Of a DNA stretch of 64,000 bases, positions 1 through 64,000 are shown in pieces (the stretch's first letter is position 1; each line of letters begins with the position of its first letter). Made by a program: the position numbers and the translations under genes. The notes beneath the pieces were generated by a model. It saw only the letters and a program-made list of their open reading frames with translations. It was not told the DNA's origin and ran no database searches. The stretch comes from Ranitomeya imitator. Taxonomy: Eukaryota. The stretch lies in assembly GCF_032444005.1 (NCBI RefSeq), contig NC_091290.1, forward strand, positions 21,204,001 to 21,268,000, in the 5' to 3' direction.

Positions 1-16
1 GCATGTGTGATCCCGG

Positions 17-455
17 CCTAATACTGCTCCTATGTACAAGAATATAACAACTATAATACTGCTCTCATGTATTGTAGTTATATTCTGATAATACTGCCCC
101 TATGTACAAGGATATAATTACTATAATACTGCCCCTATGTACAAGAATATAACTACTATAATACTGCCCCTATGTACAAGATTATAACTACTATAATACT
201 GCCCCTCTATGTACAAGAATATAACTGCTATAATACTGCCCCTCTATGTACAAGAATATAACTGCTATAATACTGCTCCTGTGTACAAGAATATAACTAC
301 TATAATACTGCTCCTATGTACAAGAATATAACTACTATAATACTGCTCCTATGTACAAGAATATAACTACTATAATACTGCCCCTATGTACAAGAATATA
401 ACTACTATAATACTGCTCCTATGTACAAGAATATAACTACTATAATACTGCTCTC
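17..455. repeat. 35-bp AT-rich minisatellite (TATGTACAAGAATATAACTACTATAATACTGCCCC), ~12 copies, in the last LDHA intron
   Basis: Tandem unit read directly; array may continue left of the window. Confidence 0.92.
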
Positions 456-524
456 ATGTATTGTAGTTATATTCTGATAATGCTGCCCCCTACATGATAT
501 TCACCTTGTATACCTCTTTTTCAG

Positions 525-689
525 GGAATGTACGGCATAAAGGAGGACGTCTTCCTCAGCATCCCCTCCGTTTTGGGTAACCAGGGCATCACCGATGTGG
601 TGAACATGACCCTAAAGCCTGATGAAGAGGAGCGTCTCAGGAAGAGCGCAGACACTCTCTGGTCTATCCAGAAGGAGCTGCAGTTTTAG
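525..689 (+). CDS. LDHA: L-lactate dehydrogenase A, final coding exon (rest of gene left of window)
   Basis: ttttcag acceptor, then [54 protein letters not shown]. The QKELQF end is LDHA-type, and the position next to TSG101 matches known synteny. Confidence 0.9.
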
Positions 690-3600
690 GCCGCTCTCGT
701 CTGCTCCCGTGTCCGCTGTCGTTGTCTCAGTTGTGTCTTTACGTTGCACTTTCTGAGTAGGTCAATTCCCTTGTGTCCTGATCATCTGTATTCGTGAAGT
801 TGTCGTCAGTAATGTCCCGATCTGCGCCGGCCGCCGGAGCGTAACACCGCATCGTGTGGTATTGCATAATAGCACTAGGTTGGGGGAAAAGGGTTCAATC
901 AATGACCTCTGGGATTAACAAATCCATCACATTCGTGTCCATTAAAACATCTTCCCGGCCCAAAAGAACAAATGGTCCCAATTCATACTTAAGAGACCAC
1001 TTTGGTGGATTTAAAGGGGTCCTACCCCTATTTTTGAAAAATCTGCTTAATAAAGCAGACTGGCTGTCCTTCCCTTCTCTGCCAATCCAGGTTTGGTCTT
1101 GTTGCTATGGATGTATACAATGCCTAACAACCCTTTTTAAATCTGGTTGTCAGGAAGTATTTCCATAGCAACCAGGTTGTCTCAGATTACCCTGTTCTTA
1201 AAATAAGACCACTGACAGAGGGTAAGAAGGATTACCAATACTGAAACCCTGCTACCCATACTATATTAAGTCAGATTTTTGTGTAAAAAGTAAGTGAAGG
1301 AGATCCCCTTTAAGTGACATTGTACCTCAATATGGCTGCCTTCACTCCATTATTGTCCACTGACCAAGGAGGATCCTTGGACGATCCAGAAGAGTCTGGA
1401 TGGTTGTTTACAGGGATGATATTTCACATCCAGAATTATGTTCCCACCACCGAAGAGAAGCTATAGGATATAATGACTGTCTGTGTCTTGTGTGTTGCCT
1501 TCACTTCCATCCAAGGAAAGTTAAAGATTAAAAGGCAACATGGATTTGACACTAATAAAATGGATTTTGGAACTTAGTCTGTGCAGTTCTGGGTCTTTCA
1601 TTCTATCCTTAAAGGGCCACTAACATAAAAAAAAAGTCAATGATCATGGAGGCATGTATCTATTTTGACTTCCCATTAAACCATACAGCCGGGCTGAAAT
1701 GGATGATAACAGGGAGTAATAGATCACATTCTGCTACACGGATCTGGGGCCGATTAATTAAGACTGGAGTATAATGCACCTAATTAAGAGGGGTATGCCA
1801 TGTAAAGAACTGAATGCATCTTCTGAGGTTCGAACCTAGACAGAAATGGCTACAGGATCCCCTTTAAGTCATTTTTGGCTTGCTGGCAGTATTTTTTTTT
1901 TTTTTTTTTCTTGGCATCTGAAGGCAGAAAATTCCTAACTGCATACACGGGACAACTGCAGGACATCTGCATGTCAGAGTTTTGCAGCCATAATTAGGAA
2001 AATTTTTTTTTTTTTTTTTTTTCTTTAAAGCCCCTGAATGCAGATAATGGTTCCGGTCACTGACAGCAAGCAGTGGAAAAAATTAAGATTGCAAAACTTT
2101 ATTTAATATAATGAATGAGCTTTAATAACATGTGGAATTTATTCCCCCGTATTGTCGTCCAGCTGGAACAAAACGGCGAATATCTGGACAAACTGTCACA
2201 GCAATCATTTGCTCAATCACAGACCTCAATGGGTTAACACTAACGATCATTAGTCCGCTCATTAATCATTTTAATATCCTAGCAGCCGTCCATTAGACAC
2301 TGGTTCCCATTTCTCAGGTGTGACAAGTAGTAATTCAGCTCTCACATTATCGGGAGAGTTATCTGGATAAACTTTGGACCTTTTTGTAAACACCAAGAGG
2401 TTTTTTTTTTTTTTTTTCTTGGCACAAAATCAAGGGGTTTATCGCTTTGGTTTAATGACATCTCCCATGATGATTTGCAGCAGTCTGAAAAATGGAAGTT
2501 TTAACCTGATAAGTGGGGGAGGGGAGAGCAAAAAAAAATTGCAAAAAGCCTCACTTTACATTGTCACAGATTTTATGCTGCGCCTTCTGTGCAAATGTAA
2601 CTTTTTTTTTCTTCTAAGTAGCTTGTGGATGAGATTTGGGCTTTTTGCAGGCCGATGCATGGGACGGCCAAGGGTCTACTGACTTGGAACTCGACACCTC
2701 ATACGTGTCCGTGAGGCTCTAAAGACCACGGCTGGTTCATACTTGGACCACGAAAGACAGATGTGTGACTTTAGCCTTAGTAGAATCTGGCACCGTAATA
2801 CGCTGACTATTTTCTGAGTGTAAGAACCAGAAACACACAGAGGGGGCTACAGCAGCTTAAGTGTTTCTCTTCCCAGTGTTGGATTCACAGCTACACTGCT
2901 CAGTACTAATGTATAGTGTCCTCCATGCTGCTGCTTCTGAATAGGTTCGACAGAGGCCAGTATCTGGTGACTGATGGGGAAACATCATAGCAGCTAGTAG
3001 GAAAAACTGGTGGAAATGCAGAATGCAAGACCTGAAATGGCATTATTCCTTGAGTACACACTCAGATACGACAGGTACACTATAGTTCCATATAGTGGTG
3101 AGAAACATCTGAGATGAGTATCGGATAGGGGTCTGACATGTCCCCTTCATGTGTTACTAGGTACAGTGGTTAATATATAATGGTAGCAGCTGTCCCCCAA
3201 TATTATAGCTCAGAGCCGCTATTGAAAAGTCCATATAAAGATGACAATATGCATCTCTCCTGGTCTCACCCAGAACTATTCTCTCATTTTAATAAAAGCA
3301 ACACAAAAGAAAGAATTAGTATTTCTTTAATACATATTAATAAAATTATTCACATACAGGTGGATTTGATGCTGTGTCCGCACAGCAAGAAGCTCCAGGT
3401 GCACTGTACAGCCGCTTCACATACAAATATAGACAGGGCAAAAAAATGCTCAAATTACAGGCAAATGAATCCTGACGTACGGCCTCCTCTGCAAAGCCAG
3501 CGCTGGACGGAAAACCTTCCTATGGCGGAGATTTGCAGCTCGCCCATCGCCCCTTAGCCATGGAGTGATCAGCGTTCACTTAGTGTAATATATTGGTGCG

Positions 3601-4038
3601 AAGCAGCAAATCTCAGCAAACGGAAACCTTTCCTGTTAAAGAAAATATTATATTTGTACAAATCGGACCCCTATACTCGGCCCGCTACACAATGACCTAA
3701 CCGGTAACCAGAAAATCTAGTAAGCTATACAGAAGTCGCGGACGTCCTCGTACCCCCTGTACATGATTCATCCCCGCCCCATCCTCTCTTCTCAGTACCG
3801 GCCAGAGGAACAACAAGTACTATAATGTCCGCCGCTCTTCTGGTTACCTCGCTGTGTGATACAACCTAAGACAAAGTGCATCGCTCTGAGACCACCGCCC
3901 TCACCAGCAGAAAACTAAACATCAGTTTTTCTTTTTTCATTATTTTTCTTTTTTTTTTTTACAATAACTTAACCCAAATCTCTAATGATCTCAGGAATTG
4001 AGGAAAAAAAAATAAAAATTAGGGGGGGAGGGTTGATG

Positions 4039-4128
4039 TTAATACAGATCGCTCAGTCCGGCCGTCTTCCTGGCTTTCTGCATCAGCGCCCGGAGCTGGA
4101 ACTGCTTGCGGGACAGGAGGCGGACGTG
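4039..4128 (-). CDS. TSG101: TSG101 exon 10
   Basis: [29 protein letters not shown]; ttctag acceptor. Confidence 0.96.
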   Translation of the reverse strand, partial: HVRLLSRKQFQLRALMQKARKTAGLSDLY

Positions 4129-7100
4129 CTAGAAAAAAAGCAGAAAAGACTTTGGTAAGTAAGGAAAAAAATGTACGCAGCACACAAATAGCTGAACCCA
4201 AAAGGAGAAGTCGTGTCACACACTAAAATAGCATTTCCCAAGCTGCTGCAGAACCTCTCACGAGGCTTCCCCTAGAACAGCCTGAAAACGAGAGACTGGG
4301 ATCCAAGAGGAACTGCCCTGAGCAGAGTAAACTCCTCTGTTAGATTTTTTTTTCCCCGCTAGTGGGTGGCTGACGACAGAAAATAATAGATAATACTGAA
4401 ATTCAGGCGCAGATGGACCCTTGGCTTCTATTAATGATCGGTAGTGGACATCGGACTCTCGGCATTTTAGTAAGACGCACCTTGAGAAAGACGTCCAGGT
4501 CTATTACGCCACGTCTCAGTGCTTCCCCCAGGTAAAAGATGGTGTCTTCTATAGCGTTCTCCTCCGCGTACAGGTTCAGGATCTGCTTATAGAGCGGTGC
4601 TGTCGGCACGATCACCTCGTCGATGTCTCTGTACTCGGACTGGCTCTCCATCTTCTCCACTACCGCTCCCAGCTCCTCGTCTTTCTTTCTTAGGGTTTCA
4701 ATATTTTTATCCACTTCCGTCTGATGGGAAGATAGAAAAATTCTGATATGAAAGCAGAAACTGCAGAAGAGTCCTGATTATGGGGCATATTGTGAACAGC
4801 TCGGTCCTCCATGCACAGTAGCCCTCGGCCAACTGGCCGGTCACGCAGCCACATTCACCGCTTTGTAGGCTACACCCGTCCTTGCTACATCTGTTTTTGG
4901 GAACATTAGGTGACACTATTGGATCCAAAAAAATGGAAACATACAGTTCAAAGGCAGAACCCCGACCATAAATATGATAAGTCACGAATTACCACTTCCT
5001 GGTCCAGCCGGGTGACCATCTCCTCCAGCTTCTGGTGGCCTTTCTTCAGATCCTCCTCGGTGCGCTTCAGGGCATTCAGCTCGGCCTGAGCGCGATCTAT
5101 TTCTTCCTTCATCCTCCATCTTAACTTGTCACTTACAGCAGAAATAAGGGAGGCCCGGATTGTGTCCTCACCAATGGTGCCGTCTCGGGCTGGACCTGAG
5201 GGCCAACAACAACGAATTATAACCTCATTAGGTATGACAGCATCGGACCACTCAAGGGGACATCATAGTCCCTAGCCTTTCAGTAGAAGCAATAGCGCCT
5301 GTAATCCTACAAATTCTCCGCTTCCGGCAATGATTTCTACCCAGTGGACCAAATACAGCACACGTCACTCTCTGGGCCACGGGCCAAATCTGGCCCACAG
5401 GGTGATTACATTTGGCCAGCGGGAAGTACCTGATGAGAAATTAAATTTGGCCGGTGAGGTAGAGAGGGAGCGTCCCTTTCATAGAGATGCCCCCGAGTCA
5501 GTAATGACCAGGAGAACTCGTGATTGCCGGAGGCGGGGGGCACACGTCTGAGGGGCTAGCTATGAGAGGATCACAAGGGCGAGGTAGGAGCAAAACCAAA
5601 AGATTTCAAGGTGGTGGTGATGCCAATATGAGACAAGACGAGGGCGAGCACTGGCCATTAACGCAGCTTTTCACTTGTGGGAAGTTTCCTTGGTGGCAGA
5701 TGTGAGCGGTCATGCTGGTAGAATTGTATAAACACCGAGCCATTCCCGCCCCATAATGGTGGGATTGCCTAACAAACAAAACATCCGTGCATGTGTTGCG
5801 GCTGTCAAACATCAGCGAGACATGCAGCCGCTATTAGCACCTGAGCATGCTCAGATAACACCTTATTATCCAAGCAAGTTTGCTCATCAATAATGAGATT
5901 TTCTGACCTGTGGCAATAGGATTTGGATTTTCGGCTTGTAAGAGCACCCACAGTGAATCAGTCCTGTGTGGAGATCCACGAGATGTGCAGCCGTGTCGGC
6001 TCCCTGGCTATATGCCATTTTCACCATTCTGCCTATCCTTCCTCTCATATCTAGGCATCAGCATTCTTCCTTCATTACCAGTCTCATCTCCCGATACTCG
6101 GACCCCCTCACCCTCTAATACACCCCCATATATTCACCTCTGCACTGCAGTTTCCCACTTATTACTATTTTACCCCTTAACAATTGATCCTGCCCCCCCT
6201 CCTCTATCCCCTTCCAATATCTTCGCTATATTTGATAAGGCAAAACATCCTCAATTGTGGATATTTTTTTTTATAATCCAGATTAAGGTTGGCCATCAGA
6301 TTTTAATTTTTGCCCTCTGAGTTTGACATCCCTGATATAGAGGGATTGTAGCCGCCACTGGCTCACGATTATCGCATGAGCCCCAAAATCTACAATATCT
6401 GTGCAGGATAATAAAAGGAGGGTCCACTATCCGTTACCCCTCGGTAAAGGTTTCTGGAGGGTCTCAGTAGTGATTATGGGGGAGGTGTACATACATTAAG
6501 GACTTTCTAAGCTGTGGTTGATAGATCTTCAGAAAGGCTGGCTGCAACAATGTGTGCAGAGCCAAAAAAGACATTAAAAAAAGTCTAAAGATCCACAAGA
6601 CCCTGACCTGCAAGAAAAAGGTCCTTAGACCTGATGGAAAGAGATCTTATGATAACAGATCCTGCAATCTAATCTGGGGATTGCACGAAGGGCGGTTTAG
6701 ATCAATTGTCAGCCGGATCGTAAATCCCGCGTGCAGATATCGCCTACAAGCTGTCACCGTCAGCACAGGAGGTCGGCCATGCACTCAGCACGTGGCAGGA
6801 GACGACCGCACATCCTGCACCACCAAAGACAGCGGCGAGAGCAGATCGCCCCTGTGTATTCACAGTAATGGAGGACTGACGCCAGTTATGAAGTCTTTGA
6901 ACCCTTTTTTGCTGAATACGGGGGGCTCCGGTTTCATTTATGTATGCATATTAAATATAATTTAGGGTTGAAAATACACAACTGCTTCCTGCCTGAATTA
7001 GCGCCACCCCTGACCATTGGCTGTGCCTGGTATTGCAGATCACATCTAGAGCTCTTTGCGCTTGCAGTTCCTTGAATAACCAGTGACTAGGTGTGGCGCT

Positions 7101-10100
7101 GTTGCCGTAGTAAAATTTTTGGCCATTTTATCTCTATTTTTTAAGCCCGATGTACGAGAATTGTGGCGTACAATGTAAGCCAAATAATAGGTGGTGTAAA
7201 CACAGACCCCAAATTGAGCCCCCGTGATAAAGGTGGCACGTTATAAGACGGTCAGGTCTCAGTTTCCACTGACTAATAATTAGACTGTATTGCTCGATCT
7301 GCCCCAACGTGAGAAAGCCTTTCATTTCGGCAGTAACCCTTCGTTGTGACCTAGACGTGACCCCGTAGCATTTCACTATTTTTATCTCGGCGGTGTTGGC
7401 TTTGTGCCATCTGGGCCAAAATCTCCTTTAACCTTTATAGCAAACGGCGTCAGGTTACAACAGCGCTGGACGTACAGTACGGGGGATGTGCAAGGACAGA
7501 GGGTGAGCCTGGTAAATGTACATCAATGGCTGCACCCAGCGATCACCGTCGGGCTCCGCCAAAGATCCCATGTGGATATAGGGGGAAACTGCATTTAATT
7601 TGAGCCCATAAACCGGTGCAGGTAGCACCTGGCGGCCATTTATCTTGACCTAGTGAAGACATATGATTATTATTCAGCGATTATTGCACATTTTTATAGT
7701 ACATCAGATCGGTGGGGGTCCGGCACCTGGTACCCACCACTGATCACCGTCAGCCGGATGTGAACACTGTAGTAGCTGCTGCAGAGTTTGGCAGCTCAGC
7801 ACATCCACTTTATAGGAGCAGATCTGCAGTACCAGGAGCAGCCACTAGACTGTGGTGGGCGCTGTGCTGTTCTGGCCCCAAACTCTGTTCCAGAAGGAAC
7901 AACAGAGGAACAATACAACACAGAAATTCTGATTACAATAATTGGTTCTGTTAGAAGTCAATTTTTAAGAAATATAATCCCGCAATCCCTTGCAGTAATT
8001 ACTCTGAGCTCCGCAAAAAAAAATAACCCGTCCTGTTCTGGTGAGATCACTTCTCAGCAGTTGTCTCCGTTATCACAGGGAAGAATACAACATGTAGGAA
8101 GATGTGCACTCCCCAAAATTTGATTAAAAAAACAAGCCCTTGCATAAAAAAGAAAAACAAAAAAAAAGTCTTGGAATACAGCAACAGAATTTTTACCTTT
8201 TTATTACTTTTATTGTGCTGAATAAAACAAAAAATAACAATCTGCATTTGGTATTGCTGCCATTCTATGAATCAGAAGACACAATGACCAAGCAGTTTTT
8301 GCTTTACCGTGCTAGCTAAGGGGTTAATATGTGGAGCCTTGTACTTGGGCCCTTAATGAGGTCAATGAGATTGTCTGATGAAAGGCCGCAAATATGAGCG
8401 GAGAGAAGACGCTAATCACAGTGGTCAGGTTATGAAACACCAGTATCAATGGAGATGGATTTATTGCCAGTTGTATAATTGCCGATGAATAAAGTTCTCC
8501 AGAAGTCAGAAAACACAAGAACATAACAACCAGACCAACCCCGGACAGGAAAAAACCTGCGGGAGCGCAACGCCTTCTCCTGGCTGAAAAGTATAAGATG
8601 CAGAGCGCTGCCTTCTAGTGGCTCAACGCCGACCTCTTAACCCCTTCAATGCTAGGGTACTTGGTAACAGTTTATCTATCACCTAAACTCTAGAATAAAA
8701 AAATAACGTAGTTCCCCCCACATTATGAATGTGCCACTCACCTCTTTACCGCTGTGGTCGCCCTTGTGTTATTTTACATCAATACGTTACAGTTGACAAA
8801 GAATAAAAAAAAAAAAGCTGGACCCCAAGTCAGATGTACGGATATGAGGTCTTCAATGATCGGTAACTGACGTGACCAGGGTTGGACAGAGGCAGAGACG
8901 AGATTCTTGACTTCTACCATTACGCTCCCCCTCCTCTTGCCTTGTACACAGAAGTCTCATAAAGGATCCACACGTTATACTGAAGTCGGCCAAACCCCCA
9001 GGATTGGCTGATAGTCTTATGTGTTTGGGGGTCTCCCGACATTGGAATTACAATGTCCCCGGACATACTCCTGTATATGGAGGAGTTGGGAGAGTTATCG
9101 GTCAGCCTAATGGATCACTCAGCTGTTCACTTTCCATTTTATATGGGGGGCGTTACAACTTTTCATCCTGCCCTGACATCAAATGAGCGCTGCCCCCCGA
9201 ATGTTAAAAATGAAGTTTTGACCACGTGAACACCGAGACTCTGAGTTCTACCATGACGTCTTTAAAAAAAAAAAAAAAAAAAGGGGGGTAACGCAAAGAT
9301 CATCTGTGGCAGCGGTACTCACCGGAGTTGGTAACTTGAGGATGAGGAGCAGGCTGCTGCTGAGGATAAATCTGGGGGCCGGATGTTGGGGGGTATGATC
9401 CACCAGCTGGATAGTAGCCAGGATACCCACTATGAACAGAAACCAGACAATTATCAGAGTCAATTCACCTTTGCGGTCAAAAGGCAGAAAATGTGACGAA
9501 GGCTGGCCATATACGAGAAAGCCAGCGTCTGACAACTATGACCCGTCTCCCCCCATACATATGAACGCTCAGGGGTCCTATACAGGCTGCGATGACAGAA
9601 ACATGGGGAGGAAACTGATTAATACATCAGAAAATTGTAAACTTAAATATTTCTCATCTGTTTGTATTACATGGCATTTACTGTACCTTGGGTTGGACGG
9701 GAGACCTGCCGATTGGTAAGGGGGGATGGCGCCGGGCATGTACGAGGCTGAAATACACATGGAAAAGAATTATCAACGATGGAAGGATAAACCGAGCGAA
9801 TATCGGAAAGTAATAACGGAGCAAGATGGATTATTTCATATGTGGAGGACTAAGGAACCACATGACATTGCGACGCCATCATCATTAGATAAGTCTAACC
9901 GGTCCCGTGATCTTCCCCTGAAACACTCTGCGCTCCATCCACAATGTAGAATAATCAGAGGCTGACGTCTGCCGTCATTTCTACAATCATGAAGTCTATG
10001 GAATATTACGGTGGGCACTCGTGGCACAAAGAGTTAATACTCACTGTTGGGAGGGCCGGTGGCCGGGTACATGTATGGCGCTGGTGCAGATCGAGAAAAG

Positions 10101-13100
10101 ACTGGTGGCTCCTCTCCAAATACGACAATCAGGATCTGAATTAACCCCAGCAGGTCTGACGGAGGCTGCGGAGAGAGAAGAAAGCGGTGACTACTCCTCC
10201 TCTGTGGCCCGGCTGCAAGCATCACATTCTCATCGAGTCACGTTCTGTTTCCGTCACACCGAGCTGCTCTTCAGTCAGAACAAAGAGGCCGGCGATACCA
10301 GGTACCCGGCCAGTACCGAGCATAAAGGAAAAAAACGGAATAGTAAAGCCTCTGCACATACTGTAGTATATATCTATATACATCACTTGTGACCTTGGTG
10401 GGTTTTAATTGGTGCTGTGACCACTTCCGATAACTGGGTCCGGCCACGGCTGCCGGGTACGGAGAGGCGCTATGCATGAAGGTCTCTTTATTAAAGGGGG
10501 TGTCCATCAATTCGGGGCCTCAAAAAATAAAAACTATTTATACTCACCTCCCACAGCAAAGTTGGATCTCCTGTTCCTGGTGGGTGACAATTCGTTGTTG
10601 TGTTACAAGACCGCTGCAGTCGATCAGCTGTTGGCCATCAATATTCTGGCAGAGCGGATGTCCTGACAAAATAGCAGAGGCTGCAGCCAGTCAGCGGACA
10701 CAGACTGGCTGCAGTGCTCGGGTAACAATGCGAGTGGCAGGAGACCCGGTGCCAGTTTATGAGGAGAGTAACACCTTTTCTTGCTTTACTCGGGAATTTA
10801 AGAAGAGGTTGTTCAAGTAATGACGTCCATTCAGGCTTTCCACAGATCAGAATAAACCCCTTGATCAATTTCCTATATAAAGAATAACTGCTCTCACAGT
10901 AAACAATCCTGCCTGCAGACGGACATCATCTCTGTTCTGTCCATGAATAAATCTATACACAGGTGACCCCGACGCTGAGCAGAGACCTGGGACCGGACGT
11001 ACGGCAGCCCCGAGGACGCTTCTAGCAGGCGACTGTACTCACGTGTTTCCATTCGTGCAGATACGGGAGGTAGATCTTGCCGTTAGCGTCTACATGTTTT
11101 CCGGTTTTTATGGTCATCGTACTGGTGGGTTTCACAAAGCAGATTGGGGGGTTGTAGGGGTAGGTGTCCAGCAGCCAGAGACATATGGGGATATTGTATG
11201 TGTTACCTAAAGCAAACGGAAACGAAAGAGAACACGTTCGATATCTAACAACTACAGATACACAGCTGCCACCATAATCTCTATAGCAGTGCGGCCTGCA
11301 GCTCTTCAGGTACCACAACTCCCAGCATAACTGCGTAGAACAATTATCGCCTTGCTCATGATTGCACGGGTGCAGCAACAGCGATGAAGAGTTCAACACG
11401 ACCGCGAACCTCATCAGTCCGGACAGTGTCCAATAGCGCAATATTTCTAAGTCTCCGTCATCCCAGGACTTACCTTTATACGCTACAGGGATGGTGCCCG
11501 AGAGGCTGAGCAGTTCTCTGGAGGTGCCATCATTGAAAACTACAAGGAGAAACATCAATTAGTCACTATTCCATGATGTCTCCTAAATTCTAGTGCTGGG
11601 TATTGGTCTATGTCTGCACAGGAGCAGCTGCCCCTCGCCTTCTCGTTGGGACAGGTGCTGCTTGACATCTCAGGGGGATGAGTAAATCTAAAGTTTGGGA
11701 CTCCCTTTTACTCAAACTCATTACTTTTTTTGCTTACGGCAGTCACTTTTTAAAGATCCCTCCTTGCTGTCAGTGAATGGAACATTTTACCTGCACCCAA
11801 ACACTGCAACAAAACTGCATAGAAGCGCTATTGCCATCACATAAGGTGGTAGTATGCGCCACCACACTACCATTAGTGGGGATCTGACGTCTACGACACT
11901 GAAAATATAAGGACGTGACTTGCGTCCCCTCTAACACCGCACAGCAGGACAAACGGCCCCCCAGCTGTGCAGGGATCTGCTGGAGACTCCATGTACCAGA
12001 ATGGAGCAGTGCCGCAGTTCCCTCCAGTGAGGGTATGAGGAGCGACACCAGCATAGATTCATCTCCATTGGTCCAAAGGCCGGACCCCCATCGACCACAA
12101 AGTGATAACATACCCCAAATATTTGCCATCACTTTTCAAGATGGGAATACCCTTGGATTTATAAGGCAGCAATGACCGTATTCCACCAAGAGACCTCTGC
12201 TCTAATCTTACGCCTTGTGTTAGTTTTGATAAATTCCCATTATTTCCTCGTAGTCACAGCTGAAGGTCGATTTCCTATGTGCAGAACAGGATTTTTAGGT
12301 CCTGGCAGGCGCTGGCGTCCATCATTGACATTCTCCTTTGTAGTGACCATGAGACAGAGACCACTTTGTCCCAAGCATGAAACCACAGAGCGGCTGCTGC
12401 ACCTCCCCCCATAGGATCAGACCCCCTGTCATCGCCGTCAGGGTGGGATAGGGCCGCTCAAATAGATACGTGATAAAATCAGTTTTGATGCAAGGAGCAT
12501 AGGATGTGCCCAAGAGGGTGACTGTGTCGTGGTCCCCAGGACAGGACACAAACTCTCGCTACCGCCCCCTGCAGACATCAGTCACGTACCATAATGGTCA
12601 GGTAATGGCTTGAGGTCTCTGTAGAGCCCGGTGACATTCATGATCTCCCGCACCGACAGATCTCTGTATTTGTACTAAAACCAAGCAGACAAAAAAAAAA
12701 AATTACAAATCACAAGAAGAAGCCCCATCGGCCTCAGATGCATCCCTTCAATGTGAATGTGCAGCATCAAACACTATTTTATCTTTTTGTAATGTTAAAT
12801 CGGCCTCAACATTTTGATCCAATACATTTTCTATATATTTATAGGTCACTGGTACATTGCTCCAAATCTTATGCACAGAGATGGTTACATGATACAATTC
12901 TGTCTTCCTGCAGCCACCACTAGGGGGAGCTCATTGAGTACAGTTTTATTATTGGGTTCATTATATAGACAGCATGCAGGAAGCTGCCCCTAGTGGTGGC
13001 TGTATGGTGTTACAATGTCTCTGGCCCCCATGCGTGCACTCTATGTGTAGCTGACATCCATCTACTAGAACAGGGAGGATATAACGTGCGGACGCCGATA

Positions 13101-16100
13101 CGATGTCAGCCCCCCATCCCTGTAGATCCCAGTGCAGGGACGGGCTGATCTAGGACCCTGGGCGGCTTTATTCCTCAGGTACGACTTCCTTGTATAGAAA
13201 TCTGTGATCAGCCGGTCACATGAGCACTGGGGACTTATACTGGTAGTGCTGCCTTCCAGTGACATCACAGTGACTCATGGCTGTCAGCACATGACTAAGT
13301 GACGGTACACAAGGCTTAAAGGGACAGCGACATACAATAAAGAAATGCACCGACAACAGTAAATGTACAGTATACGGGGGTGTAGGATGAAATGGTACAG
13401 AGGCAGAGATACCGGGGGCAACGGACGGGTACAGAGGCCACGATACCTGGGGGAAGATTGGTACAGAGGCAGAGATACCGGGGGCAACGGACGGGTACAG
13501 AGGCCGCAATACCAGGGCAGGGGGGAAGGGGAGGGGGGGATTGGTACAGGGGATGAGATACCGGGGGAACGGACGGTGCAGAGGCCAAGATACCAGGAGG
13601 ACAGTACAGGGGACGAGATACCGGGGGGACGGACGGTGCAGAGGCCAAGATACCAGGAGGACAGTACAGGGGACAAGATATTGGGGGGGTGGGATTGGAG
13701 ACAGTACAGAGGCTGAGACACTGGGGGGGGGGGGGGGTAGCAGAACAGGGGAAGAGATACCGGGGAGGGGGGGGGGAGACAGAGCAGAGGCCTAGACACC
13801 GGGGGATATGGACGGTGCAGAGGCCAAGGTATCATGGGGAGGTACAGAGGCAGAGTTACGGGGGGGGCGGTGAAGACGGCACAGGGACAGAGATACAGGG
13901 GGAGAAGACGATACAGGGGCCGAGATACGGGAGATACCGGGGGGGGGGGGGGGGAAGGACAGTTGAGGGGCCGAGATGTGAGGGGAGAAGACGATACAGG
14001 GGCCGAGATAAGGGGGGGGGGGGGGGAGACGATATATGGCCTGAGTTACAGGGGTAGGGGGGAGAAGGAAGTGCAGGGGGTAGAAAAACAGGAGATACGG
14101 GGGGAGAAGACGATACAAGGGCTGAGATTTGGGAGATACTGGGGGGGGGGGGGGGTGTTGGGAGAAGACAATACAGGGGCCGGGATACAGAAGATACAGG
14201 GGGGGGGAGAAGATGATGCAGAGGCTGAGATACAGGAGATACAAGGAGGGAATATGACGGTACAGGGGCCGAGACGTTGGGAAAAGACGGTAATGGGGCC
14301 GAGACACGGGGGAGAGAAGGTGACACGGGGGCCGAGATACGGGAGGGGTCATATGACTGAGGGACAGAGATATGGGGGGGGGGGGGAAATAGACGGTGCA
14401 GGGGCAGGGGGGATATGACGGTTTAGGGGCCGAGATACGGGGGGGGGGGGGGAGGGGGAATATGACGGTGCAGGGGCGGAGGGGATATGACGGTGCATGG
14501 GCCGAGATACGGAGGGGGATATGACGGTGCAGGGACACAGATGCGGGGGGGAGATGATACAGTGGCCGAGACACGGGGGGATGTGACGATGCAGGGGCAG
14601 ATAGGGTGGGGGGATATGATGGTGCAGGGGCTGAGAAGGGGGTAAAAGATGATACAGGGGCCGAGATACAGGGGGGGGGGGGGGGATATGACGGTGCAGG
14701 GGCAGAGATACGGGGTGGGGGGTGGGGGGGAGATGATAGATACAGGGGCGGAGGTACGGGGGGAGATGATAGATACAGGGGCTGAGATACGGGGGGAGAT
14801 GATAGATACAGAGGCTGAGATACGGGGGGAGATGATAGATACAGGGGCCGAGATATGGGGGGGGGGGGGGGGGGAATGATAGATACAGGGGCTGAGGTAC
14901 GGGGGGGGGGGGGAGATGATAGATACAGGGGCTGAGATACGGGAGGAGATGATAGATACAGAAGCTGAGATACGGGGGGAGATGATAGATACATGGGCCG
15001 AGATACAGGGGGGGATGATAGATACAGGGGCTGAGGTACGGGGGGGGAGATGATAGATACAGGGGCTGAGGTACGGGGGGGGGGAGATGATAGATACAGG
15101 GGCTGAGATACGGGGGGAGATGATAGATACAGGGGCTGAGGTACGGGGGAGATGATAGATACAGAGGCTGAGATACGGGGGGAGATGATAGATACAGAGG
15201 CTGAGATACGGGGGAGATGATAGATACAGGGGCCGAGATACAGGGGGGGATGATAGATACACGGGCTGAGATACGGGGGGAGATGATAGATACAGAGGCT
15301 GAGATACGGGGGGAGATGATAGATACAGGGGCCGAGATACGGGGGGAGATGATAGATGCAGGGGCTGAGGTACGGGGGGGGGGGGGGAGATGATAGATAC
15401 AGGGGCTGAGGTATGGGGGGGAGATGATAGATACAGGGGCTGAGATACGGGGGGAGATGATAGATATAGAGGCTGATATACGGGGGGAGATGATAGATAC
15501 AGGGGCCGAGATACAGGGGGGGGGGGGATGATAGATACAGGGGCTGAGGTACGGGGGAGATGATAGATACAGGGGCTGAGATACGGGGGGAGATGATAGA
15601 TACAGAGGCTGAGATGCGGGGGGAGATGATAGATCCAGGGGCCGAGATACGGGGGGAGGGGGAGAATGATAGATACAGCAGGGGATGAGGTACGGGGGGG
15701 GGAAATAATAGATACAGGGGCTGAGGTACGGGGGAGATGATAGATACAGGGGCTGAGATACGGGGGGAGATGATAGATACAGGGGCTGAGATACGGGGGG
15801 AGATGATAGATACAGGGGCTGAGGTACGGGGGAGATGATAGATACAGGGGCTGAGATACGGGGGGAGATGATAGATACAGGGGCTGAGATACGGGGGAGA
15901 TGATAGATACAGAGGCTGAGATACAGGGGGAGATGATAGATACAGGGGCTGAGATACGGGGGGAGATGATAGTTACAGGGGCTGAGATACAGGGGGAGAT
16001 GATAGATACAGAGGCTGAGATACGGGGGGAGATGATAGATACAGGGGCTGAGATACAGGGGGAGATGATAGATACAGGGGCTGAGGTACGGGGGGAGATG

Positions 16101-18191
16101 ATAGATACAGGGGCTGAGATACAGGGGGAGATGATAGATACAGGTGCTGAGATACGGGGGGAGATGATAGATACAGGGGCTGAGATACGGGGGGAGATGA
16201 TAGATACAGGGGCTGAGATACAGAGGGGGGAGATGATAGATACAGGGGCTGAGATACGGGGGGGGGAGATGATAGATACAGGGGCTGAGATACGGGGGGA
16301 GATAGATACAGGGGCCGAGATACAGGGGGGGGATGATAGATACAGGGGCTGAGATACGGGGGGAGATGATAGATACAGGGGCCGAGATACGGGGGGAGAT
16401 GATAGATACAGAGGCTGAGATACGGGGGGAGATGATAGATACAGGGTCCGAGATACGGGGGGGGGGGAGAAGATGATAGATACAGGGGCTGAGGTACGGG
16501 GGGGGGGGGGGGAGATGATAGATACAGGGGCTGAGATACGGGGGGAGATGATACAGGGGCTGAGATACGGGGGGAGATGATACAGGGGCTGAGATACGGG
16601 GGGAGATGATAGATACAGAGGCTGAGATACGGGGGGAGATGATAGATACAGGGGCCGAGATATGGGGGGGGGGGGGGGAATGATAGATACAGGGGCCGAG
16701 ATACAGGGGGGGATGATAGATACAGAGGCTGAGATACGGGGGGAGATGATAGATACAGGGGCTGAGGTACGGGGGGAGATGATAGATACAGGGGCCGAGA
16801 TACGGGGGGGAGATGATAGATACAGGGGCTGAGGTACGGGGGGGGGGGGGAGATGATAGATACAGGGGCTGAGATACGGGGGGAGATGATACAGGGGCCG
16901 AGATACGGGGGGAGATGATAAATACAGAGGCTGAGATACGGGGGGAGATGATAGATACAGGGGCTGAGATACAGGGGGAGATGATAGATACAGAGGCTGA
17001 GATACGGGGGGAGATGATAGATACAGGGGCTGAGATACAGGGGGAGATGATAGATACAGAGGCTGAGATACGGGGGGAGATGATAGATACAGGGGCTGAG
17101 ATACAGGGGGAGATGATAGATACAGAGGCTGAGATACAGGGGGAGATGATAGATACAGAGGCTGAGATACGGGGGGAGATGATAGATACAGGGGCTGAGG
17201 TACGGGGGGAGATGATAGATACAGGGGCTGAGATACAGGGGGAGATGATAGATACAGGGGCTGAGATACGGGGGGATGATAGATACAGGGGATGAGATAC
17301 GGGGGGAGATGATAGATACAGGGGCTGAGATACGGGGGGGAGATGATAGATACAGAGGCTGAGATACAGGGGGAGATGATAGATACAGGGGCTGAGATAC
17401 GGGGGGAGATGATAGATACAGGGGCTGAGATACGGGGGGAGATGATAGATACAGGGGCTGAGATACGGGGGGAGATGATAGATGCAGGGGCTGAGATACG
17501 GGGGGGATGATAGATACAGGGGCTGAGATACGGGGGGGATGATAGATACAGGGGCTGAGATACGGGGGGGAGATGATAGATACAGGGGCTGAGATACGGG
17601 GGGGAGATGATAGATACAGGGGCTGAGATACGGGGGGAGATGATAGATACAGGGGCTGAGATACGGGGGGGAGATGATAGATACAGGGGCTGAGATACGG
17701 GGGGAGATGATAGATACAGGGGCTGAGATACGGGGGGGAGATGATAGATACAGGGGCTGAGATACGGGGGGAGATGATAGATACAGGGGCTGAGATACGG
17801 GGGGATGATAGATACAGGGGCTGAGATACGGGGGGAGATGATAGATACAGGGGCTGAGATACGGGGGGGAGATGATAGATACAGGGGCTGAGATACGGGG
17901 GGAGATGATAGATACAGGGGCTGAGATACGGGGGGATGATAGATACAGGGGCTGAGATACGGGGGGAGATGATAGATACGGGCTGAGATGATGGTGCAGG
18001 GGCCGATATTCCGGGTGAAGGGAGATGGATGAGGAGAGGGATATGACGGTGCAGAGATACGGGGGACTGTCACACAGTGGTGGCGGGTCCACAGTGACAG
18101 GACTCCCGCGGGTCAGACATGGTGACCCGCTTGTGGGCGTTCCCCTCACCTTGCTCAGCATCTTCTTCAGCTGGGCCTCTGACACCGCCAT
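4039..18191 (-). CDS. TSG101: Tumor susceptibility gene 101 (ESCRT-I/Vps23), complete 10-exon gene, 392 aa
   Basis: complement(join(18150-18191,12590-12674,11474-11539,11043-11206,10045-10165,9687-9747,9323-9429,4993-5195,4481-4720,4039-4128)) = 1179 nt. All introns GT-AG with compatible phases. UEV, Pro-rich region with GPPNTSY, coiled coil, PTAP and steadiness box all present. Confidence 0.97.
4481..4720 (-). CDS. TSG101: TSG101 exon 9
   Basis: [17 protein letters not shown]...[11 protein letters not shown]...DLDVFLK; 240 nt, AG/GT. Confidence 0.96.
4993..5195 (-). CDS. TSG101: TSG101 exon 8
   Basis: [32 protein letters not shown]...RLDQEV; 203 nt. Confidence 0.96.
5760..5892. mobile_element. 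Partial copy of the TAGTGATGAG-ended MITE family
   Basis: Shares GGATTGCCTAACAAA, CATGTGTTGCGGCTGTC and GAGCATGCTCAGATAACACCTT with the copies at 29944 and 30910. Confidence 0.6.
9323..9429 (-). CDS. TSG101: TSG101 exon 7
   Basis: [35 protein letters not shown]; 107 nt, phase 2 to 1. Confidence 0.9.
9687..9747 (-). CDS. TSG101: TSG101 exon 6
   Basis: [21 protein letters not shown]; 61 nt, phase 1 to 2. Confidence 0.92.
10045..10165 (-). CDS. TSG101: TSG101 exon 5
   Basis: [40 protein letters not shown]; 121 nt. Confidence 0.95.
11043..11206 (-). CDS. TSG101: TSG101 exon 4
   Basis: [55 protein letters not shown]; 164 nt. Confidence 0.97.
11474..11539 (-). CDS. TSG101: TSG101 exon 3
   Basis: [22 protein letters not shown]; 66 nt. 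Confidence 0.96.
12590..12674 (-). CDS. TSG101: TSG101 exon 2
   Basis: [28 protein letters not shown]; 85 nt. Confidence 0.95.
13330..18060. repeat. G-rich minisatellite in TSG101 intron 1 (~31-33 bp unit GGGGGAGATGATAGATACAGGGGCTGAGATAC); homogeneous core ~14730-17990, degenerate flank 13330-14730
   Basis: Unit read directly, roughly 100 core copies; G-run lengths vary. Confidence 0.95.
18150..18191 (-). CDS. TSG101: TSG101 exon 1 (coding part)
   Basis: [14 protein letters not shown]; ACCATGG Kozak context, AAG|GTGAGG donor. Confidence 0.96.
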
Positions 18192-18299
18192 GGTGAGGAG
18201 TGTCCCCGCCGCCGATCACTGACCGTCCCCGAGCTCCCTCCGTTTCCCTTTTCGGGCTCCTAGAACCAAACCCAGTGAAGCCGGAAATCCAGCTGTCCG

Positions 18300-18405
18300 C
18301 ACTGCGACTTCCGCTCCTGGCTCATACGTCACTTCCCTGGATACAGCCGTGTGTTACCATGGTGACCACAGACTTCGCTGCCGCCGCCATGTTGGATGAG
18401 GGCAG
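18300..18405 (-). promoter_or_regulatory. TSG101 proximal CpG-rich promoter with ETS/CRE, X-box-like and YY1-like motifs
   Basis: TACGTCACTTCC (18325-18336), GTTACCATGGTGAC (18353-18366), CCGCCATGTT (18384-18393); the same motifs recur upstream of the duplicate. Confidence 0.65.
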
Positions 18406-21226
18406 TTCTCCCTGACTCCTCCATGTTACATCTAGATCCCATTTTTAGCCAATATCTCCTGTCTACAGCTCTGCTGTCCGCTCAGCTTACACTGTAATAT
18501 CGAATATTAACTTATGAGGCATATTGTGGATACAGTCAGATTGCATCATGTGATGGAGCAATACAACCACATACAACCAACTGCAGAAACGGAAAGGAGA
18601 ACGCCCAGGATGTCTGGTGACTACTGGGAACTGTCCAGCCTGAGGCTGCGGCGCTGCTGTTTCTTGTAGTTCTGGTCACAGTTGCGCTGCGGTGCAAGAA
18701 TAAATAGCGAAGAGGCCGCGGCGCAGACATCACTCACTGGAGCGTGCGCAGGGCCGATAGTCCTGGGGGCAACATCTCAGAAGAAAAAAGAAAGAAATTA
18801 GTAGTGGTGTTAGTGGCCAAGATCTGAGACTGCACACAGACCATCCTTGTAGCTTGTGACAAATACAATTTCCTCATTTTAGTCCATTGAGCCATTACAT
18901 TCATTGCGAAAAATCAGTGAGAAATGTAAAGCCATACGGATGCATAGGTGCGAGAAAGTCGCATCATGGCATTACACACGGATGACCAGAGAACACTCCT
19001 GCGACTCTCGGCAGGGAGACTCGGACCCATTTTCTATACGTTTAGTGTGACGCCGGCTTTAGAATAATATATATAGCTGCACCAGTAAGGGAATGTAAGA
19101 ACGCAGGAGCCGCTCCACACCAAGGACGGAGAAAAAAGGAAAAAGGCGGATTGGACAGGTAGCATGGAAGCATAGTGCTAAGATGGCAAAGAAGTGGGCT
19201 CAGAGGCTAAAAAAGAAGTGTGCACCAACAGCAGAGGAGACCACAGGGTGGGCTGGCCAATGTGAGTAAGACTGGCGGAAATAGTCAGTGCCATTAGTCA
19301 GAGACCAGAGGAGAGTTATCGGTAGACAGGTGGCTGGAAGCAAACTTAGAGGGTTTTACTTACCTCCGTTTGATCCCTTTCCTTCAGATTCCAACAGGGT
19401 CACTCTGGTGAATGGGAGAACGGGTGAGGAGCAGACTCAAATGTGGGCAACCCTAAAAGACCCCACAAACATTATATAGCCAAGAGTCCCTGTGTTCTCT
19501 ATAAGAGAGCCTCTGCCAACCTCCTCTGTTGGAGGCCGACTTCTTGGAGAACAAAAGGACGGGCTGTTGAAATTCAACAGGACGGATAATCACTGCTCAA
19601 CTTCATCTGTGGGGAAAAGAAAAGAGGTCCTGTACAGACTGTACGCCAATTCCGCCAAGGTCGGTGTTTGCCCTACTTTAGTCTGATGTGTATGGAGCCT
19701 CAAGGTTGATAAGATACAGAGGAGCATTAGTGTCCCCACTTGGCTTCTTTGAGGGTCTCTGCATCGTGATGGGGTTGATATTATTACCTATGCCCAACCA
19801 TGGGAATAATGGGGAGACGGTGACATTCCTGGAACATATCATAACCCTTCTGTGACAGCAGTGAGGTCATAAGGTAAAACTGGAGGAAGGACACCGCCTT
19901 GGCAGGAGACAACATTCTTAGCCGTTTGTCACCCACCTATTGGTAGCAGCCTATATCCTAAATCTTCTGTACCCCCCATCCCAATAACACAAGCAACAAA
20001 TTATTTTAAACTGGTTTTATTGTATATACTGTATATATTATATACTGGTACATTCCTCATTATATTCACAGCATTATGGCCTTTAAATAACATCTTATAC
20101 TACACTAACAAGCTCAGTTTCTAAAGTAGTTGAGCAAAAACCATTTACAAGACCCTGTCTCAATGGCCGCATCTGGGGTCCATGGCTGCCAGTCTAGTAC
20201 CCTGCGAGACCCCCACTACTTACTGGAATCTCCGGAGCCTCTTCTGATTACTACAATGAAAATGATAAAAACGAGGACGGATGAGAATCCAATGGGCAAG
20301 TATAAAACCTTTTTATTCAGACTTCACGTTTCAGAGCCGATCTGGACCCTTCCTCAAGGCACATAATGACGGAATATTGGTCATGACTTTTTATAGGGGT
20401 CATTGATGACAAAATAAATAGATTTCACAAATCAGCATTAGATACATCTAAAAAAAAAAGACAGTATATCAGAAAAGCATTTTTTATATCCACATTATTA
20501 GGCAAGTAGGCTAAAAATTCCTATCCTATATTAATTACATAACAAAATGTAATGAATATATAAAATAAACATATTAAATTATACCGTAATTCATTATATT
20601 TTCTTATTATACCAGACACGAAAAACTGACGTGACCATTGAACCAGGATCCCGGAAGTCTTTTTGCTCAACTCTTGTTTTCAAATAAAAAGTATCAGAGC
20701 AAACTTTTAGAATAGAATAATCTCAGATAAATAGGGCAATCCTTACATTATATGCATAGCATAGCTAGAGGACGGTGAAGTCAGGGCGTAATTGGAAAGG
20801 AGGAGAGCCATGACAAAGAATCATGTCCCTCATAACTATGTGAAATGGAACAAAGTATATAGAGTAAAGGATGATATAATATTAGATTAATTTTTACATT
20901 CTCTAAATTGTCAAAATGCTGTAAACGTTTATATCATAATTATAGAATGTTATATTTTCAGCATGTATAAGGCTGCGCTCTCATTGTGTTTAGGCACCGT
21001 TCATTGGCGCCGTAAAGGCTTGTGATTGATCCTCCCCACAAAATGGGATTTGGACGTATGCACTGACGATGCCCATAGACTAGAATGGTACTGAATAGCG
21101 TACGTGTGCTCTGCACCATTATTGTCTACGGCCCGCCGGCACATATATCCGAACATGTGCCCCAACGTGAGCCACTGAACGCAGCGTGAAACCACCCTAA
21201 GAACAGAACAAACAAATTGACCAAAT

Positions 21227-21396
21227 TCACAACTCTTTGGCTTTCAAAGCCAAAATTTTGGCCTCGGTGTCATTCACGATCTGTTTTATCTTCTGTAGGC
21301 AGTCGAGGTATATGTCGATCGCCTGCTGGTTTTTAGGGTCGACATCTTCTGGCCGAGGCAGAAACGATAGTTTATCTGTAGGGACTACAGCAGAAT
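21227..21396 (-). CDS. Candidate terminal exon of the TSG101-like duplicate (predicted amphipathic/coiled-coil helix)
   Basis: Strong acceptor (T-tract + ttcttag). Phase-1 frame gives xSAVVPTDKLSFLPRPEDVDPKNQQAIDIYLDCLQKIKQIVNDTEAKILALKAKEL*; the other two frames stop early. Confidence 0.5.
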
Positions 21397-21700
21397 CTAA
21401 GAAAGTGAAAAAAAAAAGTAAAAAAAAAAAAAAAAAAGGGATTAGTATACCTATAGTTGCAAAAACAATGTCTCCAAGACCATCAAATATACAGATTTAC
21501 CTAGTCTTGAAGGGGATGTCCAATGACTGGAGCACCCCTTTATAAATTAAGCAGTCCCCCTTGTAAAATAAAGATGACAGATGCTCACCTTCTGCACTGG
21601 CGCCTTTCTAGCTAGATAAGCGCCGAGTCACACTTGACTTTGTTACACCATGTGGGTCCTGCAGAAAAGCAGTGGCCACTTTGGGCTGACGCGGTCTTAC

Positions 21701-21785
21701 TTCTTCCACTCGTCCGACATTCACCCGACAGAATAACAAGCTCTGTAGCCCAATTGCAGCCGCTGATCGTTATGCCATGTGAGCC
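21701..21785 (-). CDS. Candidate internal exon of the TSG101-like duplicate (acceptor uncertain: 21785 phase 0 or 21742 phase 1)
   Basis: Good phase-1 donor A|GTAAGA at 21700, compatible with the terminal exon; peptide ends ELVILSGECRTSGR. Confidence 0.3.
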
Positions 21786-22184
21786 CTGCAGCCAATGTAA
21801 CAAGCCCCGGCATCATTGGCACAGTGCTCCTGCGGGAGGTGAGTGTCTGTTATTTTTATTTTACAAGGGGAAATACTTAATACAAACATGGTTTATCCAA
21901 GTAGTGGACAAACCCTTTAAGGTAAGGTTCATATTATATTTGATGCAGATTTTACTATGAAGCGTGCAGTGTTTCTGCATCTACAATCTGCGCATATTTT
22001 CCACACTTATTAATCAAATTTTACTTGAATATAATCTGCGCTAAAAAGGTGCACGTAAACAGAAAAATTATTGAAAAAAAATGTATATGATGATTCTGCA
22101 CCAAATGTATATGCAGCATGTGGATGAGAAAGAACAATTTGGAACCCATCCTCCTTGCTGGTATATAAAAGCGAGAGGACACGG

Positions 22185-22578
22185 CAGAGAAAGAAAGAGC
22201 GCGATGCGGGAGAAAGAGAGAGAGAAAGAGAGAAAGTGAGCGCCGCGGCAGAGAGAGAACGTGCACTGCGGCAGAGAGAGAAAGAGCGGGCCACGGCAAA
22301 AGGGGAGAAAGAGCACGCTGTGGTAGAGAGAGCGTGCCGCAGCAGAGGGAGAGAGCAGCATGGTAGACAGAGGAAGAGAGCGCCACAACACAGAGATATA
22401 GCGTGCCACGGCACAGAGAGAAATAGCGCGCCGCGGCACAGAGAGAGAGCGTGCCGCAGCAGAGAGAGAGCGCGCGCACCACGGCAGAGAGAAAGAGCAC
22501 CGCGGTAGAGAGAGGAAGAGCGTGCCACGGCACAGAGAGAAATAGCACGCTGCGGCACAGAGAGAAAGAGCGCACCGT

Positions 22579-22634
<56 letters not shown>

Positions 22635-22715
22635 GAGCGCCACGGCAGAGGGAGAGAGAGCGCGCGCCGCAGCACAGAGAGAAAGAGCGCGCCGCAGCAC
22701 AGAGAGAGAAAAAGC
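22185..22715. repeat. AG-rich low-complexity repeat with a pure (GA)25 microsatellite at 22581-22630
   Basis: Degenerate GCGCCGCGGCAGAGAGAG units and a GA run read directly. Confidence 0.9.
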
Positions 22716-22754
22716 ACACATGAACTTTGCAAAGTTCTGTTGAACCAGACGTAC

Positions 22755-22823
22755 CCGAACTTCCACAGGTCTGCTCATCCCCAATCTCCACAAAATACAT
22801 GAACAGAGAGTAATTGCTCTTTC
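22755..22823 (-). CDS. Candidate internal exon of the TSG101-like duplicate
   Basis: gctacag acceptor, G|GTACGT donor, 69 nt, phase 1-1, open: KSNYSLFMYFVEIGDEQTCGSS. Confidence 0.3.
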
Positions 22824-23247
22824 CTGTAGCATGTTTTTGCTAATATAAAATAGGAATAATTTTCACAGTTTCACCTCTTACAGAGACAGCTCCTGTGTTA
22901 TTGACTCCTGCACATTCTTCATCAAGGTGGACAGAGGAGGCACAATCGCAAATACTCTCCATATGGGCACAGGGCAACATCAGTGGCTGGCCATAAACAA
23001 TATTAACTCAATGTGAACACAAAACATAACAGAAAATTCAAGAAAAATTACAAATTTCTATGATTTGTTAGTGGTTCTGTCCCTCAATCAGACAATGCAT
23101 AAGCCATTTACAGGGGGCCAGAATCAGTATGGACGTATGCCCGACTCTTCAAATGTTATTTTCTGCGTGTTTCTCATAGCTGCCACATAAAGGTTACAGT
23201 GAATAAAAAGAAAATAAAAAAAATCAGATGATAATTTCTCTGCTAAC

Positions 23248-23319
23248 CATTAATACTTGTATATAAATCTTCCACGTCGTCACTTGCACAGGTGTCATCT
23301 TGAGCCACGGTCGGGGAAG
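23248..23319 (-). CDS. Candidate exon 6 of the TSG101-like duplicate
   Basis: ccttctgcag acceptor, G|GTTAGC donor, 72 nt, phase 1-1, open: TSPTVAQDDTCASDDVEDLYTSIN. Confidence 0.35.
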
Positions 23320-23398
23320 CTGCAGAAGGTAAATTATTTATTATCAGCCATGTGATTATTATACAGAAAAGCTTATATCTTGTAAGTTTTTTTGGTGT

Positions 23399-23452
23399 CT
23401 GCAGCTGTCACTCCCAACTGGAAATTAGAAAGTGCCGTCTCGGCTTGGGTCA
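23399..23452 (-). pseudogene. Decayed remnant of TSG101 exon 8 inside the duplicate
   Basis: 12-nt exact match GTGCCGTCTCGG (23432-23443 vs 5177-5188; PSRDGT), plus a colinear ~21/31 match to the [10 protein letters not shown] codons after an internal deletion. Confidence 0.55.
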
Positions 23453-23580
23453 TGGCAAGAGCTAAAACTTAGTCCTGAAGTCTTAGCTTTAAAAACAAGA
23501 CCGAAATTGCAGTAGTAGCCGTGATCCAGGCTGAGATGTTGCCAGTTACTGACATCCCCCCTCCTGGTACCAAAGGTACA

Positions 23581-23780
23581 ACAAGAGGGGCGGCCGAACA
23601 GCAAGAGGGGCAGCCGAACAGCAAGAGGGGCGGCCGAACAGCAAGAGGGGCGGCCGAACAGCAAGAGGGGCGGCCGAACAGCAAAAGGGGCGACAGAACA
23701 ACAAAAGGGGCGACAGAACAACAAAAGGGGCGACAGAACAACAAAAGGGGCGACAGAACAACAAAAGGGGCGACAGAACA
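23581..23780. repeat. 20-bp minisatellite, 10 copies, switching midway from GCAAGAGGGGCGGCCGAACA to ACAAAAGGGGCGACAGAACA
   Basis: Read directly. Confidence 0.93.
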
Positions 23781-23860
23781 GACAAGCAGCAGCTGCAGGA
23801 GGTGGAAAATCTATAACTTAGGCTTTTACTTATTATTTAGCAGTGGCCGATAAAACTTAC

Positions 23861-23984
23861 TTTTGGGAAGTCCGGCTACCAGGCTCAAGAATGAAGCAGG
23901 TTCAGGAGATCGAGAGAAAACTGGCGGCTCCTCTCCAAATACGTCAATCAGTATCTCAATTAACCTCAGCAAGTCTAGTGGAGG
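23861..23984 (-). CDS. TSG101-like duplicate exon 5
   Basis: [41 protein letters not shown]; ctccgcag acceptor, A|GTAAGT donor. Confidence 0.85.
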
Positions 23985-26882
23985 CTGCGGAGAGGGGACA
24001 CAGCGGTGACTACGCTGCGCCGGACGCTGTACTCAACTGTGGCCCGCGGTCCGGCACATTCTCACTTATCAGGGGGTTTGGGTCCTAAATGACAGTGCTG
24101 ATTGATTTTACATATGTGGGGGGTTAAAAAGGTCTTAAACTTTTATCCGGTGAGCTAGCAAAATAACGTGCACCTTCTAACGCTTTATTTTGTCTCTTTA
24201 ATTGCATGAAGATTTAAGTACAGAAAAAGTAAAACATTATATTTACCGTCATGGGCGAAAGTGTTGGCACCCCTGAAATTGTTCCAAAAAATGAAGTATT
24301 TCCCCCAGAAAATGATTGCGATTACACGTTTATTTCCTTTGTGTGTATTGGAACACAAAAAAAACAGAGACAAAAAGAAAATTGGACATAAATTCACACA
24401 AAACCCCAAAAATGGGCAGGACAAAATTGTTGACATCCACTTATTTGGATGAAATATTTGGACACTGACAAGTTTTGGTATTTTAGCCGTTTACCAAAAC
24501 ATATTCACAATCCAGTTATCCAATCAATTTGGGCTTAAAGTGCCGACTCTCAGCTTTAATTTGAGGACATTCACATCCTAATTGAAGCAAAGGTTTAAGA
24601 GTTACATCTCTAATATGTCGCTGCCTCTTTTTCAAGGGACCAAAAGTAATTTGACAAATATCTCAAAAGCTCTTTGATGGGCTTTTCCCTCGTTATTCCA
24701 TCATTAATTAAGCAGAGAAAAGGTCTGGAGCTGATTCCAAGTGTGGCGTTTGAATTTGGAAGCTGTTGCTGTGAACCCACAATATGCGGCCATAGGAGCT
24801 CTCAATGGAGGATAAACAGTCCATCATTATAGACCGATGAAAAGAAGAAATCCATCAGAGAGATAGCAGAAATGTTAGGAGTGTCCAGTTACTTTTGAGC
24901 CCCTGAATGAGGAGGCTTTGTAGGAAAGTGGTTGCAATTCCAAAGACTTTAATTAAACCTGAAAGTGTCCATTTCAATTGCATCTCAGTTGTTTAATTTT
25001 AAATCCAAAATACTGACCTGCGGAGCTGAAATCATGAAGTTCGGCCACTGTCTAAATATTTCTGGACCTAACTGTATTTATACACAGGTGACCCCGGCAC
25101 ACAGCAGCCCTGAGGACCGGACACACAGCAGCCCTGAAGACGCGACTTGCAGGCCATTGTACTCACCTGCTTCCATTCCTCCAGATACGGGAGGTAGATC
25201 TTGCCGTTAGCGTCTACATGTCTTCCGGTTTTTATGGTCATCGTACTGGTGGGTTTCACAAAGCAGATTGGGGGCTTGTGGGGGTAGGTGTCCAGCAGCC
25301 AGAGACATATGGGGATATTGTATGTGTTACCTAAAGCAAATTAAAATAGATGAGCGAGAACGTCTGATACTTATCAATTACAGGCACAGCTGCCATCACA
25401 ACCATCTCTACAGCCTGTGGTTCTCCAGCTACTACAACTCCCAGCATGCCCCGTCAGTCACAAACTGAGACTTGGAAAGTTGGGATGTAAATCATGGCCA
25501 ATACCGTAAAATCGTGGACAATTTCTCCTTAGATTCCCCCTGATGTAATCGTAAATGCACAAATGATCCCTCGCTCCTCCGCAGATCTGGTTAGGATGGA
25601 GCTTCCCAGATCTCCGCTTACCTTTATAGGGCACAGGAATGGTGCCCGAGAGGCTGAGGAGCTGTCTGGTGGAGCCATCGCTGAAAACTAGAGGTGGGAA
25701 TGCGAAAAGAAGTCTAAAAACACAAAAATCCTGACGGAGAAGATCGACAAATATCTATTTAATGATTGAATAGACTGATATCAATGATTTCTCTAAAGAT
25801 AGATCTTCAATATTAGATTTCGGGAGGAGACACCCGGACCCCCCCTATGATCAGCGGCGGCTCCGAATCTGCAGGCTGTAGTGTCCGCTGCCGGGTCCCG
25901 CGCCTTGTACAGCTGCTCCCCCACACATTCTCCTATCCAACGCCCCAAAAACACTCACCGTAACGGGCAGGTAATGGCTTGAGGTCTCTGTAGAGCTCAA
26001 TCACACCCATGATCTCCTCCAATGATGAATCTCTGTATTTGTACTAAAACGAAGCAGGAAAAAAAAAAAAACATTACATGACCATTGCCACAGCCTTAAT
26101 GAAATTCACCCTCAGCCTTTGATACATCCCTTTAAATAGAATCTGTCAGCAGGTTTCTGCTTTGTAATCTGAGGGCAGCAAAATATCGGGGCTGAAACAC
26201 GGATTTCAGCAATATGTTACTTATTAGGTTGTGTGCCGTTTCAATACAATAAGTGTTTTATCAGCAAGAGATCATCACTGCCGGTGACACACGAGCACTG
26301 CCCGCGGCCGGTGACACACGAGCACTGCCCGCGGACGGCGACACACGAGCACTGCCCGCGGACGGCGACACACGAGCACTGCCCGCGGCCGGCGACACAC
26401 GAGCACTGCCCGCGGCCTTAAAACAATATTTTGCGTTTTTAATTATAGCTAAGTAAAGCTTATTAATTTGTTATCAATCGTCAATAATAGTTTTTTTTTC
26501 TGATACAGAGAGCGGCCAATGCCACAAGATAAAAATCCTGGCTGCCTGCAGTCGCCACCAGGGGGAGCTGCTGAATACAATTTATACATTGGGAACAGAA
26601 TGAAGTGCGCTCCCCCTGGTGGCGGCTGCAGGTAACTATATAGCACTTAGTGGCGCTTCCCAGGAATACACGATACTTCTCGTTACACCGCACTCCCATA
26701 TTATCCCACTGCTCCGCCCACAACCAAACCTCCCCACCTCACACACACCGCAGCCAGCTATGGACGCCGACAAGCCGACGATGGCGTCCGCTCCTCGGTA
26801 CCTGGCGGCCGCTCCTCGGTACCTGGCGGCCGCTCCTCACCTTGCTCAGCATTTTCCTCAGCTCCTCCTCAGTCACCGCCAT
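23861..26882 (-). CDS. TSG101-like partial tandem duplicate (UEV-domain gene), exons 1-5; C-terminus uncertain
   Basis: complement(join(26841-26882,25959-26043,25622-25687,25167-25330,23861-23984)). Exon sizes 42/85/66/164/124 and phases match TSG101; all GT-AG; no stop or frameshift; 119/145 aa identical over the UEV domain; flanking introns still align with TSG101 introns. Confidence 0.88.
24246..25074 (+). mobile_element. Composite Tc1/mariner remnants
   Basis: 5' end matches the 28210 element. An internally deleted second element follows, with a transposase N-terminal fragment ([13 protein letters not shown]) and a TIR ending ...GGACCTAACTG|TA. Confidence 0.65.
25167..25330 (-). CDS. TSG101-like duplicate exon 4
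   Basis: [55 protein letters not shown]; 157/164 nt identical to TSG101 exon 4. Confidence 0.9.
25622..25687 (-). CDS. TSG101-like duplicate exon 3
   Basis: [22 protein letters not shown]; ctctag / G|GTAAGC. Confidence 0.88.
25959..26043 (-). CDS. TSG101-like duplicate exon 2
   Basis: [28 protein letters not shown]; ttttag / G|GTGAGT. Confidence 0.88.
26281..26415. repeat. 27-bp tandem repeat, 5 copies (CCGGTGACACACGAGCACTGCCCGCGG)
   Basis: Read directly. Confidence 0.92.
26841..26882 (-). CDS. TSG101-like duplicate exon 1
   Basis: [14 protein letters not shown]; ACCATGG context, AAG|GTGAGG donor. Confidence 0.88.
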
Positions 26883-26929
26883 GGTAAATGGAAAGTCCCG
26901 TCAGAATGAGCAAACAGAAAACACAGCAG

Positions 26930-27030
26930 TCACAACTTCCGCTAGACGGCTACGTCACTTCCGTGTATACGACCAGTCGTTCCTATGGTTACCGCGGTCT
27001 ACGCTGCAACCGCCATTTTGGATAAGGGCA
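26930..27030 (-). promoter_or_regulatory. Duplicated TSG101-type promoter
   Basis: TACGTCACTTCC (26951-26962), GTTCCTATGGTTAC (26979-26992), CCGCCATTTT (27010-27019), in the same order and near-identical spacing as at 18325-18393. Confidence 0.65.
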
Positions 27031-28209
27031 GGTCTCTCTCACTCAAACATTTTCTATTGAGATTTTTTCTGAGGGGCTTCCTAAAAATAATACATAACCA
27101 GCAAACTCGATCCAGGATTTGTCGCTGTAATTTTTCAGTCGCTTGGGGTTTTTTTTTTTCCAGGATTTGTCGCTGTATTTATCATACAGTCCTGGTGTAC
27201 ATTTTTTCATGTGTTTTTATTAAATTTTTGGGAGGAGGCAAAGAGCAGTTCTGCCAATTTTTTTTTTATTTGGCTGTGTTCAACAAACAGGTTAAATGTT
27301 TTTTTTTTTGTTTTACACTGGGTCCTTCCAGATATATTTATACTAATTATGTGGGTTTATTTTTTTTTTTAATTACATAGTAAAGGAGGAAAATTGGATT
27401 TTTTTTTTCAGTATATATTTGATATTAGACCCAGACTCTGGGTGCCATGGCAACGCATCGGCGACCACCGCGGTCACGTCATGTGGCGATAAGCCCACCT
27501 TCATCCGTGTAACCCCCAAGATGCTGCAGTCGCTGTTGACCGCGGCATCTAAAGTCTTAAGCGGAGGGGACCTTCAGCGCTATTCACCTTTACACCCACG
27601 GATGGCGGCCTGGATGACAATCCATGGCGATCATGCACCATCAACAGGATAGGCTATATATGTAGGATTGCTGGGGGGTTAGACAGCAAAGATCCCCTCA
27701 AAACCTGACAACGGGGGTCCCAAAGTACTGATGTATGTGAACGTTCAGTGCTCCGTGGACCTGGCAGAGAGCTGTACTGGCAGTCCCATAGAAGTGAATG
27801 GAGTGCGGCCTGAGCGCACACACTACGCCTCCATTCTCTCAGCTCATTTGGAGAACCCCAGTTCTCTTTTTTTTTTGGGGGGGGGGGGGGGGGACCAGCA
27901 TTCTGAACCCCTGGAATCAGTTCTCCCCTAGTTTGTGGCTTAAGCCATTGTCAAGAATGTCTAAAAATTCCTAATATTTCATCCGTCTGATGCAAAAATT
28001 GCTTTTGGTCATTGGCTGAAGATCATTGCGTAATTGATGGATTTTATGGGTTTTATCCGTCAGCTTACGTCCCATTGGGATCTCTCCGCTGTGGATCTCC
28101 GGGTAATCTTGCATCGCAAACGTCAAGATTCGTGGAGATCCACAAAAATAAAATGGCAGGCTGCAACTTTTTTTTGTGAAATCTCATTATCAACATTGCT
28201 GTTGTCATA

Positions 28210-28685
28210 CAGTCATGGACGAAAGTGTTGGCACCTTTAATATTGTTCCAAAAAATGAAGTACGGTATTTCTCCCAGAAAATCATTGCAGTTACACGTTT
28301 TGGTATAGGCACACAGGTTTATTTCTTTTGTGTGTATTGATTTGAAAACACACACACACACACACACACGACATAATTTCCCACAAAACCCCAAAAATGG
28401 ACCTGACAAAATTGTGGGTAAACAACTTTGTTTCAAGCATGTGATGCTCGTTCAAACTCCCCTGTGGCAAGTAACAGGTGTGGGAAATCTGAAAATCACT
28501 CCTGAAGCCAGATAAAAAAGGGAGAAGTTAACTAAATCGTTGCATTGAGAATAGAAAGAGGAGAAGAGGACTTGAAAACCAAAATTGTTAAAAAATATCA
28601 ACAATCTCAAGTCCATCTCCAGAGATCTTGATGCTCCTTTGTCCACGGTGCGCTACATAATCAAGAAGTTTACAACCCATGATGC
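28210..28685 (+). mobile_element. 5' fragment of a Tc1-like transposon
   Basis: TA|CAGTCATGGACGAAAGTGTTGGCACC terminus; degraded transposase N-terminus (EDLKTKIVKKYQQ...SISRDLDAPLSTVRYIIKKF). Confidence 0.7.
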
Positions 28686-29029
28686 TGTATCCTTCAGGCT
28701 GATACAACCTGATATTATTGGTGTTAAATCCTGTTTACACGGGCAGAAGAGATGAGAATAAATCATGTCCACATAAAAAAATCCAAATCAGCGGATGAAT
28801 GAGAAAAGCGACAATTATGGGCACGTTCACACGCGCTGACGATTGGGAACGCATCTTCCCATTCCTTATCCCCGATTATTGTTGCGTGTAATAGGGCTTT
28901 ATACTCAAACCACGATACACCAGAGTCCAACGTTTACCACATAGAGGTTCAAAGTTGTGGTGTAAGTGTTACGTGTATCCACAGGCCAGATGACTGTGCT
29001 TTTGGCCAGTATCTGTTATGGCTTGACGC

Positions 29030-29852
29030 TGATCTCTCCTTCAAACCACATATCCAAGCCCTTTCCACTTCCTGCCGCTTTCAACTCAAAAATATTTCAC
29101 GAATCCGTTCATTCCTCAACCATGAATCTGCAAAAATCGTAGTCCATGCCCTCATCATCTCTCGCCTTGACTACTGCAACCTCCTGCTCTGTGGCCTCCC
29201 CTCGAACACTCTTGCACCCCTCCAATCTATTCTAAACTCTGCTGCCCGACTAATCCACCTGTCCCCCCGCTATTCCTTGGCCTCTCCCCTCTGTCAATCC
29301 CTTCACTGGCTCCCCATTGCCCAGAGACTCCAGTACAAAACCCTAACCATGACGTACAAAGCCATCCACAACCTGTCTCCTCCATACATCTGTGACCTCG
29401 TCTCCCGGTACTTACCTGCACGCAACCTCCGATCCTCACAAGATCTCCTTCTCTACTCCCCTCTTATCTCCTCTTCCCACAATCGGATACAAGATTTCTC
29501 TCGTGCATCCCCTACTCTGGAACCCTCTACCACAACACATCAGACTCTCGCCTACCATCGAAACCTTCAAAAAGAACCTGAAGACCCACCTCTTCCGACA
29601 AGCCTACAACCTGCAGTAACCACCGATCGACCAAACCGCTGCATGATCAGCTCTACCCTCGCCTACTGTATCCTCACCCATCCCTTGTAGATTGTGAGCC
29701 CTCGCGGGCAGGGTCCTCTCTCCTCCTGTACCAGTTATGACTTGTATTGTTTAAGATTATTGTACTTGTTTTTATTATGTATACCCCTCCTCACATGTAA
29801 AGCGCCATGGAATAAATGGCGCTATAACAATAAATAATAATAATAATAATAA
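29030..29852 (+). mobile_element. 5'-truncated L2-clade LINE (3' end)
   Basis: RT C-terminal peptide (SCRFQLKNISRIR...HALIISRLDYCNLLLCGLP), 3' UTR and (AAT)n tail. Confidence 0.85.
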
Positions 29853-29943
29853 TATGGCTATAGGACAGTACACCTACTGGAATAGTTCCCATTTGCTGCC
29901 AGCAAGCACATAACACATGAACAATCCCTTGTAGGATTGTTAC

Positions 29944-30349
29944 TAGTGATGAGTGAGCGTGCTGGGATAAGGTGTTATCTGAGCATGCTCAGTGTCTTCG
30001 GCATGCTCGACAAATATGTTCGAATCCCCACAGCTGCATGTCTTCATGACTGTTCGACAGCCGCAACACAAGCAGAAATTACCCGTATGATAGATACAGG
30101 GCTATGGAGTCGGTAAGCCAAAACCTCCGACTCCTCAATTGCCATGACACCAACTCCACCAAAATGGGCTCCGACACGGAAACCGACTCCACAGCCCTGG
30201 TGAGACAATCCCTGTACGTGTTGCGGCTGTCGAACCACCACGAGCCATGCAGCCGCGGGGACGGAAGACACATTTTGAGCATGCTGAATACACTCGGTTA
30301 GCACAAGAGCATGCTCAGATAACACCTTAACCCAGCTCGTTCCTCACTA
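29944..30349. mobile_element. MITE with TAGTGATGAG... terminal inverted repeats (hAT-like ends)
   Basis: Termini are reverse complements over ~45 bp. Confidence 0.75.
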
Positions 30350-30909
30350 GTAGCCACTCATTTACGCCAGTGTACAACAGACCAGAGAGGATAGATGAAC
30401 GATTACATACAACACAACCTGTACAGCTAGAAAAGTTACTTTATTCTTTTTTCCCAAATGATTCCATTCACTGAATGAAGTAATTTCCCACCTTGTACAT
30501 GATTAACCGCTTATAGGTCCATAGATATAAAAAATGTAGGGAATCAGCGCTCTCAGTATACAAAATAAGAAAAGGTAAAAATGCGAATAAGCGTTAACGC
30601 AACTGCAGAAACGCATCGTGTGTTTATACATATATTCTAGAACATTAAGACAGGACTATATTAGTGGTTCCCATCTGCAGCCCTGCGACAAAGACAGATC
30701 AATTCATCTAAAGTTCAATTTCAGTATAAATATTTCAGGACGTCTTCTTGTGGCCAAAGAAATGATAATTGAGCAAACACCAACCTCATCAGGCTAATTT
30801 ATGCGAGAGCGCAACTAATGTAATTAAACCGAGTCAACTAATGGAAAACAAACTCCTGAATGAATTAAAGTCTAATCTCCTAAATGTACACGGTCTGAAA
30901 GTTAAACAA

Positions 30910-31365
30910 TAGTGATGAGCGAGCGTGCTGGAAGAAGGTATTATCTGAGCATGCTTAGGTCCTAGGCATGCTCAAAATCGTATGTTCAAGTCCCCGCAGC
31001 TGCAAGTCTCACAGCTGGTCTACAGCCACAACACATGCAAGGATTGCCTAACAAAGAGGGAATCCCTGCATGTGTTGCAGCTGTCGAACAGCTGCGGGGA
31101 CTCCAACATATTTTTCAAGCACGCAAAAGAGTCTATTAGCACACGAGCATGCTCAGATAACACCTTCTCAGAGCATGCTCAGATAACACCTTCTCAGCGC
31201 ATGCTCAGATAACACCTTCTCAGAGCATGCTCAGGTAACACCTTCTCAGCGCATGCTCAGATAACACCTTCTCAGAGCATGCTAACACCTTCTCAGAGCA
31301 TGCTAAGATAACACCTCAGAGCATGCTCAGATAACACCTTCTCACAGCATGCTCGCTCATCACTA
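30910..31365. mobile_element. Second full copy of the same MITE, with its subterminal motif amplified in tandem
   Basis: TAGTGATGAGCGAGC ... GCTCGCTCATCACTA TIRs; GAGCATGCTCAGATAACACCTTCTCA repeated ~8 times at 31146-31350. Confidence 0.8.
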
Positions 31366-31370
31366 TTAGC

Positions 31371-31376
31371 TTTATT
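31371..31376 (-). terminator. Probable UEVLD polyadenylation signal (AATAAA)
   Basis: First canonical AATAAA seen on the minus strand downstream of the stop codon (~390 nt). Confidence 0.5.
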
Positions 31377-31765
31377 AAATCTTCTGCACTGAATTAGACA
31401 CACAGGGATGTAGTGAGCAGGAGCCTGACCAAGGTGATGCAGAAGTCGTCATCCACCTCCAGCCTCATTGTTCATATAAAAGCAACAGTATTGAGGAAAG
31501 AAACAAATGCGGAATATAAATGGCTTGATGCACAAGGCACTGGTCACACACAGCAGCAGCCACCTTTCTGGGGGCCCATCAGAAGGTGCCCACCCAATGC
31601 GATGGCTTCCGGCGACTCAGTGCGGTCATGGTTGCTGATGGGGTGCGCCAAACTGGAAATGTGAAATCTAGATGAACCCCGCCGTCCCTTGTTCTCAGGT
31701 CATTTCAGAAAGCGGCTCTGCACTGCAGAGATTACAGGGGCTCGGAGCCCGGCTCCCGCTGCAGA

Positions 31766-31933
31766 TCACAGGTTCAGCTGCCGCTGCAGGTTGTGGATCG
31801 AGGCGGCACTTCTGTGGAGAGTGTCGAATACATGATCTTCATGCTGTAAGATTTGGGGGCTCCCGAGTACCCCGCTGTCTCCCAGCACACAGGGCACGCT
31901 CAGAAACACATCGTTCTGAATATTGAAGAATCC
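31766..31933 (-). CDS. UEVLD: UEVLD exon 12
   Basis: [22 protein letters not shown]...[14 protein letters not shown]. Confidence 0.94.
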   Translation of the reverse strand, partial: GFFNIQNDVFLSVPCVLGDSGVLGSPQILQHEDHVFDTLHRSAASIHNLQRQLNL

Positions 31934-34900
31934 CTGAGGACAGAACACAAAATACAGTCCGATGTCATTATTCTGCCTATAGCATTAGTGGGTGTTATAA
32001 TAAAGTCTGGAACTTTCCGATCCGATTTGTGGTTCCATTTCTCGGCCATTTCTCCGCTTGCTGTCAGTGAATGGGGATTCTTGTATACGTCCAGAAACAT
32101 GTCTGGATCGCACAACGCCAGGAAAAGCTGCGATGTGTGAACAAAGCGCAAGCATCAGATTTCGCTCTCAGAATGAACCTTGCAGCCATGTGAATTCCCA
32201 TTCATTGACAGCACAGGGGAAAGATGGGGAATATTGAAGAAAACGACTGAATAATGGCCGACTAGTTTTCATCCTTTGTTATCCAGTATGTTTGAGCTAC
32301 AAACAGACAATGTTTCTTAAAAACTAGAAATCTGATCGGAAATATCAGATTTATTCCCTGCCGATTTATGACATTTTCAGATGGAATAAAGACTATTTAG
32401 AGTTCCTTTAAGTTCTGCGCTATACGTTTTTCATTATTGCCTTGTTTCCGAAGCGTTCACCTTTCAACAGAAGTTTGTTACCTTAGCCAGTGAAGAAACC
32501 GAGTGAACCTTCCTCTTATTTTGCACAATGGTGTCTACGAGGTCAGCTACGGACAGGCCGATAGACCACGACCTCTGACCTTTATCTATAATGATCTCCA
32601 TGGCCCTGTAACAGTTAATAAAGAATCAATACAAACAAAAAACTACAAATAACTCAACATTACATAACTGTAATAAGATCTCACTCGTTACCTGTTTGTC
32701 AGCTGTTCTTGGAAGAGCTTGGGATATATCTTTCCAGGTTTGTGATTATTTTCTGAAGCAGGATCACTCCAGGCCGCCACTAAAATAAATTCATAACGTT
32801 CAATATTTGTGCCCATTTTTTTTCTCATGTGGTTTATTTGCCGGCAAATGTTGCAGGACAGTTGGGAAAAAAAGAAAAAAGAAAAAAAAAATCACGTGTA
32901 ACTGACCGTTTAGAATGTAGTCAGAACCCCCCATTCTACAATGGTTTGATCCACTGATATAGTTCAATAAGGGAAATGGCCTGTGCTATATGGAACAGAC
33001 CACTGCACAAAGATAATGGGGAATCTGACTACACTAAAAACTGTTTGGGAAGTCAGATATAGGGGTTTTCTCTGATGGAAGTATATAATACAGTTTATTA
33101 CACAAGCTGCTAATATACAATGTGGCTATTAAATTTAGGAGTTCCATGATTATTCATTCCTTTTCACCTTTATTTGCTCCTTGCTCCCCAATGACCCAAC
33201 CTGTCTGTGACTCCTCTGAAGAACTGGTTAATGTCTTAACGACATCCTGAAACCTTGCAGAGTCCAAGTTACATCCGATTCCAATGACTTGACTGGAGGG
33301 AAGGCCACTTAGTTTCCAGGCCACATAGGTCATTATTTCCACTGCAAACCAAGAAGAAATGTTGCCAATATATTATGTATAGGTGATGGTGAATTATACA
33401 GAATGTTAAAAGGAATCATACTAATGTACCACCTGAAAGATGTTACACCAAGAAACCGTCAAACCTCATTACACCCCCCCACACACACACACAAAATAAA
33501 AAAAAAAAAATCTAAATTAAAAATATACACTGCTCAAAAAAAATAAAGGGAACACAAACAACACAATGTAACTCCAAGTCAATCACACTTCTGTGAAATC
33601 AAACTGTCCAGTTATGAAGCAATACCAATTGTGAATCAATTTCTCCTGCTGCAAATAGAACAGACAGGTTAAAATGATAGGCAATTAGAAAGACACCCCC
33701 TAGAAAGGAGTGGTTCTGCAGGGGGTGACCACAGACCATTTTTCTGTTCTCATACTTTTTGGTTGTTGTTTTGGTCACTTTTGCATTTGTCATTGTTCTC
33801 ATCCCTGGTGGTAAAGTACAGTAGCATGAGGCAGTGTCTACAACCCACAGAATTTGCTAAGGTAGTGCAGCTCATCCAGGATGGCACATCAATGCGAACT
33901 GTGGCAAGAAGAGTAGCTGCGTCAGCACAGTGTCCAGAGCATGGAGCAGATACCAGGAGACAGGTCTGTACACTAGGATGGGGCCATATGAGGGCAACAA
34001 CCCAGAAGCAGGACCGCTACCTCCTCCTTTGTGGAAGGAGGAACAGGAGGAGCAGTGCCAGAGCCCTGCAAAATGACCTTCAGCAGGTCACTACCATCCT
34101 TGTGTCTGCTTAAAATGTCAGAAACAGACTCCATGAGGGTGGTATGAGGGCCTGGCGTCCACAAGTGGGTGTTGTGCTTGCAGCCCAAAACCGTGCAGGG
34201 AGATTGGCTTTTGCCAGAGAACACCAAGATTGCCAGATTCAACATTGGCGCACAGTTCACAGGTGACAGATGTGACAGAGTCTGGAGACACTGTGGAAAA
34301 CGTTCTGCTGCCTGCAACATCCACCAGCATGACCGGTTTACCAGTGGGTCAGTAATGGTGTGGGGAGGCTTTTTTTTTTTTTTTTTGGAAGACCGTACAA
34401 CCCTCTATGTGTTAGCCAAAGGTAGCCCGACTGCCATTAGGTACTGGGATGAGACCCTCAGACCCATTATGAGACCATATGTAGGTGCTGTGGGCCCTGG
34501 TTTCTAGACCTCATGTGGCTGGAGTGTGTCAGGCATTGATGGACTGGCCCGCCCGTTCCCCAGATCTGAATCCAATCGAGCACATCTGGGACATCATGTC
34601 TCGTTCCATCCATGTGCCAAGTACCTTCTTTTTACTGTGAATTTTCCTATAGCAATATTGCATTTCCAAATTTCCACATGTACATAATATAGGAGTTAAG
34701 CAATGTTCTATGGCAATAATGCAGTTCCAATTTTTCTAGTTTTACCATTTTAAACAACCCAGAGTTCAGCTTTATATTTTCTTAGAATTGTTATATTAGC
34801 TGACACCTATTCACACTAGTTGGGATGTGCTGGTCAGTTTTTTTCTGTTTGTTCCATCCACCAATGCCACATTGCACCACAGACTGTCCAGGAGTTGATT

Positions 34901-37900
34901 GACGCTTTAATCCAGGTCTTGGAGGAGATCCCTCAGGAGAACATCCGCCGCCTCATCAGGAGCATGCCCAGGCGTTGTAGGGCGGTCATACATGCACGTG
35001 GAGGCCACACACACTACTGAGCATAATTTCCTTGTCTTGAGGCATTTCCACTGAAGTTGGATCAGCCTGTAATTTGATTTTCCACTTTGATTCTGAGCAT
35101 CATTCCAAATTCAGACCTTCATGGGATATTAATTTTGATTTACATTGATCATTTTTATCTTTTATTGTTCTCAGTGCATTCTACTATGTAATGAATAAAG
35201 ATTTGAAACTGGAATATTTCATTCAGTGATATCTGGGATGTGGGATTTTAGTGTTCCCTTTATTTTTTTTGAGCAGTGAATAAGACTACTAAAATTTTCA
35301 CAACTAAGTCATGGAAAAGAATAGAAGTCAAGCAATTATAATATGCACCTACGATCTGCTCTTACCAGGCTGGGAGGCAATGACCAGCACGCTGTTCGGG
35401 CAATGATAAGACACGGCTGGTACAAATCCACGCAGAAGGTTCACGTTACTTTGTAAGACTTCCAGGTATGACTGAGCGCTCCTCCATGCATTTAAAGTTA
35501 TCACTATGACTTTCGAGTCGGCAAGACGGGACAGATCTAGAAAGAAGAACATTGCGTATTGTCTCCCGTCACATCCACATACCCATCAACGTAATCATAC
35601 ACGCTTACGTTAATATTAACCCCCTTAAAAATGCAACCCATTTTTATTTTTTTGCGGTTTTATCCTCCCCCTCTTCCAAGAGCCATAACTCTTCTCCCCC
35701 CCCCCCCCCCCCCACTATCAATATGAGGGCTTTTTTTTTTTGCAAGACAAATTGTTATTTTGAATAGCGCCGTTCACTTTAGCATATGGTGTATTGAAGA
35801 ATTATTAAAAAAAAAAATCTAAATGAGGTGACGTGATGGAAAAACGCAAATCTGCCATTACTTTTTGGGTCTTTTTTTTTTTTTTTTTTTTTTTACCACG
35901 TAAAAGTCATCCGGCTACACGATTCTCCTCGTCAGTGCGGTTATGGCAGTAAACTTGGAGTTTNNNNNNNNNNNNNNNNNNNNNNNNNNNNNNNNNNNNN
36001 NNNNNNNNNNNNNNNNNNNNNNNNNNNNNNNNNNNNNNNNNNNNNNNNNNNNNNNNNNNNNNNNNNNNNNNNNNNNNNNNNNNNNNNNNNNNNNNNNNNN
36101 NNNNNNNNNNNNNNNNNGCCTAATTGTAATTAGTAACATTCACCTTATATAAAGTACTAATACGCTGATTAGAGTGCAGACATATAAATGGATCAGCGAT
36201 TTGTGTAGTGGTAAAATGAGCGCAAGTACCTGATCATAATAGTGGCTTATATAGACATAAAGGAATGTCCTGCCACAACTAAGATGGCGCCGCGGCGCGG
36301 ACATAACACTAGTGCGCATGCGCTAGTAAAATGAAAGTGTACTGGAGCTCCCATTGGCTGACATCGTGTGACAGGTTAATTGGATTTGTAGACAGGCGCA
36401 ATAGAGTTTTATGAACGCCGATAACGGCCATTACAGAGTCCTCCATGTGGTGTCATCGGATAGCGGTAAGGTGAGGGACATAAAGTGTAATCACTATGAA
36501 TATTAATACAAATTTATGCTAATGAGAAAGTCTGTGAAACAAAGGAGAAAGTGGGGAAGTGTGATATTTTATAAAGAACATAGCACAAAGCACCTTAATA
36601 AGCACGGATATTGCACTGAAGAGATACTATATGCACATTATAGAAAACTGTACAACTATATGTTTACTTATGTATTAATGGTAATTGTAACATGCAAATT
36701 TATTCAAATTGTTTCTATAAAAGCACAATCATTGTTAACACCCATTGCTTGAAAAAGGCTCAGTGAGCCGAAACGTCGCGCAGTGATGTGGGTCGATTAA
36801 AACTTCACCTTTTTTTCATCTGAAACGTCTGGAGTGCTGCCTTCTCTTTGCTATTTGGTATATATATATATATATATAGTATAGGGAGCAGAACGGCACT
36901 AGAGTAGAACGTCTCCAAACAAACAGGACTGTTAGTGGACAGCTGTGTAATCAGGCGTCACAATCATAAAGGGTAATGGTGCTCTGCATGAATGTCCAGC
37001 AAGTAATCCGTATGCAGTAAGAAAGAAGAAAATTATGCGGCACTCACCCCGAATTAGCTGTGAAGATTGTGATCTTTATTGGAGAAAAATGAAGATTACA
37101 TCCATCAGGACATCAGGTACATGAGAGGGTGCGGTATAGGAGCACGGACGACAGCCGTTTTGCACACACAGGTGTGTGACCCGTCGAAGCACCTGTGTGT
37201 GCGAAACGGCTGTCGTCCGTGCTCCTATACCGCACCCTCTCATGTACCTGATGTCCTGATGGATGTAATCTTCATTTTTCTCCAGTAAAGATCACAATCT
37301 TCACAGCTAATTCGGGGCGAGTGCCGCATAATTTTCTTCTTTCTTACTGCATACGGAGATATATATATATATATATATATTACACACACAAACACACACA
37401 CACCTCCTACCTTTACTGATTTCCAGATCTGGAATCGTGAAAAGTTGCAGGTCAGTGGTTCCTCCACCTTTTGATCCTCCATCGCTGACATCGATAAGAA
37501 CAAGAGAGTCCGCAGCCCTCTGTGCGGGAACATTAATCATGTATTATGATGATGCAGATCTGTGATCTCAGCGACTCCGCTTCCCAATTATCTCTCAGGG
37601 GTGTTATATGAGACCACATGCTACGGTGGGCAAATGACAAGCGACAGGAGAAATCCAGAAACCCAATACTATAAAATGCCACTAATCTGGTGCTGGATGG
37701 TCCAGAAAACCTGGTAACCGTTCTGAGGATTGTTAGGATTTAACGCAAGGAAATGTATAAAATTTAGCCATTTTTGTACCTTTGAAGATATAGCCAATAG
37801 ACAAGCCAGAGCCAAATCTCCTCCTCCGATCACTGCGACTTTACTGCGACTTTTCCCACTTACGTCTACACCGGACACACCTGGTAATGTAATGATACCG

Positions 37901-40900
37901 TTATATCGAGGGGCACAGTATGCCAATCTCTACAACATGGGGCACCTCCATATATCCTTACCATCAGTGACCTGGGAGATGAAGGTGAGAAGCTCCTTCT
38001 GCCTGGAGGCTTCCGCAGCGGAGAGGGAATAAAGCGGGAGCTCATCCTCAAAGGTTGCTGTCATTTCTTTGATCAGGCTGCATATGGTAGTTTTGGGCTG
38101 TAAGAGACCAAATATTACAGATGACAGTGACTGGTACTATAGCAGATGGTACAGTAATGGCCGCTCACCCCTTGGGAACGGGACATACAGGTCTCAGATT
38201 TTTCTACCTATTAAAAGTATGTTGAAAGTTCTGAAATATTAAACATTTCTCATCATTTTCTAGATCCCTCGTTTCCTGCCAGAGTTTTTTTTTTTATTTT
38301 TTTTTTTTTGAGGGGGTGAGGGAGGGTATCATTTTTTGACAGCGTTCATTGTTGCAGGGGAAAAAAAAAAAGACTTTGTAACATAATACAGATCAGTAGG
38401 GTCATGGATTTTGAATGTTTTTTTTTTTTCTTCAATAAAAAAAAAAAAAAAAAAAAGAAGAAAAGGGGGATTTTTGTGTACTCACCGTAAAATCCTTTTC
38501 TCTGAGACATTCATTGGGGGACACAGACCGTGGGTGTATGCTGCTGCCACTAGGAGGCTGACACTAAGTGATACAAAGAAAGTTAGCTCCTCCCCTGCCG
38601 TATACACCCTCCTGCTGGCTCTCAGCTAACCAGTTCGGTGCAAAAGCAGTAGGAGATCAATAACATATGAGCACATAGCATGTCATATTATATATGCGAG
38701 TATAGCATGTCAAATTATAAAACAAGCTAATAACAGGGTGGGATCTGTGTCCCCCAATGAATGGCTCGGAGAAAAGGATTTTACGGTGAGTACACAAAAA
38801 TCCCCATTTCTCCTTCGCCTCATTGGGGGACACAGACCGTGGGACGTCCCAAAGCAGTCCCTGGGTGGGGACAACATCAGGTCAGGCCCTGTGTAACCGC
38901 TAATTACAAGTTCGACACCGCGGCCTGCAGAGCCCGCCTGCCCAGACTCGCATCTGTGGAAGTCTGGGAATTATAGTGCTTCAAGAATGCATGCGGACTG
39001 GACGAGCACGCAAGCTTGTAGGTGCTTTGCCGACGCCTGGTGCCTAGAACCCAAGAAACCTCGATAGACAGGGAGATATAATAATTTTTATTTATATAGC
39101 GCCAACATATTCCGCAGCGCTTTACAAATTATAGAGGGGACTTGTACAGACAATAGACATTACAGCATAACAGAAATACAGTTCAAAACAGATACCAGGA
39201 GGAATGAGGGCCCTGCTCGCAAGCTTACAAACTATGGGGAAAAGGGGAGACACGAGAGGTGGATGGTAACAATTGCTTTAGTTATTCGGACCAGCTATAG
39301 TGTAAGGATAAGCTGACATCTAACAAGGAAGGACTCCTGGATGGTGTAACAAATCCACCAGGCTAACATGGCTGATGAAACGGCTAAACCCTTCCTGTGA
39401 CCGTCAGGAAGCAGTCCTCTTACCGTCAGGAAGCCCAAATTGTCCAACCTTGAGAACGACGCAGTCCTCGATACGTAGCTACTCAGAGCACTCACTTCGT
39501 CCAGAATATGGGGAACCCATTCCGTTTTGTGGACTGGTACCGAATGAGATGAGGGAAGAATGATGCCCTCATAACAGTGAGAATACAATACCACCTTGGT
39601 GACAAGGGACGGGGATGGCCTGAGGACAACCTTGCCTTGATGTTAATAAAGAAAAAAAAAAAAGTCTGAAAGAACCTGGAGCAGCCAGTGCCAGGCAGCA
39701 GCTGCCAAGGCAAACAGGATCATGGGGTGCATTAAAAGAGGTCTGGATACACATGATGAGAGCTTTATACTGCCTCTGTACAAATCCCTAGTTAGACCGC
39801 ACATGGAGTACTGTGTCCAGTTTTGGGCACCGGTGCTCAGGAAGGATATAATGGAACTAGAGAGAGTACAAAGGAGGGCAACAAAATTAATAAAGGGGAT
39901 GGGAGAACTACAATACCCAGATAGATTAGCGAAATTAGGATTATTTAGTCTAGAAAAAAGACGACTGAGGGGCGATCTAATAACCATGTATAAGTATATA
40001 AGGGGACAATACAAATATCTCGCTGAGATTCTGTTTATACCAAGGAAGGTGACGGGCACAAGGGGGCATTCTTTGCGTCTGGAGGAGAGAAGGTTTTTCC
40101 ACCAACATAGAAGAGGATTCTTTACTGTTAGGGCAGTGAGAATCTGGAATTGCTTGCCTGAGGAGGTGGTGATGGCGAACTCAGTCGAGGGGTTCAAGAG
40201 AGGCCTGGATGTCTTCCTGGAGCAGAACAATATTGTATCATACAATTATTAGGTTCTGTAGAAGGACGTAGATCTGGGGATTTATTATGATGGAATATAG
40301 GCTGAACTGGATGGACAAATGTCTTTTTTCGGCCTTACTAACTATGTTACTATGTAGAACAGAGCGGCTAGCTCCGAAGACTCGTCAGGATGATGAGATC
40401 GCAGAGAAAAATAAAAAATAAAAATAAAAAAAAAGAGGGCGACCTTCCCTGATAGTAAAGTCTGTCCAGATCAAAAGGAGTCTACTGTAAGCCTCACAGG
40501 AACATTAAGGTCTCAAAGATCTAACGGTGTACGATAGGGAAGAACCACATGTGAAAACTCCCTGCGAGGAAGTCCCTACTTACAGTTTTGCTGCAATAAG
40601 ATGGAAAAATACTGGTTCCGCAAACAAAAAACCTGATGTGGTCAGTGCGCATCGCTCAGGATCACTGGGGCCCTTCCCGCTTCCAAAATGCTCTCGAAAG
40701 TAGTGGAAGAGGGTTTATGGAAATTGGTACCACGGGAGAACCAGAGCATGCACTGCGATGGCTTTTGGATCTCAAAGCCAAACCATGAACTGGAGTACAT
40801 TGGCGTTCAGTCTGGACGCCATACGATCTACATCTGGAGTGCTCCAGTGAAAGCAGTTCTGATGGAAGACTTCCGGATGAGGTTCCAACTCACTTGAGGC

Positions 40901-40942
40901 AGGACCCTGAAGGCATCTGCCACCAGAGTGGATAAAAATCAA

Positions 40943-40977
<35 letters not shown>

Positions 40978-43900
40978 GGATTTTTTTTTATTTAAATCGG
41001 ATTTTTTTCAATTAACTGCTTTTTGAGGAAAATATTTTACCATCCAAAGGTTCTTCCATCATGAGATAAAGCTGAGTTGTTTAACTCAGTAGAATAAAGT
41101 CTGTACAGGTCCTTCTCAAAAAATTAGCATATAGTGTTAAATTTCATTATTTACCATAATGTAATGATTACAATTAAACTTTCATATATTATAGATTCAT
41201 TATCCACCAACTGAAATTTGTCAGGTCTTTTATTGTTTTAATACTGATGATTTTGGCATACAACTCCTGATAACCCAAAAAACCTGTCTCAATAAATTAG
41301 CATATTTCACCCATCCAATCAAATAAAAGTGTTTTTTAATAACAAACAAAAAAACCAACAAATAATAATGTTCAGTTATGCACTCAATACTTGGTCGGGA
41401 ATCCTTTGGCAGAAATGACTGCTTCAATGCGGCGTGGCATGGAGGCAATCAGCCTGTGACACTGCTGAGATGTTATGGAGGCCCAGGATGCTTCAATAGC
41501 GGCCTTAAGCTCATCCAGAGTGTTGGGTCTTGCGTCTCTCAACTTTCTCTTTCCAATATCCCACAGATTCTCTATGGGGTTCAGGTCAGGAGAGTTGGCA
41601 GGCCAATTGAGCACAGTAATACCATGGTCAGTAAACCATTTACCAGTGGTTTTGGCACTGTGAGCAGGTGCCAGGTCGTGCTGAAAAATGAAATCTTCAT
41701 CTCCATAAAGCATTTCAGCCGATGGAAGCATGAAGTGCTCCAAAATCTCCTGATAGCTAGCTGCATTGACCCTGCCCTTGATGAAACACAGTGGACCAAC
41801 ACCAGCAGCTGACATGGCACCCCACACCATCACTGACTGTGGGTACTTGACACTGGACTTCAGGCATTTTGGCATTTCCTTCTCCCCAGTCTTCCTCCAG
41901 ACTCTGGCACCTTGATTTCCGAATGACATGCAAAATTTGCTTTCATCAGAAAAAAGTACTTGGGACCACTTAGCAACAGTCCAGTGCTGCTTCTCTGTAG
42001 CCCAGGTCAGGCGCCTCTGCCGCTGTTTATGGTTCAAAAGTGGCTTTACCTGGGGAATGCGGCACCTGTAGCCCATTTCCTGCACACGCCTGTGCACGGT
42101 GGCTCTGGATGTTTCCACACCAGACTCTGTCCACTGCTTCCTCAGGTTCCCCAAGGTCTGGAATCGGTCCTTCTCCACAATCTTCCTCAGGGTCCGGTCT
42201 CCTCTTCTCGTTGTACAGCGTTTTCTGCCACATTGTTTCCTTCCAACAGACTTACCATTGAGGTGCCTTGATACAGCACTCTGGGAACAGCCTATTTGTT
42301 GAGAAATTTCTTTCTGGGTCTTACCCTCTTGCTTGAGGGTGTCAATGATGGCCTTCTTGACATTTGTCAGGTCGCTAGTCTTACCCATGATGGGGGTTTT
42401 GAGTAATGAACCAGGCAGGGAGTTTATAAAAGCCTCAGGTATGTTTTGCATGTGTTTAGAGTTAATTAGTTGATTCAGAAGATTAGGGTAATAGGTCGTT
42501 TAGAGAACCTTTTCTTGATATGCTAATTTATTGAGACAGGTTTTTTGGGTTATCAGGAGTTGTATGCCAAAATCATCAGTATTAAAACAATAAAAGACCT
42601 GACAAATTTCAGTTGGTGGATAATGAATCTATAATATATGAAAGTTTAATTGTAATCATTACATTATGGTAAATAATGAAATTTAACACTATATGCTAAT
42701 TTTTTGAGAAGGACCTGTATATGTGTAACATTCACAATGTCATGCTCTTCCAGAGGTTTCTGTAGGATTAGTGGGCAGTTTCTCTCCTATATTATCACAG
42801 ACGCTCGCTTTACTTACGCAGTTCTCAAAACTAAATTTGACTCCGCAGAGGTCCCAGCCTCTTCTTCACGGCAAAAATGTTACAACATGAACAGAGTTGA
42901 GAAAAAGACCTTAATCCTATTGTTCTACAAACCTATGAATACAGAATCAACCCCTTCAGTGCCAAGTCCAAGAAGTTAGACAATATGTTTCTGATTGTTT
43001 GGAGTGGAATAGATCTGCACAACATAAGAAGAATGTGAATCTAAGTGTGAGGAGGAGGAAGGGCAAGCAGACAAGAAAATGAAAGTGAAACTTTGAGCAC
43101 AATACTGCAGCATAGCCACAGACAGACAAGTCTGGATCTGTTTGTGTGTACGATCTGAGGTTTATTACATTCTTTCCTTATAATGGCAGCAGGCCGTAAA
43201 AGAGACCCAGTTTGGGAATATTTTAATGAAGCTCCTTCGCCTATCGGTAAGGCAGGCATGCGTGCAAAATGCAAATGATGCAACAAAGAGATGCAAGGCC
43301 TGGTGGCGCGAATGAGGCAACATCATGAGAAGTGCGGTGATGAAGATGACCAAAGAAACACTTCTGAACAGGCAGGATCTTCAGGTTGGTAAACATTTTT
43401 ATTGAATCCTATTTCTAAAGACTGAACTGTCATGTGTGAGAAAAATTATATTTCTTATTATTACTGCATGTTACTGTCATTTGGTACAGTTATGAAGAAA
43501 AACAAATATTCCTTTTGGGGCAGGGGCAGTGATGTGTTGTGTACAATAAGCAGAAATTGTATAAACAATAAAATAACAGCATTGACTTTTTTTGTTTAGG
43601 GGAATTCATGGATTCTGGAAACTATCCACCTCCAAGATCACCATCATCCTGTTCTACAGTTTCAGAGTTATCCATCCAGGATAGTGCTTCATTAGCAGCA
43701 GCATCATCATCATCAGACACCCACAGCCACATATCACCATCACCCAAAAGGAAGAAAAAACCTTTACCTCCTGGAACCACCATAGATAGGTTTGTGATAA
43801 GAACTAGCAGATTAGAAAAAGAGTTGATTGATGAAAAAATTGCCCAGTTTATTTATGCAACGAACTCTTCTTTCCGTCTGACTGAGAACCCACTTTTCAT

Positions 43901-46900
43901 TAATATGGTTCAGTCACTGAGACCAGGATACAGTCCACCCAGCAGAGCTGATGTTGCAGGGAAACTGCTGGATCAACTGTATGACAGAGAAATGGAGCAA
44001 TGTGCAACAGCTCTGGGGGGTAAAATTGTTAACCTAAGTATTGATGGGTGGAGTAATGTCCACAATGATCCTATTGTATGTGCTTGTATAACAACAGAAG
44101 AAGGTAAAGTCTTCCTTGCACAAACAACTCATACGTCAGGAAATGCACACACAGCAGAATACTTACAAGAAGTGGCAGTAAAAGCTATAACGACGTGAAC
44201 AAAAATTCAAATGTCTAGTACGCAGTTTGGTCACTGACAATGCTGCAAACGTATCCAAGATGAGAAGAGATTTAGAAGAGCAGGGAGGGAATACAAAGCT
44301 GCTAATAACATATGGTTGCAGTGCTCATTTGCTGCACCTCTTAGCCAAAGACTTAAGTGTTCCAGAAATAAAGGCTAATGTTGTTGAAATTGCTAAATAC
44401 TTCCGTAATAATCATTTTGCTGCAGCAGCTCTGAAAAGGATGGGTGGAACCAAGCTAACGCTCCCACAAGATGTTAGATGGAACTCTGTGGTGGACTGTT
44501 TTGAGCAGTATATCAAAAACTGGCCTATTCTGATGACACTTTGTGAGGAAAATTGAGATAAAATAGATGGCACTGTCACGGACAAAATCCTCAACATTGG
44601 GCTTAAGAGAAATGTTGAACATATGCTGAGCTTCCTGAAACCCATCTCTCAAGCTTTAAACAAAATACAGAAAAATAGCTATTTTATTGCGGATGCTGTT
44701 GAAATTTGGAAGGAACTGAGTGAACACTTAAAAACAGAACTACACATGGACAGAATTAAATTACAAGCAGTAAACAAACGAATGGGACAAGCACTGACTC
44801 CAGCTCATTTTATGGCAAATATTGTCAATATCCAATATCAGGGTCAAAACCTAAGTGCTGAGGAAGAGGAGTTAGCTATGACATGGGTATCCAGCAATCA
44901 TCCATCTTTAATGCCAACTATAATAAACTTCAGAGCTAAGGGGGAACCATTCAAGAAATATATGTTTGCTGAAGATATTTTAAGGAAGGTCACACCAGTA
45001 AACTGGTGGAAGTCACTTAAGCGCTTGGATTTAGAGACTGTTCAAGTAATGATTTCATTTTTAACAGCAGTAGCTTCTTCTGCAGGCGTTGAAAGAATAT
45101 TCTCTTCCTTTGGACTCATTCATTCTAAATTGAGAAATCGGTTGGGACCCAATAAAGCAGGAAAGCTTGTTTTTCTTTTCCAGATTATGAATAGGAACAA
45201 AGAAGAAGATGATGATGAAGATGACAAGTGAGCTACAGAGGACAGCAGGGACAGTAGTATTTAAGTTTTTCATGTGTCGGCTGGGCTGACAGTCTAAGTT
45301 TCTTATAATATACTAGATGGCAGCCCGATTCTAAAGAATCGGGAGTCTAGAATCCATATATACTTTATTTATTCAAATGTAAGAATAATACAATTAATAA
45401 ATAATAGTAAGAAAGAACAAAAATAATAGGCAGTATATGGAGAAAACACCAAACAAAAGTTCAAAATTGGTGTGAAAATGTCACTGAACCACTTCACAAC
45501 TAAATATATATAGTTTTGGTAAATGGTATTATCATTTTTTTGACGAAATTCGGCAGGAGCTTGAAGAGCAACGTCACTGGGCCCGCCTCCACGCAGTAGA
45601 AACTTGCTGTGAGGTAAAAATTTAAAAATCACACCAAAATGGCGGGCGGAGTGTGTCACAGTACGGCACGTTTCTGATTGGTCGCTCGCAGCAGGCGGCA
45701 ACCAATCAGACACTGGACACTGTTGACGTCACTTATCTCCGGACATTAGCTCCGGACAAAGCCACGGAAGTTGGCACAAATTGCAGGAAGTAGTATTCTA
45801 GGCAATTATATATTAGATATATATATATTTTGTTTAGCCAAATTAGTTAACAAAGATGGATGTTTGTTTAAGCAAATAACTTATGCTGTAATATTGTTAT
45901 TGTTTCAGTTGAATAAATCTATTTAAATTGTTATTAAGGTCAGGATTATTTTTCTCCTTCCTAAGTACAACAGAACAGTGGTGTCCAAATAGGAATGATT
46001 AACCCATTAAACTGGGGAGAAAAAAGTAATATAAAAAGTGATTCTAAAAATCTTCATCTACTTGCATGTTAAAGTAGCATGAACTAGTTTAGGTAGAAAC
46101 TTTGATTTAAATCACTGATTTAAATCAAGCCTTACTGACTAGTGATTTAAATCGTGATTTAAATCAGTTAGATTTAAATCAAATCCACCCTGTCTGCCAC
46201 CTAGAGTTCTACTCCTGGGATGTGTAGTGCCGAGATCACAAAATGATAGATCTCGGCCCATCAGAGAATGTGAGGTACCTCAGCTATGGCACCTGACTGT
46301 GGGTACCTGCTAGATGATTGACGTATGGCACAGCCGTGGCATTATCCGATTGAATTCAGATGGGGTGACCCGCCAGAAGGCAGTGGACCTGCTGTAGGAC
46401 TAGCCGTACCGTTCGGATCCCCAGAGCAATGATCGGGAGAAGACTGACATAGGTAGTCACTAATAACCATTGAACCAGGAGAAAAGGATCTCCCCTGGAT
46501 GAGGAAGGAGCTCAGAGACTACCCTCTGAAAGCCTGTTTGACCTGCAGAAAACGAGAGGAGCGAAGGAAACCGCTACCATTGCCGTCACCATTTTTCCTA
46601 AGAACCCTCCTAGCAAATCGAATGGAATGAGGGGGATGAGTGATAAAGTGCACGAACTCCCTGTTGAAGGGCCACGGCCTTGTCTCAAGGGAGAATAACC
46701 AACCTTCTGGAAATGTCCAGGATCATCTTCAAAAAGGATATCTACTGGGCTGGAAATGAGGAAAACTTGTCTAAGTTTAGCTGCCAGCCCAGATGAGAGG
46801 GTATTGCAAGTGATATACCCAACTCAGCGCAGTCCTGTAAGAGCGGTTAGAAAGTCGACCAGATCGGGTAGGACGACCACGCCTCTAGGGTGCAAGAGGA

Positions 46901-49900
46901 ACATGACAGCCGCCAAGACCCTTGCGAACACTCTGGGTGCGGTAGCAAAGCCGAAGGGCAAGGTCGTGACTTGAAAATGCTGTTCGCAAATGGAAAAAAA
47001 GCGAAGGAATTTTTGAAGAGGGGAAAAATAGGAATGTGAAGGCAAGGATCCCAAAAGTCGATAGATGCCAGAAACTCCACCTTTTTCCATTGAAGTAATG
47101 GCTGAGCAGAGGAACTCCATCCGAAGAAGGACCTTGTCAAGCTTGTTAGAAGTTTGAGGTCCAGGATCGGTCTTACTTTTCGGTCCCCTTTTTGGAACCA
47201 AGATCCCCTAGATCTAGCCTGTCCTGGACAACCCTACCACTGCTGGTTGGGTCTATAGGAAACACGCGATCCTTTGTTCCTGCGTAAGGAACGCTCTCAA
47301 CTTCTCACCGAATAACCGACCACTCTGGTAAGGGAGTGATGCCGGAGGCTTTTTGACCGCAGAGTACGCTTCCATTCTCTGAGATAATGCCCTACTGAGT
47401 GTAATGGCATTTGCTGCTGACACCGCCGCGCAACAAGCCGCATCCAGGAAGCGTCAACCACAGACTCTCGCTCAAGAGATTTGATTGACCAGCTGTACAG
47501 TCTATGGAAAAAGGTTACTGTTGTGAATCAAAGTAGTTAAGGTCTCCGACCAGGAGACCATTGCTCTAACAACCCATGCGGTGGCTAAGGGAGCGTAGAT
47601 CGCTGAACCAGAGGCCGCAAGACAGAACAAACCAGATTTGCCATCTGACAGTCTGTGGTACTTTTAATTGATGACCCATCGGGAAGGGATACTGGTAGGT
47701 ATACCACAGGAGATTCTACCCGGTTAATCGGCCAAGTGGCAGAATGCGCAGCTGCATCCAGCAGGTCAGGAAAAATCCATCTCTTGCCATTGCCGCTCTC
47801 TTGATGCTGCAGAGTTAAAAATGATGAACCCTCGATCCACCATCCTCTTAACAGGGAAGTGGACAGGGATCTTCTGGCTTCTTGCATCATCTGCTAAATA
47901 GTGGTGATGCAGAGGGGGTGCTCGGACGCCAAAAAGGGTGCCTCTGCACATCCACAGAGTTCAAGTCCCCGTGTGGACAGGGCTGGTTGTCCAGCGTCAG
48001 GCCTGGCTGCAGAAGAGGATACATGGAGGCGACACTTCATGTGCTCGTCTGTTGATGGTGTGGGGAGATCGGTGCCCTTTTAAAAGCACCCGTCGCCCCT
48101 AAAAATCAGACCAGGCATGGCATCCCACGTCGTAGGGGGTATACGTGGAGGGGACACCCCACGTGTTTGCATATTGGCTGAAAAAGGATACCGTGCTTGA
48201 AGAGGCTTCTGTCCAGTGAATCGCTTATCCGGACGCTCCCTGTCCGGGTGAATGGCAAATGCTCTGCTGGGAGTTTAGTTTCCTCATGAGGGACGCTGCG
48301 TGATCTAGAGCAGAACAGGAGTCCTCATCAATCTACAGAGATTGGTTGATTATATAAATAGGTGAATCCATCCTTTTCTGAAGCTCTGGCGAGTCCTGAT
48401 CCAAGTCAATATCAGACCCATATTTGGAGTCTTGTTCTCAGCAAATCATTGGTGAGGGAGATAAGGAAATGAAGTTTCCGTTTTCTAGATGCCTGTACGT
48501 TTCTAGAATACTTGCGGCCCCTGCTAGCTGACGGCTCCCATGTAGGAGAGGGACAATGTATATCGGTCCTGCGAGCACTCCGAGCCACAGAGGGTACACA
48601 TCTCTTTGTCAGAGAAGCCATGGATTGCGGTCAGTGACGAAGCCCACTCAGGGAACTAGGTATTCTGGGATAAGCTGGGATCGGTGGCGGAGGGCTCATG
48701 AGCTCATTTAGGGTGACCAGCTACGGACCGGTCAAGTGCCTTTAAGACCAGGGAATGCTGGTCATGCGCCTTTAAGTGCAGGGGGAAAATGCAGGGGAGG
48801 GAACAGTACTTCCTAACCTGTGTACTGATGTTGCAGCGTCATTGTGCCCCTTTAAGGGAAAACAGTCGCCCCTGTGTGAGCCGGCCGGGTGGACCAAGAT
48901 GGCCACCAGGAGGTGGTTAAGTCGCGCAAAGAGCGAGAGGCGCCAATTTGGGGGGCGGAGCCACAGACGTGATGTGGGTGAAGCCTCCTGACTTCCATGA
49001 ATAGGCCCAAGCCGGGGCCTAAATTTCTGCAGCCAGCGGGAGCAATTGGAAGTGAGGGGCGTTGAAGTGGCCGAGAAAAGCGAGCGCTCCCGTGACAAGC
49101 GAGAAACGCCAGAAAAGTGGGCGGAGCCTCCTTAGCACGCCATACTGCAGGCACTGCTTCCGGCCTACACATCGGCCGAAGCCGGGGGCTAAATTTCTGC
49201 AGCCGGCCGCAGCGTTATCTCAAGGAGGTGGGCCACAGGGAAGCCATGGCTGAGGTTGCCTGTCAGCATGTGAATATCCCACTGCAGAGGCCCACCGCTG
49301 ACTGGATCCACTCACCATCGGTGCACGTCCCGGAATGGAGCCGCCGCGGATGACTGGGTTTCAGTACCCAGGAAAGCGCACGCACTCTACTGTTCTGCTG
49401 CAGGTCAGGTATTGCAGCGTGGACGGTGCAGGGATAAAGGGGTAAACCTCAATTCATCATCCCTTTGTTAGTTTGTTAGGGAGGTGGAGAGGAACTGTCC
49501 ACCTCCTTGTACCATCCGCTTTAACAGTGGTGGGACAGTGGGAGCTGGTCGGATGCCGAAGACAGGGTGCCTCTGTACCCAGGGCCAGTTGTCCAGCATT
49601 AGACCAGGCTGCAGAAGAGGATACGTGCGGGGAGATCGGTGCCCTTGAAGGGACCCATCGCCCCTAAAAATCAGCTCAGGCGTGGCACGTCGCAGGAGAG
49701 GATACAGAGAGGCAACACTCGCCGTGCTCGCCTGTTGATGGTTCGGGGAGATTGGAGCCTTGCAAGGATCCATCGCCCCATTCGTCCGTGGAAAAATTAA
49801 AAGGTAAAAGTTAAACAGTAAAATAATAAAAGAATTTGGGGTCTGAATAGCAGACCCGTGTGCCTCCTACGGACACACGGGTAAGTTCACACAGGGTGTT

Positions 49901-52900
49901 TTGCGGCTTTTTTTTCTGCAGCAAAACCCGATCTTCTTGGCAGGAAACAAGGTGCGTCAAAAACGCAGGTTTAGGTGCGTTTTTTTCTCTTTGTCCAGGC
50001 TAATGACCTTGGATTTTCAGCAGCAAATAACGATACCTGCGTTTTTGCTGCGTTTTTCTTAACACCCATTCAAGTCAATGGGTGAAAAAAAACGCAGCAA
50101 AAACGCCGAAAGAAGTGACATGCTCTATGTCCAAAAAACGCAGCAAAGCACAAAATACTGATCAAACAAAAACCCAATGTGTGTGCATGAGATTTCTGAA
50201 ATCTCATAGGCTTTGCTGGTACTGTAAAAAGCAGCTGAAAATTAGCATAAAAAAAAAAAGACGCAGCAAAAACGCCCTGTGCGAACTTACCCTAAGCAAG
50301 AACTGGTTCTCTGAGAGCCAGCAGGGGGGTGTATACTGCAGGGGAGGAGACCACTTTCTTTGTATCACTTAGTGTCAGCAGCATACACCCATGGTCTGTC
50401 TCCCCCAATGAGGCGAAGGAGAGAAAAAAAAAATGTGCAGAATATATACCGTATTTTTCAGACCATAAGGCGCACCCCAAATTTGGGGTGAAAATTGCAG
50501 AAAAATAAGATTTTTTATAAGATGGGGGTCTGTCTTATTGTCCGAATTTACAGTATCTTACCTGAGGGCTGGCGGTGGCAGAGCAGGGTCACAGGAGGTA
50601 TGGTGTCGGCAGAGGTGAGGAGGTGCTGGGATGAGGAGGTGCTGGGATGAGGAGGCGCAGTGAGAGGCATGGCGTGAGAGGGGTCCCTTTCCCCGGTATG
50701 GTGATGCAGCAGCCCGGTAAGCAGCAGAGCCGGTTGAATCCTGCGGTGGCAGAGGTGTGGCGGCAGAGGAGGCGCAGTAAGCGGGGTCCCTTTCTCCGGT
50801 GAGGTGATGCAGCAGCCCGGTAAGCAGCAGAGCCGGGTGAATCCTGTTGTTATCGGTGGGGGCGGCCATCTTCCTGAGGCCGCGCGTGCGCAGATGGAGC
50901 GCTCTGCTTCCCGGGGCTTCAGGAAAATGGCCGTGGGAGGCCGCGCGTGCGCAGATGGAGATCGCAGCGGCCATTTTCCTAAAGCCCCGGGAAGCAGAGC
51001 GCTCCATCTGCGCACGCGCGGCCTCAGGAAAATGGCCGCCACCACCGATAACAACAGGATTCACCCGGCTCTGCTGCTTACCGGGCTGCTGCTTACCGGG
51101 CTGCTGCATCACCTCACCGGAGAAAGGGACCCCGCTTACTGCACCTCCTCTGCCGCCACACCTCTGCCACCGCACCTCTGCCGCTACGGTAAGCCTGTAT
51201 TGCAACTATTAGACGCACCCCCCATTTTGGGGGGGGGGGGGGGGGGGAAAGTGCGTCTTGTAGTCTGAAAAATACGGTAGATAGAATTTTTTTTTGTCAT
51301 TTGAGACCCACAACTTTTATTTTTCCATTTATCGAGCTGTATGAGTTTTTTTCAGGGTGAGATGACATTTTTTATTGATACCAAGTGGCACTGCTGTGAT
51401 TGCGATGATTAAATGTCAGTGTCAGATACTGATATCAGTATTTAAGTGGTTAATGAGCAGTCATCTGATCTATTTCTGGTCGCTGCTGTTAGCGGTGGCT
51501 GCTAGCTGTATAACACAGCCAGCACCAGCCATGTATGGGGAAGCATAAGTCTCAGTACGTTTGAAATCCAGCTTTTCCAGAACCCTGAAGGACAATCTGA
51601 CCCCTGATTCCATGCATCTGGAGAATTAGATACAGCAGTCCGGATGGGAACCCCTGTGCGAGCTATAGGGTGGCCATATTGGCTGTCACCCAGCTTTCCC
51701 AGAAGCAGATGATGCTACTATGATTTCCCTGTAAATTACGGTAACATTTTTCACAGCTGCAGTAAGGCGACAACTAAGAATCTCCGAGGAGCCTTCACCT
51801 AAACCTAAACCCTCCTAAGATAGCATTTAGTCATTGCGGCCGCTCGTCATCTTTCCTGCTATTTTTGGCAATACTGATTCCAGCCACAACTAGAAACTCC
51901 GGTCGGGTGAATTAATTACAGGCTGAAACTAATCTGGTCATCGTCATGTGAGCGGTAACACTCGGTGCGCTCATCACATGACACAAGTTTTTATATAAAT
52001 AAATAATAATAAAAAGTACCAACATTAATCATCATATGCTTTAGAACAACTCTCCCACAGCAACCAATCAGAATCCAGCTCTTATTTTTAGAGGCCATTG
52101 GGAAAATGAAAGCAGGGACGTGATTGGTTGCTATGGCAGCTCGTGGGATTCAAGCATCTCAAGTAATATTTCTAGGTCGGACGCTTCGGTCATAAACATA
52201 GTGACGAGTGTATGTGGCGGCACTTACATGACACCAGTTCTGAAGGGACGGCAGGTAGATCCGTCCATGGCTGTCTACGTGCTTTCCAACCCGGATCCCC
52301 ATGTTTTGTGTCGGCTTCAGAAAACAAAGTGGGGGAGCAAACGGATGAGAATCCAGGATCCACAGGCAGATGGGGATGTTATAGAGAGTCCCTGCAAGAC
52401 AATGTTATATAGAATATGAAGAGATAGATATATATTTTACACACACACAAACCTACCCCGAGTGTCAGCGTCATCATCCTGCACCCCGAGTGTCAGCGTC
52501 ATCATCCTGCACCCCGAGTGTCAGCGTCATCATCCTGCACCCCGAGTGTCAGCGTCATCATCCTGCACCCCGAGTGTCAGCGTCATCATCCTGCACCCCG
52601 AGTGTCAGCGACATCATCCTGCACCCCGAGTGTCAGCGACATCATCCTGCACCCCGAGTGTCAGCGTCATCATCCTGCACCCCGAGTGTCAGCGTCATCA
52701 TCCTGCACCCCGAGTGTCAGCGTCATCATCCTGCACCCCGAGTGTCAGCGTCATCATCCTGCACCCCGAGTGTCAGCGTCATCATCCTGCACCCCGAGTG
52801 TCAGCGTCATCATCCTGCACCCCGAGTGTCAGCGTCATCATCCTGCACCCCGAGTGTCAGCGACATCATCCTGCACCCCGAGTGTCAGCGACATCATCCT

Positions 52901-55900
52901 GCACCCCGAGTGTCAGCGTCATCATCCTGCACCCCGAGTGTCAGCGTCATCATCCTGCACCCCGAGTGTCAGCGTCATCATCCTGCACCCCGAGTGTCAG
53001 CGTCATCATCCTGCACCCCGAGTGTCAGCGTCATCATCCTGCACCCCGAGTGTCAGCGTCATCATCCTGCACCCCGAGTGTCAGCGTCATCATCCTGCAC
53101 CCCGAGTGTCAGCGTCATCATCCTGCACCCCGAGTGTCAGCGACATCATCCTGCACCCCGAGTGTCAGCGACATCATCCTGCACCCCGAGTGTCAGCGTC
53201 ATCATCCTGCACCCCGAGTGTCAGCGTCATCATCCTGCACCCCGAGTGTCAGCGTCATCATCCTGCACCCCGAGTGTCAGCGTCATCATCCTGCACCCCG
53301 AGTGTCAGCGTCATCATCCTGCACCCCGAGTGTCAGCGACATCATCCTGCACCCCGAGTGTCAGCGACATCATCCTGCACCCCGAGTGTCAGCGTCATCA
53401 TCCTGCACCCCGAGTGTCAGCGTCATCATCCTGCACCCCGAGTGTCAGCGTCATCATCCTGCACCCCGAGTGTCAGCGTCATCATCCTGCACCCCGAGTG
53501 TCAGCGTCATCATCCTGCACCCCGAGTGTCAGCGTCATCATCCTGCACCCCGAGTGTCAGCGACATCATCCTGCACCCCGAGTGTCAGCGACATCATCCT
53601 GCACCCCGAGTGTCAGCGACATCATCCTGCACCCCGAGTGTCAGCGTCATCATCCTGCACCCCGAGTGTCAGCGTCATCATCCTGCACCCCGAGTGTCAG
53701 CGTCATCATCCTGCACCCCGAGTGTCAGCGTCATCATCCTGCACCCCGAGTGTCAGCTACATCATCCTGCACCCCGAGTGTCAGCTACATCATCCTGCAC
53801 CCCGAGTGTCAGCGACATCATCCTGCAACCCGAGTGTCAGCGACATCATCCTGCACCCCGAGTGTCAGCGACATCATCCTGCACCCCGAGTGTCAGCGAC
53901 ATCATCCTGCACCCCGAGTGTCAGCGACATCATCCTGCACCCCGAGTGTCAGCGTCATCATCCTGCACCCCGAGTGTCAGCGACATCATCCTGCACCCCG
54001 AGTGTCAGCGACATCATCCTGCACCCCGAGTGTCAGCGACATCATCCTGCACCCCGAGTGTCAGCGACATCATCCTGCACCCCGAGTGTCAGCGACATCA
54101 TCCTGCACCCCGAGTGTCGGCGACATCATCCTGCACCCCGAGTGTCGGCGACATCATCCTACACCCAGAGTGTCGGCGACATCATCCTGCACCCCGAGTG
54201 TCGGCGACATCATCCTGCACCCCGAGTGTCAGCGACATCATCCTGCACCCCGAGTGTCAGCGACATCATCCTGCACCCCGAGTGTCAGCGACATCATCCT
54301 GCACCCCGAGTGTCAGCGACATCATCCTGCACCCCGAGTGTCAGCGACATCATCCTGCACCCCGAGTGTCAGCGACATTATCCTGTACCCCCGAGTGTCA
54401 GCGTCATCATCCTGCACCCCGAGTGTCAGCGACATCATCCTGTACCCCCAGTGTCAGCGACATCATCCTGTACCCCCAGTGTCAGCGTCATCATCCTGTA
54501 CCCCGAGCGTCAGTGACATCATCCTGTACCCCAAATATGTGCTCAGCCTCCCTACAGACCCAGGTATACACTAGATCGGGTCTTTATACAGTCAGGTTCT
54601 TGTTCTCATTACCCTGGAATTTCATGGGAACAGTTCCTGAGAGATTCATCAAATCCTTCTGAGATCCATCTGTAAATGCTGAAAATAACATTAAAATTGT
54701 CAATGTTTTTCATTAAATTGTTCCCAAAAAAAAAAAAAAAAAAAGTGCAAATAAAAAGCTTTCCATAAATCTTGCACACATTGCGCAGATCAGGGGACGG
54801 CAGGAATTGGGGCTGAATATCATTTACTGTGCACCAACCTGACCCAAAAGTCTTCTCTGGCAGCCATACGTGGCTTCTCCACCCGAATAGGGGCCGCCTG
54901 CACTGACCCCAAACATACTGAAAAGTCCTCACCTGTCCATTACCTCCAAACAAGGCTCTTCAGGGGGGACCAGTATAGAGGATTCTACTATTGATTCCCA
55001 CTAGGAAAAGAACCCACCAGACAAGACGTGGACTCTACAGCAGGTTTACGAGACCCCCGAACGCAGCGACATCACAGAATCCTATGATAATGAGGCGGAG
55101 TTCCTTACTGTAGGTGTCCACAGAATAGAGGAAGTCGGGGAAGGCGCGGTGCACGTCCTTCAGATCCTCAATAGTCAGGTCTCGGAACTTATACTGGGGG
55201 AAGAAAGGAGGATTAGTTATACCGCGTCCTGACCGCTGCAGCGCTGGCTATCCCCAGTCCTTACAGGCGCAGCGCTGGCTATCCCGCGTCCTGACAGGCG
55301 CAGCGCTGGCTATACCCCGTCCTGACAGGCGCAGCGCTGGTTATACCCCGTCCTGACAGGCGCAGCGCTGGCTATCCCCGGTCCTTACAGGCGCAGCGCT
55401 GGCTATCCCCGGTCCTTACAGGCGCAGCGCTGGCTATCCCCGGTCCTTACAGGCGCAGCACTGGCTATCCCCGGTCCTTACAGGCGCAGCGCTGGCTATC
55501 CCCGGTCCTTACAGGCGCAGCGCTGGCTATCCCCGGTCCTTACAGGCGCAGCGCTGGCTATCACCGGTCCTTACAGGCGCAGCGCTAGCTATCCCCCGTC
55601 CTGACAGGCACAGCGCTGGCTATACAATGTTAGTATCACTATTATACTACACACTTGTAGTCACGTGTTCCCGGTTTCAGTCTAGGACTCATTACATGGA
55701 GTTGTAGTAGTCCTGTGATCAGCCCTCACCTTCCCCCATACAGTGACCCCACACCAGCCCTCACCTTCCCCCCTACTGTGACCCCACACCAGCCCTCACC
55801 TTCCCCCATACAGTGACCTCACACCAGCCCTCACCTTCCCCCATACAGTGACCCCACACCAGCCCTCACCTTCCCCCATACAGTGACCTCACACCAGCCC

Positions 55901-56855
55901 TCACCTTCCCCCATACAGTGACCCTACACCAGCCCTCACCTTCCCCCATACAGTGACCTCACACCAGCCCTCACCTTCCCCCATACAGTGACCCCACACC
56001 AGCCCTCACCTTCCCCCATACAGTGACCTCACACCAGCCCTCACCTTCCCCCATACAGTGACCCTACACCAGCCCTCACCTTCCCCCATACAGTGACCCT
56101 ACACCAGCCCTCACCTTCCCCCATAGTGACCCCACACCAGCCCTCACCTTCCCCCATACAGTGACCCCACACCAGCCCTCACCTTCCCCCATACAGTGAC
56201 CCCACACCAGCCCTCACCTTCCCCCATACAGTGACCCCACACCAGCCCTCACCTTCCCCCTTACAGTGACCCTACACCAGCCCTCACCTCCCCCCATACA
56301 GTGACCCTACACCAGCCCTCACCTTCCCCCATACAGTGACCCCACACCAGCCCTCACCTTCCCCCATACAGTGACCTCACACCAGCCCTCACCTTCCCCC
56401 ATACAGTGACCCCACACCAGCCCTCACCTTCCCCCACACAGTGACCCCACACCAGCCCTCACCTTCCCCCACACAGTGACCCCACACCAGCCCTCACCTT
56501 CCCCCATACAGTGACCCCACACCAGCCCTCACCTTCCCCCATACAGTGACCCCACACCAGCCCTCACCTTCCCCCATACAGTGACCTCACACCAGCCCTC
56601 ACCTTCCCCCATACAGTGACCCCACACCAGCCCTCACCTCCCCCATACAGTGACCCCACACCAGCCCTCACCTCCCCCATACAGTGACCCTACACCAGCC
56701 CTCACCTTCCCCCATACAGTGACCCCACACCAGCCCTCACCTTCCCCCACACAGTGACCCTACACCAGCCCTCACCTCCCCCCATACAGTGACCCCACAC
56801 CAGCCCTCACCTTCACCAGCCGCTGTCTCATCAGATCGGCGCTGATGAACTCCAT
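31766..56855 (-). CDS. UEVLD: UEV and lactate/malate dehydrogenase domain protein (UEV3), complete 12-exon gene, 476 aa
   Basis: complement(join(56811-56855,55109-55193,54613-54678,52228-52391,37962-38097,37780-37880,37411-37519,35366-35536,33168-33341,32692-32779,32482-32605,31766-31933)) = 1431 nt, all GT-AG and in phase; UEV N-terminus plus LDH-like C-terminus. Confidence 0.95.
32482..32605 (-). CDS. UEVLD: UEVLD exon 11
   Basis: [41 protein letters not shown]; 124 nt. Confidence 0.94.
32692..32779 (-). CDS. UEVLD: UEVLD exon 10
   Basis: [30 protein letters not shown]; 88 nt, phase 1 to 2. Confidence 0.85.
33168..33341 (-). CDS. UEVLD: UEVLD exon 9
   Basis: [31 protein letters not shown]...[10 protein letters not shown]; 174 nt. 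Confidence 0.94.
33528..35278 (+). mobile_element. Full-span but degraded Tc1 transposon in UEVLD intron 8
   Basis: 28-bp TIRs CACTGCTCAAAAAAAATAAAGGGAACAC; broken transposase ([16 protein letters not shown] motif); internal insertion at ~34613-34860. Confidence 0.85.
35366..35536 (-). CDS. UEVLD: UEVLD exon 8
   Basis: [32 protein letters not shown]...VLVIASQP; 171 nt. Confidence 0.94.
35964..36117. other. Assembly gap (154 N)
   Basis: Run of N in UEVLD intron 7. Confidence 1.
36750..37357. mobile_element. Probable Penelope-like element termini, including a long inverted repeat at 37007-37357
   Basis: TTGAAAAAGGCTCAGTGAGCCGAAACGTCG and GCGAAACGGCTGTCG resemble Penelope-like pseudo-LTR ends; the family call is from recall only. 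Confidence 0.45.
37411..37519 (-). CDS. UEVLD: UEVLD exon 7
   Basis: [36 protein letters not shown]; 109 nt. Confidence 0.92.
37780..37880 (-). CDS. UEVLD: UEVLD exon 6
   Basis: [34 protein letters not shown]; 101 nt. Confidence 0.93.
37962..38097 (-). CDS. UEVLD: UEVLD exon 5
   Basis: [45 protein letters not shown]; 136 nt. Confidence 0.93.
39077..39305 (-). mobile_element. Short L2/SINE-like 3' end inserted in the DIRS element
   Basis: ATTTATATAGCGCCAACATATTCCGCAGCGCTTTACA terminus, similar to the reverse complement of the L2 tail at ~29800-29830. Confidence 0.55.
39663..40355 (+). mobile_element. 5'-truncated CR1 LINE (RT C-terminus and 3' tail)
   Basis: ORF 39722-40252 ([19 protein letters not shown]...[14 protein letters not shown]...[14 protein letters not shown]); ACTATGTTACTATGT tail. 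Confidence 0.9.
41106..42717 (-). mobile_element. Intact Tc1 (DD34E, IR/DR type) transposon, 1612 bp
   Basis: TA on both sides; 200-bp TIRs (41106-41305 and 42518-42717) with internal direct repeats; uninterrupted transposase ORF. Confidence 0.95.
41384..42388 (-). CDS. Tc1 transposase, 334 aa from MGKTSDLT
   Basis: HTH region, [27 protein letters not shown]; exactly 34 residues between the second D and E; PTKY* end. Confidence 0.93.
   Translation of the reverse strand: MGKTSDLTNVKKAIIDTLKQEGKTQKEISQQIGCSQSAVSRHLNGKSVGRKQCGRKRCTTRRGDRTLRKIVEKDRFQTLGNLRKQWTESGVETSRATVHRRVQEMGYRCRIPQVKPLLNHKQRQRRLTWATEKQHWTVAKWSQVLFSDESKFCMSFGNQGARVWRKTGEKEMPKCLKSSVKYPQSVMVWGAMSAAGVGPLCFIKGRVNAASYQEILEHFMLPSAEMLYGDEDFIFQHDLAPAHSAKTTGKWFTDHGITVLNWPANSPDLNPIENLWDIGKRKLRDARPNTLDELKAAIEASWASITSQQCHRLIASMPRRIEAVISAKGFPTKY
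45313..45817 (-). mobile_element. Non-autonomous Helitron
   Basis: Minus strand reads A|TCTAATATATAA ... hairpin CCCGATTCT-TT-AGAATCGGG ... CTAG|T, the canonical 5' TC, 3' hairpin+CTRR and A-T target. Confidence 0.75.
49879..50292. mobile_element. MITE with GGGTAAGTTC(A/G)CACAGGG TIRs inserted near the DIRS left end
   Basis: Terminal inverted repeats and internal AAAACGCA motifs; superfamily (PIF/Harbinger-like?) uncertain. Confidence 0.7.
50449..51277. mobile_element. Tc1/mariner-pogo-type non-autonomous element with an internal fold-back
   Basis: TA|CCGTATTTTTCAGAC ... GTCTGAAAAATACGG|TA; GC-rich inverted repeat at ~50805-51105. Confidence 0.8.
52228..52391 (-). CDS. UEVLD: UEVLD exon 4
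   Basis: [55 protein letters not shown]; 164 nt. Confidence 0.95.
52455..54530. repeat. 28-bp minisatellite (CCCGAGTGTCAGCG(T/A)CATCATCCTGCAC), ~74 copies, filling UEVLD intron 3
   Basis: Read directly. Confidence 0.97.
54613..54678 (-). CDS. UEVLD: UEVLD exon 3
   Basis: [22 protein letters not shown]; 66 nt. Confidence 0.94.
55109..55193 (-). CDS. UEVLD: UEVLD exon 2
   Basis: [28 protein letters not shown]; 85 nt. Confidence 0.94.
55230..55622. repeat. 31-bp minisatellite (CTTACAGGCGCAGCGCTGGCTATCCCCGGTC), ~12 copies
   Basis: Read directly; UEVLD intron 1, near the exon-2 acceptor. Confidence 0.93.
55720..56812. repeat. 35-bp minisatellite (CAGCCCTCACCTTCCCCCATACAGTGACCCCACAC), ~31 copies, starting at the UEVLD exon-1 donor
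   Basis: Read directly; each unit reads AAG|GTGAGG (occasionally GAG|GTGAGG) on the minus strand. Confidence 0.95.
56811..56855 (-). CDS. UEVLD: UEVLD exon 1 (coding part)
   Basis: [15 protein letters not shown]; GACATGG context, AAG|GTGAGG donor. Confidence 0.88.
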
Positions 56856-57019
56856 GTCTGGTTCTGGCTCCCGGCTTCTCTTCCTGCTTCCTCTGCAGAA
56901 CCCGGGACTGGAGTTACAGGGACTGGGAGGAGCCGCCATCACTGGGTGCAAGACGCCACTCTCCTCCTCCTCAGCTGTATACTGGGCACAACTTCCTCCA
57001 CATGTTTACATTCACTGCA

Positions 57020-60000
57020 CACCTGATATACTGCTCACATATCATACACCGCACACCTGATATACTGCCACATATCATACACCGCACACCTGATATACTG
57101 CCACATATCATACACCGCACACCTGATATACTGCCACATATCATACACCGCACACCTGATATACTGCTCACATATCATACACCGCACACCTGATATACTG
57201 CTCACATATCATACACCGCACACCTGATATACTGCTCACATATCATACACCGCACACCTGATATACTGCTCACATATCATACACCGCACACCTGATATAC
57301 TGCCACATATCATACACCGCACACCTGATATACTGCCACATATCATACACCGCACACCTGATATACTGCTCACATATCATACACCGCACACCTGATATAC
57401 TGCCACATATCATACACCGCACACCTGATATACTGCCACATATCATACACCGCACACCTGATATACTGCTCACATATCATACACCGCACACCTGATATAC
57501 TGCTCACATATCATACACCGCACACCTGATATACTGCTCACATATCATACACCGCACACCTGATATACTGCTCACATATCATACACCGCACACCTGATAT
57601 ACTGCTCACATATCATACACCGCACACCTGATATACTGCCACATATCATACACCGCACACCTGATATACTGCCACATATCATACACCGCACACCTGATAT
57701 ACTGCTCACATATCATACACCGCACACCTGATATACTGCCACATATCATACACCGCACACCTGATATACTGCCACATATCATACACCGCACACCTGATAT
57801 ACTGCTCACATATCATACACCGCACACCTGATATACTGCTCACATATCATACACCGCACACCTGATATACTGCTCACATATCATACACCGCACACCTGAT
57901 ATACTGCCACATATCATACACCGCACACCTGATATACTGCCACATATCATACACCGCACACCTGATATACTGCTCACATATCATACACCGCACACCTGAT
58001 ATACTGCCACATATCATACACCGCACACCTGATATACTGCCACATATCATACACCGCACACCTGATATACTGCTCACATATCATACACCGCACACCTGAT
58101 ATACTGCTCACATATCATACACCGCACACCTGATATACTGCTCACATATCATACACCGCACACCTGATATACTGCCACATATCATACACCGCACACCTGA
58201 TATACTGCCACATATCATACACCGCACACCTGATATACTGCTCACATATCATACACCGCACACCTGATATACTGCTCACATATCATACACCGCACACCTG
58301 ATATACTGCCACATATCATACACCGCACACCTGATATACTGCTCACATATCATACACCGCACACCTGATATACTGCCACATATCATACACCGCACACCTG
58401 ATATACTGCCACATATCATACACCGCACACCTGATATACTGCCACATATCATACACCGCACACCTGATATACTGCTCACATATCATACACCGCACACCTG
58501 ATATACTGCTCACATATCATACACCGCACACCTGATATACTGCTCACATATCATACACCGCACACCTGATATACTGCTCACATATCATACACCGCACACC
58601 TGATATACTGCTCACATATCATACACCGCACACCTGATATACTGCTCACATATCATACACCGCACACCTGATATACTGCTCACATATCATACACCGCACA
58701 CCTGATATACTGCCACATATCATACACCGCACACCTGATATACTGCTCACATATCATACACCGCACACCTGATATACTGCTCACATATCATACACCGCAC
58801 ACCTGATATACTGCTCACATATCATACACCGCACACCTGATATACTGCCACATATCATACACCGCACACCTGATATACTGCCACATATCATACACCGCAC
58901 ACCTGATATACTGCTCACATATCATACACCGCACACCTGATATACTGCTCACATATCATACACCGCACACCTGATATACTGCCACATATCATACACCGCA
59001 CACCTGATATACTGCTCACATATCATACACCGCACACCTGATATACTGCCACATATCATACACCGCACACCTGATATACTGCCACATATCATACACCGCA
59101 CACCTGATATACTGCTCACATATCATACACCGCACACCTGATATACTGCCACATATCATACACCGCACACCTGATATACTGCTCACATATCATACACCGC
59201 ACACCTGATATACTGCCACATATCATACACCGCACACCTGATATACTGCTCACATATCATACACCGCACACCTGATATACTGCTCACATATCATACACCG
59301 CACACCTGATATACTGCTCACATATCATACACCGCACACCTGATATACTGCTCACATATCATACACCGCACACCTGATATACTGCTCACATATCATACAC
59401 CGCACACCTGATATACTGCTCACATATCATACACCGCACACCTGATATACTGCTCACATATCATACACCGCACACCTGATATACTGCTCACATATCATAC
59501 ACCGCACACCTGATATACTGCCACATATCATACACCGCACACCTGATATACTGCTCACATATCATACACCGCACACCTGATATACTGCTCACATATCATA
59601 CACCGCACACCTGATATACTGCTCACATATCATACACCGCACACCTGATATACTGCTCACATATCATACACCGCACACCTGATATACTGCTCACATATCA
59701 TACACCGCACACCTGATATACTGCTCACATATCATACACCGCACACCTGATATACTGCTCACATATCATACACCGCACACCTGATATACTGCTCACATAT
59801 CATACACCGCACACCTGATATACTGCTCACATATCATACACCGCACACCTGATATACTGCTCACATATCATACACCGCACACCTGATATACTGCTCACAT
59901 ATCATACACCGCACACCTGATATACTGCTCACATATCATACACCGCACACCTGATATACTGCTCACATATCATACACCGCACACCTGATATACTGCTCAC

Positions 60001-61740
60001 ATATCATACACCGCACACCTGATATACTGCTCACATATCATACACCGCACACCTGATATACTGCTCACATATCATACACCGCACACCTGATATACTGCTC
60101 ACATATCATACACCGCACACCTGATATACTGCTCACATATCATACACCGCACACCTGATATACTGCTCACATATCATACACCGCACACCTGATATACTGC
60201 TCACATATCATACACCGCACACCTGATATACTGCTCACATATCATACACCGCACACCTGATATACTGCTCACATATCATACACCGCACACCTGATATACT
60301 GCTCACATATCATACACCGCACACCTGATATACTGCTCACATATCATACACCGCACACCTGATATACTGCTCACATATCATACACCGCACACCTGATATA
60401 CTGCTCACATATCATACACCGCACACCTGATATACTGCTCACATATCATACACCGCACACCTGATATACTGCTCACATATCATACACCGCACACCTGATA
60501 TACTGCTCACATATCATACACCGCACACCTGATATACTGCTCACATATCATACACCGCACACCTGATATACTGCTCACATATCATACACCGCACACCTGA
60601 TATACTGCTCACATATCATACACCGCACACCTGATATACTGCTCACATATCATACACCGCACACCTGATATACTGCTCACATATCATACACCGCACACCT
60701 GATATACTGCTCACATATCATACACCGCACACCTGATATACTGCTCACATATCATACACCGCACACCTGATATACTGCCACATATCATACACCGCACACC
60801 TGATATACTGCCACATATCATACACCGCACACCTGATATACTGCTCACATATCATACACCGCACACCTGATATACTGCTCACATATCATACACCGCACAC
60901 CTGATATACTGCTCACATATCATACACCGCACACCTGATATACTGCTCACATATCATACACCGCACACCTGATATACTGCTCACATATCATACACCGCAC
61001 ACCTGATATACTGCTCACATATCATACACCGCACACCTGATATACTGCTCACATATCATACACCGCACACCTGATATACTGCTCACATATCATACACCGC
61101 ACACCTGATATACTGCTCACATATCATACACCGCACACCTGATATACTGCTCACATATCATACACCGCACACCTGATATACTGCCACATATCATACACCG
61201 CACACCTGATATACTGCTCACATATCATACACCGCACACCTGATATACTGCTCACATATCATACACCGCACACCTGATATACTGCTCACATATCATACAC
61301 CGCACACCTGATATACTGCTCACATATCATACACCGCACACCTGATATACTGCCACATATCATACACCGCACACCTGATATACTGCTCACATATCATACA
61401 CCGCACACCTGATATACTGCTCACATATCATACACCGCACACCTGATATACTGCTCACATATCATACACCGCACACCTGATATACTGCTCACATATCATA
61501 CACCGCACACCTGATATACTGCTCACATATCATACACCGCACACCTGATATACTGCTCACATATCATACACCGCACACCTGATATACTGCTCACATATCA
61601 TACACCGCACACCTGATATACTGCTCACATATCATACACCGCACACCTGATATACTGCTCACATATCATACACCGCACGCCTGATATACTGCCACATATC
61701 ATACACCGCACACCGGATATACTGCTCACATAGCATACGC
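57020..61740. repeat. 33/34-bp satellite (CACACCTGATATACTGC(T)CACATATCATACACCG), ~140 copies, ~4.7 kb
   Basis: Read directly; two variants (GCTCAC and GCCAC). Confidence 0.97.
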
Positions 61741-62122
61741 TGCACACAGGGGTGTAACTACAACAGGTGCAGAGGCTGCAATCGCACCCGGGCCCTGGAG
61801 CCTAGGGGGCCCTAAAAGTCCCTTTGGCCAAAAGAAAAAGACTATTGCTATTAAAGATTTAAAATATTTGAGGGGTCCCGTTGGCGCTTTCGCATCAGGG
61901 CCCATGAGTTTGAAGTTACGCCACCGACTGCACACATGATATACAGCACACTGATCGTACACATACCACACACCTGATATACAGCACACACACACCGTAC
62001 ACATATCATACACTGCACACCTGATATACAGCACACACACCGTACACGCGTTGCACGGCGTTAATTTCGCCGTGCAACGCTGTCCGTTCGCGCGGTCCCA
62101 TTAACGCAATGGGAACCTAGCC

Positions 62123-62915
62123 TAACCATCCCCTCCACAGTGCTGCACAGCCCTACATCTTCTACTCTGCTCTATCACTGTAACCATCCCCTCCACAGTG
62201 CTGCAGAGCCCTACATCTTCTACTCTGCTCTATCACTGTAACCATCCCCTCCACAGTTCTGCACAGCCCTACATCTTCTCCTCTGCTCGCTCTATCACTG
62301 TAACCATCCCCTCCACAGTGCTGCACAGCCCTACATCTTCTCCTCTGCTCGCTCTATCACAGTAACCATCCCCTCCACAGCCCTACATCTTCTACTCTGC
62401 TCTATCACTGTAACCATCCCCTCCACAGTTCTGCACAGCCCTACATCTTCTCCTCTGCTCGCTCTATCACTGTAACCATCCCCTCCACAGTGCTGCACAG
62501 CCCTACATCTTCTCCTCTGCTCGCTCTATCACAGTAACCATCCCCTCCACAGCCCTACATCTTCTACTCTGCTCTATCACTGTAACCATCCCCTCCACAG
62601 TGCTGCACCGTCCTACATCTTCTACTCTGCTCTATCACTGTAACCATCCTCTCCACAGTGCTGCACAGCCCTACATCTTCTCCTCTGCTCTATCACTGGA
62701 ACCATCCCCTTCACAGTGCTGCACAGCCCTACATCTTCTACTCTGCTCTATCACTGTAACCATCCCCTCCACAGTGCTGCATAGCCCTACATCTTCTCCT
62801 CTGCTCTATCACTGGAACCATCCCCTCCACAGTGCTGCACCGTCCTACATCTTCTACTCTGCTCTATCACTGGAACCATCCCCTCCACAGTGCTGCACAG
62901 CCCTACATCTTCTAC
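62123..62915. repeat. ~58-bp minisatellite (TAACCATCCCCTCCACAGTGCTGCACAGCCCTACATCTTCTACTCTGCTCTATCACTG), ~14 copies with length variants
   Basis: Read directly. Confidence 0.92.
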
Positions 62916-64000
62916 CACCCTACTCATGCTGTCCACAGTCCTGCACCGTCCTACATCTCCTCATCTCTATCACCGTACCCATGTTCTCCACCTGTGTTAA
63001 CAAACCCCCAAACAACCCTAATCACTCAAATATAATCCATCGGCGCTGGTTACTGACTTGTAATTAGCCCGTGTAAAAGGTTCATTACATTGCTCAACAC
63101 ATATCCTCCATGGCATCGTCTTTATTAATTCCCCAGAGAGCTGTCCCCACTGTACACGCTTTATACTCAATCAGCCCAATATTGCGCACATTTCACACAC
63201 CGGATACACGTGACCCGTCGTTACTCCGCACACACATCATACAAGTAACTGCATTAGGTTCATAGGAAAAGATCTATAGTAAAAGGTTGTAATCATTGAG
63301 AATTTGTATTCTTTTTTTTTTTTTTTTTCTACGTCGGATGGCAGGCAGGCCCCTTTAGTCAGGTTGTCCAGTTTAATAAACCTATCGAGTATATTTTGCA
63401 CACACAAAAAAAAGACAAAACAACCCATGTTGCAGTCATCGTGAATGAACCATTAGAGAAGGTCCTTGGCCAGAGATAAAGGCAACGACGAAGACCTTCC
63501 TTGAAGGTAAGGCCAACCAGAGAGGCTGGACTTCGGCTATATTTCACAGGCAATCACTTGGATCAGGCTGCTGAGAACTGTTCTTCTGCAAATCTAGGGA
63601 TTATTTTAAAAGCAAGAAAAAGACCACAAGAGCGGATCCGGCTGCGGCAATGCTGCTCCATTTGGCCTTACCCTTAGGTGTCCTCCATTAGGATCTCATT
63701 TAAGCTGGTGACTCCCAACGAGTCAATTAGTTGAGATCCCAAAGTGTTTTACCCAGCAGGCGTCACTTACAGCTGAAAATGCCGCATCTCTCACAACACA
63801 ACCCCTGAACCAGCAGTGAGAAGATGCTCCGCAGCCGGAAACCTGCAACATCCTGAATGCAGCTCTGGTTGTATAATGCAGCCGACCTCTCACGCCAGGT
63901 CAGTAGAATTATAGTATGTGCTATGGTAGTGAGCGCTCCAATAACTGACACGCTACGGTATGTCTAGTACATGGGGGTACAGGATGGGGGCATCACACAG

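What the first reader, a model, noticed from the sequence alone, without database searches (positions are those of the whole stretch)
21227..27030. A third UEV-domain gene: intact partial tandem duplicate of TSG101 between TSG101 and UEVLD
Seen: five exons (26841-26882, 25959-26043, 25622-25687, 25167-25330, 23861-23984) reproduce TSG101 exons 1-5 in size and phase. All GT-AG sites, the Kozak ATG and the open frame are intact despite 26 amino-acid replacements in 145 codons (hand count). Flanking introns still align, for example GTGAGTACA...GGGGTCACCTGTGTATA after exon 4, so this is a genomic duplication and not a retrocopy. No intact copies of exons 6-10 follow. Established: the vertebrate locus as I know it runs LDH-TSG101-UEVLD with a single TSG101. 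Inference: a lineage-specific UEV gene that I do not recognise as described. Losing no splice site and gaining no stop at this divergence argues against a dead pseudogene.
Basis: partly seen in the sequence, partly recalled or inferred. Interest (0 to 1): 0.88.

Follow-up and report, generated by a model that had tools for sequence, protein, structure and literature searches.

The report
Frog UEV-only TSG101 paralog gene
Between UEVLD and TSG101, this poison-frog genome carries an intact seven-exon gene made from a tandem copy of TSG101's first five exons plus two new exons; its protein keeps the peptide-binding head of TSG101 but lacks the part that joins the ESCRT-I membrane-sorting complex.

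Summary
All five exons sit at the stated coordinates with GT-AG borders, an open frame and exactly 26 replacements in 145 codons.

The gene does not stop at exon 5. A 72-nt cassette exon (23319-23248) and a terminal exon (21396-21227) complete a 240-aa or 216-aa protein. A RefSeq protein of Ranitomeya imitator, "TSG101 protein-like" isoform X2, maps onto the window without a mismatch.

The same gene sits in the same place (UEVLD, copy, TSG101, one strand) in R. variabilis, Phyllobates, Anomaloglossus and Engystomops. It is not called in Bufo, and no trace of it is in the DNA of Dendropsophus or Eleutherodactylus.

The protein is a folded UEV domain with every P(S/T)AP-pocket residue kept, then an acidic disordered linker, then a conserved C-terminal helix with no detectable relative. 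It has no Vps23 core.

The new tail is under purifying selection (dN/dS 0.16). The UEV part evolves about 25 times less constrained than TSG101 and shows patchy gene conversion from TSG101.

Most likely it is a P(S/T)AP-binding module uncoupled from ESCRT-I, acting as a competitor or adaptor. That function is inferred, not shown. The gene is auto-annotated, and I found no paper describing it.

The parts
26883..27060 (-). Duplicated core promoter and short 5'UTR of the copy
   Evidence: It aligns with the TSG101 promoters of four frogs. The ATGGCGG, GGAAGTGACGT and GGAAGT motifs are invariant. The copy shares two deletions with the Engystomops copy that no TSG101 promoter has. CpG observed/expected is 0.96 over 26700-27100.
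26841..26882 (-). Coding exon 1' (42 nt, ACCATGG start)
   Evidence: The RefSeq isoform X2 protein P0380 maps here exactly.
26802..26840 (-). Optional 39-nt extension of exon 1', an alternative donor inside a 21-bp tandem repeat
   Evidence: Isoforms X1 and X3 carry 13 extra residues. A GTACCG donor follows 26802. The repeat spans 26782-26838.
25959..26043 (-). Coding exon 2' (85 nt)
25622..25687 (-). Coding exon 3' (66 nt), which encodes the ubiquitin-binding hairpin and Tyr63 and is skipped in isoforms X3 and X4
25167..25330 (-). Coding exon 4' (164 nt), the core of the UEV domain
   Evidence: Pfam UEV E=4.7e-25 for this exon alone. It is 96% identical to TSG101 exon 4, with dS 0.03, which is the signature of gene conversion.
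23861..23984 (-). Coding exon 5' (124 nt), the end of the UEV domain and the start of the linker
   Evidence: Homology to TSG101 stops about 10 nt past its donor.
23248..23319 (-). Coding exon 6' (72-nt in-frame cassette, acidic linker, weak GTTAGC donor)
   Evidence: It is present in P0380 and P0158 and absent from the 216-aa R. variabilis isoform X2.
21227..21396 (-). Terminal coding exon 7' with the stop codon at 21229-21227, encoding the rest of the linker and the conserved C-terminal helix
   Evidence: It is 78% identical in DNA to L001 23601-23726 of Engystomops. It has dN/dS 0.16 and 29 columns invariant in five species.
20016..20317 (-). Candidate polyadenylation signals (AATAAA at 20317-20312 and 20021-20016)
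   Evidence: Pattern scan 909 and 1205 nt after the stop. The transcript end is not verified.
10035..18419 (-). Parental segment of TSG101 (promoter to just past exon 5) that was duplicated

Best explanation
This is a functional, lineage-restricted protein-coding gene of Ranitomeya imitator.

How it arose: a tandem duplication copied the TSG101 promoter and exons 1-5 into the UEVLD-TSG101 gap. This happened in an ancestor of Dendrobatoidea and Leptodactylidae, during the hyloid radiation of roughly 60 million years ago. The truncated copy then took up two downstream exons of no detectable ancestry. Since then the UEV-coding exons have exchanged sequence with TSG101 by patchy gene conversion.

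What it encodes: (i) a complete UEV domain with the P(S/T)AP pocket intact; (ii) a disordered linker of about 55 residues with net charge -9, part of it an alternative cassette; (iii) a conserved amphipathic helix of about 35 residues. It lacks the proline-rich region, the stalk and the Vps23 core of TSG101, so it should not enter ESCRT-I.

Inferred mechanism: it binds P(S/T)AP ligands without coupling them to ESCRT-I. It would therefore act as a competitor or modulator of TSG101 recruitment, or route such ligands to whatever the new helix binds. In Ranitomeya, Asn45 and neighbouring residues of the ubiquitin-binding hairpin are replaced, so ubiquitin binding may be weakened there.

Shown: the gene structure, its origin, its conservation, selection on the tail, and the fold. 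Inferred: ligand binding, exclusion from ESCRT-I, and the cellular role.
For: Structure and annotation:
- RefSeq isoform X2 (P0380, 240 aa) maps exactly as seven GT-AG exons.
- Five isoforms and a GenBank model exist for this gene.

Orthologs and synteny:
- The order UEVLD, copy, TSG101 is found in Engystomops, Phyllobates (24), Anomaloglossus (26) and R. variabilis (35).
- No gene is called in the gap in Bufo (30). No relic is in the Dendropsophus or Eleutherodactylus DNA (31-33, 38).

Single origin:
- The tail exon is shared.
- Promoter and 5'UTR deletions are shared by both copies against all TSG101 promoters.

Selection:
- Tail dN/dS is 0.16, bootstrap 0.05-0.48.
- Between the two copies the UEV part has dN/dS 0.28.
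- On the Engystomops branch omega is 0.30, below 1 at p=7e-4.
- Exons are 88% identical to the parent against 70-75% for flanking intron. The UEV coding has no indel, against 5 gap openings in about 245 intron nucleotides.
- With 52 random substitutions, 26 or fewer replacements occur with P=0.002.

Promoter: CpG observed/expected is 0.96 and the core motifs are conserved.

Protein:
- Pfam finds UEV only (2.8e-45), while TSG101 also has Vps23_core.
- The human TSG101 UEV structure matches by sequence at E=4e-72.
- In the AlphaFold model the UEV domain has pLDDT 84-97, the linker is below 50 and the helix at 205-239 is 81-90.
- Foldseek gives TM 0.94-0.98 and rmsd 0.6-1.0 A to solved TSG101 UEV structures.
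- Pocket residues Y63, Y68, N69, I70, M95, P139, V141, F142, S143 and R144 are invariant in all five copies. Their roles are taken from PMC11670305 and PMC2172688.

Precedent: overexpressed N-terminal TSG101 (TSG-5') blocks PTAP-dependent budding (Demirov 2002, as cited in PMC10807055).
Against: - No transcript or protein data could be inspected here. Expression rests on the existence of multi-isoform RefSeq models and on promoter features.
- On the R. imitator branch the UEV omega is 0.56 and not significantly below 1 (p=0.12 under the better topology).
- Nine of the 26 replacements hit positions invariant in TSG101 from shark to frog: L20, D40, N45, N83, K101, H115, S122, Q129 and V133. This could mean changed function or partial decay.
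- Gene conversion from TSG101 could by itself keep the UEV exons looking healthy.
- Two of the five isoforms skip exon 3 and would break the fold.
- The partner of the tail helix is unknown, and the tail has no homolog to suggest a function.
- The codon model was my own code, run on only six sequences.
Confidence: 0.62

Rival explanations
1. It is an antiviral decoy. On this reading the gene is a host-encoded natural version of the TSG-5' fragment. It soaks up viral P(S/T)AP late domains and blocks ESCRT-dependent budding, and it evolves fast under an arms race. That would make it the ESCRT-I counterpart of retroCHMP3.
For: - The architecture equals the experimental dominant-negative fragment: UEV without the ESCRT-I core (PMC10807055).
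- Omega is about 25 times higher than for TSG101 (0.56 and 0.30 against 0.023; LRT p=1.7e-12).
- Many replacements change charge on an otherwise invariant domain.
- Exon 4 shows 6 non-synonymous against 1 synonymous change since conversion.
- The PTAP pocket is strictly kept while the ubiquitin hairpin changes.
- There is a precedent of truncated ESCRT duplicates that block budding (bioRxiv 10.1101/2020.08.30.273656 and 10.1101/2021.04.27.441704).
Against: - No omega above 1 was demonstrated, and no site test was possible because only two copy coding sequences were available.
- No expression or interferon-response data could be examined.
- A decoy would also compete with cellular PSAP ligands such as HRS.
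- Relaxed constraint explains the raised omega equally well.
Confidence: 0.17
2. It is a slowly decaying or functionless duplicate. On this reading it is still transcribed from the duplicated CpG-island promoter, and it looks intact mainly because TSG101 keeps repairing its exons by gene conversion.
For: - The R. imitator UEV branch omega is not distinguishable from 1.
- Conversion tracts are evident: exon 4 dS is 0.03 in Ranitomeya and exon 5 dS is 0.10 in Engystomops.
- Replacements fall at nine TSG101-invariant sites.
- Exon-3-skipping isoforms exist.
- No gene is called in Bufo and no relic is found in Dendropsophus, which is compatible with dispensability.
Against: - The tail and cassette exons cannot be repaired by conversion, because TSG101 has no counterpart. 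Yet the tail has dN/dS 0.16 and 29 columns invariant over about 60 million years.
- All 12 splice sites and the frame are kept in five species from independent assemblies.
- Engystomops omega is significantly below 1.
Confidence: 0.1
3. It is an alternative 5' module of TSG101. On this reading, transcripts start at the copy's promoter and splice from exon 5' (phase 1) to TSG101 exon 6 (9747, phase 1). That would give a full-length ESCRT-I subunit with a variant UEV head.
For: - The phases are compatible.
- Both genes are on the same strand, 5.7 kb apart.
- Exon-block duplication with mutually exclusive use is a known pattern (general knowledge).
Against: - None of the five RefSeq isoforms or the orthologous models in four other species has this structure. 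All end in the tail exon.
- The tail exon would not be under selection if it were bypassed.
- TSG101's own promoter and exon 1 lie in between.
Confidence: 0.05
4. It is an assembly artefact: a collapsed or duplicated haplotype, or a mis-join.
For: The region is rich in tandem repeats, and there is an N gap elsewhere in the window at 35964-36117.
Against: - The copy differs from the parent by 12% in exons and 25-30% in introns, and it has unique 3' exons.
- The same arrangement is found in five other independently assembled genomes.
Confidence: 0.01

Closest known systems
TSG101 / Vps23 (ESCRT-I subunit), the parent gene
   Same: - The promoter core is homologous.
- The five-exon UEV block has identical intron positions and phases.
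- The UEV domain is 82% identical to the frog's own TSG101 and 72-73% identical to human TSG101.
- The fold superposes at 0.6-1.0 A rmsd, and the P(S/T)AP pocket is intact.
   Different: - It has no proline-rich region, no coiled-coil stalk and no Vps23 core or steadiness box.
- It has a new acidic linker and a new C-terminal helix.
- Its omega is 13-25 times higher.
- Asn45 is replaced by Ser in Ranitomeya.
UEVLD (UEV plus lactate/malate-dehydrogenase-like protein), the upstream neighbour
   Same: It also arose by partial tandem duplication of the 5' UEV exons of TSG101 at this very locus, followed by joining to foreign 3' exons (PMC2926785). The frog gene repeats that event one gene further along.
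   Different: - UEVLD is vertebrate-wide and carries Ldh_1_N and Ldh_1_C domains.
- Its UEV exon 4 is only 60% identical to that of this gene.
- The frog gene is confined to some hyloid frogs and ends in a short helix instead of an enzyme-like domain.
TSG-5', the experimental N-terminal fragment of TSG101
   Same: It is a UEV-containing protein lacking the ESCRT-I assembly region. Overexpressed, it blocks PTAP late-domain function (Demirov 2002, via PMC10807055).
   Different: TSG-5' is a laboratory construct (residues 10-240) that includes the proline-rich region. The frog protein is natural, has its own promoter and has a conserved new tail. Its activity is untested.
retroCHMP3 (truncated ESCRT-III duplicates in primates and rodents)
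   Same: It is a lineage-specific duplicate of an ESCRT gene that lost its C-terminal functional region. It shows that such truncations can be kept as budding inhibitors (bioRxiv 10.1101/2020.08.30.273656).
   Different: - retroCHMP3 is an intronless retrocopy of an ESCRT-III gene, truncated by a stop codon.
- The frog gene is an intron-bearing tandem duplicate of an ESCRT-I gene.
- It is truncated at the duplication breakpoint and then extended by new exons.

Membership tests
UEV-domain proteins of the TSG101/Vps23 type (Pfam PF05743) | Significant match to the UEV profile over the full domain | tested here: met
   PF05743 E=2.8e-45, profile positions 3-121 of 121. Exon 4 alone gives 4.7e-25.
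UEV-domain proteins of the TSG101/Vps23 type (Pfam PF05743) | E2-like alpha/beta fold superposable on solved TSG101 UEV structures | tested here: met
   AlphaFold model pLDDT is 84-97 over residues 1-145. Foldseek gives TM 0.94-0.98 and rmsd 0.6-1.0 A to 7zlx, 4yc1, 1s1q and 3obu.
UEV-domain proteins of the TSG101/Vps23 type (Pfam PF05743) | No catalytic cysteine at the E2 active-site position (Tyr110 in TSG101, from my own knowledge) | tested here: met
   Y110 is invariant in all 22 aligned sequences, including the five copies.
UEV-domain proteins of the TSG101/Vps23 type (Pfam PF05743) | P(S/T)AP-binding pocket residues (Y63, Y68, N69, I70, M95, P139, V141, F142, S143, R144) | tested here: met
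   All are invariant in the five copies and in 17 TSG101 sequences. The residue list is from PMC11670305 and PMC2172688. Actual binding was not tested.
UEV-domain proteins of the TSG101/Vps23 type (Pfam PF05743) | Ubiquitin-binding hairpin with Asn45 (the N45A mutation abolishes ubiquitin binding) | tested here: not met
   In both Ranitomeya species position 45 is Ser, and positions 48, 49 and 51 are also changed. Phyllobates, Anomaloglossus and Engystomops keep Asn45 (PMC2172688).
ESCRT-I core subunit (TSG101 orthologs) | C-terminal Vps23 core / steadiness box (PF09454) that assembles with VPS28, VPS37 and MVB12 | tested here: not met
   There is no PF09454 hit in P0380 or P0034, while TSG101 P0364 scores 6.6e-28. 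Tail against TSG101 gives BLASTP E=19 and hhalign probability 1%.
ESCRT-I core subunit (TSG101 orthologs) | Proline-rich region and coiled-coil stalk | tested here: not met
   No counterpart of TSG101 exons 6-10 lies in 18.2-23.8 kb. The linker is acidic, not proline-rich.
UEVLD | UEV domain fused to Ldh_1_N and Ldh_1_C domains | tested here: not met
   Pfam finds UEV only. The true UEVLD lies upstream, with exons near 55.2, 54.7 and 52.4 kb and its 3' end near 31.7 kb.
Processed or unprocessed pseudogene | Stops, frameshifts, lost splice sites or lost promoter | tested here: not met
   The frame is open over 240 codons, all 12 splice sites are canonical, and the CpG-island promoter is kept. 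The same holds in four other species.
Truncated dominant-negative ESCRT paralogs (retroCHMP3-like) | Duplicate of an ESCRT gene lacking the region that couples to downstream machinery | tested here: met
Truncated dominant-negative ESCRT paralogs (retroCHMP3-like) | Origin by retrotransposition | tested here: not met
   Introns are retained at parental positions, with alignable intron flanks.
Truncated dominant-negative ESCRT paralogs (retroCHMP3-like) | Inhibits ESCRT-dependent budding | not testable with these tools
   This needs cell-based assays.

The most novel reading that the evidence does not exclude
The gene is a naturally evolved ESCRT-I decoy. It would be a stand-alone PTAP-binding UEV protein kept in poison frogs and tungara frogs because it intercepts viral (or retroelement) late domains without disabling the essential TSG101. 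That would be an ESCRT-I analogue of retroCHMP3. The new helix would provide oligomerisation or targeting, and gene conversion from TSG101 would keep the bait faithful to the real target.
Probability: 0.17. Interest if true: 0.85.

Novelty: new variant of a known kind. Interest (0 to 1): 0.55.

Why it matters
TSG101 is a single-copy, extremely constrained gene. Omega is 0.02 here, and most UEV positions are invariant from shark to frog. Many enveloped viruses exploit it through its PTAP pocket.

A conserved natural protein that keeps that pocket but is cut loose from ESCRT-I offers three things.

- It is a ready-made experiment on what an uncoupled UEV domain does in a living vertebrate.
- It is a second, independent replay at the same locus of the event that created UEVLD. 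This is a clean case of how partial tandem duplication plus capture of new exons makes a new gene, with gene conversion acting on one half and not the other.
- It is a candidate for a host-encoded modulator of ESCRT recruitment.

If it proves to be only a modest regulator, it remains a tidy, datable example of new-gene birth. It also corrects the simple LDH-TSG101-UEVLD picture of this locus.

Tried and rejected
Origin of the tail, all without a result:
- BLASTP against TSG101 gave E=19.
- Profile-profile comparison gave probability 1%, with a weak 20-column match to the start of the TSG101 stalk.
- A PDB profile search found nothing.
- Pfam found nothing.
- A tail-only search of 5.8 billion proteins returned only the dendrobatid orthologs.
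- blastn and tblastn against the rest of the window and against the Dendropsophus and Eleutherodactylus loci found nothing.

The origin of the tail stays unknown. It is either newly exonised sequence or diverged beyond recognition.

Independent duplications in Engystomops and Dendrobatoidea:
- The UEV DNA favours each copy as sister to its own TSG101 (lnL -1285.1 against -1303.7).
- The AU test on proteins gives p=0.033 against a single clade of copies.
- I rejected this reading in favour of one duplication plus gene conversion. The copies share the tail exon, the position and the promoter deletions, and the per-exon dS is mosaic.

Technical dead ends:
- The first AlphaFold run, with a 22-sequence alignment, was too poor to use (pLDDT 51).
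- The first codon-model script timed out.
- The bacterial promoter and terminator scan is irrelevant to a eukaryote.
- Look-ups of shorter isoforms found nothing, because only the longest product of a gene is indexed.
- DNA of Phyllobates, Anomaloglossus, R. variabilis and Bufo could not be fetched.

As a result dN/dS rests on two copy sequences, and absence in Bufo rests on gene calls only.

A possible LC3-interacting motif (YTSI) in the cassette exon is not conserved in Phyllobates or Anomaloglossus, so I dropped it.

Full report
**Observation.** Each has an AG acceptor and a GT donor, the start is ACCATGG, and the frame is open.

A tblastn of the spliced product against the window shows three UEV gene copies on this strand:
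- UEVLD, with exons near 55.2, 54.7 and 52.4 kb;
- the copy described in the finding;
- TSG101, with exon 1 at 18191.

TSG101 exons 1-5 are 42, 85, 66, 164 and 121 nt, against 42, 85, 66, 164 and 124 nt in the copy, with the same phases. The count of 26 replacements in 145 codons is exact. Intron sequence next to the exons still aligns, so this is a genomic duplicate and not a retrocopy.

Downstream of exon 5' there is an acceptor at 21396. It opens a frame in the correct phase, which runs to a stop whose last base is 21227.

A profile-free search of 1.8 billion representative proteins with exon 4 returned a 218-aa protein of Engystomops pustulosus (P0034). It has a UEV domain followed by the same tail.

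Searching with P0034 found "tumor susceptibility gene 101 protein-like" proteins in five further frogs: Phyllobates terribilis, Anomaloglossus baeobatrachus, Ranitomeya variabilis and Ranitomeya imitator, plus Engystomops itself. The R. imitator sequences are identical to the window's exons.

RefSeq isoform X2 (P0380, 240 aa) maps without a mismatch as seven GT-AG exons. TSG101 of R. imitator (P0364, 392 aa) maps exactly as ten exons from 18191 to 4039. The window is therefore R. imitator.

The gene carries accessions XP_069596301 to XP_069596305 and CAJ0967493.1. The isoforms differ in three ways: an alternative exon 1 donor inside a 21-bp repeat, skipping of exon 3, and an internal start. 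The R. variabilis 216-aa form skips the cassette.

**Position and distribution.** The order UEVLD, copy, TSG101 on one strand is found in Engystomops (L001), Phyllobates, Anomaloglossus and R. variabilis.

In the window the UEVLD 3' end aligns at 31957-31679, and a conserved non-coding element lies at 30567-30442. The copy therefore lies wholly in the intergenic gap.

Evidence of absence elsewhere is as follows:
- In Bufo bufo and B. gargarizans no gene is called in the 8-10 kb gap.
- In Dendropsophus the gap is 3.2 kb, and the DNA holds no relic of the copy or of the tail.
- In Eleutherodactylus the 10 kb upstream of TSG101 likewise holds no relic.

A published table puts the splits among these hyloid families at about 62 million years ago (PMC13621697). 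The branching order of the families is unsettled. I therefore cannot say whether Bufo lost the gene or branched off before it arose.

**One duplication, then gene conversion.** At synonymous sites each copy is closer to its own species' TSG101 than to the other species' copy: 0.25 and 0.34, against 0.56. My codon-model fit prefers that topology by 18.6 log-likelihood units. A protein tree groups only the dendrobatoid copies (support 89/89), and the AU test gives p=0.033 against one clade of all five.

Taken alone this would suggest independent duplications. Three observations argue for a single origin:
- The copies share the tail exon, at 78% DNA identity, and it is absent from species without the gene.
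- They share the same breakpoint just after exon 5.
- They share two deletions in the promoter and 5'UTR that no TSG101 promoter has.

The per-exon pattern is mosaic. In R. imitator, dS between copy and parent is 0.37-0.53 for exons 1, 2, 3 and 5 but 0.03 for exon 4. In Engystomops it is 0.26-0.55 except for 0.10 in exon 5. I read this as one duplication followed by patchy conversion from TSG101.

**Is it under selection?** The tail cannot be repaired by conversion, so it is the cleanest test. Between Ranitomeya and Engystomops it has dN 0.18, dS about 1.1 and omega 0.16, with bootstrap limits of 0.05-0.48. It also has 29 columns invariant in five species.

For the UEV part, omega values are:

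| Branch | Omega | Test against omega = 1 |
|---|---|---|
| TSG101 (background) | 0.023 | - |
| Engystomops copy | 0.30 | p = 7e-4 |
| R. imitator copy | 0.56 | p = 0.12 (not significant) |

Both copy branches are far above the background (LRT 54, p = 1.7e-12).

Exons are much better kept than adjacent intron. Around exon 4 the figures are 96% against 70-75% identity, and no indel against five gap openings. Random placement of 52 substitutions gives 26 or fewer replacements with P=0.002.

The promoter keeps its CpG island and core motifs. Nine of the 26 replacements fall at positions invariant in 15 TSG101 sequences from shark to frog. The constraint has therefore changed, not merely weakened.

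**The protein.** Pfam finds only a UEV domain (2.8e-45). TSG101 also has Vps23_core.

The AlphaFold model built on a 53-sequence alignment has three parts:
- a confident UEV domain (pLDDT 84-97);
- a disordered segment at 148-203;
- a confident helix at 205-239.

The UEV part superposes on solved human TSG101 UEV structures with TM 0.94-0.98 and rmsd 0.6-1.0 A. A sequence search of the PDB gives E=4e-72. The linker has net charge -9 over 59 residues, and the helix is amphipathic.

All residues that form the P(S/T)AP pocket are invariant in the five copies (residue roles from PMC11670305 and PMC2172688). Asn45, whose mutation to Ala abolishes ubiquitin binding (PMC2172688), is Ser in the two Ranitomeya species only. 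Three neighbouring hairpin residues also differ there.

**Mechanism.** The protein keeps the ligand-binding head of TSG101 and lacks everything that assembles ESCRT-I. The most economical reading is a P(S/T)AP-binding module uncoupled from ESCRT-I. It would compete with or modulate TSG101 recruitment, or deliver ligands to an unknown partner of the new helix.

The experimental N-terminal fragment of TSG101 does exactly this to HIV-1 late-domain function when overexpressed (Demirov 2002, via PMC10807055). Truncated CHMP3 duplicates show that such ESCRT fragments can be retained by selection (bioRxiv 10.1101/2020.08.30.273656). None of this was tested for the frog protein.

**Comparison with known genes.** The event repeats, at the same locus, the origin proposed for UEVLD: duplication of the TSG101 5' exons joined to foreign 3' exons (PMC2926785).

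The gene is a member of the TSG101-type UEV family. It is not a TSG101 ortholog or an ESCRT-I core subunit, it is not a UEVLD, and it is not a retrocopy. Full-text searches found no paper on it. Its only public record is the automatic annotation.

**Limits.**
- No transcript data could be examined.
- Coding DNA was available for only two copies.
- The codon model was my own implementation and assumes one tree despite conversion.
- Absence in Bufo rests on gene calls alone.
- The origin of the tail is unresolved.

Noticed in passing
window 14725-17989 (array begins about 13393): TSG101 intron 1 holds a G-rich 33-bp minisatellite of about 97 copies, which causes the GC skew of +0.66 at 14-18 kb. 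Part of it aligns at 65% to Dendropsophus TSG101 intron 1 (L002 15332-16811). An array at this position therefore seems old. The copy's intron 1' lacks it.
   Followed up: partly
window 52455-54532, 55238-55623, 55720-56814, 57009-61747, 62123-62915: The UEVLD introns and upstream region are filled with very regular minisatellites: 28-mer x74, 31-mer x12, 35-mer x31, 34-mer x140 at 98% identity, and 58-mer x14. They explain the GC skew of -0.6 at 56-62 kb.
   Followed up: no
window 26782-26838: A 21-bp tandem repeat starts right at the exon 1' donor. Each unit recreates a CAG|GTACCG donor. RefSeq isoforms X1 and X3 use the donor after 26802 and gain 13 in-frame residues. So a repeat expansion is creating alternative in-frame splice donors.
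   Followed up: partly
window 23578-23786 and 22227-22718: A 20-bp repeat (x10) begins about 75 nt after the exon 5' donor, where homology to TSG101 ends. A GA-rich array of 23-48-bp units fills much of intron 6'. These repeats hide the duplication breakpoint.
   Followed up: no
window 30442-30567; L001 6381-6428; L002 7818-7942; L003 88-212: A non-coding element of about 125 bp downstream of UEVLD is conserved in four hyloid families (70-84% identity), whether or not the extra gene is present.
   Followed up: no
proteins P0001, P0002, P0007, P0011, P0179, P0235, P0236: Other vertebrates also have TSG101-derived oddities. Examples are fish models with two or four UEV exon-4 segments, 215-307-aa 'TSG101-like' proteins in Polypterus and in eels, and a Xenopus laevis tsg101.L product (326 aa) with exons 1-5 joined to an unrelated C-terminus. 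Partial reuse of the TSG101 5' block may be recurrent, although some of these may be annotation artefacts.
   Followed up: no
window 25330-25167 against 11206-11043: Exon 4' differs from TSG101 exon 4 by six non-synonymous and one synonymous nucleotide, while the flanking intron is 25-30% diverged. His82 is shared with the Phyllobates copy. So either the conversion is older than that split or the tract was patchy. The numbers are too small to test for positive selection.
   Followed up: partly
L001 22245-22302 and 23602-23721: In Engystomops the region equivalent to the single Ranitomeya terminal exon is split by a 1.3-kb intron, and the cassette exon has no clear counterpart. The 3' exon structure has therefore changed since the two lineages split.
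   Followed up: no
window 35964-36117: There is a run of 154 N inside the UEVLD gene region. I left it as it is.
   Followed up: no
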